Of a DNA stretch of 57,721 bases, positions 1 through 57,721 are shown one piece after another. Position numbers and translations under genes: made by a program. Location of the stretch: sequence record SRR31156797_17267. One strand, written 5' to 3'. Position 1 is the first letter of the stretch. Each line of letters begins with the position of its first letter. Under the pieces are notes generated by a model that did no database searches, was not told the DNA's origin, and saw only the letters and a list, made by a program, of their open reading frames with translations.

Positions 1-254
1 CAGTGCTCCAAATGTTCACAAGCTGACCGAGTGGCTATACATCGGTATGCTCGCGGGCAGGTCGTGGATAGTTGGGGTGCTGCTGAATAGTTATAAAGCA
101 ACTTACCATGGAAACGCCAAACATCAAAAAAATTTCATCAAAGCCCCTGTCAACTCACCCCAGCAGTCACGAATAGGCTATGCTCCATTTCTTATCCCTA
201 AAACAGAAAAACCTTTTGTCCCTCAATTAAACCATTACAAATACGGTTAATCGC

Positions 255-283
255 TTGACACTTCGACCCTTTTTGTTCATATT
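255..283 (+). promoter_or_regulatory. Candidate sigma70 promoter for the glycan-tailoring operon
   Basis: TTGACA (255-260), 17-nt spacer, CATATT (278-283), about 40 nt upstream of ATG 324. Confidence 0.5.
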
Positions 284-323
284 TCCCTGCCATTAAACAC
301 TCCCATTTACCGACATAACGATC

Positions 324-1127
324 ATGCTATCTCAAAATATATTCGTCGATGCTCATGTACATATTCACGAGCACTTTTCACTCAGCCGCCTATTCCTGAT
401 CAGTTTACAAAATTTTCGAAAATATTATGGCCCAAACCCCACAGGCATGATGCATGGTTTTTTACTGTTGACTGAATCTTACGGGGTAAACAAATTTGCT
501 GATCTCAAAAAACACGGCGATCAATCAGGCAATTTTTCCATACACGACACAGGTGAGAGGGAAAGCCTTAAGATTACAACGATGGGTGGACAAACTCTCT
601 ATGTAGTCTCAGGACGACAGATAGTCACTGCAGAGAAATTAGAAGTGCTTGCATTAGGTCTCGACGTAGAATACCCTGATGGCAACACTTTAAAAGAAAC
701 CCTTAAAGATCTCAAATCCACCCAGTGCCTGCGTGTTCTCCCATGGGGTGCGGGAAAATGGCTGGGCAAGAGAGGCAAGATAATACAATCACTTATCTCT
801 ACCTGGTCTGAGGAACCGCTTTTCTTAGGTGACAATGGCAACCGTCCTTCTTATTGGCCGTTACCACCCATATTTAGCGATGCTAAAACAAGAGGAATTT
901 TTAACTTACCAGGCAGCGACCCACTGCCATTCTCTGAACAGGAGAAAAAAGCAGGCAGTTTTGGCTTTAGTATTCCAGGGAAAGTTGATCCATCCAAGCC
1001 GTTTTCGTCGTTAAAGGAAGCCATCTTCTCTGCGCCAAATACTATTGAGCCTTTTGGTACCCCCGAATCCTTGCAGCCATTTATGAAACATCAAATCACA
1101 ATGCAGATTGTCAAAAAGCGTCGCTAA
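324..1127 (+). CDS. PHP-like metal-dependent hydrolase, polysaccharide-locus associated
   Basis: N-terminal DAHVHIH metal motif, GRQIVTAEKLEVLALG, late GSDPLP motif; first gene of a tightly spaced operon. Confidence 0.6.
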   Translation: MLSQNIFVDAHVHIHEHFSLSRLFLISLQNFRKYYGPNPTGMMHGFLLLTESYGVNKFADLKKHGDQSGNFSIHDTGERESLKITTMGGQTLYVVSGRQIVTAEKLEVLALGLDVEYPDGNTLKETLKDLKSTQCLRVLPWGAGKWLGKRGKIIQSLISTWSEEPLFLGDNGNRPSYWPLPPIFSDAKTRGIFNLPGSDPLPFSEQEKKAGSFGFSIPGKVDPSKPFSSLKEAIFSAPNTIEPFGTPESLQPFMKHQITMQIVKKRR

Positions 1128-1157
1128 TTACTTCTTCCAAAACCATTCCCAATTACC

Positions 1158-2339
1158 ATGAAATTACTTGTCGTTGCACCACAACCTTTCTTTTCTCCCC
1201 GTGGAACCCCGTTCAGTGTCTATTACCGGACTCTTATAAGCGTTGAGTTGGGTTGTGATATAGATTTCCTTACTTATGGGCAGGGTGAGAATGTAGACAT
1301 ACCAAATGTACGTTTTTATCGTACTCCCCCTTTCAATTTTTTAGGACACATTAAGCTTGGCCCGTCCGTCCTCAAACTGTTTCACGATATTTTTATTTTC
1401 TTTTGGATGCTCTGGCTGCTCATTCGCAATAAATATGATGTTGTCCATGTACATGAAGAAGCGGTTTTTTTTGCGACCTTTTTAAAACCTCTCTTCCGTT
1501 TCAAGCTCCTGTATGACATGCATTCAAGCCTGCCTCAGCAACTCACTAACTTTAATTTTACAAAAAGCAAATTACTCATCAATACCTTCCGCTGGTTGGA
1601 GGACAAAAGCTTAACAAAAAGCGAGGCTATAATTACCATCTGCCCAGACCTTTTCGACTATGTAAATAAGGTCCTTCCTGGTAACAATAGAAACTTCCTT
1701 ATTGAAAACTCTATCCTTGAACCGGTTCGTTTAGCAGGTTGCTCTACGGTACAGAATGAAGAGGTTAGTTCTCTACCAGTTGCAATACCAGCTGCATTCA
1801 AAGACATTGCTGTATATGCTGGAACCCTTGAATCGTATCAGGGAATAGACCTGCTTATTGATGCAATACCATTGATTACAGAAAAGAATCCTGATATCGG
1901 TTTCGTCATTGTTGGGGGAACCCAAGAGCAGGTTGAAAATTTCCAGCAACAGGCTAAAAAATTAAATGTAACCGATAATGTTATTTTTACAGGTCGAGTT
2001 GCACAAAATATTGCCAGGGCATACAGCAATCTTGCTACAATTTTGCTCTCACCACGAAGCAGCGGCACCAATACTCCGTTAAAGATATACGAACAATTAG
2101 CATCTTCAATCCCTCTAGTAGCCACTGCAATATATTCCCACACCCAAGTGCTTACAGATGAAGTAGCATTTTTAGTAGAACCAACGCCACAAGATATCGC
2201 CCGCGGTGTCCTGGAAGCTACGAACCCTAACGGTGCAGGTAAAGAAAAAGCGATTAATGCCCTAAATCTTTACAATAAAGAGTACGCCCGCCCGGTCTAT
2301 GTTAAAAAGTTACAAACCGTTCTGGAGTACCTCTCCTAA
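1158..2339 (+). CDS. Glycosyltransferase family 4
   Basis: GT-B signatures YAGTLESYQGIDLL and NTPLKIYEQLASSIPLVAT. Confidence 0.9.
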   Translation: MKLLVVAPQPFFSPRGTPFSVYYRTLISVELGCDIDFLTYGQGENVDIPNVRFYRTPPFNFLGHIKLGPSVLKLFHDIFIFFWMLWLLIRNKYDVVHVHEEAVFFATFLKPLFRFKLLYDMHSSLPQQLTNFNFTKSKLLINTFRWLEDKSLTKSEAIITICPDLFDYVNKVLPGNNRNFLIENSILEPVRLAGCSTVQNEEVSSLPVAIPAAFKDIAVYAGTLESYQGIDLLIDAIPLITEKNPDIGFVIVGGTQEQVENFQQQAKKLNVTDNVIFTGRVAQNIARAYSNLATILLSPRSSGTNTPLKIYEQLASSIPLVATAIYSHTQVLTDEVAFLVEPTPQDIARGVLEATNPNGAGKEKAINALNLYNKEYARPVYVKKLQTVLEYLS

Positions 2340-4216
2340 TGTGCGGTATAGCTGGCTTTGTACGCTTTTGCGGCGAAAATAAAACATCGGACACCAAATA
2401 CTTAGAAGAAATGGTGCAAACTCTCCATCACAGGGGGCCAGATGAAAAAGGTTTAGCAATACACCACGGTGTAGCAATGGGAATGCGACGCCTGGCAATC
2501 ATAGACCTCAGTGGTGGGACTCAGCCTATTTACAACGAGGACAAAAGCATCTGGACTGTTTTTAACGGTGAATTATATAATTTTCCACAGTTAAAAAAAG
2601 AACTTCAGCAGTATGGGCATATTTTTCGTACCGATAGTGACACCGAAGTAATTGTTCATGGATACGAGCAGTGGGGAGCTGATTTTGTAAAACGCCTTAA
2701 CGGTATGTTTGCTATTGCCCTGCACGACATGAATAAAAAATGTTTCATTCTAGCACGCGACCACCTTGGAATAAAACCCCTCTATTTCTCCTTTCAAAAA
2801 GACCGATTATTGTTTGGATCGGAAATTAAGGCATTACTTACTACGCCCTGGGCTCAACGGTCTCTCAACATGGAAGCTCTTGCAGAGTTTCTGGCATGGG
2901 AATACATTCCAGGTAAAGCTACTCTCTTTAAGGATATCAAAAAGCTTCTGCCGGGGCAGTTGCTTCACATAAACCTGAATGCACCCCAATGTTCCCCAAA
3001 AAGTTTTTGGGACATTCCTCTTTCTTCTCCTACCTCACCATCTCTTTCTGAACATGAGTGGGAAGAAAAGATTTTCGCCCAAATTCAAGCATCCACCCGG
3101 ATGCAAATGATCAGCGATGTCCCGCTTGGTGCCTTTTTATCAGGTGGTGTCGATTCCTCACTCATTGCCGCATGTATGGGAAAAGTCCAAACATTCAGTA
3201 TTGGATTTGATGATCCCACATACAACGAACTTACGTGGGCAAGAAAAGTCGCAGACCATATAGGCGTTGAACATAGGGACGAAATAATCCGCCCTGACAT
3301 TGTCAGCCTTTTTGATCAACTGATGCACTTTATGGATGACCCTATTGGTGATTTCTCTATTTTCCCGACCTTTCTCGTCTCTCAGCTTGCGAGACGTCAT
3401 GTAACGGTTGCCTTGAGTGGTGACGGTGGAGATGAGCTTTTTGCAGGGTATGAAAGCTACCTCGCTCAAGAAAAAGCCCGCATGTACCAGCGAATCCCTT
3501 CCTGGATGCGCCAAGGCCTTATGGAACCTATTATTTCCAGCCTAAAACCAAGCCCTCAAAAAAAAGGCTTGGTAAACAAAGCCAAAAGATTCATTGAAGG
3601 CGCAGCCTACCCTGAATCCCTCTCTCATGCTAGATGGCGACTTTTTGTCAGCGACACCCTAAGGGAAAATCTACTTTCTCCTGATGTTCTCCAACAGGTG
3701 AAAAATCCTGCGGCGCACCATATTGAACAACTGTTTCAACAGGCTGGCAACAGGGGAGAACTTGACCAAAGTCTCTATGTTGATGTCAAGAGCTACCTCA
3801 GTGACAATATCCTTACAAAAGTAGACCGTATGTCCATGGCTGTCAGCTTGGAAACCAGGGTCCCCTTACTGGACAAAGACCTTGTCGAGCTCGCCTTCCA
3901 AGTACCTGAAAAATACAAACTTTCAGGAAACGAGACTAAATCTATATTGAAAAAAGTTGCCAGTCGATTAGTACCTAAAGAATGTATCTATCGCCCCAAA
4001 GAAGGCTTTTCGATTCCTATAAAGCATTGGCTGAATACTGAGTTCAAGCCATTAATGGACGAACACCTCAATAAACAATCAATTGACCAAGGTGGCATTT
4101 TCCAATGGCCGACAATTAAACGTCTCAAACAGGAGCACAGCTCCGGACAAGCCAACCACAGTCATATTCTCTGGGCACTTATCGTTTTCCACGACTGGAA
4201 CAAACGTTGGTGTTGA
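2339..4216 (+). CDS. asnB: Asparagine synthase (glutamine-hydrolysing) family amidotransferase, probably for polysaccharide amidation
   Basis: N-terminal MCGIAG Ntn cysteine, HRGPD, RRLAIID, LSGGVDSS, SGDGGDELF, DRMSMAVSLETRVP. Confidence 0.93.
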   Translation: MCGIAGFVRFCGENKTSDTKYLEEMVQTLHHRGPDEKGLAIHHGVAMGMRRLAIIDLSGGTQPIYNEDKSIWTVFNGELYNFPQLKKELQQYGHIFRTDSDTEVIVHGYEQWGADFVKRLNGMFAIALHDMNKKCFILARDHLGIKPLYFSFQKDRLLFGSEIKALLTTPWAQRSLNMEALAEFLAWEYIPGKATLFKDIKKLLPGQLLHINLNAPQCSPKSFWDIPLSSPTSPSLSEHEWEEKIFAQIQASTRMQMISDVPLGAFLSGGVDSSLIAACMGKVQTFSIGFDDPTYNELTWARKVADHIGVEHRDEIIRPDIVSLFDQLMHFMDDPIGDFSIFPTFLVSQLARRHVTVALSGDGGDELFAGYESYLAQEKARMYQRIPSWMRQGLMEPIISSLKPSPQKKGLVNKAKRFIEGAAYPESLSHARWRLFVSDTLRENLLSPDVLQQVKNPAAHHIEQLFQQAGNRGELDQSLYVDVKSYLSDNILTKVDRMSMAVSLETRVPLLDKDLVELAFQVPEKYKLSGNETKSILKKVASRLVPKECIYRPKEGFSIPIKHWLNTEFKPLMDEHLNKQSIDQGGIFQWPTIKRLKQEHSSGQANHSHILWALIVFHDWNKRWC

Positions 4217-4273
4217 CCACGATAAAAAAACTACTGCAACCAACTTCCCACCAACCCCTTTCGCAACTCCATT

Positions 4274-5800
4274 ATGCCTACTATCAAGAGAGAGCCACGC
4301 TTAGCAACCCAGACTCATTATGACCTTATTATTATTGGAGGGGGGATATACGGCGTTGCGCTAGCCTACACAGCTTCTCACTTGGGGTTGACAAACCTGG
4401 TCATCGAAAAAAAGGATTTTGGATGGTCTACCACATACAACCATCTGCGAACAGTGCACGGAGGCCTACGCTATCTTCAGACTCTTGACTTACACCGGTT
4501 CAAAGAATCTGTAGCAGAAAGACACTGGTTCCTCAAAGAATTTCCCGGCCTGGTTACGCCTTTACCCTGCCTCATGCCTCTTTACGGCAATGGCCCGTAC
4601 CGACCATCTGTTTTCAAAGTGGCTCTCCTGGCTAACGATTTCCTCTCTCGAAAAAGAAATGCGCTTGTTGCCCCTGGCCAAGAACTGAATAATGGCCAAG
4701 TTCTATCTCCTGAAGAAGTAGCCATTTTTTTCCCACAGGTAGATCGTGAAGGTTTAAAGGGTGGAGCAGTTTGGTACGATGGAGGCATGCCATATTCTCA
4801 ACTGCTTATTATGGAGATGCTTCAGAGGGCATGCGCCAGTAAAACCACAGCCCTTAATTATATGGAAGCTGACGACCTTATCCTCAGCAAACAAAAGGTA
4901 TGCGGGGTCAAATGTCGTGATAAAGAAACCGGTACCTTTTTGGAATTTACAAGTCCTCGTGTCATTAATGCGGCAGGTCCCTGGTGTAGAGACCTTGCTG
5001 CCAAATTTCATAATGACGACCCAGATCTTTTCAAGTATTCCATAGCCTGGAACGTTCTTTTTGATCGTCCTGCACTTTCAGACCATTCTTTAGCCATCAA
5101 ACCCAAACGCCCCAACAGCAGCATGTACTTTGTGCACGGTTTTAACGGGAGACTCATGGGAGGTACTATCCACTCCCCATGGGATAAGGTTTGTGATAAT
5201 CCTCAGCCTTCATTACAGGATGTTGCAGCGTATATAGATGACCTTAATTTAACTGTCCCTGGTCTAAAGCTAGAGCAGAAAGACGTCCTTCACATCTATT
5301 CTGGCCTACTGCCAGCCCAGGAACAGGGCTCAGCAAAACTCGCAAATCGCCCAATCATTAAGGATCATGGAGCATCCGGTGGTCCTCAAGGAATATATAG
5401 TGTCTCCGGCGTTAAATTTACAACAGCCAGGCTCGTTGCAGAACAAGCCTTGCAAACAATTTTCCCTCAACTGAAAAAAGATGCGGCTCAAACAGACTTT
5501 GCCTCAACAAATCAATCACCGGCAGAGCCAGATGGCCTTTTCAGCTATGACTGGTATCCAGAAGCAGGTGATGAGAAATGGCAAGAAAGACTCAGCCGCA
5601 TTATAAGCAACCAATCTGTACACCATTTGGAGGATCTTATACTTCGCAGGACCACCCTTGGTGACAATCCGTATAGAGCACTCGACATCGCTCCACAAGT
5701 TATGGCTCTTTTTCCATGGGATGCTGAACGAAAAAAACAGGAATTAGAAAGCCTGACAAACTATTTTCAGTCGAGAAACACAAAAAGTGATGGATCGTAA
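4274..5800 (+). CDS. FAD-dependent oxidoreductase, glycerol-3-phosphate dehydrogenase/oxidase-like
   Basis: GGGIYG FAD motif, HGGLRYL, INAAGPW, GVKFTTAR, EDLILRRT. Confidence 0.85.
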   Translation: MPTIKREPRLATQTHYDLIIIGGGIYGVALAYTASHLGLTNLVIEKKDFGWSTTYNHLRTVHGGLRYLQTLDLHRFKESVAERHWFLKEFPGLVTPLPCLMPLYGNGPYRPSVFKVALLANDFLSRKRNALVAPGQELNNGQVLSPEEVAIFFPQVDREGLKGGAVWYDGGMPYSQLLIMEMLQRACASKTTALNYMEADDLILSKQKVCGVKCRDKETGTFLEFTSPRVINAAGPWCRDLAAKFHNDDPDLFKYSIAWNVLFDRPALSDHSLAIKPKRPNSSMYFVHGFNGRLMGGTIHSPWDKVCDNPQPSLQDVAAYIDDLNLTVPGLKLEQKDVLHIYSGLLPAQEQGSAKLANRPIIKDHGASGGPQGIYSVSGVKFTTARLVAEQALQTIFPQLKKDAAQTDFASTNQSPAEPDGLFSYDWYPEAGDEKWQERLSRIISNQSVHHLEDLILRRTTLGDNPYRALDIAPQVMALFPWDAERKKQELESLTNYFQSRNTKSDGS

Positions 5801-5842
5801 AGATAACTCCCCCGTTTTTGCTTTAAGACCATCCATGACCTC

Positions 5843-6084
5843 TAACCCAAATTTCTCATGAGCATTTTTTCATTTTATTAAAAGACGTATGATTTCAAAT
5901 TCATACTATTAAAATCAAACAGATATAGAATTAACAAAATGCCCACCGAAGGTCAGCCCATGCGGCACCATCTCCTTTAGTCTTTTGGCAATAAAAGGTA
6001 AGCGTAGACTCCAATAGTCTACTATGATTTACCACCAAAAACTTTGAATAGGGCACCGCCTGAGCTGATGAGAAATCCGGGTTA
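5843..6084. mobile_element. MITE-like or internally deleted IS, 242 bp
   Basis: Terminal inverted repeats TAACCCAAATTTCTCAT (5843-5859) and ATGAGAAATCCGGGTTA (6068-6084) match at 15/17; no transposase ORF inside; sits in the 5800-6215 gap of an otherwise tight operon. Confidence 0.6.
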
Positions 6085-6214
6085 AACGCCTTCTAGCTTT
6101 TTCTTTATGACAATGTTTGCCTTATATTAAGATGATATGTTAGCAATAAAGACTGCACTGTTTTTTTCGATAAAAATATCGCCTTCATCTACTCTTTAAA
6201 CTTTATTCTATTAA

Positions 6215-7036
6215 GTGAGCGCAGCAATGACGGATACACTTCCTTGGCAAATTCGCATGTTTCGAAAAACACTCAAGAAACAAATGCGATTACGTGAGCT
6301 GAAAAATCTTTTAACACCCATCCAAAACGATGAAAAATGCCTTTTAGTCACATGCGGTGATAACAATGGGGCAATGAACTATTTCCTGCGGGAACTTGGC
6401 GGTAAATGGTCATGGGCGGAGCTTGAGGAACAGTCGCTTGAAGAGATGAAAGATTTACTTCAAGAAGATGTCCTTCGCGGCAGTTATGAAAAACTCGACT
6501 ACGAAGATAAATATTTCGACCGTGTTGTTTCCATAGATTGCCTGGAACATATTGAGGACCCTGTCCTTTTCACAAATGAACTCCACCGCATCACAAAAAT
6601 TGGTGGACGGGTTATTATAACAATTCCAGGGGGCGACCAAAGTAAGATTGTCAATAAACTTAAAGACTTTGTTGGCATGACTAAAGAATCATACGGTCAT
6701 ATCCGTGACGGCTTAACCGTCGCCGAGCTTCAACCAATCATGAAAAATGCAGGATACACGCCTTTAAGAAATGTCACCTTCTCACGTTTTTTCACCGAGA
6801 TGGTCGAGCTGATCATCAATGTTCTTTATGTTAAAATACTTTCAAAAAAATCGGAGGCTAAGGTCGAAGAAGGGACCATTGCACCGGCGACTAAGGATCA
6901 ATTGAAATCAGTAGAAAAGTCCTACAAAATGTATGCGATTGCCTACCCTTTTTTCAAGGCTATTTCCTCATTGGATGTTCTGCTGTCTTGGTCGGAAGGT
7001 TACGTAACAATGACAGAGGGGAAACGTGATGCCTGA
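6215..7036 (+). CDS. Class I SAM-dependent methyltransferase (alternative start ATG 6227)
   Basis: YFDRVVSIDCLEHIEDP and ELHRITKIGGRVIITIP post-motif-II signatures. Confidence 0.8.
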   Translation: MSAAMTDTLPWQIRMFRKTLKKQMRLRELKNLLTPIQNDEKCLLVTCGDNNGAMNYFLRELGGKWSWAELEEQSLEEMKDLLQEDVLRGSYEKLDYEDKYFDRVVSIDCLEHIEDPVLFTNELHRITKIGGRVIITIPGGDQSKIVNKLKDFVGMTKESYGHIRDGLTVAELQPIMKNAGYTPLRNVTFSRFFTEMVELIINVLYVKILSKKSEAKVEEGTIAPATKDQLKSVEKSYKMYAIAYPFFKAISSLDVLLSWSEGYVTMTEGKRDA

Positions 7037-8018
7037 TGAGGTCAGAAAAATTCTAGTAACTGGTGCCGGCGGCTTCCTTGGGTACCACATGGCCAACTTT
7101 CTCAGTGATCAAGGATATACCGTTACAGGGATGGACGTTCATTTTCCAGAAACCACCCCCGACGGAAGCAAGCCGCGGTTTCAAATTGTTCATTCAGACT
7201 TCAGGAAAAGGGAGGCAACAGAAAAGGCCCTTGAAGGTGCTGACATAGTTTACCACTTTGCAAGTGCTCACCTCCAGATAAGCCTCGATGAGTCTGAGTA
7301 CTGGGATATTAATGTCAATAGCATGCCCACCTTGCTCAAAGCAGCCAAAGCAGCAGGATGCAAACGATTCATCCATGTAAGTTCTGTGGGGGCGTACGGA
7401 AAGCTTACAGAAATTCCTGCAAACGAAGAAACCGTTTGTCACCCTCAGTCCACCTACGGAGAAACAAAACTGGCTGGCGAACAGGAAGTTATTTCCACCT
7501 GTAGGGATCTCGACTTACCGTTTGTCATCCTGAGACCGGCATGGATATACGGACAGGGGTGTCCCCGCACAGCAAAGCTACATCGCATGCTCAAGAAAAG
7601 ACGTTTCATCATGATTGGCAAAGGCCTCAATAAAAGGCATCCAATGTATATAAAAGATATGCTGAAGGCATTCTGGCTTGCCATGGATAGTGAACCGGCA
7701 CTTGGTGAAACGATGATAATAGGCGGTGATCAGATTATTACGACCAAAGAGCTCGTTGACACCTTTTCCAATGAACTTGATATTCCTGGCCCGCTCATTA
7801 CTCTCCCCTATCAGGTTGGAGTAATTCTAGCAACTGTAGCAGAAACACTGTTTGGGATTTTAGGCAAAGAACCGCCACTATCAAGAAGAACACTCGAATT
7901 TTTTGACACAGACAATGGATTTGATGTCTCAAAATCAAAAAAACTACTTTCCTTTATACCGCAGTATTCTTTCAGGGAGGGTGTTGAAGACTACGCCAAA
8001 GAATTCAACAGGCTGTGA
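7026..8018 (+). CDS. NAD-dependent epimerase/dehydratase (extended SDR)
   Basis: VTGAGGFLG, HVSSVGAYG, catalytic YGETK, LRPAWIYG. Confidence 0.9.
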   Translation: MMPDEVRKILVTGAGGFLGYHMANFLSDQGYTVTGMDVHFPETTPDGSKPRFQIVHSDFRKREATEKALEGADIVYHFASAHLQISLDESEYWDINVNSMPTLLKAAKAAGCKRFIHVSSVGAYGKLTEIPANEETVCHPQSTYGETKLAGEQEVISTCRDLDLPFVILRPAWIYGQGCPRTAKLHRMLKKRRFIMIGKGLNKRHPMYIKDMLKAFWLAMDSEPALGETMIIGGDQIITTKELVDTFSNELDIPGPLITLPYQVGVILATVAETLFGILGKEPPLSRRTLEFFDTDNGFDVSKSKKLLSFIPQYSFREGVEDYAKEFNRL

Positions 8019-9690
8019 ACCGGTTCATACCAAACAGCCAATCAAGCATATTGCGCAGATAATCAGACAAGCGTGGTTTACCTGTACCAGTTTCCACATA
8101 CCAGTTATCAACAAGTGTTGTCAGTTGTTCCATCGTAGAAGGGTTATAGATTATCTGTCCGTTTTGAGCACTGACATTACAGTTATGATCAGCCTTGTAC
8201 AGGGTGCTGTATTTTTTGGGAAAACTACTTTCTTTAGCATAACAGCGTAAAAAATCTTTATCAGCTGCAGGTTCCCTCTGTCCATCGATAAACAACACAG
8301 GTTTATGGTGCCAGCTCCTCATTTTTGGCCGCATGTGCACCATATCCCTTGCCAAAATACTGTCCAGCCAGACCTCTTTTGTAAACCAATCAGGAAAGGA
8401 TGCCCGTCCGTACTGTTGTTGCCCGATATGATGCGCCCAGTGCCAAAAAAAATCACGATCTGGAGGATAGTGGAATCGTTCCCAGACACGCCGAGGGGGA
8501 CCGACAAGGACTATAGTGCTTACGTGGTCGGACTCCATGCCTACCCGTAAGGCCGGATCAGCTCCCATGGAATGCCCTATCACCCCTATCTGGCCTGATT
8601 TAACCAAAGGAAGCTCTGCCAAATAGGTGATGGCCGCATGGGTTTCCATTTCCAGATCGACCCTTCGGGCTACATCCCCAGCAAAGGGATCTTCAGAATG
8701 CCCGTAGCCAGCAAAATCTATAGTCATCACCAAATATCCTTTTAAAGCAATTTCCTGCGCCAGCACCTGATAAAGTGGAAACATCTGTCCTGCCGGATAA
8801 TTCCCGTGAAGAAGCAGTAGTGCAGGTATTTCTCCTTTTGCTTCTTTTGCCTTATACACTCTCGCAGTAATTTTCAAACCGTCCTTTCTTTGAAGAGAGA
8901 GCTCCTGCCTGTCAAAATCTTTTTTATATGCTTGAAGAATCTGGTTTCCCTGGTCACCAGTTAAAAAACTTTTTTCTTCCAACCAGTAATACACTCCAGC
9001 ACAACACCAGGTAGCAATCGCTAAAACTATACAGACGTTATGTACCCATATTGTCAACAAGGTTGGTTTTGCAGGCGATATTACCTCACGCTTCCCTCTC
9101 CTAATGGCAAGCTTCCATGAAAAACGAGATTGAAAAACCACAAGAGGGTAAATCATAAAAACTAAGGCAAACGCAAGCCCTGGAACAACTGCAATCTTGG
9201 AAAGCAATGATCGGTTTACCTTCACCAAAATCTGTGGATCGGGTTGTTGCCATGTGACGAGAGCACTCCCTTTACTATCAACTGTTAATAACTTGATATC
9301 TCTCAATTCTTTGAGTTTATCTGTCTCTATAACAGCAACTACTTCATTATTTTTATCAACAAGTGCAAGGTACTCTATCTTTACTTGTTTTCCCTCACCC
9401 TCAAAATCTACTCTCAACTTACGCACTCTTGTAGATGGCAGAGAATAACGAATAGACTGGGTTTGAAAGCCACCGCGGAGTTGTTTTTTTGCACTGACTT
9501 TCTCAGAGAACCCATTACCTGTATCGAAAAACACTTGGACAACCGTCGGAGAATCTGCGGCAGCTTGCAAAGAAAGATAGGATTCCTGCTGGGGTGGGCT
9601 CAAAAAAACTGCGAGAATCAATGCTATAGCAGTAGAAAGGAAAAAACACCACACGGGTGAAAGGGGGCGACCGAATAACTTGTTTTTCAT
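8005..9690 (-). CDS. Membrane-anchored alpha/beta hydrolase with an N-terminal extracytoplasmic beta domain
   Basis: Three hydrophobic segments; LLLHG, DFAGYGHSE, nucleophile elbow GHSMG, late ADHN His. Confidence 0.75.
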   Translation of the reverse strand: MKNKLFGRPLSPVWCFFLSTAIALILAVFLSPPQQESYLSLQAAADSPTVVQVFFDTGNGFSEKVSAKKQLRGGFQTQSIRYSLPSTRVRKLRVDFEGEGKQVKIEYLALVDKNNEVVAVIETDKLKELRDIKLLTVDSKGSALVTWQQPDPQILVKVNRSLLSKIAVVPGLAFALVFMIYPLVVFQSRFSWKLAIRRGKREVISPAKPTLLTIWVHNVCIVLAIATWCCAGVYYWLEEKSFLTGDQGNQILQAYKKDFDRQELSLQRKDGLKITARVYKAKEAKGEIPALLLLHGNYPAGQMFPLYQVLAQEIALKGYLVMTIDFAGYGHSEDPFAGDVARRVDLEMETHAAITYLAELPLVKSGQIGVIGHSMGADPALRVGMESDHVSTIVLVGPPRRVWERFHYPPDRDFFWHWAHHIGQQQYGRASFPDWFTKEVWLDSILARDMVHMRPKMRSWHHKPVLFIDGQREPAADKDFLRCYAKESSFPKKYSTLYKADHNCNVSAQNGQIIYNPSTMEQLTTLVDNWYVETGTGKPRLSDYLRNMLDWLFGMNRFTAC

Positions 9691-10150
9691 TGCATTAGTA
9701 AATAAAACTGTCAGCTATTGACGCAGCAAAAAATATGATACAGAGGCGTTTATCACACTTCAGACATCTACTCACTGGTCTACCTAAATTTTTAGGGATA
9801 AGCTGCACTTTAAACAAAACGATGGGTTTGATGAATAAATATCTTTGCGGCCCTCATGGTGACAGATAATTTGCGAGCTAAATAAATTACAGGGTGTTGC
9901 CACCAATGTAACAACAATCGAAAAAAACTCCGGGGGGAACATCGATGCAAAAGCAGGCTAAAGCGGTTTTGCGATACTGCTCAATTAAAAGTCAGCCTCT
10001 CGCTCAAGACAGGAGCAGACGAGAGGTTTATAAACAATACAAGGATATGAGGAAATAAGCATTACTTGCCCAACTACTAGGAGTAACTACCATTTTTTCA
10101 TCAACCGGGCCCCCAACAACCTCATGAGGACCCAGTTAATCTGTTAAAAA

Positions 10151-10756
10151 TCAATAGTATATCGTTATAGATGTAGCAGAGCTACCTGGTTTAGCATAAA
10201 CTTCCATATTGTGGACATCTTTATGATACGTGAAGTTTCCACCAGGCCTGTAGCCCATCCCTCCCTGATTAACGTCTTTTTTCGTATCTGGAACATAAAG
10301 CACTTCACCAGAGTCAAACACTATCTTGATGGACGGTCCGTATTGTGGGCCAAGTTTGTCGGAAACAAACTTTGACCTAATCACACCATCGATATATATG
10401 GGGCCGGTTCGGCTAATTGTTTCAGTGTTATTGCTACTGCTTTCAGGTTCTTCTTCAGCTTCTTGATCTACTCCAAGAGCATTGTTAATGTCTTCTTCTA
10501 CGTCTTCAACAACTGCTTGAAGAGTAGCTTCAAGACCACTTGTCGTTGCATGTGCTGGTAGAGAACCAAATTCTACCAGTGGCGTCGTCCATTTGTCTGG
10601 AATAACACTGCAACAGGCCAGAGCTGTAGATCCCACAGCAATTTTACGAACGATTTTCCTTCTCTTGTAATCAACTTCTGCCACACTATCACGCGGCACT
10701 TGCTCTTCTTTATACTCTTCTTGAACTGTTGGCACTTTGTCAACATTTCTGCTCAT
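10151..10756 (-). CDS. Exported protein with a twin-arginine-like signal containing a W-x-x-P-x-V...LPAHA motif
   Basis: RBS GAGGT; KRRKIVRK, hydrophobic core, KWTTPLVEFGSLPAHA|TTSG, acidic linker, C-terminal beta-rich domain. Confidence 0.75.
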   Translation of the reverse strand: MSRNVDKVPTVQEEYKEEQVPRDSVAEVDYKRRKIVRKIAVGSTALACCSVIPDKWTTPLVEFGSLPAHATTSGLEATLQAVVEDVEEDINNALGVDQEAEEEPESSSNNTETISRTGPIYIDGVIRSKFVSDKLGPQYGPSIKIVFDSGEVLYVPDTKKDVNQGGMGYRPGGNFTYHKDVHNMEVYAKPGSSATSITIYY

Positions 10757-10837
10757 CTGTTACCTCATGTATAAAAGGAATAGTCAATGTTTCAAGACAG
10801 AATCACTCTACACAAAAGCAGGTAACAATCAAGGTAT

Positions 10838-10866
10838 TTCGACATGTTAATGAAACATTCGACATG
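10838..10866. promoter_or_regulatory. Tandem 9-bp direct repeat, candidate regulator site
   Basis: TTCGACATG at 10838-10846 and 10858-10866 (period 20), upstream of the 10756 start. Confidence 0.3.
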
Positions 10867-10955
10867 AAATCGAAGCGTCAGCTTTATAAAGTTTGTACTT
10901 TTTACTGCACTCCTGACACAATATTTCTGGAAAAAATGGCCTTTTCATAAAGATA

Positions 10956-12080
10956 TCACATTGTAGCAGCAGTATGCCTGAATGCTTTCACCCAACGCCA
11001 GAGGGTACGAGGATGCTCAAAAAATCGTACTTTATAATACTCCCCAGGACTTATACAGCCATAATACACCTGTACCCACCATTGTGATGGCCATATCGTA
11101 TCTTTAGCATATTCTAGTAATCCACATGCTGAAACCTCATTGAAGGATCGCAGCGGCCACCCGGAATATGGTTTTCCTACGTTATCCGGTTGCCTTTCTG
11201 TAGCAAGCGATAATGTCTCAGACACGACGGGGAGCCAGGGGGTTAAAAAATGAAGTCGAGATAAAACTGTAAATACTGAGGGAAAAAAAGCCCTGACCTT
11301 ATCCCAGTCCATCTGCTCATGATACTTTTCAACAAGAGAGACAAGATCTGCAACATGTACCAACCGGAATGGTTCGTACGTCAGCGGCGCACGAAAACCA
11401 TGCAAGTACACATAATACAATGTGGCTTCCAGACTGAGGCTAAAGGCCTCCAAACCGTTCATTGAGAAGCTCATTGCCGATTGCTTCAACCTTTCATAGG
11501 ACATCCACTTATCATGAAGCTCTTTTGGCAGCAATTCACGATGCACTTCAATAGATATTGGCAGCCCTTGAACAACTTTGACCAAAGGTACTAGGTGATG
11601 ATGGTCATCTCCTATTACAGGATGTGCTGTTGGTAAAAATCCTAGTTCAAACAATAAGTGCTGCGCATGATCAACATCTTCTTCTTTAACCATAATGTCG
11701 ATATCCCGCATAGGTCGACAACATGGATCTTGATAAACTGTATGAGCTAGAGCACTTCCTTTAAGCAGAAGAGATTCAATACCCTTTTCTTGAAAAACCG
11801 TCAGAATTTCAGTTAAAGTACTATTACGGATAGCGGTGGACGTTTTTTGCCTCAGATAAAGGCTTTGAAGGAGACGTTTTGTTTGTACAGGAATAATATA
11901 TTCCGTCGAAACGAGATGTTTATACAGAAGAGGGGCAATGCCCTGCCTTTCCGCTTCAAAAATCAAGTCTTCCCAGCTCCACAAATCGCCATCAACGCCA
12001 TTAAGAAGACTCGTCAACCTCCTGTATATTTGATCATGACCACAATCACGCGAACAGAGTGTAAGTATCTTACGAATCAT
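10956..12080 (-). CDS. Nucleotidyltransferase family protein (NTP_transf_5-like)
   Basis: LLLKGSALA...RPMRDIDIMV, IEVHRELL and LVHVADL motifs. Confidence 0.88.
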   Translation of the reverse strand: MIRKILTLCSRDCGHDQIYRRLTSLLNGVDGDLWSWEDLIFEAERQGIAPLLYKHLVSTEYIIPVQTKRLLQSLYLRQKTSTAIRNSTLTEILTVFQEKGIESLLLKGSALAHTVYQDPCCRPMRDIDIMVKEEDVDHAQHLLFELGFLPTAHPVIGDDHHHLVPLVKVVQGLPISIEVHRELLPKELHDKWMSYERLKQSAMSFSMNGLEAFSLSLEATLYYVYLHGFRAPLTYEPFRLVHVADLVSLVEKYHEQMDWDKVRAFFPSVFTVLSRLHFLTPWLPVVSETLSLATERQPDNVGKPYSGWPLRSFNEVSACGLLEYAKDTIWPSQWWVQVYYGCISPGEYYKVRFFEHPRTLWRWVKAFRHTAATM

Positions 12081-12092
12081 AGTTAAATAACT

Positions 12093-12971
12093 TCATTCAT
12101 TACCAAGAACGATAAAAAGCTCATCGAACCCCCTCTCTAACCCCTTGAAATCACTATACGTAACCTGGTAAGCAGGTAAAGATCGGGCTATATTAACTAT
12201 TTTTCTAAACCCATGCCCTTTCAAATTGCGAGCATTAGCACAACAAGCCATGAGCCGAGCACTAACCTGTGCGCCGGAAAGTTTCTCTAATCGTGCTGGC
12301 ATACCTTCCTTATAGGTAGGGAATACTATCAAACCCGGTAAGAGTGAACAGGCGGCATAGTCAGGATTAAGAAGCCGATGAGGAACTATTGCTCCACATT
12401 CATCTTTTATAATAGTATCCTGTGACCCCGTAATTTCGGCAGTAATTGCGTCAACAGACCCAGATTTCAAACAAATTGGTCGCGTAAACGGGACAACCTG
12501 GGAAAGATCACAATCATGGAAAAAAACGAGTTCATCTGTGACGTAAGAAAAGCCATGGGCAATAAGCCAGGCGACAGCAGAACTTTTTCCAGCGCCACTT
12601 TCTCCTGGAAGTAAAACAAGTTTATTCTGGTTGGAAACAGCCCCGGCATGAAGGGCAATTCCACTGCTGTTATAATTAAGCAGGTTATAAATAACAACAT
12701 CGTAGAGAGCCGCCGCTGCCTGCACACCAAGTTTTCCTTCAAACAGAAGCCCTTTTTCCGAAAAAACAGCATAAGTATTGGGCTCATTTCTGGGAAGAAA
12801 TGTCAACTCCAGTTCATACTCCCCCAAGAGCTGCGAAGACACATCACCAAACAAAAATTCAATAAATGCTGCAACCTCATCGGAATCATGACAAATTTTA
12901 ACATGGCGTCCAGCAAAACTGACTTCGAAAACATGCATGTTTACAAACTCCAACTCATGAGATGTAATCAA
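12093..12971 (-). CDS. HprK-related P-loop kinase
   Basis: ALHAGAV, Walker A GESGAGKSS, YVTDELV. Confidence 0.85.
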   Translation of the reverse strand: MITSHELEFVNMHVFEVSFAGRHVKICHDSDEVAAFIEFLFGDVSSQLLGEYELELTFLPRNEPNTYAVFSEKGLLFEGKLGVQAAAALYDVVIYNLLNYNSSGIALHAGAVSNQNKLVLLPGESGAGKSSAVAWLIAHGFSYVTDELVFFHDCDLSQVVPFTRPICLKSGSVDAITAEITGSQDTIIKDECGAIVPHRLLNPDYAACSLLPGLIVFPTYKEGMPARLEKLSGAQVSARLMACCANARNLKGHGFRKIVNIARSLPAYQVTYSDFKGLERGFDELFIVLGNE

Positions 12972-13243
12972 TTTTCTAAATAGGCAACATCATGATCAAC
13001 AAGCTGACTGATAACTGTAATTACATCTTTTTCAATAGTGGAACTGCTATCCGGGTACGCCTGTTTAAGTAGCTCGATTATATCAGCAAGTCGATGGGTA
13101 CCATCGCATAATTCCCAGATCAACGCACCACTTTCATTCAGGTAAATTGATGTGGTTAATGAAGGGTGATAGACAGCGATATCATTATCAATTCGCTCTA
13201 ATATGAAATCTGGTTTAAGGCAAACACGCTTGTAAGCATCCAT
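12968..13243 (-). CDS. PqqD family protein / RiPP recognition element (RRE)
   Basis: 91 aa with LNESGALIWELCDG, IIELLKQAYP, DVITVISQL; 4-bp overlap with the kinase gene. Confidence 0.9.
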   Translation of the reverse strand: MDAYKRVCLKPDFILERIDNDIAVYHPSLTTSIYLNESGALIWELCDGTHRLADIIELLKQAYPDSSSTIEKDVITVISQLVDHDVAYLEN

Positions 13244-13774
13244 ACAAATTCCACCAGTAATTTAGTTCAGTTATAATTAAAAGAGGATAACAATCAGACA
13301 ACGATTAATTTCTTGAGAGGCTCCCCTGCACACAACCTTAAAAAGGGGAGCAATTTAAGGTTGAAAAAATGAAGCAACAAAATGATCGGTGAAGCCGCCA
13401 TTGCCAATGGTGATCTCAAAATCATGAAAGGTTTGCTAAAGGGCAGATGCAAACGCCCCATCAATAAAAACACCTTATTAAAACAAGAAATAATTACAGA
13501 AACGACACGCATGTCGAAACGGTAATCTGAGGAAGCAATAGAAAGAACATAAAAAATGTTAATGATAATGGAGATTGTGCCAAAGCTGACAATTCTTGAA
13601 CAGAATGTGGTTTCGTATCCGGACGGTAATACACAAATACAATATTCACCCACAGAAAAGGCAGATAAGTTAAGAACCAGGTAACGCGAAATTTCTGGCG
13701 TGCAACCAGCTTTCCTTTCACCTAGACAGCCGAGTGCCTCTCACCATAGACCAGAGTGCATAACAGGTTACATT

Positions 13775-14257
13775 TTATGGCAAAAATTGAATTTCATGCC
13801 ACTTAGCATATGCCCCGTGACCACTCCCACAAGGATATGTTTCTTGACCATAAAATGCTATACTGTCCCCCTTATTAATGCGTAACCGGCCAGCAGTTAT
13901 GACTTTGTTTTGATCAGGAAACTCCCAAGGGGATTCATCACACATAAGGCGACCCCAAGCATATGGATAATTCCCGGAATCAACAACCTCGCCGTTTATA
14001 GATAAACGATAGGGAGGGGCGCCATCTCTTTCTGCCTGTACTTTAATCTGTACATTATACAAACCGGATTCACCTGGAAACGTAGCGGTACACGTCCCAC
14101 TACCGCTGCCCGCCCTTAAGCCTAGGGCACCATCTCTTTCAGTCCAGCCGAGTGTACAGTTAAAATCAGAGAAAGCATTTAATACCACGGGTGAAGTCGC
14201 AGGCACTCCACCGGCAAGACAAGCTATTAATAAAAGATATTTAGACACTATGAACAA
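13775..14257 (-). CDS. Small secreted beta-sandwich-like protein (possibly carbohydrate-binding-module-like)
   Basis: N-terminal hydrophobic signal, four Cys in the mature part, TFPGESGLYNVQI...YRLSINGEVV pattern. Confidence 0.65.
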   Translation of the reverse strand: MFIVSKYLLLIACLAGGVPATSPVVLNAFSDFNCTLGWTERDGALGLRAGSGSGTCTATFPGESGLYNVQIKVQAERDGAPPYRLSINGEVVDSGNYPYAWGRLMCDESPWEFPDQNKVITAGRLRINKGDSIAFYGQETYPCGSGHGAYAKWHEIQFLP

Positions 14258-14261
14258 TAAG

Positions 14262-14495
14262 TTAAAGGGTTAATAAGATATGAGGTCACTTGGCATATGC
14301 CCTGTGACGACTCCCACAAAGATACGTCTCTTGGCCATAAAATTCAATCCTCTCGCCATTATTAATTCGAAAACATACAGTACTTACACTTTTATTGTCA
14401 CCAGTCCATTGATTATACGGAATATTTCATCTGGCGACCGCATGAATATGGTCAGTGACCAGAATGAACACTGTTGTTTTTATGGATAAACGAAT
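14262..14495 (-). pseudogene. Degenerate paralog of the 3' half of 13775-14257
   Basis: Minus strand reads RLSI-(fs)-NNSVHSGH*PYSCGRQM...FRINNGERIEFYGQETYLCGSRHRAYAK*; the intact gene reads RLSINGEVVDSGNYPYAWGRLM...LRINKGDSIAFYGQETYPCGSGHGAYAKW. Confidence 0.8.
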
Positions 14496-14526
14496 GACGC
14501 AACCTATTACATCACTCATTGAGGAA

Positions 14527-15837
14527 TTATCCAGTTAATTGCCGTATACTTACTTCAGAATCGAGATCAAAGATACCGATGCTGGATTTTGCAGACACCA
14601 CCTCAAAAGTAATAACATCATAACGCCGATCGTAAACAACATACTCACCCTCTTCGAATCCAGCGCAACCAAATGAAAGCAGGTACCCTCCAGGATTGAG
14701 CATCATACGATGTTCGAACTCGGTGAGAATGATATCACCCTTGTGAACCGTTCCAATTTCTTTTTCCTTGTACAATGTGTTGGTGCCGCACAGGTCAAAC
14801 CCTTTGACATCTTTTATAGTATAAGCGGTGATCGGGTTAACCACTGTTTCATGGAACAAAGTCTTGAACCAGAAACGATACCGCTCACCATGGGTAAACG
14901 TATGAGACCCTTTTTCTGACAAGGAATCGACTCCAACCTCAATGATTTCCGCCCGTCCATTACCGTAACGATTTTCTTCAGGATTGAGCTGATATCTACG
15001 TTCTGAGTTGCGCATGTGTGAGGCAACTTTTTTTCGGGGCTCATCTTTTTCGATGTCGTCCTGGTCAGCAAAGCAGTTTACAACCATACGGTTATATTCA
15101 TCGACCACCTCTTTTGCGTCTCCGGATTTAACAAGCCTCCCCTTTTCGAGCAAGAAGGCCTTGTTACAATACCTGGTAACCAGATCCATCGAATGGGTTA
15201 CAAATAATATTGTCACGCCTTTTTCTTGAAACTCTCTAAACTTAGCGAAACATTTGGCCTGGAACTGCGTATCCCCGACGGAAAGTGCTTCATCAACAAT
15301 AAGAATACTTGGGTTCACATTAATGGCAACGGCAAAGGCCAACCTTATATACATTCCGCTGGAATAACTTTTCACAGGCTGGTCAATAAATTCTCCTATA
15401 TCTGCAAAGGATGCAATATCAGCAAAACACGCTTCAACCTCGCTGCGACTCATTCCAAGAATAGAACCATTAAGAAACACATTCTCCCTGCCAGAAAACT
15501 CTGGGTTGAACCCGGCCCCAAGTTCAAGCAGTGCAGATATTCTACCATCAACCTGTATTTTACCTTCTGTAGGCTGGAGAATACTGCAAATTATTTGCAA
15601 GAGTGTGGATTTTCCGGACCCGTTACGTCCGATAATACCGACTGTTTCCCCTTTGTGAATATCAAGAGAGACATTCTGCAAGGCATAAAACGGTGTATGA
15701 TAATTCTTTTCCCCAAAGCCCCAAAGGAGATCCTTAATCCGATCAAGCTGACGACTATACAGCCGAAATTTCTTACTTACGTCTTCAAGGGAGATAACAG
15801 GCAATGTATTATTGTGCATTTTAATAGCCCTCACCAC
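14527..15837 (-). CDS. wzt: Polysaccharide ABC transporter ATP-binding protein with C-terminal carbohydrate-binding domain
   Basis: GRNGSGKST, LLELGAGFNPE, YSSGMYIRLAFA, DEALSVGD, C-terminal RYGNGRAEI...GTNT extension. Confidence 0.93.
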   Translation of the reverse strand: MVRAIKMHNNTLPVISLEDVSKKFRLYSRQLDRIKDLLWGFGEKNYHTPFYALQNVSLDIHKGETVGIIGRNGSGKSTLLQIICSILQPTEGKIQVDGRISALLELGAGFNPEFSGRENVFLNGSILGMSRSEVEACFADIASFADIGEFIDQPVKSYSSGMYIRLAFAVAINVNPSILIVDEALSVGDTQFQAKCFAKFREFQEKGVTILFVTHSMDLVTRYCNKAFLLEKGRLVKSGDAKEVVDEYNRMVVNCFADQDDIEKDEPRKKVASHMRNSERRYQLNPEENRYGNGRAEIIEVGVDSLSEKGSHTFTHGERYRFWFKTLFHETVVNPITAYTIKDVKGFDLCGTNTLYKEKEIGTVHKGDIILTEFEHRMMLNPGGYLLSFGCAGFEEGEYVVYDRRYDVITFEVVSAKSSIGIFDLDSEVSIRQLTG

Positions 15838-15840
15838 CCG

Positions 15841-16656
15841 TTACAAAACATCGGCAAATTGGGGTTTCAATCGTAAAAAAATCATAGTGCCACAGATAAA
15901 AATGACGATCGTAAACAACCAGAAATAAGCAGTCTGCACAGGATGGTGCCAAAACGGTATCCCATAAATAAATGAATCCCGATATCCCTGAACTACATAA
16001 TATACGGGGTTTAATTTGAGTAACTTCTGAATAGTAGCCGGCATCATGTTGATATCCCAAAATATTGGTGTAGCCCAAAATCCGATTTGTATTAAAACAT
16101 TTACCAAATGCGCTATATCACGGACAAAAACATTCAAAGATGCCAGAATCAATGCTATTCCGATGGATAGAAACCACAAACAAAAAAGATAATATGCTCC
16201 CTGAAAGAAAAATAGAGAGAAAGGGATTCCCTGAAAAAATAAAAGAAAAAACAAAATAACAAGAAAAAATAAATGGGAAACAAAGCCGGAAATGATTTTA
16301 ACAACAGGAAGTATTTCAGATGGAAATAGAGTTTTTTTCACTAGGTTGGCATGGGTTATAATGGCTGATGCCGATCCAACAATCACATCTGAGAAATAGA
16401 ACCATGGTGACATACCCGCTGTCAGCCAGACAACAAAAGGGACATCGCCCAAAGGCTTTACTCTAAATCCAACACTAAAAATAAACCAAAAAACAAAGAT
16501 CATTATAAGGGGATGAATAAAAGCCCAGAATATCCCTAGAAGCGACCCTGCATACAAGGTCTTAACTTCTCGCTGTGCCAATGATCCAATCAATTGCCTT
16601 TGGGTAGCAATACTTTTAATAAACTTGAGACAGTATAAAAATAGGTGAGAACTCAT
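15841..16656 (-). CDS. wzm: Polysaccharide ABC transporter permease
   Basis: YAGSLLGIFWAFIHP, NLVKKTLFP, WATPIFW, LNPVYY, FADVL end. Confidence 0.93.
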   Translation of the reverse strand: MSSHLFLYCLKFIKSIATQRQLIGSLAQREVKTLYAGSLLGIFWAFIHPLIMIFVFWFIFSVGFRVKPLGDVPFVVWLTAGMSPWFYFSDVIVGSASAIITHANLVKKTLFPSEILPVVKIISGFVSHLFFLVILFFLLFFQGIPFSLFFFQGAYYLFCLWFLSIGIALILASLNVFVRDIAHLVNVLIQIGFWATPIFWDINMMPATIQKLLKLNPVYYVVQGYRDSFIYGIPFWHHPVQTAYFWLFTIVIFICGTMIFLRLKPQFADVL

Positions 16657-17141
16657 TACATCACGGCTTAATTATCAAAAACATTTATTAACGATCTTCC
16701 TCTAGGCCTTCCTTACAACTTCCTTTTAGAGGATTCAATCACCTGCTGTTCGTTCGGTGGACCACTATTTCTCGTACCACACCCGGTAAAATGTACAGTA
16801 ACGGGTAAAAAACAAATACCTATATTTCTACAATTTGATAAAAAAATCACCCCGCTTCCACCTGAAATAGCGAGGAGTTGCATATTGCAACTTAAATTGC
16901 TTGAAGTGGTTCTTTAATCTCTTCTTCATCACCAATATGGATCTCTCCGAACGCCATCGGCCCATTAGTGGAAAAGTTATGCAACCCCTTGGACATTGTC
17001 AAAATACGTCTCTCAGCCCGACCGGACGGCATTTTCTCACCGGCCGCCCTTCCGCAAACACACTGGAAAGCTATGCAGCTGCTAGCATACCTTTCTTACC
17101 ACATGTGCTGGTTACACCATATCTATCTTCCTGATTCCCCA

Positions 17142-18641
17142 TCAAAATGATTCGCCTGTTTTTTCGAGATAAATTCTTGATCCTCTAACGACACCATACT
17201 GTCTATGAGATCTCAACCAAATTTTATTTGAATCTGGAATCTTAAAAGTAGGTTTACCAAGCCTGGTACCATTTTCTTTTGAAACAACGAAGAAATTTGA
17301 GGAAATAACAAACACGAATACTAAAAACGCTGACAATCCGTATCCTACAAACTTACCCCTTTCATCTTTAAATAACCCGGGGATCCCCCCAATAACAATA
17401 CTCATACTTGTTATAAGGGGTAACATCCAAAGCCATCGCCACGAGGCCGTTGCGTAAGTAGCATGGGCAATAGTTTCTGAGGTCCATGGTATTGCGAGCA
17501 TCAAAACAGCGAGAGCTACAAAATTTCTGTAACTTTTTTTAACAGACTCATTGGTAACAAATAGCGGGCTAACGACAAAACAGAAAAGAGAAAACCACCC
17601 GCGGTACCCGCTGCCCAAAACAAAGCGAAGCATTTCAAAATTAGTCGTATGCTGATGAACGCCGTATTGGGAGTGCACAGCGCTGCGAGTATGACCAAAA
17701 TAGGTTTTCATAACGAGGCCCAGCGCCAGCGGCACCAGCAAACTTAAAGCTAGAAAGGCATTCTTTTTAATTTCATTTCGTGAAAAACGGATATTAGAAA
17801 GCACCAACACTAAAAGTAACAACGGTCCAACAATAATCCCGGTTAGAGTAAACCCGACACCGGACAACAGCACAAAAATTAGAAAAACAGCATCCCTCTT
17901 TCTGTAACTTTGCTGATATTTGAAAAAATAATAAAATATTGCAGGAATGATCAATGTGACAAAGCATGCCTTTCCCTGAAACATTCTGACAAAACCAAAA
18001 TTGGCATGGGTCCGGTGCACATCCCCCCATGTCACCATCACGATAAAGAAAAACAACATTCCCACTACCCATTCTTCCTGTACAAGAAGCCTTAACAACC
18101 TCCATTGCATTATCGTGGCCAGAACTGCCATTATAGAAGGAACAACTAAATAATAGGAGAAAAGTACTGGGATACCGGTAATAAGAGTCAGGGAAGATTT
18201 TAAAAATTCATAATAAGAGAGTGTGTACCCTTTAAGCATTCTCGTAGGGATCTCCCTAATAGGAGTATCGGGATAATCTAAGATTATGATTGACAACCCG
18301 AGATAGGTCTTATCGTCGCCGTCAGGCCTATCAAGACACAATGTTAAAAACACCGAAAAACCTACAAACAGACAGAGAAACAACAATTCCTTATACGGCA
18401 GCCGACCCCATATTTCATCTCTGTAGGAAAAGCATACCACCAAAGAAACTGTCGCAACAATACAGACACCACTCACCATGAGCAAGACAATGAAATCAAG
18501 CCCAATAAAATAGCCAATCAATCCGATCAGGGTAAAACAGGCATAAGCCGGAAAGAACAAATCTGACAATATCTCGATGTATTTTGAAGACATAACTGGT
18601 CGCCACATAAAAGAGAGGAGCTTTCCGAGTTTCTCAGCCAC
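17142..18641 (-). CDS. Polytopic membrane protein, DUF6077-like / putative GT-C glycosyltransferase
   Basis: About 12 hydrophobic segments, acidic DGDDKTY loop after early TMs, RMFQGK, WRWLW. Confidence 0.55.
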   Translation of the reverse strand: MAEKLGKLLSFMWRPVMSSKYIEILSDLFFPAYACFTLIGLIGYFIGLDFIVLLMVSGVCIVATVSLVVCFSYRDEIWGRLPYKELLFLCLFVGFSVFLTLCLDRPDGDDKTYLGLSIIILDYPDTPIREIPTRMLKGYTLSYYEFLKSSLTLITGIPVLFSYYLVVPSIMAVLATIMQWRLLRLLVQEEWVVGMLFFFIVMVTWGDVHRTHANFGFVRMFQGKACFVTLIIPAIFYYFFKYQQSYRKRDAVFLIFVLLSGVGFTLTGIIVGPLLLLVLVLSNIRFSRNEIKKNAFLALSLLVPLALGLVMKTYFGHTRSAVHSQYGVHQHTTNFEMLRFVLGSGYRGWFSLFCFVVSPLFVTNESVKKSYRNFVALAVLMLAIPWTSETIAHATYATASWRWLWMLPLITSMSIVIGGIPGLFKDERGKFVGYGLSAFLVFVFVISSNFFVVSKENGTRLGKPTFKIPDSNKIWLRSHRQYGVVRGSRIYLEKTGESF

Positions 18642-19101
18642 CTAAGTTCGGTTGAGCACCCAAGAAATATGAGATATTATTACGATTAAAATGAACCTAG
18701 ATACCGTTAGGTGCAACTGCAAGAATGTCGTTTTAGCGGATCACCTGCAATAGATCGACCGTTCCTTTCAAAGGATAGGTGAATTAACAAAAACTGTTTA
18801 CTCAGTGAAGGGCGAGCCCTACAAGTGCTCCACTTCGTCACCCTGCTCTTAAAAAGAAAACAGCTGCTGCAGAGGCAATTACGATGGCGAGAGGAATCCT
18901 CTTCCCGCCTCCTACTCAAGGGCTGCTAAGCCGTTGATGTCCCTCTCTGGTTATCGGCAACTTTTTTCCAAAGTAAACATTAGGTACCTGGCAGGAGTAA
19001 GTTCACAATAAAATTCAGTATCAGCAATTTACATCAAGGTTCTCACTAAAAAAATCCTCAGCGTTTTCAAAAAAGGCTTCTTTCTCTATTATCCAGCCTT
19101 T

Positions 19102-20229
19102 CTATCTCCAACAACCACGGATCACACCTACAACACGTGCCAATTCGTCTTCAGTCATGTTGGTTCCTGATGGCAGGCAAAGACCGTATGTAAAAAGTTG
19201 CTCAGAAACTGAACCGCCTACTACCTGAGCCCCTTTAAATAAAGGCTGCATGTGCATAGGCTTCCAGGTAGGGCGTGATTCAATATTGTTTTTCTCAAGC
19301 TCCCTGATCACCTCGTCTCGATTAACGCCCGCCTGGTCAGGATCAATAGTCAGGCAGGTAAGCCAACGAGTAGAACAAGCAAAATCAGGTTCAGGCATAA
19401 ATGCAACCCCAGGCAAGTCGCCCAGACTTTCCCGATACTCTGTAAATATTTTTCTTTTTCCTGCAACCCGCTCAGGTAGTACCCGCAACTGCCCGCGACC
19501 GATGGCTGCCAGTATATTACTCATCCGGTAGTTATACCCAATTTCGGTATGCTCATAGTGCACCGCATTATCTCTGGCCTGAGTTGACCAAAACTTAACC
19601 TTCTTAGCCAATTCTTCATTATCAGTGACTATCATTCCACCACCGGAAGTGGTGATAATCTTGTTGCCGTTAAACGAATAAAATCCTGCCAGACCAATGG
19701 TCCCTGGTGCCTTCCCCTTGTATTTTGCCCCCAAGGCCTCTGCTGCATCTTCGATCAACACCACCTGATACTGGTCACAGACCTCTTTTATGGGATCGAT
19801 ATCAGCAGGCTGGCCGTAGAGGTGAACAAGCACCACTGCCTTGGGCAGACGACTTACTTTTGCCCGCTGTTCAAAAGCCTTGGCCAAGAGTAAGGGGTCC
19901 ATATTCCAACTGGGATATTCTGAATCTATAAAAACAGGAGTTGCCCCGCAATATAAAATGGGATTAGCACTGGCCACAAACGTAAAATCGGAGCAGAAGA
20001 CATCGTCCCCTACCCCCACCCCAACATACTTTAATAAAAGATGAAGAGCAGCGGTCCCAGCCGAGACTCCTACAGCAAACTTCGCGCCAACTGTTTCCGC
20101 AAACTCGCACTCAAAAGCGTCAATTTGGGGACCAACGGGTGCGATATAATTAGAAGCAAAGGCCTCACTTATAAAGTCAATCTCCTCGCCCCCCATATGA
20201 GGGGCTGATAGAAAAATACGCTTATTCAC
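19102..20229 (-). CDS. DegT/DnrJ/EryC1/StrS PLP aminotransferase (PglE-like)
   Basis: RIFLSAPHMG, EDAAEALG, SFNGNKIITTSGGGM, GYNYRMSN; GTG start at 20229 after an AGGAG RBS. Confidence 0.92.
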   Translation of the reverse strand: MNKRIFLSAPHMGGEEIDFISEAFASNYIAPVGPQIDAFECEFAETVGAKFAVGVSAGTAALHLLLKYVGVGVGDDVFCSDFTFVASANPILYCGATPVFIDSEYPSWNMDPLLLAKAFEQRAKVSRLPKAVVLVHLYGQPADIDPIKEVCDQYQVVLIEDAAEALGAKYKGKAPGTIGLAGFYSFNGNKIITTSGGGMIVTDNEELAKKVKFWSTQARDNAVHYEHTEIGYNYRMSNILAAIGRGQLRVLPERVAGKRKIFTEYRESLGDLPGVAFMPEPDFACSTRWLTCLTIDPDQAGVNRDEVIRELEKNNIESRPTWKPMHMQPLFKGAQVVGGSVSEQLFTYGLCLPSGTNMTEDELARVVGVIRGCWR

Positions 20230-20260
20230 TTTGAAAATTCTCCTGAATCCAAATCTGTGG

Positions 20261-20668
20261 TCAAGGCAAGATATTCTTAACAACCTTCGCTGGCACGCCT
20301 AAAGCCACGCAATTTTTGGGGATATCACCAATCACTAAACTATGAGCTCCAATAATGGAATTTTCACCAATGGTCACTCCTGGCATCACAGTGGAATGGG
20401 AACCGACTTTACAATTATTTTTCAGAACAACCTTGCCCTGTTTGTTGTCAATGGTTGACACGGAATAAATCGAACAATGTGACCCTACTTGTACATTATC
20501 TTCTAGGGCCACCCCAAAAGCAGCATTGATATAGGTAAAAGCACCGATATCTGTTCTATAGCCCAATTCCAAGCCACTGGAATGCTGAACCAACCAATGG
20601 TACTTGGTTAAAACACCGTCTTCAATTTCCGGATATTGCCAATTTTCAAACCTTGTCTGTTCAGGCAT
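20261..20668 (-). CDS. Hexapeptide-repeat acyltransferase
   Basis: LbH repeats [23 protein letters not shown] and GVPAKVVK. Confidence 0.88.
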
Positions 20669-21263
20669 CCCGTTTCGTTCCCATAAATTTTTCCATTGTT
20701 GCCTGCCCTTGTTGATTGATGTCTTCCCTTTTCAAGGTTTTACAAACCGTCAAAAAAAGTATTTTAACATCCAGCCATAGAGTCTGGTTATCCACATACC
20801 ATACATCCAGTTTAAACTTCTCCTCCCAAGCAAGAATATTACGCCCATTAACTTGCGCCCATCCTGTAATGCCAGGTCGAACTTGATGCCGTCGAGCCTG
20901 TTCAGGGGTGTACCTACCGAGGTATTCTACCAATAGAGGACGTGGTCCAACCAGACTCATATCACCTTTCAAAACGTTAATTAATGCAGGCAATTCATCA
21001 AGACTGGTGCTCCTTAAAAGTCGCCCAAAGGGTGTAAGCCTATAACTATCTGGTAGCAGATTACCCGCTGTGTCTCTCTCATCGGTCATAGTTCGGAACT
21101 TGTACATCCGAAAAATTCGACCATGTAAGCCGGGGCGTTCCTGGACAAAGAGGACAGGGCGTCCAAGTTTCACCCGTACCAAAATTGAGGTCATAATGAT
21201 AATAGGCAAAGCAACCACTATGCCCGGAAGGGTAAGAAAATAATCAAAAAGGCGTTTAAGCAT
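20661..21263 (-). CDS. Phosphoglycosyltransferase (PglC-type sugar transferase)
   Basis: [40 protein letters not shown]. Confidence 0.93.
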
Positions 21264-21265
21264 AG

Positions 21266-22480
21266 TTATCCCTGTTCAAGCCAAGCAACAAAATCTGCAG
21301 CTAATCTCTGACGATTAAACTGCTCTATTCCAAGAGCCTGAGCTTTGGCACCCATTCGCTGTAGTTTATCTGGGTGGTCGGCCGCATCCTCAAGGGCAGA
21401 GGCGAACAACTCATCATTATCAGGAGGGACTGCATACCCGCATTCATTACTCTCTATCATTCCAGCTAGCCAACCAGGATAATTATTTAAAATTGGAAGA
21501 GAAACAGAGAGATAATCAAAAAATTTATTAGGTGAGGTTCCATAATAAAAGGCAGGTACGTTGGCAAGGATCATTAAACCGATGTCTGCACCCTTCATAT
21601 ACCCGCCAAGAACATTTTTGGGAACTGGGTCGAGAAAAATACAATTACCGAGCCGTTTCTCTTTTGCTGCCTTCATTAACCCAGGCTTCAACTTACCATC
21701 GCCGATAAAGACAATCTTGATATCATCACGCCCACGTTGCTGCAAAACGTCTGCTGCATTGATTACGGCATCTAACCCGTTAGCAAGTCCATGGGCACCG
21801 GTGAAAACTGCCATTAAATCAGTCTCCATCACACCAGTCGGCCGTTTTGTTTCTATAACCTCTGAAGCAAACAAGTCGAGGTCACATCCATTGGGAATCA
21901 TAGCAACACGTTTACCAACCTGGGAACGTCTTTTTATACCCTCAACAATACCTGGCGACAGACCTATGCAAGAATGGGCAGAATTATATGACAACCATTC
22001 CAAAGCGGACATCAGCCAGAGAACAACAGGGTTGGTGATAACACCCATTGCTTCGGGTAACTCAGGCCACAAGTCACGAACTTCAAAAACAAATCGTTTC
22101 CCTCGCAACCAGCGGGCAAAAATCCCGGGTAATCCGGCTGTAAGCGGAGTGGTGGTAGCAAAAACAAGATCACAGGGTTCACGCAATGCAATACAAATAC
22201 TGCGTATAGCAAATTTCAAGAAAACAAAGCTTCGCTTTACAAAACCTTGATAATTTGAATAAGACAACTCCAGCTCCACGACCTGAATGCCATCAACGTT
22301 TCCGCGACGCTTTCCTTTAACAAAAGGGGTAGCCAAACCACTCACTCCCCCGTGATAGCTACCGCATATTATAGTTACTTCATGACCAGCATTTACCAGT
22401 GCACGCGCCATTTCGTAGGAACGGGTTCCGGTAGACCCCAATGGAGTAGAAAAGTGTTGATGAAAATATAGAATTTTCAT
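21266..22480 (-). CDS. Glycosyltransferase family 4 (WbuB-like)
   Basis: YFHQHFSTP, FEVRDLWPE, GAHGLANGL, SPNKFFDY. Confidence 0.9.
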   Translation of the reverse strand: MKILYFHQHFSTPLGSTGTRSYEMARALVNAGHEVTIICGSYHGGVSGLATPFVKGKRRGNVDGIQVVELELSYSNYQGFVKRSFVFLKFAIRSICIALREPCDLVFATTTPLTAGLPGIFARWLRGKRFVFEVRDLWPELPEAMGVITNPVVLWLMSALEWLSYNSAHSCIGLSPGIVEGIKRRSQVGKRVAMIPNGCDLDLFASEVIETKRPTGVMETDLMAVFTGAHGLANGLDAVINAADVLQQRGRDDIKIVFIGDGKLKPGLMKAAKEKRLGNCIFLDPVPKNVLGGYMKGADIGLMILANVPAFYYGTSPNKFFDYLSVSLPILNNYPGWLAGMIESNECGYAVPPDNDELFASALEDAADHPDKLQRMGAKAQALGIEQFNRQRLAADFVAWLEQG

Positions 22481-22950
22481 AGAAAAATCATATGATTAAT
22501 ATTTTTTTTGAAATGTAGATAGTTAGCAATAAAAATCTAGAAATCCATCCCACACGAACGGTTGGCTTGAGTATATCACATTACAGTTCAATTATGACAA
22601 CCCTGAAAACAAGATACTCAGGCGTGGACAATTTAAACTGATCGTCGGTCAAGAGAGGTTGGTATAAGTGACATTAACTCAAGAGGCGGGCCTAGTAACT
22701 CTTCTTTTTTCACCGAAAACTTCTGGTACAATGGGAATAATAAATGACATACCTTTTCGCAAGGACTGATTTCTATCAATGGGAGATCCGGAATGACCTT
22801 GACGTCCTTATTAATGAAAAAACGAATAATTTGTACACATAAACCAATATGGAGCGACGGAACAGGCATGAGGCCTCGAAGTTGAATTTTCCAAGAAAGG
22901 TGACCAAGAGACACCTTAAGTGCATTCCGCTGATAGCGGACAATTAATAC

Positions 22951-24474
22951 TCAAAATCTTTCAACAATTTTCTTTTTAACAGCAACAACTACTTCTTCCA
23001 CTTCATCGATTCTCATAAAAATGAGCAAAGTAAAATAACTAAAAGCGCCAAAAACAACTGACAAAAATAGGGCAAAAGTACTATTGGCAGAAATGGACAC
23101 CAAATAATCATTTCCAAATTTAGCAATCAACCCCATACATACCGAAGCTGATGATATTTTGGCTATACTTTTCACAAACTGGTTATCTCCAAACAATCCA
23201 ACCTTACGCCTTAACCCAACAAATAATAAACCCGTGGTAACTAAAGCCGAAATGCTAGTAGCAAGTGCCAAACCACATATACCTAAATATTTCGATAAAA
23301 TAAGATTTAAGATAACATTTAAAAACATCCCAATAACAGCATTGATCATAGGGGTTTTAGTATCCTGCATGGAATAAAAAGCTCCAGACAAAACTTCTCT
23401 CAGACCATACCCTACCATCCCAATAGAATAAAAAACTAATACATTTGCGGTTAAAACAACAGCATCAGTACCGAACGCCCCCCTACCGAAAAGCAAATCT
23501 ACTATAGGTGTAGAAAATATAATTGTGCCGACAGTCACGGGGAGTACAAGTAAAACAATTCCAATTATTGATTTAGATAAGTTACTTTTTAGCCCCTCAA
23601 GATTATTATCAGATGCCATTTTTGAGATCTGAGGAAACAATACCGTTGCTATGGCAAGAGAAAATGTCCCATGAATAAAAAGATTTAATTTATTAGCATA
23701 TACTAAGGCTGATATCCCACCTTCCAGAATATTAGAAGCAAGTGTTCTATCGACAAGCTTATTGATTTGATTAACAGATGTGCCTATCATTACGGGCAAA
23801 GAAAGCATCATCATTTTCACTATGTATTTATCTTTTATATTTATTGATATTTTAAACCGATAGCCATTTTTATACATAAAAAATGACAAGAGTAACATTT
23901 GAGAAAAAACAGCAGCAACTTGCCCTACTGCAAGTATTTCAAAACTCCCTTTTGATGCCAAGACAATAGATATAATTATAATTATGTTTAACGGTATTCC
24001 AATTAACCCAGGCACAATAAAATTTCTATTAACCTGTAAAAAAGCCTCATAAATATAATTTATCGCTGTAAAATAAATAGCGACTATAGTTAACTTCGTT
24101 AACTGAACAGCTAAAAATAGTGTTTCCCCAGAAAATCCAGAAGCAAACAACTTAACTATTTGCGTTGTAAAGCCCAAGACTACCAATACAATAAGAGTAC
24201 AAATAGCCATTAGGCAAAAAAGAACATGATCAGTAAAACTATTGCCTGCACTAACACCATCATTATTAATAATATCAGTAAACAACGGTATGTAAGTGGT
24301 TTTGACGGCAACACCCACAAATGAAAAAATAACCATCGGTATAGTTAAAGATATTAGATAAGCATCACTAACGCTAGAGGCCCCGAAAAAATAAGCCAGA
24401 GTAATCTCTCGCCCGAAGCCTATCATCTTTGACACAACGCCAAATATCATCAACAAGAACACTGTTTTTTTCAT
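22951..24474 (-). CDS. murJ: MurJ/MviN-family MOP flippase in a polysaccharide locus
   Basis: SKMIGFGREITLAYFFGAS...DAY, VDRTLAS, LFGRGAFG, FYSMQDTKTP. Confidence 0.85.
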   Translation of the reverse strand: MKKTVFLLMIFGVVSKMIGFGREITLAYFFGASSVSDAYLISLTIPMVIFSFVGVAVKTTYIPLFTDIINNDGVSAGNSFTDHVLFCLMAICTLIVLVVLGFTTQIVKLFASGFSGETLFLAVQLTKLTIVAIYFTAINYIYEAFLQVNRNFIVPGLIGIPLNIIIIISIVLASKGSFEILAVGQVAAVFSQMLLLSFFMYKNGYRFKISINIKDKYIVKMMMLSLPVMIGTSVNQINKLVDRTLASNILEGGISALVYANKLNLFIHGTFSLAIATVLFPQISKMASDNNLEGLKSNLSKSIIGIVLLVLPVTVGTIIFSTPIVDLLFGRGAFGTDAVVLTANVLVFYSIGMVGYGLREVLSGAFYSMQDTKTPMINAVIGMFLNVILNLILSKYLGICGLALATSISALVTTGLLFVGLRRKVGLFGDNQFVKSIAKISSASVCMGLIAKFGNDYLVSISANSTFALFLSVVFGAFSYFTLLIFMRIDEVEEVVVAVKKKIVERF

Positions 24475-24495
24475 AATTAGAATAATATAGCGTCG

Positions 24496-25611
24496 CTACA
24501 CTTCTAGCTTTTCGACGAAAGCCAGCATCAGCTCTTCATTTCTACCTGCAGCATCTCTAACCGCACTGGGTACATTTTCATAAAACGTAATACTTTCACT
24601 ATAATCTCCAAGCAGATCAAATAATTGTCCTTTTTGATATTCGCCAAAAGATGTATTTCGTTCCAACAACCCTAACTGCTTATACAGCCTTCTAGTCTTA
24701 CCATGAGTCGATATTGAAACAGTGTAATTTCCTAAACAATTTGAAACAATCCCACAATGGAGTTTTGTCGTAATTACAATATCCAGCTCACCAATTAATG
24801 CTATCAGTCGACTAGGCCCTTCGTATCCACAAAAGAGTACATTTAAAGGATCAAATTTTTCTTTGACTGCTTCATATGCTGCATAACTGTAATCTTTTTT
24901 ATAAAAATCATTAAAAACAACTACTTTATATCCCCCTAGAGTATTACAAAAATGCTTTATATCATCAATCAGCAAATTCATTTTGTAGAAATCTTCATGA
25001 GTAATGGCTGGCAAATGCACCCCAATAAATTTACAAGTGCTATTTACTTTACCAATATCATTCTTAACCTCTTCTGTTTGCAGCTTATCAACATCTTCAG
25101 CCTTTAGACACAAAATAGAATCCGCAGTAACATCAATTTTATCTCTAACCACCCCATATTCTACCAAGTAATCTTTAGATTCATTATCCCTTACAACAAT
25201 TCCTTGACTCTTATTACACAAATAAACCGTTAACATTCTTGCCAATTTATTTGATAATGGCCCCGCCCCTACACCAATAAAAACAAACGGCTTCTTTAAA
25301 GCTAAGGCAAGCAAACCTACAAATAAATGCCTGACTATCAATCGAATTGACCAGATACCAACCCTGCGAGGAGGCTCACCTAAATACCCCCCTCCGACAA
25401 ACACCAACAAGTCTCCTTTAAAAAAACACTTTAAACCTCTGACTAAAGAAACGTTGACCAACTTGCGAACCCTTTCACCAGCAAAAGGCAAATAAACATT
25501 TTGCGCACTATACCCTTCGGCTTTTTTCAACCAGTTGATGTAATGTATTACAAATAACGTGTCTCCAAAATTATCGCCGTAATACGAGCCATGCAGTATA
25601 ACTCTCTTCAT
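24496..25611 (-). CDS. Polysaccharide pyruvyl transferase family protein
   Basis: GSYYGDNFGD, GGGYLGE, GVGAGP, VRDNES, TTKLHCGI. Confidence 0.88.
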   Translation of the reverse strand: MKRVILHGSYYGDNFGDTLFVIHYINWLKKAEGYSAQNVYLPFAGERVRKLVNVSLVRGLKCFFKGDLLVFVGGGYLGEPPRRVGIWSIRLIVRHLFVGLLALALKKPFVFIGVGAGPLSNKLARMLTVYLCNKSQGIVVRDNESKDYLVEYGVVRDKIDVTADSILCLKAEDVDKLQTEEVKNDIGKVNSTCKFIGVHLPAITHEDFYKMNLLIDDIKHFCNTLGGYKVVVFNDFYKKDYSYAAYEAVKEKFDPLNVLFCGYEGPSRLIALIGELDIVITTKLHCGIVSNCLGNYTVSISTHGKTRRLYKQLGLLERNTSFGEYQKGQLFDLLGDYSESITFYENVPSAVRDAAGRNEELMLAFVEKLEV

Positions 25612-25664
25612 ATATTACACTCATTATAAATATTAAAAACTGATCGCCCAACAACACCTTACCA

Positions 25665-26717
25665 TTAAGGTTTTTTTGAAATATTTTCGATCAAGGTTTT
25701 ACCTACTTTCTCATAGGCGTATTTTTTGGACTCCGCAAAACAATTGACTTTAAGATCATTGACAGACAAACTTTGATCCAAGAACATGTTCAATTTCGAC
25801 GCCAGATCTTCGGCGCTTCTCGCTTTAAACAAAACTCCAGTTTTACCGTCTGAAACAACCTCTGAATTATACTTCCAATTAGAAGCAATTACAGGAAGAC
25901 CAGCTGACATCGCGTCCAGTATAGCTCCGGGGAACCCTTCCCCTTCATAATACGTCGGAAAAAGTAACAAGTCATAAGAGGATAGTGTTTGCAAAACCTC
26001 CCCAGACCCCAACACGCCCTTGTACGAAACATTATTGACAGCTTCCACCAACTGATCAAATTTTGCCTTATAGCCAGATTCAACAGGGCCATAAATAGAT
26101 AAATTGACAGCTTCTCGACGATATTTATTTACCTGACCAACTGAATCTATAGCTATCTCAACCCCTTTATCCTTTGTCACCCGTGAGTAAAACACTAACT
26201 CTTTGACTTTATCTACTTTTCTATTATTTACTTTATCGTTCTGGTTATATATTCTAAAATTTGGAAAGTAGAAAACATTATTCAATCCAATTGCTTCCAA
26301 CCTTTTTTTCAAAGAATGAGTTTGCACATACAGCCCTTTAAACTTTTTACTATATTTAATTACTTCATTATTACTTTCAAAATAATCAGCAATCCACCCA
26401 CCTATAACGACATAATGAATATCTCTTGAAACAACACAGTCCAAATAAAACATTATAGGGAGAATATACTTTACCGCTCTTTGTGCTGGAAGTATCACAA
26501 TAGAAGAACAAAAAAAATATCTCACAACAATTTTTAAATAATTTATTATTTTGTTCATTTTACTACTACTCGATGTATCTATAAAAGAAACATTGAATTT
26601 ATTACCACAACATTCATTACTCAAAATATCATATACAGACCTAGTCCTCATCGTTTGGCCATTAAGCCTGTTTCCGGAGTATCCAAAATTACCGATCACC
26701 AAAACCTTAATTTTCAT
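25665..26717 (-). CDS. Glycosyltransferase family 4
   Basis: FYSRVTKDKG, FPTYYEGEGFPGAILDAMSAGLPVIAS. Confidence 0.9.
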   Translation of the reverse strand: MKIKVLVIGNFGYSGNRLNGQTMRTRSVYDILSNECCGNKFNVSFIDTSSSSKMNKIINYLKIVVRYFFCSSIVILPAQRAVKYILPIMFYLDCVVSRDIHYVVIGGWIADYFESNNEVIKYSKKFKGLYVQTHSLKKRLEAIGLNNVFYFPNFRIYNQNDKVNNRKVDKVKELVFYSRVTKDKGVEIAIDSVGQVNKYRREAVNLSIYGPVESGYKAKFDQLVEAVNNVSYKGVLGSGEVLQTLSSYDLLLFPTYYEGEGFPGAILDAMSAGLPVIASNWKYNSEVVSDGKTGVLFKARSAEDLASKLNMFLDQSLSVNDLKVNCFAESKKYAYEKVGKTLIENISKKP

Positions 26718-26733
26718 ATTACTGCCAATTTCT

Positions 26734-28071
26734 TCATTTTTTTCTGATCAAAAAGTTAAGAGGTATGCCAATAACAACTATTGACATAACACTACTAATA
26801 AAAAATTGAACAAAACCGTTTTTAAAGAGAGTTATAACATTAGAAAATATTACAAATGAGTATATATTCATAACAATATTGCTAGATGTATACAATTTAC
26901 AATATATAAAACCCAAAATAATACCAAACAACAAAGAAAATAAAAAGCTACTCAATCCAAAATTTATATACATTTCATTAACAAAGAATATTGATGGATT
27001 CCCTGTCAAATTATAATCAATCTGCCATAACCGGTTTAAGACCAACGGCTTATTTGGCATCATTTCCCTTGGAATAAAACTATTTATGAAAAAATAAACA
27101 CTATACCCCCAGGGTATATCGAAAATTTCTTTGTGTTCGATCCCAAGTAACAGTGTTTTAAATCCACCTGAGGAACTGCCAAACAGCAATTCCAAAAAAC
27201 CTCTTCTCTCCCAAGGCGCTACAATCTGCACGACTCCCCTTTGCAACTGGGAGAACACTACCCTTGCCCACCACAAAATGGGAATTAACAATATACTAGC
27301 CGCCCCCACTTGAAATATTTTTGTTCTTTTATAATTTAAAGCACTCACTTTACTTTTATTTTTTTTACTTTCTAATTTCAAATGGATCAATAGTACTGAA
27401 ACTAATATTATAAAATTAATGATTTCTCTTCTTTGGCCAGTGGTTAAATAGGTAAAAAAAGGAAAAAGAATCAAAAGCACAGACTTCCACTTTACCATTT
27501 TATACATAAAGTAGTCTTTCATACAAACAACTATAAAAAAAGAAACCGGCAACAATGTATATAAAGACAGAACATATGTTGAACTAAACACTCCCTCTTT
27601 CCTAGAAGGAGAAAAGAAAAGAAAAATACTCTTGTCGTATCGGCTAAAACTATATAAAAAAATTAAAAACCAAATAATTAAAATAATTACCTTCACTAGC
27701 CTGTACCTTTTCAGACTCAGTGACTGATAAAAATAAACTTTGTCATCTTTACCGGAAAGATATATTGCGATTAAGTACCCCAAGTAAAAAAAAAGCATTA
27801 TTATGGTTGCAATAGCTATTAAATAGAGACGTTTGTTGGCATCAAATATACCTAAAGAATAACTCACTATTATATCTGTAAATAAATGACCTCCGAAATA
27901 TAGATCCCACCCAGGAAATATATAAAAAACGACAAACAACAAAACAAAAACTGACCCTATATCAAAAGATTTTCTAATTAAAAAATAAAATGCACTTAGA
28001 AATAATAACAATTGAATCATCACTAACATTACAACTGAAAGATCTATCATTTCAACCATCTCCTGACACAT
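26734..28071 (-). CDS. wzy: O-antigen/EPS polymerase (Wzy-like)
   Basis: About 10-11 TMs, TGQRRE, FIPREMMPNKP, EMYINFG; very AT-rich. Confidence 0.7.
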   Translation of the reverse strand: MCQEMVEMIDLSVVMLVMIQLLLFLSAFYFLIRKSFDIGSVFVLLFVVFYIFPGWDLYFGGHLFTDIIVSYSLGIFDANKRLYLIAIATIIMLFFYLGYLIAIYLSGKDDKVYFYQSLSLKRYRLVKVIILIIWFLIFLYSFSRYDKSIFLFFSPSRKEGVFSSTYVLSLYTLLPVSFFIVVCMKDYFMYKMVKWKSVLLILFPFFTYLTTGQRREIINFIILVSVLLIHLKLESKKNKSKVSALNYKRTKIFQVGAASILLIPILWWARVVFSQLQRGVVQIVAPWERRGFLELLFGSSSGGFKTLLLGIEHKEIFDIPWGYSVYFFINSFIPREMMPNKPLVLNRLWQIDYNLTGNPSIFFVNEMYINFGLSSFLFSLLFGIILGFIYCKLYTSSNIVMNIYSFVIFSNVITLFKNGFVQFFISSVMSIVVIGIPLNFLIRKK

Positions 28072-28292
28072 ATATTTCTACAGGATAACTGCAAACAATC
28101 CATATTATCTTTACCATCCAATTAATACCAAGCCCGATGGGCAGCGGCATGGCCAAATAAACGCACCTTTGCCATAGATGTCAATTGTGTGGTTACAGGT
28201 GTACCCCACATCTATACACTTCACCTTATCACCCTTAGCTTGACTGATACCACACGGCTCCGAACGGGAGCATCTGACGGGTATGGAATTAC

Positions 28293-28480
28293 GGCTACAC
28301 GACACTTAATGTGGATTTCAGCAAATTATGCACCGGCGCGGCGAGTAGAGAGATTATGCTGACAAATGACTCGTCCTGGTGAGCACCATTGGCCCTTGCC
28401 CTGCCGGTCTGAGAGATACTATTAAGTGCTTCGATCCGAGCATGAATATGGCCTGACTACCATCTATCTTCAATGGAACG
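28293..28480 (-). pseudogene. ISL3-family transposase C-terminal remnant with degenerate right end
   Basis: Reads RSIEDRW*SGHIHARIEALNSISQTGRARANGAHQDESFVSIISLLAAPVHNLLKST, matching the ISL3 NxxxEGxNxxxQxxxxxARGYR pattern; ends in GGCTAC.. resembling ISL3 GGCTCT termini. Confidence 0.75.
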
Positions 28481-28539
28481 CCTATGTGTAACGTGGATCA
28501 TAAATTAGTGTTATTCAAAAAAATTCATATTTTGAAGTG

Positions 28540-28880
28540 TATTTGGGCCACCCTCATTTAAGGATACGGTTTGCGTTATGGCCCTATCAGAAAGGCCTGA
28601 TCGTTTTAACCTGCCACGACAAATTGTTGCGCGATCACCCTCTCAACAATGCTACAACCAGAAGCGCTTCCACCGCTGCACAATGCTCTATCATCGACAC
28701 GCTCTTTGTTGTTTCCACGATAATTGTCCAACGTAGACAGATCTAGCCTGTTTCCGCAAACTCGCTCTTCATTACTCTAATGCTGCTTATGAGCAAAGAA
28801 ATTTATTTGCAAAATTGTCCCATGTTGGTTTATTCAACCCATTGCTTTGCTTGGCGGGTCTTGCCATTGTGAATATGTGA
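28540..28880 (-). pseudogene. ISKra4-family transposase remnant
   Basis: Frameshifted pieces GKTRQAKQWVE*, NYRGNNKERVDDRALCSGGSASGCSIVE, RLKRSG and NANRILK*GWPKY resemble the ISKra4 C-terminal pattern Y..N..R..Y..GSG..ES..RLKRSG..W..NAN..L.LR..KY. Confidence 0.7.
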
Positions 28881-29269
28881 AAAGTCAGGGGATCCGTTCG
28901 GTATAACTTTACGATTATCGCCACTTACCGATAACGGCTTAAATGTAAAACATCAAAAAAAGTGGTTGCCATCTGGCCGTGCAGACTGGACGAGGCACAA
29001 AGTCAACGTCTCTGGTAATCTCTTTATATAAATGACTTATAAGCGGGTATATTAAAACCAGGCCATTAAACACTTTGCATACCTTTAGCCTTGGTGAGAC
29101 TAAAAAAAGTCTAAGATACAGATATATTATATTTCTATCAATTTCGAGAAAAGAAGCGCCTCAATCTCTTTTAACCGCTTCAAGTTGAGGCAAGGCACAC
29201 CTTACACAAAGTTTAAACGCTCTCTGTAAAGCAACGGGAACGGCTCTGGCAACGTAGCCGGGTTCTGTT

Positions 29270-29380
29270 TATCATGTTGTCCATTTGCCGTTCAAGCTCT
29301 CGATGAGGTAGGATGAAATGGAGCCAAAAGGTGGGCAACGCTAAAGAAACCAGATAGTGAACTCACAGATTCTCAACAGA
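29270..29380 (+). pseudogene. Second ISL3-like transposase fragment, opposite orientation
   Basis: YHVVHL-(fs)-ALDEVG*NGAKRWATLKKPDSELTDSQQ resembles ISL3 FHVV...A.DEVR...RWA.LK....LT..Q. Confidence 0.55.
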
Positions 29381-29863
29381 ATTACATGGATCCTCATCCC
29401 TCCACAGTGCGAGGGATGAAATACTAACTCCGTTGGGTCTACACGGTAAAGAGCGTGTGATCAGTTAAATGGTGAAGGACTCGGCTCTTGAACTATCCAC
29501 GAGAATCAATCAAAAACATCACCTATTGGACTCCACTCCTCTCGCTTGAAATGCCATTGAAAAGCCTAGTGGCCATTGAGTCAATGACAATAAACGGAGT
29601 CGAGCAGCGCCCTTATCAAGGCCTGGAAGGCTTCCTCATCAGTAAGCAAAATTCAGGACACCCCGAAAACGCCATAGCTTACGTCAAAAAAGACGTCCTT
29701 TAACATTTTTAATATATTGTTTTTATCTGTGCAAAATTTGCATCAACCGCTTGAAACCAGAAAAATTCCTAGTAGCTGGCCAAAGTCCTTCAGGTCTATC
29801 GGCTCAAAATTTTTTTTGGTCATCCAAAAATTGCGCTAACTATTTTTTGTTATAAAACCTCTA

Positions 29864-31126
29864 TCAACGCCACATCCCTCTCATATCAATTACAATTTTT
29901 TCCTTAAGAAGATCGTGATCAACCTGTTTAAACTCATCATGGTCTACCAATCCCACCACAATATCCGCCTGTTCCATAGCTGTTTCGATATCTACCCGGT
30001 GGGTAAAAATGCTTTCTTGCAAAGCAGCAGGCAATTCGTTGACATGTGGCTCGACGACCAAAAGATCCCCTACTTGCTCTAAAACAAGCTGCTGAACTAT
30101 CTGCAGAGCTGGACTCTCTCGCAAATCATCAATATTTGCCTTAAAGGCCAAACCTAAACAGGCAATCTTGGGGTTCTTGAATCTTTCAGCCTTTGCCTTG
30201 ATCTTTTGCAGGACATAATTTGGTTTACTGTCATTCACTTCCCGAGCCGTGCGCATTAGTCTTGCTTGTTCAGGCGCTGAATCTATTATAAACCATGGGT
30301 CGACAGCAATACAATGGCCACCAACTCCAGGACCTGGTTGCAGAATATTCACCCTGGGGTGACGGTTAGATAGTTCTATCATCTCCCAAACATTGACGTG
30401 CAATCCTTCACAAACCATGGAAAGTTCATTGGCAAAGGCAATATTTACATCGCGATATGCATTTTCTGTCAGTTTACTCAGTTCTGCGGTTCTGGAATTA
30501 GTTGTTAAACATTCGCCCTTTACAAAAATTTTGTACAATTTGATGGCTGCTTGCGAACAACCTGGAGTCATCCCGCCAATAATTCGATCATTGCTTACCA
30601 GTTCCTGGATCACATGACCAGGCAGGACACGTTCTGGGCAATGAGCAATGCATATATCGACATTATTTCCTTGCTGATGAGGAAAAATAAGATCTGGACG
30701 TTGTTCAGCCAGCCAACCAGAAAGCTTTTCTGTTGTCCCCACAGGGCTTGTGGATTCAAGGATAACGAGATTGCCTCGTTCCAACACAGGAGCAATGGCT
30801 TTTGCCGCAGCTTCGATGCAGCTGAGATCTGGCTTATGATTGTCTGTGAATGGAGTAGGCACCGCGATCAAGAAGGCATCTGCAGCTTCAGGTACGGTAG
30901 TGGCTCTAAGCTGACCAGTTTGAACTGCACTCCGAACCACGATATCCAAATCTGGTTCGACAATATGAATTTTACCCTGATTTATCGTATCAACAGCCTG
31001 CTGGTTGATATCAACGCCAACAACTTCAACCCCTCTGGAGGCCATAATTGCAGCAGTAGGGAGCCCGATATACCCGAGCCCAATCATGCAAATCTTTTTG
31101 AAGTGTTGTGAAGAAAGAACTGCCAT
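29864..31126 (-). CDS. wecC: UDP-N-acetyl-D-mannosamine dehydrogenase
   Basis: GLGYIGLPTA, AVPTPF, ESTSPVGTT, HCPERVLPG, GPGVGGHCIAVDPWF, GLAFKANIDDLRESP. Confidence 0.95.
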   Translation of the reverse strand: MAVLSSQHFKKICMIGLGYIGLPTAAIMASRGVEVVGVDINQQAVDTINQGKIHIVEPDLDIVVRSAVQTGQLRATTVPEAADAFLIAVPTPFTDNHKPDLSCIEAAAKAIAPVLERGNLVILESTSPVGTTEKLSGWLAEQRPDLIFPHQQGNNVDICIAHCPERVLPGHVIQELVSNDRIIGGMTPGCSQAAIKLYKIFVKGECLTTNSRTAELSKLTENAYRDVNIAFANELSMVCEGLHVNVWEMIELSNRHPRVNILQPGPGVGGHCIAVDPWFIIDSAPEQARLMRTAREVNDSKPNYVLQKIKAKAERFKNPKIACLGLAFKANIDDLRESPALQIVQQLVLEQVGDLLVVEPHVNELPAALQESIFTHRVDIETAMEQADIVVGLVDHDEFKQVDHDLLKEKIVIDMRGMWR

Positions 31127-31130
31127 TATT

Positions 31131-32270
31131 TTACTCCGTACTTAATTTTTCCGACAACAAATCTTCAACAATTCGTTGACAGGCATTGCCATCTCCATAG
31201 GGGTTATGGGCAAAGCTAATTTTGTTATAATGCTCTTGATCGTCTAATAACCGCTGAGCAGCTGTAACGATCGCCTCCTGACTGGACCCTACCAATTGAA
31301 CGGTGCCTGCTGTTACAGCTTCAGGACGTTCAGTGGTATCTCGCATGACCAGTACCGGTTTCCCCAGAGATGGTGCCTCTTCTTGGATCCCCCCTGAATC
31401 GGTAATAATAATGCTCGATTGACGCATAAGATACATAAAAGGCAGATAACCAACAGGGGCAATCAAATGAACATTAGGATGATTACCTAAAATACGTTGC
31501 ACTGGTTCCTGAACATTGGGGTTGAGGTGCACAGGATAGACGACCTGAACATCGCCTCGTTTTGCAAGTTGCAGCAGGGCATGGCAAATATTCTCAAAGC
31601 CCTGACCAAAACTCTCTCGTCGATGACCGGTTACCAGGATGGTTTGCTGCCCCTTGTCGAGAAACAGGAATTGCCCAGCGGCTTCCTGCTGAAGTTTTTT
31701 GTTTCTCTCCAGCTGATTATCAACCCACAGCAAGGCGTCTATAACCGTATTGCCAGTGATTAATATACGGCTTTCTGATACGCCCTCTCTCAGAAGGTTG
31801 TCTGCCGCCCAGGCGGTTGGAGCATAGTGACGATCAGCAATAGCGCCTGTGAGTTTTCGGTTGATTTCCTCAGGCCAAGGTGCGTAAATATCACCGGTCC
31901 GCAGTCCTGCTTCCACATGACCTACAGGAATACGAGCATAATAGGCGGCAAGGCTCGCTGCCAGAGTTGTGGTCGTATCGCCATGCACTAGAATTCGATC
32001 GGGTCTACAACTGCTGAGCACATCGCCAAGGCCCCTCAAAACATTACAGGTAACATCTGTCAGATTCTGGCCAGGTTTCATAATGTCGAGATCAAAATCA
32101 GGGCTGATTTGAAAAAGCTCAAGAACCTGATCAAGCATTTCTCTGTGCTGGGCAGTAACGCAGAGATACGATGTAACTCCAGGTTCAGCAGCCAGTCTTC
32201 GCACAAGTGGTGCCATTTTGATAGCTTCCGGGCGAGTGCCGAAAACTGTAAGTATTTTCAATTTTTCCAT
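31131..32270 (-). CDS. wecB: UDP-N-acetylglucosamine 2-epimerase (non-hydrolysing)
   Basis: [49 protein letters not shown]. Confidence 0.95.
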
Positions 32271-32313
32271 TTTTTCACATTATTTCCCAGGTACGTTTCG
32301 GTCTTCAAACTGT

Positions 32314-34398
32314 TCATGCCCCAGCACCTCTATCTCCACTCTCTCCTGCCTGATACTCAGGTGTATATTCCGGGATCAACTGGTGCAGCGTGGCCTTTAT
32401 GCCATGACTGTCGTGGGCTTTTGCCTTTACCTGAAGTTGCTCCAGGCCATCAAATATCTCGGCACAAGTTACCCCCTGCCCTTGCAGAACCATGATTTTC
32501 TCATGGCTGGTATCAACAATTCCCTCACCTTCGGTGATCAGTTCTTCGTAGAGCTTTTCCCCAGGTCGTAAGCCAGTATAAGTGATCTCGATTCCTGTGT
32601 CTGGTTCACGGCCAGCAAGTTTGATTAAATCCCTTGCCATATCAGCAATTTTTATAGGCTCCCCCATTTTGAGAATAAAAATCTCATCCCCCTGCCCCAT
32701 GGCGCCTGCCTGAAGGATTAGCTGGGCCGCCTCTTCTATGGACATAAAATAACGGGTTATCTCCGGATGTGTGACGGTAACCGGCCCCCCCTTCTCAATC
32801 TGGCGCTTAAACAACGGTATTACCGAACCCGAAGAGCCCAGTACGTTTCCAAACCGAACAGCCATGAATATGGTATCATGACATGAATCCATCTTACCTG
32901 AAGAAGCATCACGCAAGCCGTAATTCTCCATTCGCATTCGGGCGGGACAGAAACTTCCGTCCCATTTATCCTTGCCATATGCCATCATAAGCAATTCAGT
33001 CAATCGTTTCGATGCCCCCATCACATTGGTAGGCCGCACGGCCTTATCCGTTGAAACTAAGACAAAACGTTTCACTCTATGCACAAGGGCGGTTTCAATA
33101 AGCAATTGGGCTGCAAAAACATTGTTGTAAACAGCCTGCCAGGGATTATTCTCCACGAGGGGAACATGTTTATACGCTGCAGCGTGAAAAATAACATCTG
33201 GCTGATACCGCTGAAACACCAACTCCAGCAGCCCATGATCCTGAACTTTACCAAGAATTGGCACCATTTCGTGATATTGGTTCTCATGCTGCAGCTCCAT
33301 CTGAATGGCATAGAGGTTTTCTTCACTTGCGTCAAAGAGGATGATCTGTTTTGGAGCAAAACGGAGGACCTGACGACAGAGTTCGGAGCCGATTGACCCT
33401 CCAGCGCCAGTGACCAACACTACCTGGTCCCAAAGGTAAGAACCTATTTCTTCTTGGTCCAGCCGAACTTCTTCCCGGCCCAGAAGGTCGGCATAGGATA
33501 TATCACGCATGGCTTGGACCGACACCTTGCCGTCGATAATCTCACCGATACCTGGCAGAACTTTAAAAGGAATTTCAGCCCCTTGACAGCATTCCACAAC
33601 GCGCTGCATAGCAGATCCACTGATGGAGGAGATGGCAATAAGCGCCTCCTCGGCTTTAACACGGCGGACATGCTCCTCCAGGTCTTGGATCAGCCCCACC
33701 ACAGCAATTCCATGTATTTTCATTCCTGTTTTTCGTGGGTCATCATCAACGAGTCCAACCACTACATAGGGCAGATCGCTGTTTTCCCCGATCTCCCGCA
33801 TCACCTTTTCCGCATAGGCCCCTGCTCCAACAAGAAGCAATCGTTTTTTACGGGAAACGATATTTCTAGAAAATAACTTTCTTGGTCCCTGCATGTTCTG
33901 ATAAAAATGGCGGATAGCGACCCGATGGCCACTGATCAGCAAAAAGGTGAGCAGAGTGTCGAGGATAAAAACAGACCGGGAATATCCCTGAAATCGATTG
34001 GTAAACAGTAAGATGATAATGACTATACCAGCAGCACAAACAGTTCCCTTGACAATGTTTAAAATGTCACTATAGCTCGTATAACGCCACATACCGCGAT
34101 AGAGACCTAATGCATAAAAAACAACTATTTTTATGGAAAGAAGCAATATTGTTGAAAATGAAAATGTAAAAAAATTCAGGGCCGCGAGGTTATCAGCAAA
34201 ACGAATAACGTTAGCCAAATAATGCGCAACAATAAGCAAAAGGATATCAGTAGATACAATCAACCAAAACTTGGGATTAGCGGAAAGGGTCTTAAATAGA
34301 ACCAACTGGGTCTTGATATTCTGACGTGCAGTAGAGTACATAAGGTAAATCGTATCGTGGGTTGAGGTAAAACTTAACCCCAAGAGATCCTGACTCAA
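32314..34398 (-). CDS. Membrane-bound UDP-GlcNAc 4,6-dehydratase (PglF/WbpM/CapD family)
   Basis: 4 N-terminal TMs, LYRGMWRY, TGAGGSIGSEL, HAAAYKHVP, STDKAVRP, RFGNVLGSSGSV, GLRPGEKLYEEL. Confidence 0.93.
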   Translation of the reverse strand: MSQDLLGLSFTSTHDTIYLMYSTARQNIKTQLVLFKTLSANPKFWLIVSTDILLLIVAHYLANVIRFADNLAALNFFTFSFSTILLLSIKIVVFYALGLYRGMWRYTSYSDILNIVKGTVCAAGIVIIILLFTNRFQGYSRSVFILDTLLTFLLISGHRVAIRHFYQNMQGPRKLFSRNIVSRKKRLLLVGAGAYAEKVMREIGENSDLPYVVVGLVDDDPRKTGMKIHGIAVVGLIQDLEEHVRRVKAEEALIAISSISGSAMQRVVECCQGAEIPFKVLPGIGEIIDGKVSVQAMRDISYADLLGREEVRLDQEEIGSYLWDQVVLVTGAGGSIGSELCRQVLRFAPKQIILFDASEENLYAIQMELQHENQYHEMVPILGKVQDHGLLELVFQRYQPDVIFHAAAYKHVPLVENNPWQAVYNNVFAAQLLIETALVHRVKRFVLVSTDKAVRPTNVMGASKRLTELLMMAYGKDKWDGSFCPARMRMENYGLRDASSGKMDSCHDTIFMAVRFGNVLGSSGSVIPLFKRQIEKGGPVTVTHPEITRYFMSIEEAAQLILQAGAMGQGDEIFILKMGEPIKIADMARDLIKLAGREPDTGIEITYTGLRPGEKLYEELITEGEGIVDTSHEKIMVLQGQGVTCAEIFDGLEQLQVKAKAHDSHGIKATLHQLIPEYTPEYQAGESGDRGAGA

Positions 34399-34489
34399 AG
34401 GGTAGAGTCCAATTTACTATTGATTAAACAAGTTTCCATTGAGAAATGGCGGTAATCATAACTCCTTACCTACCGAAGCTTAAACATTT

Positions 34490-36595
34490 TTACTGGCGAC
34501 TCTTATTAAAAATTGCCCCAAGCAGCCTCCCTCCTACATTGGCCAAAGACCTTTTGAACTGCTTTACTCCGTCGCGCGGAGTTTCACCTTCTACAGCAAC
34601 AAGAATCAAACCATCAACCATAGTCGAAAGAGCCAAAATCTCGGCAGCGCCCTGGTAAGCAGGTCCATCTAGGATGACCACGTCATAATCTTTAGCGACA
34701 GTTCGTAATAATTGATCCATGCGTTTGGAAGAGAGTAACTCTCCAGGGTTTGATGGAAGAGGTCCACTATTGATAAAATCTAGCCTGGGATAACCAGTCG
34801 GAGTAATAATATCTGACAGTTCAGCCTTCCCAGTGAGAAGAGAGGATAGCCCTGGTCCTGCTGTGGCATCCTGGCCTGGTGATTGAAGATCACTCTTTCT
34901 TAAATTTACATCTATCAGCAAACATTTCTCATTTTCCAACAAAAAAGATAAGCCACAGTTGCTAGCTAACGAACTTTTACCTGCCCCCGGCAGGATACTT
35001 GTCAAAAGAATGGTTTTGGGAGAGGTGGTTACCACTGAAAAACGAATCGAAGTCATTATTATGCTAAAAGCCGTCGCCAAAAGAGATCGTGGTTCACTGA
35101 TCGCTTTTTCGACCAAGTGCTTAGGATTATTAACGGCCTCTTTGCAATAAGGTATAAAACCAAGAACGAGGATACCAAAACGATCTGTCATTTCATCAGA
35201 TTTCTTTATAGTATTATCAAAAAAATCAAAAAGAAATGCTGCACAGAGTCCACCAATTAATCCCAAGACCAGTCCTAGAAATACATTAAGCGCAACTCGT
35301 GGTTTGATAGGCTTGAGAGGTGATCTAGCAATATCAAGAATCTCTATACTGGTAACCGGGGCATCAAAGGTCACCTTTATTTTTTCTAAGCGTAACTGGA
35401 GGCTCTCAAGAACAGCTACACCTTGTTTCACCTGATTTTCGAAAACTATATATTGAGCTGTTAGTTCGTCCAAAGTAACTGCTATAATTTTCAATTGCTC
35501 AATTTTGGCAAGCAAAGTATTTTCAATTTCCAATGAGGCCTTATAAGATTTGCTGGCAGAGTCAATCCCCGCGCCTTTATCAGAAGGTGCCTGGCCAACA
35601 GTTTCATCTCGATATAATAAGCCATCTTTATCGCCAAAGGTAAATTGTAAACTGCTGTTGCCTAGAGCCCCCCTGCTTGATCGTATCCGAGCAAGCTCCT
35701 GATTTAACGTCTCAAGTTGAGAAGCAACAAGGTTCTGCTTGAAAGTAATTAGAAGTATACCGTTTTCTTGGGCGAATTTTTGCAGACCCTTTTCCGATTC
35801 TGAAAGCTTGAGCTGAAACCCTTCAAGCTTGAACTGAGCCAGTTCAATCTTTTTTTCCAGAAACTCGATAGCAACGAGAGAAGCCTTCTGATTACTCTCC
35901 ATTTGCAAGCTAACTAACTCCTCCATCACCATGTTAGTCATCTCTGCAGCCAGGCCAGGAGAAGATGCCTTAAAAAACACTTCTATAAATTTACTTTTGC
36001 GCACTGGTTTAGCAGCGAGCATGCTATGAAAGTGACCTATTGACTGATTAACTAAAATCTTTTTCTGTGCTTCATCGCTTAGAGAATTTAACGTGGATGT
36101 ATTCCCTGCAATTCCAACAAAAGATTTTAAACCACCAAGAAGCTTTTTCATCTGTGAAGCTATGGAACCAGCATCTTCTTTCCTATTGAAGATGGAGTTA
36201 CTTGTTAACTCCAGATGACTTATAACTCTAAGAGCAAGTTTGTCTGTCTTCAACAGCTTTATTATGTTCTGCTGGAGCTCTGCAGTCGTCAACATACCAT
36301 TTACGCCGACATTGGTGACAGGAGGAGAAACCTGAAGTACACCTTTTGCTTTATACTGTGGCGTAGCCATGAAAATATAAAGTGAAACGGCAATCAAACA
36401 GAACAACAAACAAGTTATAATTATAGATTTTCGCCGCACGACCACATTGAACAAATATCGCAGATCGACTTCATCCTCAAATTGAGGTGCAACCTGATAT
36501 TGCATTTCTGTACCTTGTGGATTTTCTACTCTCTGTTCACGCGTAACTATTTGCTGTTCCACTTTCTGACAATTGTCTTTAGATTGATGTATCAT
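34490..36595 (-). CDS. wzc: Wzc/GumC-like polysaccharide co-polymerase with degenerate tyrosine kinase domain
   Basis: EVDLR, TM, coiled coil, PIKPR TM2, Walker A SILPGAGKS, SGPLPSNPGELL; no C-terminal Tyr cluster. Confidence 0.8.
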   Translation of the reverse strand: MIHQSKDNCQKVEQQIVTREQRVENPQGTEMQYQVAPQFEDEVDLRYLFNVVVRRKSIIITCLLFCLIAVSLYIFMATPQYKAKGVLQVSPPVTNVGVNGMLTTAELQQNIIKLLKTDKLALRVISHLELTSNSIFNRKEDAGSIASQMKKLLGGLKSFVGIAGNTSTLNSLSDEAQKKILVNQSIGHFHSMLAAKPVRKSKFIEVFFKASSPGLAAEMTNMVMEELVSLQMESNQKASLVAIEFLEKKIELAQFKLEGFQLKLSESEKGLQKFAQENGILLITFKQNLVASQLETLNQELARIRSSRGALGNSSLQFTFGDKDGLLYRDETVGQAPSDKGAGIDSASKSYKASLEIENTLLAKIEQLKIIAVTLDELTAQYIVFENQVKQGVAVLESLQLRLEKIKVTFDAPVTSIEILDIARSPLKPIKPRVALNVFLGLVLGLIGGLCAAFLFDFFDNTIKKSDEMTDRFGILVLGFIPYCKEAVNNPKHLVEKAISEPRSLLATAFSIIMTSIRFSVVTTSPKTILLTSILPGAGKSSLASNCGLSFLLENEKCLLIDVNLRKSDLQSPGQDATAGPGLSSLLTGKAELSDIITPTGYPRLDFINSGPLPSNPGELLSSKRMDQLLRTVAKDYDVVILDGPAYQGAAEILALSTMVDGLILVAVEGETPRDGVKQFKRSLANVGGRLLGAIFNKSRQ

Positions 36596-37387
36596 ATTGT
36601 GTATTACTGGGAATAAATATTACCAGCTAAGAAGCTAATAAAGTCCGTCATTCACCAAAACCGAGCATTTAAGCTCATTGGTGTTCCAAACGACAGGACT
36701 TAGTGAATTAGGCGAAGGCACCCCTGCACGAAATGTCCTAAACAATACCAGGGAAAAAATCAAGCTAATTGCCTCAATATTATTCCGGCAAAATCAACCA
36801 CTTCCAGCTACCAAATAATAGCCAACTGAAAATTAACCCAGCAAACTCTGGAACCAGGTAGGCTTCTCCCAGGTGCCCCTCCTCACTGTCCCAAACTTGG
36901 ATATTCCAAGACAAGTTCCGTCACGATGCCGAACAATAGAAAAGTGCAGTCAACCCATTTAGCAACCGGATTACGAAGGGATGCAGTTTTTTTGAGATTC
37001 GAATATAACTCAACGATAAAGAACACTTTTGCCGGACGCCTCACGTTGGAAGCGGCTCCCCAGATTGCTAACCGGAAGAATCCAAGCCTGGAAAAACAGT
37101 CAAAGTTGGTGAAAACAAAATTTAAAGGCTTAAAAGCCAATTTCCCAACCAATAAACTTGAAAAATAGGATTTTCAAGCCCCCAAAGATGCATGATAGAT
37201 CCGGCGCCAAGAACCCCTTCAAAAAAACGAACCATTCATTTCCGCAACGTAACAACTCATCTTCTCAGGTATATGTTGCCTGCTAGAGACAGCTGAATTA
37301 CAGCGAGAGGACTAACTCACTGAAACGTCTTTTTTTGAACAGATATCTTTTGAAACAAGTGGGGCCCACATCACCACCAAAAACGAC

Positions 37388-38485
37388 CTATCTTTTCCCG
37401 CTTATCTTGTTCCTAACTCTCCGCAATTTTTCAGCGATTCTCCAAGCTGCAGTGTTCTTCATAAGTTCAATTTCACCTGCTGCCTGTTCATAGTTGCTGT
37501 GCAGCCTCTCAACCTCACCAGCTAAATATTTTTTTTCCTGTAAAAGTTCTTCCAACTGTCTGCGTACCTCAACATTGTCATCCCTGCATATCTGCAGTTC
37601 CCTTTGCAGATCAATGTCACTATGATATGCCGACATCACTTGTCGAATATCTTGAAAAAGAAAAAATTCTTTCTCCGTATTGTATTGTTCCCTGATCTTA
37701 TCAATTTTTACGAGAAAGCTTCCATCTTCTCCGTGTTCGCACATGACAAAAAACAGCTCAATCGCTTGCTTTACCAAGCCGGTTCCAAAGCCACCTGCTA
37801 AATTCTCACTATCATGGTGCTTTAATTTTCTATCAACAAACGCTCTCGCTTTATCCAGATAATCATCTGGAGTCACATCATGCAGCTGAAATACTTCTAT
37901 GAGCTGCTTCACAACACACTCAGGCTCATTGACCAACTGGTTAAAAGATAGAAAAATCCGCTGACAACCACGTGAAGCCTTCTCTGCGGCAAGAGTATGA
38001 TTCATCCACAAGTTGATTCCCTTATTTAAAGAGAAACCGTTTCTAGTTTGCAAGGATTTAGCCACTTCAACGGGGTGACGTATCGGCAGAATGCAGACCG
38101 GCAAGATATCACTTTCTTCGCACGCCTCACGCCATAACGGAAAAAGAATGCTGATTCGTGGATCTTTGATACTAAATAACGATGTACCCTGAAATTCCTT
38201 TTCCAGAAATTGCTTTATCTCTTCTTTAAAAAGATTAGCCTCCTTTCCTTCTAACCATTTCTGCCCGAAAAAAAACGGATCATCCCAGCGAAAACCACAC
38301 TGCCGAATGAACCTCTCGTTCAAATCATATACCCGCTGATTTTCAAAAAAACCTTTAGGATTGTCGACCAAAGGTGACAGGAGTTTTTCTCCCAATTCCA
38401 CCCCCAGAGTATCCAGCAATCCTGTCAATGCTGAAGTACCACTCCGGTGCATTCCGACAACAAAGATACAAATTTTACCACTCAC
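37388..38485 (-). CDS. Sulfotransferase-fold protein with C-terminal coiled coil
   Basis: VVGMHRSGTS, NPKGFFEN, KDPR, RHPVEVAKSL; C-terminal heptads ending NTAAWRIAEKLR. Confidence 0.8.
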   Translation of the reverse strand: MSGKICIFVVGMHRSGTSALTGLLDTLGVELGEKLLSPLVDNPKGFFENQRVYDLNERFIRQCGFRWDDPFFFGQKWLEGKEANLFKEEIKQFLEKEFQGTSLFSIKDPRISILFPLWREACEESDILPVCILPIRHPVEVAKSLQTRNGFSLNKGINLWMNHTLAAEKASRGCQRIFLSFNQLVNEPECVVKQLIEVFQLHDVTPDDYLDKARAFVDRKLKHHDSENLAGGFGTGLVKQAIELFFVMCEHGEDGSFLVKIDKIREQYNTEKEFFLFQDIRQVMSAYHSDIDLQRELQICRDDNVEVRRQLEELLQEKKYLAGEVERLHSNYEQAAGEIELMKNTAAWRIAEKLRRVRNKISGKR

Positions 38486-38592
38486 CCGGAAGTCTCCATC
38501 CTAGCTCGCTCAATTGTAACGAGGCAATTATCAAATCGTTTTTCAATGTTATTGCTCAAGAATATCTGAAAATCTAACAAGCGTAGCCAATG

Positions 38593-38607
38593 GCAAAACA
38601 TCTGCCT
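38593..38607 (-). promoter_or_regulatory. Possible sigma54 -24/-12 site upstream of the sulfotransferase-like gene
   Basis: Minus strand AGGCAGATGTTTTGC has GG-N10-GC spacing; imperfect match to the consensus. Confidence 0.25.
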
Positions 38608-38775
38608 AGAACAGCCATTTTCTCTTATATAGAAAGGATAGAATAATCAGCGAGGGTACCGATACATGAAATACAGGGCTACTGCAAGAGGTTTTAATGT
38701 GGTGGCCAAATATCCTGCGACCTACCTCATTTTATCGATTAGGTTCATCACCATTTGACAACCCCACTCTAAAGC

Positions 38776-39513
38776 TTATTTCTGTTCAAGCCACTCAGCA
38801 TTCAGCATTAATTCATGGGGCAAGAACCTTTTTTTATAATCCATACCTGGAAAGTTTTCGATCCAATAGCCTAAATAGAGAAAATCAATTTTATGGCTTC
38901 GACAGAAATTGATGAGATACAATATGTTGTAAGTACCAAGGCTTCGCTGGCTGTGCCTTGGGGAAAAATAGAAATAAACAGCATTCAACCACCCTGGAGC
39001 ACAATCCAGCACTGCCACGCCTACCAACTCATCACCCAACCGATAACGGATCTCAAAACAACGGGCAATGGTCGTAATAAAAAAACCAGTATAATAGCCT
39101 TCTGCGTGACTGTTACCCCCAGGAAAACGGGTGGTTAAAAAGGTCTCCAGCAGGTTCAGGTTTTCCCTGGACATGGTCAGCGGGGCGACACCTGCTGTTA
39201 TATCCCTATTTTTTCTGAGAACTCTTCGCTGGTTACGGTTGGCCCGAAATTTTTTCGGTCGGATCCGAATAGGTACGCACAGAGAACATTCTGGGCAGTG
39301 CATTGTATACATGCTGTTCCCGTTGCGCCTGTACCCTTGTGCCAGAAAACGACCCATGATCTGATCATCCAGCCAACCGAAAACAGCCTGATGATATACT
39401 GCCTTTTGATCCAGACCATAGGGGCAGCGGGCTGCAACATCAACGAAATAATTGTCTATATTGAGATGACCTTGTTCAACATCAGCAAAGGAACTGTTAT
39501 CATTTTCATCCAC
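38776..39513 (-). CDS. bpt: Arginyltransferase-family protein (Ate/Bpt; Asp/Glu-specific leucyltransferase)
   Basis: CPY, GYRRNG, CPECSLCVPIRI, NAVYFYF, SLGTYNIL, YLGYWI, MDYKKRF. Confidence 0.88.
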   Translation of the reverse strand: MDENDNSSFADVEQGHLNIDNYFVDVAARCPYGLDQKAVYHQAVFGWLDDQIMGRFLAQGYRRNGNSMYTMHCPECSLCVPIRIRPKKFRANRNQRRVLRKNRDITAGVAPLTMSRENLNLLETFLTTRFPGGNSHAEGYYTGFFITTIARCFEIRYRLGDELVGVAVLDCAPGWLNAVYFYFSPRHSQRSLGTYNILYLINFCRSHKIDFLYLGYWIENFPGMDYKKRFLPHELMLNAEWLEQK

Positions 39514-39530
39514 GATCAGAGCACCCCCTC

Positions 39531-40880
39531 CTACACCAGTCCCTGATCGAGCATTGCATTTACCACATTGGTAAACCCGGCAATATTTGCTCCGGCAGCA
39601 TAATTCCCCTGCAGCCCGTACTCTGCAGAAGCGTCCACGCAGGTATTATGAATGCAATGCATAATCTGCTTCAAACGACTGTCCACTTCTTCCCTCGGCC
39701 ATTTCAGACGCATGGAATTTTGTGCCATCTCAAGCCCAGATACGGCTACACCACCGGCGTTTGCGGCTTTACTGGGCCCATAGAGAATATGATTATCTAC
39801 AAAAATATCAACCGCACTTGGCGAACTGGGCATATTCGCACCCTCACACACAAGCTGTACTCCATTGTTGATCATGGTCTGGGCATCTTTTTCGTTAATC
39901 TCATTCTGGGTGGCACTGGGCATGGCACAATCAGCAGAATGAGTCCAAATAGGATTATAATCCAGCCCTGGATCAGTCTCTACATAAATGGCCTGCGGGT
40001 ATTTCTCGCAATATTCACGGATACGTCCACGACGCATGTTTTTGATTTCTTTTACATGGTCAAGCTTCTCAGCATCGATGCCTTCTTCATCAAAGATATA
40101 ACCCGATGAATCCGACAGGGTAAGAACCTTGCCTCCCATTTCCAGAAGCTTTTCTGCTGTAAACTGGGCTACGTTCCCGGAACCAGAAACCAGACAGCTT
40201 TTTCCTTCCAAGGTTTGCCCACGGGTACTGAACATCTCTGCCGCAAAGTAGACCACCCCGTAGCCAGTTGCCTCGGGTCGAATTAAACTCCCTCCCCATG
40301 CAAGACTTTTACCGGTCAAGACGCCGCTAAACTCATTCCGCAGCTTCTTGTACATCCCAAAGAGATACCCTATCTCACGAGCTCCGACCCCGATATCACC
40401 TGCTGGGACATCGGTATCAGGACCGATATGCCGCTGCAGCTCGGCCATAAAGGCCTGACAAAAGCGCATAACCTCTGCATCGGAGCGTCCCTTGGGATCG
40501 AAATCCGACCCACCCTTTCCTCCCCCCATGTGCAAGGTAGTCAAACTATTTTTAAACACCTGCTCAAATGCAAGAAACTTGATAATAGAGAGGGTCACCG
40601 AAGGGTGAAAACGAAGCCCGCCCTTATACGGCCCGATAGCAGAATTCATTTCCACCCTAAAGCCGCGATTCACATAAACTTGTCCTTGGTCATCCATCCA
40701 AGGTACCCGAAACATGATCACCCTTTCCGGCTCAACAATCCGCTCAAGGATAGCCTGTTTCCGAAATTCCGGGTTTCTTTCCAGGACCGGCCTTACGGTT
40801 TCCATAACTTCTTGAACAGCCTGGTGAAATTCCTTTTGATCAGGATCACGCTGAATGATCTTTGCCAGTATACTCTCCAT
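39531..40880 (-). CDS. gdhA: NADP-specific glutamate dehydrogenase
   Basis: EFHQAV, GPYKGGLRFHPSV, GGGKGGSDFDP, VPAGDIGVG, RPEATGYG, KAANAGGVAVSGLEM. Confidence 0.97.
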   Translation of the reverse strand: MESILAKIIQRDPDQKEFHQAVQEVMETVRPVLERNPEFRKQAILERIVEPERVIMFRVPWMDDQGQVYVNRGFRVEMNSAIGPYKGGLRFHPSVTLSIIKFLAFEQVFKNSLTTLHMGGGKGGSDFDPKGRSDAEVMRFCQAFMAELQRHIGPDTDVPAGDIGVGAREIGYLFGMYKKLRNEFSGVLTGKSLAWGGSLIRPEATGYGVVYFAAEMFSTRGQTLEGKSCLVSGSGNVAQFTAEKLLEMGGKVLTLSDSSGYIFDEEGIDAEKLDHVKEIKNMRRGRIREYCEKYPQAIYVETDPGLDYNPIWTHSADCAMPSATQNEINEKDAQTMINNGVQLVCEGANMPSSPSAVDIFVDNHILYGPSKAANAGGVAVSGLEMAQNSMRLKWPREEVDSRLKQIMHCIHNTCVDASAEYGLQGNYAAGANIAGFTNVVNAMLDQGLV

Positions 40881-40886
40881 TTGCTC

Positions 40887-43877
40887 TCAGCTCCCCTCTT
40901 CTGTCAAAAAACCAATAGCTTCTGATGTTGTCCCATCAACCTTCAGAGTAAATCTATCATTAAACCGTACATGACAAATATAGATTCCCTCTATAACCAA
41001 TTCCTGCTTTTTCAGCACTTCCCAATCGATATGCTCGCTCTCTTTATCATCATCCTCGGGTATTTTTGACTGTTCACTGGTCACCATGAGGTAGGGGATA
41101 TCCAGCGAAGTAATATTTTGAAAAAAATGAGACCCTTGCGAGGGTTCTGCATTTACGCTGGAATCCTGCACCTCAATGATAGCAGCTACACCAGAAATAT
41201 CATGCCATTGAACGGGAATTCCAAGCCAGGGATCTGCAGTCCCCCATCTTCCTGGCCCAACAAGCAGATATGGTCTCCCCTCCTTATGCAGTTTCCGGTT
41301 GAGCTGTCCGATTTCCTCAGCAATCTTCTGGGTAGACGCCCGATCAAAACATTCCGGTTTCACATACAGTACATCGTCTATCGCCTCGTAAACGCCGTGT
41401 CCAAGGGAGCGGACCGAAGCCATGATTGCCCGCTCGCGATCGGCAGGCAATATACGGGTCTGCTGTTTTTCCATTCCCGTAACGATGGGTCGCACCTGCA
41501 GAAAATACAACTCACTTTTTTGTGGTTCCTGATACAGATCAACGGCAAACTCCACCTCAACCTCACACCCCATGCCCTCCCGAGCAACAGCGACTAACTC
41601 AGCTAGCAGTTCCGGCAGGGGATAAACATCATATTTTAAGACAGGGGCAAAAGTCAGTACCTTATAACCAGGAATATCAGTATCACGGATACGGTTTTCC
41701 TGACTGCTGTAAGTCGAACAAAGTAAACGAACGGGATATTCAGTAACAGCATCACTTAACTCGCGACAAACAAGATTACTGTTAGCGCTTTTAAGAGTGC
41801 TGTCTTCTCTACAATCCAAGGCGTAAAAATGACGCTGACTGTTCTTCAAGATATCTTCCACCGTGGAAAATTGGGGAAGATACTCTGGATATTTCGGAGA
41901 AACACGGAGACTACTCTCCCCTTCGACCACGGTTTTACCAAACCCCAGGGCCAGGTGAGCAATGCCCTCCTCCGCCTCCATCTTGCCCACCGGGTAGTAA
42001 TTATAGGACTGCACCACCCCAGCGATGGCAGGATAATAAAAGTCTCCCTGCCGGCACCCCACTACCTGCTGGACAATTACGCCCATGGAATCTTCCTGGG
42101 TTTGGCCGATAGAATGGGAAAAAGCCCGAGGTGCCTCAAACCAGGTGGAAGCATAGACCAGCTTGACAGCATCTATGAGCTGCGACAGGCGAAGCTCAAA
42201 AGAGGGATGTGTATTGGCTAACATAAAGGTACTATACAGTCCCGCATATGGTCTAAACTGTGCATCCTCGAGCATACTGGATGACCGTACTGAAATGGGG
42301 AAGGACACCTCTTGCAGATAGGCCTTTAAGTCCTTAAATAGCCACTCCGGTAAGTCAGCATTGAGAAATCGGTTGGCAATGGACTCATCTGGCTCACCAT
42401 CGATGGGCTTCAAAAGATTTTGATGGATAAAATCATCAAAACCAACATCAGCAATTACACAGGTCTGTGGAATCTTCACCTTGTAGGCTGACAAGGTCGC
42501 TTTACTTTTTTCCACATGATGGAGCATTGAAGACATAAAGGCAATCCCCCGTGCCTTCCCCCCCATTGACCCCCTGCCAATACGAACAAAATCAGTGATA
42601 ATAGGGTCAAAGCGTTCCCGATTAAACTGTGTCACAACTCCCTGCTGTCTCACCTTACGCAAAGCATGCACCTTGGATAAAATATCTTCCCGCAACTGCT
42701 CATCATCAGTCATCTGCGAAAAATGGTGTTTATGGAGTCTGGCTGCCAGTGCCACCTCCGCCCGCGCCATTACCCAGTTAAAAAAATGGTTGTGTTCTGC
42801 ATGATAACGAATCGACTCCAGCGGTATTTCTCTCAACTGATTTTCAAATTCGTACAAACTCGAAACCCGACCCACCTGGGTTAAATCCGGCAGTCGAAAA
42901 ACAAAGTCACCAAACCCAAGATAGCGAAGAAAAAAGTCATGAATTTGCTCCTCAATATCTAGAGCATTTTTATCAACAAAAACAGCAGGTATCCTATCAA
43001 CCACGTCCTCATTTTTAGGGTCAGTGCTCAGCATAAGAAGAGGTAGATCTTTTTTCTCCTCTCTAATTTCCTGAAGCAACCTGTATCCCGAATCATCATG
43101 CAATTCACCCGAACGCGGAAAACGGGCATCAGACATGACGGCAAACACATACGGCTTATAGCGGTAAAAAATATCCAGTGCTTCTTCATAGGTGGCAGCA
43201 GTCAGTATCTTTGGTCGAGCGCGCATCTTAAGCAAACGATGCTGCTCGTTGAGCCCTTCCCCAAGTACTGATTGGGTTTGCTTAACTAGCTCACCATAAA
43301 GTAACGGCAGGAGACGAGAACGATATACAGGTGAGTCCTCCACCAGAAGAATAACCCTGACCATTGCTTTTTCAGTATCAAAATCAACATTTTGCTGATC
43401 TTCCACATTCTTGACAATGGCCAGTAAAATATCGGAATCGCAACACCAGACATAGCTATTGTCTATACAACTGAAAGGATCACCTTGTGGGCCAATCACG
43501 ACATCACGATTGGTGTGAGAAAGGAGAACGATTGGTATCTTACGATTCTGCTTTTTAACTTGGGAACTAAAGGTACATCCATCCATTCCTCCAAGATGGG
43601 GCATGGTTACCACCAGGTCAAACTCTCTCTCTGCCAAGGCAGCCATTGCCTCCTCGCTGGTCGCCACCCTGGTGATGCGAGGCGGCTGACTCAGATTATG
43701 GCCAAAATATTCATTGATGATTCGAGAGGCCAGGCTGCCGTCTTCTTCCATAATATAGGCATCATACGGACTGGAAACGAGGAGAATCTCACGCACTTTA
43801 TAGCGCATAAGCTCGTGAAAAATCTTAAAGTGGGGATCATAGCCAAAGGCTCTTGAATACGGCTGAACACCAGTCAT
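40887..43877 (-). CDS. Receiver-domain / PEP-synthase-type nucleotide-binding domain protein
   Basis: Two REC-like regions (ILLVSSPYD, ILLVEDSP), GGKARG, VRSSSMLED...AGLYST, MGVIVQQVVG, GFGKTVVEG, LQVRPI, GPGRWGT, PSQGSHFFQN. Confidence 0.85.
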   Translation of the reverse strand: MTGVQPYSRAFGYDPHFKIFHELMRYKVREILLVSSPYDAYIMEEDGSLASRIINEYFGHNLSQPPRITRVATSEEAMAALAEREFDLVVTMPHLGGMDGCTFSSQVKKQNRKIPIVLLSHTNRDVVIGPQGDPFSCIDNSYVWCCDSDILLAIVKNVEDQQNVDFDTEKAMVRVILLVEDSPVYRSRLLPLLYGELVKQTQSVLGEGLNEQHRLLKMRARPKILTAATYEEALDIFYRYKPYVFAVMSDARFPRSGELHDDSGYRLLQEIREEKKDLPLLMLSTDPKNEDVVDRIPAVFVDKNALDIEEQIHDFFLRYLGFGDFVFRLPDLTQVGRVSSLYEFENQLREIPLESIRYHAEHNHFFNWVMARAEVALAARLHKHHFSQMTDDEQLREDILSKVHALRKVRQQGVVTQFNRERFDPIITDFVRIGRGSMGGKARGIAFMSSMLHHVEKSKATLSAYKVKIPQTCVIADVGFDDFIHQNLLKPIDGEPDESIANRFLNADLPEWLFKDLKAYLQEVSFPISVRSSSMLEDAQFRPYAGLYSTFMLANTHPSFELRLSQLIDAVKLVYASTWFEAPRAFSHSIGQTQEDSMGVIVQQVVGCRQGDFYYPAIAGVVQSYNYYPVGKMEAEEGIAHLALGFGKTVVEGESSLRVSPKYPEYLPQFSTVEDILKNSQRHFYALDCREDSTLKSANSNLVCRELSDAVTEYPVRLLCSTYSSQENRIRDTDIPGYKVLTFAPVLKYDVYPLPELLAELVAVAREGMGCEVEVEFAVDLYQEPQKSELYFLQVRPIVTGMEKQQTRILPADRERAIMASVRSLGHGVYEAIDDVLYVKPECFDRASTQKIAEEIGQLNRKLHKEGRPYLLVGPGRWGTADPWLGIPVQWHDISGVAAIIEVQDSSVNAEPSQGSHFFQNITSLDIPYLMVTSEQSKIPEDDDKESEHIDWEVLKKQELVIEGIYICHVRFNDRFTLKVDGTTSEAIGFLTEEGS

Positions 43878-44272
43878 GGGGCACCAGGAAATGTGAGAGT
43901 ACAGAACATATATAACACCCTATCCTATCCAGCTTTATTTACAAAAATTTTACCAAAGAGAGTGAGGATATCCATCTAGAATAAAAACTCTGCATAATCA
44001 TGATAAACCCTTCCTTGCCCAACAACAAATAAACTTTACATTTCAACCACATTGAAGGATAATATCTTTATTATAAACAGTAATACTCAAACCATTTTCA
44101 GCCAAGCAGTTAACAACTAAGAAACATACTCATCAGCTAGTTAACGCGTTATCACTCTCATACCGTATCTTCCAAGCACCCCTGTTACCCGGGCTATCAA
44201 AACGGATTGCAAGGTCAGTGGATGGAAATATGCACCATACCTTTTAGTTACAACTACAAAAAAGGAGGGATT

Positions 44273-45484
44273 ATGAAGTTAACCGTTCTACAGAAGGTCG
44301 GCATTATCATACTGTCGATGCTCATCAGCACATTCTCAATGGCCAATGCCAAGGAGGCCAAGAGCATTGATGAGCTTGTTTCCATGTTTGATGACAAAAA
44401 ATGCGCCGAGTGTCACGAACAGATCTACAGCGAATGGAAGGGTTCTTGGCATGCGAAAGCTATCAACTCGTCGCTGAAGGGAATGCGAAATTTTATTGCT
44501 GTAGGTTTGGCTAAGGAATGGAACACCCCCCTCACCAAGGCGGAAGTCCTCAAGTGTCTCGATTGCCATGCTCCGGCCGTCAACTATGCATCCGAAGAAC
44601 TGGCAGTAGAAATCGGCAACCTCATTGTCACCGCCTTTGAAAAAAAAGGCTTCTCAGAAGGATCTCAAGCGGCAGAGGAACTGGCTAAGCTCAATGTCGG
44701 CTGTTACTCCTGCCACAACATCAAGGCCACAGGCACTGCCCCGGGCCTGCGGGGCAAACCCAAAAAAGGTGTTATCTACGGCCCCAACGGAGAAGACGGG
44801 GATGATTTCCACGAATCCATTGAATCTGCTGAGATATCAACATCTGCCTTCTGCATGCAGTGCCATGGTGTCTACCATGCTCCTGATGGAGAAACCATCC
44901 AATGTAACACCTTATCAGGAAGCTATCGTCACGGCTACCTTGCCGCCGGCGGCAGCAAGACATGTCAGGAATGCCACCTTAACAAAGGGCACCTGTTCCC
45001 CGGTGGCCACGATCTAGACACAGTCAAAGAAGGATTGGGCTTTAACCTCGAAATTGCCCAATACAACCACCTCCCTGGTCAAATTGAAGGGGTTAAGAAC
45101 CCGAAGGAATGGGTCCCCAGCGCTGTGATTACCGCCTTTATTGAAAACAAGGCAGGGCATCGCGTCCCTGATGGCTGACTGTGGTCAGGCAAAGTGGTCC
45201 TGGAAGTGACCGCAAAAGATGCAGAAGACAACGAACTGTTCAAAAAAGAGAAAAAGTGGTTTGAAATCGGGATTGATCCGGACAGGGACATGCGCTATGG
45301 GGCATGGCAAATCAAGGAAATTATCGACCTGACTCTCCCCCCGCTACAGACCCAGCGTGAGCAGTACCTGGTTCATTTTGATACCGATACGGACCAAGTG
45401 ACCATCACTGCAAAGCTTTGGTATTACGTGAGCGGCGGCAATGGTGAGATTGTATATGAGGAGACACAGACCCTTGAGTATTAG
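44273..45484 (+). CDS. Pentaheme cytochrome c selenoprotein (ExtKL/MccSep-like), Sec encoded by in-frame TGA 45176-45178
   Basis: RBS AGGAGG then ATG 44273; signal peptide; five CxxCH motifs; AGHRVPDG-TGA-LWSGKVVLEV continues in frame into ORF 45194-45484; SECIS-like hairpin downstream. Confidence 0.88.
45194..45213 (+). other. Bacterial SECIS-like hairpin
   Basis: GTGGTC-CT-GGA-AG-T-GACCGC; the stem starts 15 nt after the UGA, with a G-initiated apical loop about 23 nt downstream. Confidence 0.65.
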
Positions 45485-45559
45485 TACAGCTTAGAAGTCG
45501 TTATTTCCCTTTAACGCTTTCGCAAACCTTGCAGGTGAAGAAGAACACCCTATTCTTTT

Positions 45560-46510
45560 TCACCTGTACCTCTCAAGATCACACGGCGTGTTTATGTTGC
45601 GCCAACACCTGCGAAGCGCCTTTGGAGGTTGCGCCGTAAACACTCCTAGCACTCCCTGCAACCGGTTGATCTGTAAGGAACCAGCCGTCACGATGTCCTC
45701 CACAGCCCTTCGGCAGCGATAATCATAATAGGCAAGAAGCGGTTCAACCCTTCCATTGCCCTCAAGATCAGCCAAGATTGCATGCCTACCAATGTATCGA
45801 TGGCTCAGCAGCCACTGTAAAGCCTGCTCATTCATCTCCGGTAAATCACAGGCTACAACCAGCCATGACACCTCTGGTTGGTATCGCAAAGCAGCGAGTA
45901 TGCCCGCAATAGGTCCCGCCAAGCCCTCTATATCATCGATTCGATCAAGTTCGCCCAGAGAATCAGGCAACTCCCCTGCTCCTGAGATAACCACATTCTC
46001 GACCCGGTGCTGCAAAACTTCCACTGTCCGTTCCACCCAAGTTTTACCTTGATGACAGATCAGGTGCTTTGCCCGTCCCATACGACGACTCTTGCCGCCA
46101 ACCAAGACACATCCCCAAACAGGTGCATCAAGCCACCGGTCACTTAACCAGTTGACAACTTTCTCAACAGCACTACCACAAGCAAGCTCCCCTAGGTCAA
46201 CCGTGAACAACTGCCCCGGGTTACCACCACCGGTCTCACTCAACCATAAATGATTAAACGTAACAGGGAACTGACTCTCTATTAGTACAGCATCATACTG
46301 TTGACACAATACATGTAACTGGCGAATAATTTTTTCTGTGATCGGCTCCTGCAGCTTGAACACAGCACAGGAAACCTGCAGGGTCTCACATTTTTCCAGC
46401 ACCCCGGCAATAAAAGTCGCCCGGAGAGCTATTTCTCCACCGCAGACCCCCAAAAGTGGTAAAGTTCGAAGCGGCAGTAGCTTGGCAGACGCCAGTTTTT
46501 TTTCCAGCAC
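45560..46510 (-). CDS. mobA: Molybdenum cofactor guanylyltransferase with N-terminal extension
   Basis: VLVGGKSRRMGRAK, GPIAGI, VVACDLP, EPLLAYY, NINTP. Confidence 0.85.
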   Translation of the reverse strand: MLEKKLASAKLLPLRTLPLLGVCGGEIALRATFIAGVLEKCETLQVSCAVFKLQEPITEKIIRQLHVLCQQYDAVLIESQFPVTFNHLWLSETGGGNPGQLFTVDLGELACGSAVEKVVNWLSDRWLDAPVWGCVLVGGKSRRMGRAKHLICHQGKTWVERTVEVLQHRVENVVISGAGELPDSLGELDRIDDIEGLAGPIAGILAALRYQPEVSWLVVACDLPEMNEQALQWLLSHRYIGRHAILADLEGNGRVEPLLAYYDYRCRRAVEDIVTAGSLQINRLQGVLGVFTAQPPKALRRCWRNINTPCDLERYR

Positions 46511-47361
46511 TATCGAAACAGCCTCCAGTCCCCAGTTTGAGGTTGTTCAAAGACTCCTGCCTCCACACCCTTACGAAGCAATGCTTCAATTGCTGCAACG
46601 CCCTCTCTGCCAAGATCAAGAGAGAAATCATTGACGTACAGCCCAATATGACTGCGAACAACATCGTCCTCAAGTTCCTGGGAATGCTCCTTAATATACG
46701 CACTGCAAGCTTTGGGATTTGCGATGCTCCAACGAAGACTGGCAGCAACTGCCTGATCGAGTTCAGCAACCACTTTGTCTGCCAAGGACCTTTTAGCGGC
46801 AATACAACCAAGAGGAATTGGTAAACCTGTGGTCTCTTCCCACCATTCCCCTAGATCCTGAACGCACTCCAACCCTTGCTGTTGATAGGTAAATCGGCTC
46901 TCATGAATGATAACACCAGCGTCGACAACTCCCTTTGCAACGGCTGCAATGATTTCTTCAAAGCGCATTACTTCCAAGCTGGTCACTTTGGGCGAAAAAA
47001 GTTGCAGCAGCATGGTAGCAGTGGTGTAACGCCCGGGAATAGCTATCCGCCAGTCTTTAATATCCGCAGGTTTTGGCTGGGATCCGGTAATCAGTAGTGG
47101 ACCACACCCGCGCCCCAGTGCAGATCCAGCGCTCAACAGTGCGTACTGATCAAGCACATGCCCCAAGGCGTGAAAAGAGAGCTTAGTGACATCCAGCCTT
47201 CCGGCCATGGCCCATTTATTTAAAGTCTCCACATCATCAAGAACTGGGGTAGCTAGCTCTATCTGATGCAATGGTACTTTTCCGTGGACCAAACCATAAA
47301 ATATATAGGTATCATTAGGACATGGAGAATACCCGAGGGTAAGCGGCTTATTATTGTTCAT
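46510..47361 (-). CDS. mqnD: 1,4-dihydroxy-6-naphthoate synthase
   Basis: GYSPCPNDT, DVETLN, GSALGRGCGP, IPGRYTTA, IIHESRFTY, PIPLG, HIGLYVN. Confidence 0.95.
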   Translation of the reverse strand: MNNNKPLTLGYSPCPNDTYIFYGLVHGKVPLHQIELATPVLDDVETLNKWAMAGRLDVTKLSFHALGHVLDQYALLSAGSALGRGCGPLLITGSQPKPADIKDWRIAIPGRYTTATMLLQLFSPKVTSLEVMRFEEIIAAVAKGVVDAGVIIHESRFTYQQQGLECVQDLGEWWEETTGLPIPLGCIAAKRSLADKVVAELDQAVAASLRWSIANPKACSAYIKEHSQELEDDVVRSHIGLYVNDFSLDLGREGVAAIEALLRKGVEAGVFEQPQTGDWRLFR

Positions 47362-48013
47362 CAAGTAATCCTCTCAGTACCATAGCTGCAGCCTCAGCAC
47401 ATTTGTCTGCAGCCGGTTTAACTTGCCATTTTTCCCGGTCTCGATCCTCAACCAGGTTAGAAATACAACGCAGTTCAACAAGCGGTAAAGAAAACTCATC
47501 ACACACTCTGGCAACGGCAGCCCCTTCCATATTTTCACACAATCCATGATGGAGGTCACCAAGCATCCTGCCTCGGCGTTCAGTTGCACTCGCACCGTTA
47601 ACCGTCACGAAATTGCCAATTTTATAACGAATCTCATGCCTATCAAGAATAACAGCAGCCTGCTGCAAAAGCGATTGATCAAGCTTAAAATCACTTTCCC
47701 CCCCCAGCCCTTTACCTGTCAAAGGTTCCATCCGGTCATCAAAACAAACACCAAAGTCGCCTAATATTTCCCGTTTGGCCAGACAAAGATCAAGCAGTTC
47801 CGCACCATCTTGCTGTCCCAGGTAGGCACCACCAATCCCAATATTCATCACACACTCCACCTTATGGTGAAATGCAGCCAAATAGGATGCCAGTCGAGTA
47901 GCTGTTTCAACGGGTCCAATTCCGGTAATAAAAGTTGCCAACTTACAGTTCTCACCGTATTGGCTGGAAAAAGCAGCCAGCTCAAAATCAGTGGCAGCAG
48001 TCAAGAGATGCAT
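47351..48013 (-). CDS. mqnB: Futalosine hydrolase
   Basis: PNP/MTAN fold: TGIGPV, GIGGAY, ENMEGAAVA, ISNLVEDRD; adjacent to mqnD. Confidence 0.92.
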   Translation of the reverse strand: MHLLTAATDFELAAFSSQYGENCKLATFITGIGPVETATRLASYLAAFHHKVECVMNIGIGGAYLGQQDGAELLDLCLAKREILGDFGVCFDDRMEPLTGKGLGGESDFKLDQSLLQQAAVILDRHEIRYKIGNFVTVNGASATERRGRMLGDLHHGLCENMEGAAVARVCDEFSLPLVELRCISNLVEDRDREKWQVKPAADKCAEAAAMVLRGLLDEQ

Positions 48014-48149
48014 ATATTATCCTCAACTAAAAGATCTAAGACGAAACATGACTTTCCGGGCAATATAGAGTAAGTTTGCTTGTTCTGCTCTTTGAGAGCA
48101 GCTTGAATTCAAACGACAATACCCGTTAATACTTACCCCTACCTACTCC

Positions 48150-49256
48150 ATGCCAGACAAGTCGTACAGGTTAAGTGATTATGATTATCACCTGCCCCAA
48201 GAAAACATTGCCCAGCACCCAGCCCACAAGCGTGACCAGAGCCGCCTCCTTGTCGTCAACAAGGTCAGAGACAATATTGAGCACCGAAAGTTCACGGACA
48301 TCACAAATTATCTACGTGCTGGTGACCTGATCGTTGTCAACAACACCAAAGTCTTTCCAGCGCGTATGCTTGGAAAAAAAACTACAGGTGGGAGGGTTGA
48401 ACTGTTCCTCCTGGAATTTCCACGCCAACAATCATCATCTCCAGAAATAGAAGGGTGGCATGAGGCCACAGCCATCGCCTTGCTAAAAAGTTCCAAACGT
48501 CCCAAGCCGGGCATTACCCTGCACTTCAGTCCAACGCTCACGGCAATAGTGGAAAGTTACCAAAAGGACGGGAAAGCGTTAGTGCGACTGCACTACCAAC
48601 TTACCTCTACCACAACGGATTTGGAATCGGTCCTCGAGGCCCATGGCCAAGTACCGCTCCCTCCTTACATCAGTCGCGATAAAGGTACCACAAGGGAAGA
48701 CACCAAGCGTTACCAAACGACCTTTGCAAAACACACTGGTTCTGTGGCAGCACCAACAGCAGGACTCCATTTCAGCCCGGAAGCCCTCACCCTTATCCAG
48801 GAGAAAGGTGTTTTGATAGAACATATAACCCTACATGTTGGTTATGGCACATTTGCTCCGGTGCGAACTGAGGATATCCGCGACCATAATATCCATAGAG
48901 AGTCTATCTCCATATCTCCTACGACAGCGGCAGCTGTTAACAATACCAAAAAGAAGGGAGGAAGAATATGGGCAGTAGGAACAACAAGTGTACGCACACT
49001 GGAATATGCCGCCAATAAACACGGAAAAGTGGAACCCATTAATGGAGTGTGCGATCTTTTTATCTATCCCGGATACAAATTTCGTACAGTGGACAACCTG
49101 ATCACCAACTTCCACCTCCCCCAGTCATCACTCCTGTTCCTGGTCTCAGCGCTAGCCGGCAGGGAACGAATGCTCAACGCCTACAACCATGCTGTAGAGC
49201 AAGGATATCGTTTTTTTTCCTATGGTGATGCCATGGCTATCATAACCAAAGGCTAG
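48150..49256 (+). CDS. queA: S-adenosylmethionine:tRNA ribosyltransferase-isomerase
   Basis: YDYHLP..IAQHP, NNTKVFPAR, PLPPYI, GSVAAPTAGLHF, TNFHLPQS, FFSYGDAM. Confidence 0.97.
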   Translation: MPDKSYRLSDYDYHLPQENIAQHPAHKRDQSRLLVVNKVRDNIEHRKFTDITNYLRAGDLIVVNNTKVFPARMLGKKTTGGRVELFLLEFPRQQSSSPEIEGWHEATAIALLKSSKRPKPGITLHFSPTLTAIVESYQKDGKALVRLHYQLTSTTTDLESVLEAHGQVPLPPYISRDKGTTREDTKRYQTTFAKHTGSVAAPTAGLHFSPEALTLIQEKGVLIEHITLHVGYGTFAPVRTEDIRDHNIHRESISISPTTAAAVNNTKKKGGRIWAVGTTSVRTLEYAANKHGKVEPINGVCDLFIYPGYKFRTVDNLITNFHLPQSSLLFLVSALAGRERMLNAYNHAVEQGYRFFSYGDAMAIITKG

Positions 49257-49342
49257 CTCACTCGTAACTATGCAGCAGTGCTTACCCATCGACTCAAGAG
49301 AGCTCAGTAAACATTCGTATCCAACTCTTTGCTGGAGAATTA

Positions 49343-49996
49343 CTAACCGTTCTGGAGCTTGCTTATAAACTGATCAGCTTCTCGGATAGATGTTTCCATC
49401 TCCCGTACAAGTCGGGCAACATCTTTTTCCAGGCTGACCAACTCACCTTGAAGAGCGGAGATGGCACGGGCGTTAAGATTATGCTTCAGATACAATACCT
49501 GATCATAAAAAACATCCAGCACGGGCTGAATCTTATCTTCCGCCCGCTTCATTGCACTGATCAAACGGCTGTACTGGGCCTTGGTCTGCTCAAGTTTTTG
49601 TTCACTGTCTCGTCGCAAGGCAGCACTTGAGTAAAGATCCAGTTCCTTTTCCCACTCTTCAAAGAGTGCCTCTGCAACGGACTCCACACTGGCAATTCGT
49701 CCATGAACGGCATCAGCCTTTGTCTTGCTCTTATCATAAGCTGCCTTAAGGGTGTCATACTGCTCCTCAAGGTCACCGCCTTCAACCTCAACCACACTGG
49801 AGAACTGCTCGAAAGCAGATTGAAACTGCTGTTTGGCCTGCTCTTGAGCATCTCGAGCCTCACCCACTCGGTCCACCATCACATCCCGCTTATGAACCCC
49901 GAACTTTTCCAATGTATTATAATAAGTGGAAGAACAGCCGGACAGGGTCGCCAGCAACGGCAACAAAAGGAATAAAAGACATACAGAACGAGTCAT
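49343..49996 (-). CDS. DUF2959-like lipoprotein
   Basis: RBS AGGAG before ATG 49996; lipobox LSGC; EKFGVHKRD, ALFEEWE.EL, YLKHNLNARAI. Confidence 0.85.
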   Translation of the reverse strand: MTRSVCLLFLLLPLLATLSGCSSTYYNTLEKFGVHKRDVMVDRVGEARDAQEQAKQQFQSAFEQFSSVVEVEGGDLEEQYDTLKAAYDKSKTKADAVHGRIASVESVAEALFEEWEKELDLYSSAALRRDSEQKLEQTKAQYSRLISAMKRAEDKIQPVLDVFYDQVLYLKHNLNARAISALQGELVSLEKDVARLVREMETSIREADQFISKLQNG

Positions 49997-50241
49997 TGTT
50001 GATCTCCTATCAACGAAACCTAGGAGCCTGTCAGAAAATGCGATTTTCGCTCGACTCGTCGTCATGCTCAAAAAATAATGTTCGGAAGTAGGTACAGACT
50101 CCGACATCGCACATATGCCTGCGCTTATTACTTTGAGCGATCCTCAATTCGAACAAAGACCCTTATCCTCGGACAACCTCCTGGACTTATTGGACCAATT
50201 GGCCAAGCATATGGTAATGTTGTAAACCAGTGGTAAATGGC

Positions 50242-50538
50242 TTAGGTACTTGAAGAGGCTGCAGGGCAGCTTTTACAGGATTCGCCTGTCTGGCAAGGTG
50301 GTGGAGTGGAGCTTGTCTTTGATGAGCCTGATGAACCAGCTTTACTAGTTCCTCCTGAAGTTTGGCTGTAGCCATCAGCATACCATCCGCCGCCTTTAAG
50401 CTGAAAAGAACTCATTGAAATAAGTTTTTTCACTGGACCGCCACAGTCCGGACATACTTCTACAGGGGCGTCGGCAATCCGCTGCTGTATTTCAAAGACC
50501 GTCTCGCACGCAGGACATTCATACTCATAAACTGGCAT
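50242..50538 (-). CDS. FmdB-family zinc-ribbon protein
   Basis: MPVYEYECPAC...CPDCG...SFQLKGGGWYADGY. Confidence 0.92.
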   Translation of the reverse strand: MPVYEYECPACETVFEIQQRIADAPVEVCPDCGGPVKKLISMSSFQLKGGGWYADGYSQTSGGTSKAGSSGSSKTSSTPPPCQTGESCKSCPAASSST

Positions 50539-50822
50539 TTTACTACCTCGAAAATAATAAAATTTACTTCTGTTTAAATTTAAAGGATAGGGATTACGGC
50601 ATCAATACTAATGTCTCCCTTGTTCTGTGTCAACCTTCACCTCTTGAATTCATCCAAAGCCTCACCCTATAGCCAATTCGACAAAACACATCAACAAGTC
50701 ACAACAACGATTTGTGTATAATCAAACAGTTACCCTAAAAAAGCAACTATCCACTGCACCTACTAACAAAGGGTTATCCTGAAAATAGGTTTTCTTATTT
50801 TTTACAAATCGATTAAAAAAAT

Positions 50823-50851
50823 TTGATTTGTCCTCTTACATGTTCTATTGT
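50823..50851 (+). promoter_or_regulatory. Candidate sigma70 promoter of mucR
   Basis: TTGATT, 17 nt, TATTGT in AT-rich DNA upstream of ATG 50914. Confidence 0.3.
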
Positions 50852-50913
50852 TGCCGCTATTGTAGTTTTAATATTAAACCATAGTATTTTCTTTTTACAC
50901 ATAGGAGCAAACA

Positions 50914-51351
50914 ATGAATAAATCACTCGTTGAAATGACTGCTGAAATCGTTCAGTCCCAAATCAGCAGCACAGAGATGACTACTGATGAGCTGAAAGAA
51001 GCGTTAAAAGATACCTTCCAGACACTTAAATCTCTTCAGGACATTGAAACTGTCGGCGCCGAAATACCAGAAGAGGAAAGCGGACCGGTGATGGAGCCCA
51101 AAAAATCCATTCAAAAAAACAAAGTTATTTGCCTTGAATGTGGGCAGGAATTCAAGATGCTTTCTCCCAAGCATCTTAAATCACATGGCCTTACAGCAAA
51201 GGAATACAGAAAAAAATATGGATTTTCTGCCAGGCAGCCACTTTGTGCCAAATCTCTTTCCGAGAGACGTTCCCAATCAGGTAAAGAACGTGGTCTCCCC
51301 CCCAACCTGCGCAAAGCAATTGAAGCCCGTACCAAGAAAAACAAGAAATAG
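50914..51351 (+). CDS. mucR: MucR/Ros-family transcriptional regulator
   Basis: LVEMTAEIV, KKSIQKNKVICLECGQEFKML..KHLKSHGLT..EYRKKYG. Confidence 0.9.
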   Translation: MNKSLVEMTAEIVQSQISSTEMTTDELKEALKDTFQTLKSLQDIETVGAEIPEEESGPVMEPKKSIQKNKVICLECGQEFKMLSPKHLKSHGLTAKEYRKKYGFSARQPLCAKSLSERRSQSGKERGLPPNLRKAIEARTKKNKK

Positions 51352-51360
51352 CGCCCCTCC

Positions 51361-51392
51361 TGGTCTCTCCTTTCTCCAGTAAGGAGAGACCA
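51361..51392 (+). terminator. Perfect 12-bp hairpin after mucR (terminator-like, no U tract)
   Basis: TGGTCTCTCCTT-TCTCCAGT-AAGGAGAGACCA. Confidence 0.5.
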
Positions 51393-51429
51393 CCGCTCTT
51401 AAACTTCATACATTCCCACTGCAAATATT

Positions 51430-52218
51430 ATGATCGGTATTTTTGATTCCGGCTTAGGCGGAATGACGGTGACCCGTGCCATCGAACAACTCTGCCCCGG
51501 CTACCCTTTACTCTACTTCGGTGACCTCATACACACCCCATACGGCCCCAAAAGCAGAGATGCCCTCACCGAATACGCTATTCGCAATACTGAGTTTCTT
51601 ATTGCCCAAGGGGCAAGCCTTATAGTCATTGCCTGTAATTCTGCAGCTAGCATTGCCGGCAACGTGTTACGTGACAAATTTACCTGCCCTATAATTGACG
51701 TCATCGAACCAGCTGTGAATCAAGCTATTGCCACCAGTAAAAACGGCAGCATTGGTGTTATAGGTACCCGAGCAACGATAAATTCCGATGTCTACCCGCA
51801 GAATATTCTTGCCAAAAGGCCCCATTACAAGGTGTATTCCCAGGCATGCCCACTGCTTGTGCCGCTCGTAGAAGAAGGGTGGCTCAATCGAAGGGAAACC
51901 AAGACGATCACCAAAAAATATCTGCAGCCGCTTCGATGTAAACAAGTTGACACTCTCATCCTGGGCTGTACTCATTACCCCATGCTTAAACCTGTCATTA
52001 GACCACGTATTGGTAAACGAGTAAAAATTGTAGACTCATCTATTGAAACAGCACTGTTTCTAAAAAAATTTCTCACTAAAAATCCAGAGGTAGCCAAAAA
52101 ACTCTCTTCACAAAAGTCGAAAAACCGCTTTTTTGTATCTGATTTACCTGCTCCGACCCAATCACTTGCCAAATCTATCTTTGGTCGCCCTGTTCATTTG
52201 GAGAAAGTTCATGCTTAA
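51430..52218 (+). CDS. murI: Glutamate racemase
   Basis: IGIFDSGLGG, PYGPKS, IACNSA, LGCTHYP. Confidence 0.97.
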   Translation: MIGIFDSGLGGMTVTRAIEQLCPGYPLLYFGDLIHTPYGPKSRDALTEYAIRNTEFLIAQGASLIVIACNSAASIAGNVLRDKFTCPIIDVIEPAVNQAIATSKNGSIGVIGTRATINSDVYPQNILAKRPHYKVYSQACPLLVPLVEEGWLNRRETKTITKKYLQPLRCKQVDTLILGCTHYPMLKPVIRPRIGKRVKIVDSSIETALFLKKFLTKNPEVAKKLSSQKSKNRFFVSDLPAPTQSLAKSIFGRPVHLEKVHA

Positions 52219-52945
52219 CCAACAACGTCTATGTAAAACAACCACTTTATTATGGATACTGTTAACCTGTGCAGCCGTTTCCCTTGCCACTACCGCTAAC
52301 GCCGCAACAGCTGAAGATAAGGTAAAAAAGATTCAGGCTCGTTATGACGGCATCACAAGCATTCAGTTCGATTTTCACCAGCAGACCACTACCAGCGGCA
52401 GAATAAGGTCAGGTGAAGGCAATGCTGTGTTTGTAAAAACATCTGACGAGACCCTGCCAACTACTTCAGCAAGCCCTAAAACTATAATGCGTTGGAATTA
52501 CGTTGCCCCTGCAGAACAAATCATACTAAACACTGGCAGCAAACTTTCCATATACACAAAAGATGACAAACAGCTTCTTATTACCAAGACAGACCAGCTT
52601 GACTCAGATATTACCTTGACCTTGTTTTCTGGAAATGCTGATATCCTAGACACTTTTCAGGTACTGGCACCAAAAGACAGCAAGGATTCGACATCCGCAG
52701 GTAATGATCTGCAAACAATGCAGCTCACCCCTATAAAACCCGACTCACAGCTCCAACGCCTGCAAATCTGGCACTCTTCTGACAACATTATCCATAAGCT
52801 GGCCATGGAAGATCATTTTGGTTCTGTAACGACCATCCTCTTCACCAACATCCAGCTCAACACCATCAAGGCTGATGACAAGCAAAAAATACAGCAAATT
52901 GTCCATATGGATTTCCCCGATGACACCGAAATAATTTACCAATAG
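52211..52945 (+). CDS. lolA: Outer-membrane lipoprotein carrier protein LolA family
   Basis: Signal peptide, F.Q...G.G, MRWNYVAP.EQ; ATG 52211 overlaps the murI end. Confidence 0.8.
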   Translation: MLNQQRLCKTTTLLWILLTCAAVSLATTANAATAEDKVKKIQARYDGITSIQFDFHQQTTTSGRIRSGEGNAVFVKTSDETLPTTSASPKTIMRWNYVAPAEQIILNTGSKLSIYTKDDKQLLITKTDQLDSDITLTLFSGNADILDTFQVLAPKDSKDSTSAGNDLQTMQLTPIKPDSQLQRLQIWHSSDNIIHKLAMEDHFGSVTTILFTNIQLNTIKADDKQKIQQIVHMDFPDDTEIIYQ

Positions 52946-53129
52946 CACTAGTACCTATGCAGCATGCTGTAAAGGGCAAGCAATACAATCAAAGATTCTC
53001 CTCTTTTTACCGGCAAGAAATGGGTTGAACAACTCCCCTAAGCGGGGTAAAGAGGTATTCATCTATGATCCTTACTCTTTCTCATATTTTTTCGATTCGC
53101 TGACACGACACTTTTTTTCCTTTTCAGAC

Positions 53130-53678
53130 ATGCTTATTGCTATCCTTTCTGACAGCCATGATCAGATTTTGCACATGCAGCGTGCAGTTCAACACGCTAA
53201 CAGGCAAGGAGCTGAAATACTGATTCACTGCGGTGATCTTATATCACCATTTATGCTCCCCTACCTTGGTAAATTCAAGGGACAGATACATCTTATCTAT
53301 GGCAATAATGTTGGCGACCAACACCTCATTTCGTCCCGATGCGAAAAGGAGATGGACAATATCAGCCATCATGGTATTTTTGGGGCCATTACCGTAAGTG
53401 GATTACAGATCGCTTTTCACCATTACCCAGAACTTGCCTACGGGGTCGCAGAAACCGGCAAATATGATATTGTCTGCTGCGGCCATAATCATATTTGTAA
53501 CGTCAAAAAGATAAACAACTGTCTGCTGCTCAACCCAGGGGACTTACTAGGCAAAGAAAATCCTCCTGGTTTTTTACTTTTGGATACCAGTACAATGGCA
53601 GTGCGTCATGTTATTGTTGGTGCCCCTATGAACTTTGAAACAGATTTTGCCCCAATATCAGAAACCGTTCGCCAATAA
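53130..53678 (+). CDS. YfcE-family metallophosphoesterase
   Basis: ILSDSH, IHCGD, GNN, HHYP, CGHNH, NPG. Confidence 0.9.
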   Translation: MLIAILSDSHDQILHMQRAVQHANRQGAEILIHCGDLISPFMLPYLGKFKGQIHLIYGNNVGDQHLISSRCEKEMDNISHHGIFGAITVSGLQIAFHHYPELAYGVAETGKYDIVCCGHNHICNVKKINNCLLLNPGDLLGKENPPGFLLLDTSTMAVRHVIVGAPMNFETDFAPISETVRQ

Positions 53679-53702
53679 AGCCTTTCAGGCACCTTACCGA
53701 GT

Positions 53703-54869
53703 ATGAAAAAAATGAGTGACGAAAAATTTACAGATCTTTTTCAGGCAAAAGCAGTTACCCGTCCAGCCCTTAAGCCCGGTGATCGCGTCCAGGCTGTTAT
53801 AGCTGCCATCAACGGCGAAAACATTTTCCTTGATGTCGGTGTCAAGAGTGAGGGTTTGTTAAACGCTGCGGAAGTTCGCGACGAGAATGGCGAACTTTCT
53901 GTGAGTGTTGGCGACACGGTCGAAGTATTTCTTCTCTCCGCCAGAGGCGGTGAAATGACATTTACCACCAGAATTGGCTCGGGCCAGGTTTCTTCCCAAG
54001 AGCTTGAAGACGCCTTTCATTCAGGCATACCTGTTCAAGGAAAGGTCCAGGAAGAGATCAAGGGCGGCTTTGCCGTGACTGTTGCTGGACAGCGTGGCTT
54101 TTGCCCGTATTCACAAATGGATATTCGCCGGATAGAAAATCCTGAAGGCTACATTGAACAGACCCTCTCTTTTAAAATTATCGAATTCGGGAACCGTGGA
54201 AAAAACATTATCTTGTCCGCACGGGCACTCTTGGAAGAGCAACGCCTTGAAGCAAGGGAAAAATTAATGGAAACCCTTGAAGAGGGAATGCAGGTACCCG
54301 GCACCGTAATGTCTATTCGGGATTTTGGTGCTTTTGTTGATATCGGCGGGGTTGACGGACTTATTCCGGTCTCAGAACTTGCATGGGGCCAGACCGAGAG
54401 GGTCGAAGATGTTGTCCATATTGGTCAGCAGGTTGAGGTTCTACTGAAACGCCTTGACTGGGATAATGATAAAATTTCCCTGAGCCTGCGCGAAACCACC
54501 CCGAACCCATGGGATGAGGTCACAGAAAAATACCCCCTTGGCAGCACCCACATGGGAGTAGTGTCCAGACTGGCTGCCTTTGGCGCCTTTATAACTCTGG
54601 AACCAGGTATTGATGGTCTACTGCATATCTCCAAGATGGGCGGAGGAAGAAGGATCAATCACCCCCGTGAAATTTTAGAGCCCGGTCAGGAATTTACCAT
54701 TAAGATAGACAGTGTTGACCAAGAGAAAAAGCGCATTTCGCTCGTTCCTGATGATTATACCAAGGAGGAGCAAAGTGACGAAAAATTTATTCCCAGGACA
54801 CCCGAAAGTACGCCACAGTCCATGGGTACCTTTGGAGACCTGCTTAAAGCACAAATAAAGAAGAAATAA
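53703..54869 (+). CDS. rpsA: 30S ribosomal protein S1 (short, four-S1-domain form)
   Basis: DVGVKSEG, GFCPYSQM, DFGAFVDIGGVDGLIPVSEL, FGAFITLEPGIDGLLHIS, GTFGDLL. Confidence 0.88.
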   Translation: MKKMSDEKFTDLFQAKAVTRPALKPGDRVQAVIAAINGENIFLDVGVKSEGLLNAAEVRDENGELSVSVGDTVEVFLLSARGGEMTFTTRIGSGQVSSQELEDAFHSGIPVQGKVQEEIKGGFAVTVAGQRGFCPYSQMDIRRIENPEGYIEQTLSFKIIEFGNRGKNIILSARALLEEQRLEAREKLMETLEEGMQVPGTVMSIRDFGAFVDIGGVDGLIPVSELAWGQTERVEDVVHIGQQVEVLLKRLDWDNDKISLSLRETTPNPWDEVTEKYPLGSTHMGVVSRLAAFGAFITLEPGIDGLLHISKMGGGRRINHPREILEPGQEFTIKIDSVDQEKKRISLVPDDYTKEEQSDEKFIPRTPESTPQSMGTFGDLLKAQIKKK

Positions 54870-54903
54870 CCAACATTTTTTTTTCACCTCATTAAGTAAT
54901 CAG

Positions 54904-54942
54904 AAAAGCCCCTCACCCGGACAACCGGGTGTGGGGCTTTTT
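54904..54942. terminator. Bidirectional intrinsic terminator between convergent rpsA and rlmB
   Basis: AAAAGCCCCTCACCCGG-ACAA-CCGGGTGTGGGGCTTTTT. Confidence 0.85.
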
Positions 54943-54979
54943 ATTTAAGCATTTCAAAAAAAGATCACTCTATATCCTA

Positions 54980-55795
54980 TCAGGGGTGACGAACAGTTTC
55001 CTGGCGTCTGATTTCAAACATGATAACAGCCGCAGCAACGGCGGCATTGAGAGAGTCAAAAGTCTTATCCATTGGAATGGTCACCAGTTGATCGCACTGT
55101 TTCTGCACAAGTGGACGGATCCCCTTCCCCTCGCTACCTATAACAAGACACAATGCACCCGAAAATTCGATATCATAAATCGAACCAACATTTTCCCCAT
55201 CCACTACTGCTCCGTATACCCAGAAGCCGGCATCCTTCATTTTTTGCAAGCTATCGGACAAGTTAGTAACCTGACAGATACGCAGATGGGAAACAGCACC
55301 AGCAGAAATTTTGGCGACAGTCCCCCCAAGGGGAGCACTTCTCTCACGGGTAAGAATAATATGGGTAAACCCAGCGGCCAATGCAGACCGAAGTATGGAT
55401 CCCAGGTTGTGGGGATCCTGAATGGAATCAAGAACAAGAACCTTCGGTACGGCTGTCCCGTGAGCTTTATCGAGCAGCGCAAGTAGATCTTCAAAGGCAT
55501 ACAAAGGTGTAGCGGTAACCCTTGCAACCACTCCCTGATGGTTACAATTTCGGGGCACTGCAAAACGCTGGGGATCAACAAAGCGAAGTTTTATCTTGTT
55601 CTGCCTGGCCAGGTCAACAAGCTGCTGAATACGAGGACCAGCCTTTCCTTTTTGAACCGATAGCTCAGATATGCTTTCTGCTCGTTGCTCCAACGCCTCA
55701 AGAACAGAATTAATACCCCAGATAAAATCGGTATCACTCTCTTGCTGCTGCCCTGAATGCGTTCTGCTCTTGGGAGATACTCTTTCTTTAGCCAT
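54980..55795 (-). CDS. rlmB: 23S rRNA (guanosine-2251-2'-O)-methyltransferase
   Basis: NHQGVVA, LDSIQDPHNLGSILRSA, KISAGA, IGSEGKG, SLNAAVA. Confidence 0.95.
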   Translation of the reverse strand: MAKERVSPKSRTHSGQQQESDTDFIWGINSVLEALEQRAESISELSVQKGKAGPRIQQLVDLARQNKIKLRFVDPQRFAVPRNCNHQGVVARVTATPLYAFEDLLALLDKAHGTAVPKVLVLDSIQDPHNLGSILRSALAAGFTHIILTRERSAPLGGTVAKISAGAVSHLRICQVTNLSDSLQKMKDAGFWVYGAVVDGENVGSIYDIEFSGALCLVIGSEGKGIRPLVQKQCDQLVTIPMDKTFDSLNAAVAAAVIMFEIRRQETVRHP

Positions 55796-55807
55796 CAACT
55801 TCCACAG

Positions 55808-56404
55808 TTACAAGCCCTGCCCCAGTCTGTTTTTCTGACATCGGCAACGCTCCGCAATTATAATACTTCTCAAACAATCTATAGCCTCTTCAAGCACATC
55901 ATTTACAATCAGGTAATCATACATGATCGCAGCTTCCATTTCCTTTTGCGCGTTCTGCATCCGCAATGAAATAGTAGAGTCATCCTCCGTACCCCTGCCG
56001 CGCAACCTTTTTTCCAATTCCTCCATAGAGGGAGGGGCAATAAAAATGGTTACAGGGGAAGCCTTAGTCATTACCTGTTCAGCCCCCTGGACATCTATAT
56101 CTAAAATTACATCATGTCCGGCGGCCTGCTGGCGCTCAACTTCATATTTACTGGTGCCGTAAAAATTGCCATGCACTTCAGCCCACTCCAAAAAACCTGA
56201 TGGCTCCATATCCCGAAGTTCTACAAAAACATCGGGGGAAACAAAATGGTAATTGACCCCGTCCTGCTCTTTATTGCGCGGTTGACGAGTGGTATGAGAT
56301 ATGGAAAAGACCACGTTAGATAGTTGCCGCATCACATCTCTAACCATAGTTGTTTTTCCACAACCCGATGGCGCAGACAAAACAAATAACGTTCCCTTAC
56401 TCAT
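55808..56404 (-). CDS. gmk: Guanylate kinase
   Basis: SAPSGCGKTT, SHTTRQPR, EWAEVHGNFYGT, LDIDVQGA, RLRGRGTE. Confidence 0.97.
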   Translation of the reverse strand: MSKGTLFVLSAPSGCGKTTMVRDVMRQLSNVVFSISHTTRQPRNKEQDGVNYHFVSPDVFVELRDMEPSGFLEWAEVHGNFYGTSKYEVERQQAAGHDVILDIDVQGAEQVMTKASPVTIFIAPPSMEELEKRLRGRGTEDDSTISLRMQNAQKEMEAAIMYDYLIVNDVLEEAIDCLRSIIIAERCRCQKNRLGQGL

Positions 56405-56705
56405 CCATATCACCGTTTTGCTGCCTGTCAAGAATTAAGGCAGGATTACTCCTCTCTTCGTCTAATGCAGCCAGCCGTTGATTAATAGTATCAGGCTGCA
56501 CCGAAGAAAGGACTAGATGCCCGGAGTCAAGAATAATAATCGCTCGTGTACGTCGTCCCTCTGTTACATCAATAAGTCTCTTTTCCAATCGGGCTTCATC
56601 TTTTAATTTCCGAATGGGTGAAGAACCAGGATTGACGACTGCCAAAATCCGGCTGACTTTAAGTGCATTACCAAAACCAATATTGACAAGCCTATAACTA
56701 TCCAT
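56397..56705 (-). CDS. remA: DUF370 / RemA-family protein
   Basis: LVNIGFGN, SSPIRKL, IDVTEGRRTRA; lies between yicC and gmk. Confidence 0.9.
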   Translation of the reverse strand: MDSYRLVNIGFGNALKVSRILAVVNPGSSPIRKLKDEARLEKRLIDVTEGRRTRAIIILDSGHLVLSSVQPDTINQRLAALDEERSNPALILDRQQNGDMDE

Positions 56706-56754
56706 CGAAAATCATCTCACTTCAAAGCAGGGAAAGGCTGTATTCAGGGCTAAA

Positions 56755-57636
56755 TTATTCAAGGTTCTGCACCTGTTCGCGTAATTTTTCAATCTCATTC
56801 TTCATTTCCACGCCAAGATGAGCGATGGCGGCATTGGAAATTTTGGAAGCAAGCGTATTAACTTCACGCAAGAATTCCTGGAGCAAAAAGTCAAGTCGTC
56901 GACCAACGGGTTCATCGCCTTCCAAAAAAACCCTGAACTGGTCAATATGGCTTTCCAGCCTAACTATTTCTTCGGTGACATCGCTTTTATCTGCCAACAC
57001 GGCAGCTTCTTGCGCCAATCGGTTCTCATCTAACTGTATACCATCAAGCAGTGTCTCAATTTTTTCTTTAAGGTCTGCATGACGTTGAGCAAGAATCAGT
57101 GGTGTATTGGCAGCAATGCGTTGTACTATCTGCTCAAAGGCACTAAGGCGCTGCAGCAGATCATGTTTAAGAGTAGCACCCTCTTGCTCGCGCATACGGT
57201 CACACTCGGTCACGGCCAAGTCAAGAGCGGAACAGATAAGCTCCCACTCTGCGTCCATATCCGGATTCTGTTCCTCCTGGCTGATTACATCACGTGTAGT
57301 CAGCATATCCGACAAACTGATCTCACCGGCAAGCTGATACTTATCAATCAATTGCTGGAGACAGTTATGGTATTGCGACGCAACAGCATCATCAATGACA
57401 AGCTGAGCACTGGTGGCAAGTTTCCCTTGAACCGTAAAAGTAATATCCACTCTGCCGCGGTCTATCGTTCTGGCTACCCTTTTTTTGGCCGCATCTTCAA
57501 GCCCTGCAAACAAACGGGGAATAACAACCCGCTGGTCCAGAAATTTATGATTAACGGTCCGGACTTCAGCCGTCCATGTTCTACCTTCGGCTGAGCTCTC
57601 CCCTCTCCCAAACCCTGTCATACTTCGTGGCCGCAT
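56755..57636 (-). CDS. yicC: YicC/YloC-family endoribonuclease
   Basis: SMTGFGR, VNHKFLD, DVTEEIVRL, GRRLDFLLQEFLREVNT, EKLREQVQNLE; RBS GGAGG before ATG 57636. Confidence 0.95.
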   Translation of the reverse strand: MRPRSMTGFGRGESSAEGRTWTAEVRTVNHKFLDQRVVIPRLFAGLEDAAKKRVARTIDRGRVDITFTVQGKLATSAQLVIDDAVASQYHNCLQQLIDKYQLAGEISLSDMLTTRDVISQEEQNPDMDAEWELICSALDLAVTECDRMREQEGATLKHDLLQRLSAFEQIVQRIAANTPLILAQRHADLKEKIETLLDGIQLDENRLAQEAAVLADKSDVTEEIVRLESHIDQFRVFLEGDEPVGRRLDFLLQEFLREVNTLASKISNAAIAHLGVEMKNEIEKLREQVQNLE

Positions 57637-57721
57637 TACACAATCGCCTCCGGCGTCAGTGAGATGTAATAATCTCATTCTAAAAAAATCCTAACTATTC
57701 AGCGAATAACAAATAACCTCG

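Follow-up and report, generated by a model that had tools for sequence, protein, structure and literature searches.

A clade-3 gene of the ExtKL/MccSep family with an in-frame TGA, predicted to encode a selenocysteine-containing pentaheme cytochrome, in a Desulfogranum-like member of the Desulfobulbaceae

Results and discussion

A gene probably read through an in-frame TGA

The 57,721-nt stretch of DNA analysed here (sequence record SRR31156797_17267, hereafter the window) belongs to a Desulfogranum-like member of the Desulfobulbaceae and carries, at bp 44273–45484, a gene predicted from comparative evidence to encode a selenocysteine (Sec)-containing pentaheme cytochrome belonging to clade 3 of the ExtKL/MccSep family. 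With a probability that we put at about 0.88, this is one gene in which UGA is read as Sec and whose product is a periplasmic pentaheme clade-3 ExtKL/MccSep protein acting on polysulfide or selenite. The gene is real and was correctly recognised in a preliminary description made from the sequence alone, yet the literature and the NCBI model library already covered the family with its five clades, its Sec site and SECIS-like element, and orthologs from the same genus. The organism would accordingly be counted among the carriers of a recently described family of selenium- and heme-dependent polysulfide reductases; standard gene prediction truncates this enzyme at the UGA, and the locus is useful both for annotation and for the reading of sulfur metabolism.

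Translation with TGA as U (Sec) gave a single frame from the ATG at bp 44273 to the TAG at bp 45482–45484, comprising 403 codons on the + strand (the strand of all features below unless otherwise indicated), in which the sole in-frame TGA was codon 302 (bp 45176–45178). This TGA closes the ORF at bp 44207–45178, and five sense codons (CTG TGG TCA GGC AAA) lie between it and the ORF at bp 45194–45484, which shares the frame. Direct reading and translation thus bore out the preliminary description, which had proposed two same-frame ORFs split by a TGA plus five sense codons and, from the ATG at bp 44273, a product of 403 residues with five CxxCH motifs, a Cys in IQCNTL and the sequence GHRVPDG-U302, all of which were found. 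The heme motifs, as placed by translation and alignment, were CAECH (heme 1, residues 44–48, bp 44402–44416), CLDCH (heme 2, residues 95–99, bp 44555–44569), CYSCH (heme 3, residues 144–148, bp 44702–44716), CMQCH (heme 4, residues 194–198, bp 44852–44866) and CQECH (heme 5, residues 231–235, bp 44963–44977). The N-terminus read MKLTVLQKVGIIILSMLISTFSMANA followed by KE, and by eye it had a basic n-region, a hydrophobic core and ANA before the presumed cut; the signal peptide that had been claimed is therefore placed, as a probable Sec-type (export) signal, at residues 1–26 (bp 44273–44350). Predicted strands and fold matches indicated a C-terminal beta-sandwich (Ig-like) domain at bp 45035–45481, in which the putative Sec loop would be carried.

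A Shine-Dalgarno sequence, AGGAGG (bp 44263–44268), was located 4 bases 5′ of the ATG and was conserved in the two nearest related loci, those of a Desulfobulbus sp. assembly (L001) and of Desulfogranum marinum DSM 2058 (L002). Farther upstream, a tentative promoter-like site (TTTACA-17-GATAAT, bp 44035–44063) had 10 of 12 matches, and GGATAATAT from this region was unchanged in all five aligned upstream regions; in the promoter scan, the number of promoter-like sites in the region equalled that in shuffled sequences. A sigma-54-type promoter considered at about bp 44218–44233 was dropped, the first GG being lost in both L001 and L002. Downstream, a 16-bp hairpin at bp 45530–45568, to which no strand was assigned, lies between the convergent cytochrome and mobA-like genes as a possible terminator (−29.4 kcal/mol for the folded 91-nt stretch). 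It was not called by the terminator scan, in which, as for promoters, sites were no commoner than in shuffles. When further TGA-interrupted frames were sought across the window, solely shadows and consecutive genes were encountered.

Membership in the ExtKL/MccSep family

The read-through protein scored 442.3 bits (cut-off, 250) against the NCBIfam equivalog model NF040886, "multiheme c-type cytochrome (seleno)protein ExtKL", with residues 18–395 lying on profile positions 22–411 of 423, so that the match spans the TGA; from Pfam, generic multiheme domains alone were obtained. Among the sequences of solved structures, the best match was MccSep of Geobacter sulfurreducens (9wt8/9wt9, E 1e-40, residues 23–372), in which U302 fell on U325 and Cys211 of IQCNTL (bp 44903–44905) on C239, the distal ligand of heme 2. 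In an alignment of 27 sequences, the Cys and His residues of all heme motifs were invariant, as were Cys211 and His99; the latter corresponds to H122 of MccSep, and heme 2 would by homology be the active-site heme, a role described in PMC13510729. These matches, together with the conserved TGA and the hairpin treated below, upheld the proposed identification as a Sec pentaheme cytochrome of the ExtKL/MccSep type.

In Geobacter, MccSep occurs in the periplasm as a homotetramer, each subunit of which carries five hemes and one Sec (PMC13510729, Sci Adv 2026). The Sec was demonstrated by mass spectrometry, and neither U325 nor the heme-2 ligand C239 is dispensable; the enzyme reduces polysulfide and, more weakly, selenite, its loss crippling growth on elemental sulfur (PMC13510729). 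The same study collected 637 homologs falling into five clades, chiefly from Desulfobacterota and Nitrospirota, 97% of which were predicted to be periplasmic. The background given in the preliminary description on the Geobacter ext cluster and on MccSep agreed with PMC5877670 and PMC13510729.

Compared with MccSep (ExtKL, GSU2937-2936 of G. sulfurreducens PCA), the window protein shares the five CxxCH motifs, the Cys predicted as distal heme-2 ligand (C239 and C211, respectively), the Sec position in AGHxxPDG-U (U325 and U302, respectively), a signal peptide (probable for the window protein), a helical heme cap followed by an Ig-like C-terminal domain, and, no more than 40 nt from the UGA, a SECIS-like hairpin; the published tryptic peptide AGHSIPDGU (PMC13510729) has AGHRVPDGU as its counterpart. 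However, the two proteins are distant in sequence and belong to different clades, and the motif following Sec is PTPNR in MccSep but LWSGK in the window protein. Another pentaheme protein, cytochrome c552 of Thermochromatium tepidum (5ze8), matched in sequence over residues 17–102 (E 9e-10), i.e., the first heme region alone, and no Sec site was seen in it.

In the portion of the PMC13510729 supplement available, the D. marinum protein (WP_394713409.1) is entered as "Sec (DB)", clade 3 and periplasmic, with 33 bases from the TGA identical to those of the window, and the rows of D. japonicum, D. mediterraneum and Electrothrix with ULWSGK are likewise clade 3, those of the two Desulfogranum species being entered as Sec as well. 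The exact peptide string of the window gave 0 matches in that portion, which fits a different species. The clade-3 homologs of D. marinum, D. japonicum and D. mediterraneum and that of L001 are orthologs sharing the genomic position of the window gene, and the window represents another species than L001 and D. marinum. ExtKL/NF040886 is also listed in a 2026 review of prokaryotic selenoproteomes (PMC13188914). The gene, which had been called hidden, is so for gene callers, by which the 120 best database matches are stopped at the TGA, but not for curated sources such as the part of the supplement just cited.

Evidence that the UGA is read as Sec

Thirty related loci were found, with amino acid identities down to 41%. 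The nearest were L001 (97%), D. marinum (92%) and D. japonicum (76%), and the farther ones were from Electrothrix (six loci of which carry the gene), Desulfocapsaceae, Thermodesulfatator and Nitrospirota. All 30 had TGA at the Sec site: a script detected exactly one in-frame TGA, after PDG, in 29 of them, and the remaining locus, the fragment L029, was read by eye as GAT GGC TGA CTG TGG. Five CxxCH motifs were present in each of the 29 full-length loci. Alignment of homologs at position 302, the check that had been suggested for this site, thus gave an unbroken column of TGA, in which U302 of the window corresponds to U325 of MccSep. The comparative evidence for read-through of this UGA as Sec is strong.

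Were the TGA a true stop, the product would be a 301-residue pentaheme cytochrome, and bp 45194–45484 would be a separate small gene or untranslated. Gene callers do end the protein in this way, since the best 120 of the 255 database proteins with E 1e-10 or better were 292–339 residues long, covered at most 75% of the query and ended at the TGA (two of the 120 listed bearing the name ExtKL), and the GTG at bp 45194 could act as a start. However, no ribosome-binding site was present 5′ of bp 45194, and the frame ran on uninterrupted through the 101 codons after the TGA in every one of the 29 full-length loci. These codons were conserved to the same degree as the 275 mature codons upstream, with identities to the window after versus before the TGA of 98.0 versus 96.4% in L001, 91.1 versus 93.8% in L002 and 37.6 versus 45.6% in L028. 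Moreover, both the NF040886 profile and the MccSep crystal structure span the site, and in Geobacter the read-through product was detected by Western blot and mass spectrometry (PMC13510729). Termination as the sole outcome is hence very improbable, and a minor truncated by-product may be formed beside the read-through protein. Three further explanations, namely a pseudogene, an error of sequencing and a code with TGA for Trp or Gly, have nothing but the in-frame TGA in their favour, whereas all 30 independent assemblies have TGA at this codon, the relatives possess the machinery for Sec, and TGA is an ordinary stop in the window, where it terminates 10 of the 35 annotated genes. These possibilities are refuted as far as sequence can show.

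The Sec machinery was searched for in the genomes of four relatives (G001 to G004, containing loci L001, L002, L024 and L017, respectively). In all four, selA, selB and selD each scored above the curated cut-off, with selA of G001 interrupted by a contig end; selD in these genomes itself carries one in-frame TGA. A tRNA-Sec scored above the gathering score in three of the four and was missed in G001, an incomplete assembly of 3.3 Mb.

A SECIS-like hairpin downstream of the UGA

The SECIS-type hairpin that had been proposed at bp 45194–45213 was found, with a 6-bp stem formed by GUGGUC (bp 45194–45199) and GACCGC (bp 45208–45213) around an 8-nt loop. Its minimum-energy form had two extra pairs, a bulged U and a GGA loop 27–29 nt from the U of the UGA. 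In bacteria, the apical loop of a SECIS element is rich in G and lies 16–37 nt from the UGA, and a bulged U is often present. In the selD genes of G001 and G002, an 8-bp hairpin presented a GGA loop 24–26 nt from the U of the UGA. Taken alone, the window hairpin was weak: the 66-nt stretch had a z of −1.8, and 11 of 200 shuffles folded as well.

Comparison with relatives lifted the hairpin above chance, by pairing and by codon entropy. Among 26 sequences (the window and 25 loci, omitting the repeats L001, L006, L015 and L016 and the fragment L029), 98.1% of the cells for the six proposed pairs were standard-paired, versus 20–65% when the 3′ partners were slid. Covariation was thin, consisting of one compensatory change from G-C to A-U and one G-U, with 20 of 500 shuffles reaching the score, because the element hardly varies. 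At synonymous sites (27 sequences; L006, L023, L026 and L029 omitted), normalised codon entropy was 0.05 in the five conserved columns among hairpin codons 308–314 versus 0.79 in 169 others (Mann-Whitney p 9e-5), Val309 being GTC in 27 of 27 sequences and Leu310 CTG in 25 of 25. Such suppressed synonymous change is what would be expected of an RNA element overlapping a coding sequence. Rfam gave no match at the gathering threshold over the whole window, and a permissive scan of bp 45120–45280 gave chance matches to snoRNA and lncRNA models alone.

Genomic context

Upstream of the cytochrome gene and divergent from it are a gene for a 996-residue response-regulator/PPDK_N fusion and then glutamate dehydrogenase, while the genes downstream, in convergent orientation, are a MobA-like gene, two of the futalosine pathway (for an MqnA-like protein and for futalosine hydrolase, MqnB) and, after these, queA. 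Genes for cytochromes, porins or rhodaneses were absent among the annotated neighbours in the window. The order regulator-PPDK / cytochrome / mobA-mqn was kept in L001, L002, L003 and L024, with nucleotide identities over the shared region of 87.7% to L001 and about 82.5% to D. marinum. For 19 further loci, the two nearest ORFs of at least 90 residues on each side were collected, giving 70 proteins, which were searched against Pfam (E 1e-6); the eleven loci omitted were the four syntenic with the window and seven that were short or near-duplicates. None of the 70 matched a cytochrome c or rhodanese family, 46 matched varied housekeeping, transport and regulatory families, and 24 were without matches. 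It was also noticed that a Porin_4 gene lay just upstream in L008, a TonB-dependent receptor gene in L011 and a DsrE-like gene in L028.

The extHIJKLMNOPQS cluster of Geobacter, which includes rhodanese-like, porin-like, multiheme, Rieske and cytochrome b genes, is absent around the window gene; this arrangement is conserved in Geobacteraceae (PMC5877670). The cluster is thus a feature of that family of bacteria and not of the protein family, and the window host is a member of the Desulfobulbaceae, not Geobacter. The clade-1 copy of D. marinum is isolated as well, adjoining a divergent gene for a LysR-type regulator and the TrkAH and cytochrome bd genes. Because of the synteny, the survey of 19 loci and the restriction of the ext cluster to Geobacteraceae, isolation is, as judged from the loci compared, the usual state of clade 3 and no peculiarity of the window locus. 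The preliminary description was consequently right in that the gene stands alone, but not in regarding this as unusual, the same being seen in the four syntenic loci, the 19 others and the clade-1 paralog of D. marinum. Even in Geobacter, the electron donor of MccSep was called unidentified (PMC13510729).

Structure model and residues around Sec

An AlphaFold2 model built from a 19-row alignment was of moderate quality (pLDDT 70.6, pTM 0.66), with helices predicted as far as residue 254 and eight strands over residues 255–402. The pLDDT fell below 50 around residues 297–304 and 342–354 and was low in the loops meant to contact the hemes and to carry Sec. In a Foldseek search of a PDB copy ending 2026-04-08, the best match was the T. 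tepidum cytochrome c552 mentioned above (5ze8, E 2e-10), for which the fit was poor (TM 0.33, rmsd 14 A); the C-terminal part matched Ig-like sandwich domains of the kind seen in ApaG and glycosidases, and MccSep 9wt8 was absent among the matches from that copy. MccSep has a cap-and-stem architecture with an Ig-like stem (PMC13510729). The predicted fold agrees with this architecture and adds little beyond the sequence match.

Examination of the aligned sequences revealed Cys211, His99, Arg297, Trp304, Lys307, Lys348 and the block GAWQIKEIIDL to be invariant in the clade-3 set. R83 and K372 are supporting residues of the MccSep active site, and R83 binds substrate. In the alignment R83 fell on Lys69, a position occupied by K in 18 of the 27 sequences and by G in the other 9. 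K372 aligned to Ile347, and the neighbouring Lys348 was the invariant residue, so that the counterpart may be offset by one position. The substrate pocket of clade 3 may therefore differ from that of MccSep.

Proposed function

By analogy with the Geobacter enzyme, the mRNA of bp 44273–45484 would be translated through the UGA at bp 45176–45178 as Sec, with the hairpin at bp 45194–45213 recruiting SelB with Sec-tRNA(Sec). The product would then be exported to the periplasm and loaded with five c-type hemes, where Sec would attack polysulfide at a chalcogen-chalcogen bond, or selenite; the resulting Sec-Se-S-S-Cys intermediate would be reduced by electrons passing through the heme chain from a periplasmic donor, and sulfide would be released. 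We infer Sec insertion in this host, export, heme loading, tetramer formation and the substrate from such comparisons, polysulfide reduction being extended to the window protein from the assayed clade 1 by way of the conserved Cys/Sec/heme-2 core. In a Desulfobulbaceae host, the enzyme would more probably serve polysulfide turnover in sulfur reduction or disproportionation than Geobacter-style respiration.

It is also conceivable, though unlikely, that the clade-3 enzyme is decoded with Sec as described and has a physiological substrate or direction other than that of the Geobacter clade-1 polysulfide reductase, for example 1) a step of sulfur disproportionation, 2) the oxidation of sulfide or polysulfide, or 3) the conversion of another chalcogen compound. 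Such a role would accord with the distribution of paralogs, as G001 and G002 each had two TGA-containing NF040886 genes, one clade-1-like with the UPTPNR type (570 and 566 bits, respectively) and one orthologous to that of the window (441 and 438 bits, respectively), and D. japonicum and Electrothrix sp. YB6 (G004) had one each, the latter being of the clade-3 type alone. When a genome retains two paralogs together, their roles usually differ. The residues particular to clade 3 around Sec (R297, W304, K307 and K348) and the unconserved counterpart of R83 point the same way, as do the carriers in Desulfocapsaceae, Thermodesulfatator, Electrothrix and Nitrospirota, many of which are sulfur disproportionators or sulfide oxidisers. 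However, the Cys211/Sec302 pair and the heme-2 motif are strictly kept, which would indicate the same chemistry, and the five clades are treated as one family (PMC13510729). The more specific suggestion that clade-3 MccSep is a functionally distinct Sec/heme enzyme of a Desulfobulbales-type sulfur cycle is more doubtful still; it is allowed by the pocket residues of its own, the lack of a conserved R83 counterpart, the clade-1 paralog alongside and the sole copy in a cable bacterium. If it were true, the enzyme could be responsible for the polysulfide step of sulfur disproportionation in the periplasm, or could run oxidatively and pass electrons from sulfide or polysulfide to the periplasmic cytochrome pool.

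Whether clade 3 has a role other than that of the assayed clade 1 is a question of the clade and not of this locus, notably in the disproportionating and cable-forming Desulfobulbaceae. A term search of a paper on sulfur genes in cable bacteria (PMC13047784) gave no occurrence of selenocysteine, multiheme or pentaheme, and no literature joining sulfur disproportionation, multiheme and selenocysteine was found. For the preferred reading, that of a Sec-dependent periplasmic enzyme acting on polysulfide or selenite, the molybdopterin polysulfide reductase PsrABC offers a comparison, since the same reaction, from periplasmic polysulfide to sulfide, is proposed for both (PMC13510729); being unrelated, membrane-anchored and equipped with Mo-bisMGD and Fe-S cofactors, PsrABC is an analogue and not a relative.

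Regions flanking the cytochrome gene

The sequence GGATAATAT was located at 44056-44064, about 210 nt 5' of the ATG of the selenocysteine-containing cytochrome gene (44273-45484, plus strand), at the same place as the -10 box of a promoter-like site (44035-44063, plus strand). Alignment revealed that GGATAATAT was invariant in all five upstream regions compared, including those of D. japonicum and the related locus L003, in which the leader had diverged outside this sequence.

Divergent from the cytochrome gene, a gene at 40887-43877 (minus strand) encoded a protein of 996 residues in which a response-regulator receiver was fused to a PPDK_N (ATP-grasp) domain. A receiver-PPDK_N fusion gene also adjoined the cytochrome gene in four related loci (L001-L003 and L024), and in the Electrothrix locus L017 the fusion, with 59% identity, was situated 3.5 kb away from it. 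This linkage may reflect nothing beyond shared ancestry. Also in the window, positions 324-36595 comprised a large PEP-CTERM/XrtA-type exopolysaccharide locus. Among its genes were those for an amidotransferase at 2339-4216 and a Wzm/Wzt-like ABC exporter at 14527-16656, followed at 19102-21263 by genes for an aminotransferase, an acetyltransferase and a priming transferase. The locus further included genes for a MurJ-like flippase (22951-24474) and for WecB/WecC (29864-32270), as well as one for a chain-length determinant of the tyrosine-kinase type (34490-36595).

On the other side, a convergent gene at 45560-46510 (minus strand) encoded a MobA-like guanylyltransferase, in which some 130 N-terminal residues had no family match; the start of this ORF may have been called too early. 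Between the two convergent genes lay a 16-bp hairpin (45530-45568) that overlapped the mobA stop codon and was not called by the terminator scan.

Related selenoprotein genes in other genomes

Both nearest relatives carried a second ExtKL/MccSep gene, which was clade-1-like (L035 in genome G001; L036/L043 in G002, Desulfogranum marinum), each having its own TGA and being of the UPTPNR type. The D. marinum paralog was likewise monocistronic and was adjoined by a divergent gene for a LysR-family regulator, which scored 174 bits against the model for selenium-metabolism-associated LysR proteins (cut-off, 250 bits). The clade-3 gene, with its TGA conserved, was present in cable-bacteria genomes at six Electrothrix loci (L013-L017 and L022). 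A term search of a 2026 paper on sulfur-metabolism genes of cable bacteria (PMC13047784) returned none of the words selenocysteine, multiheme and pentaheme.

The selD genes of the two nearest relatives (L047 in G001 and L046 in G002) were also selenoprotein genes, with the sequence AAG-U-AAKLGPGDL, and each contained a GC-rich 8-bp hairpin with a GGA loop, at a distance from the UGA similar to that of the cytochrome hairpin.
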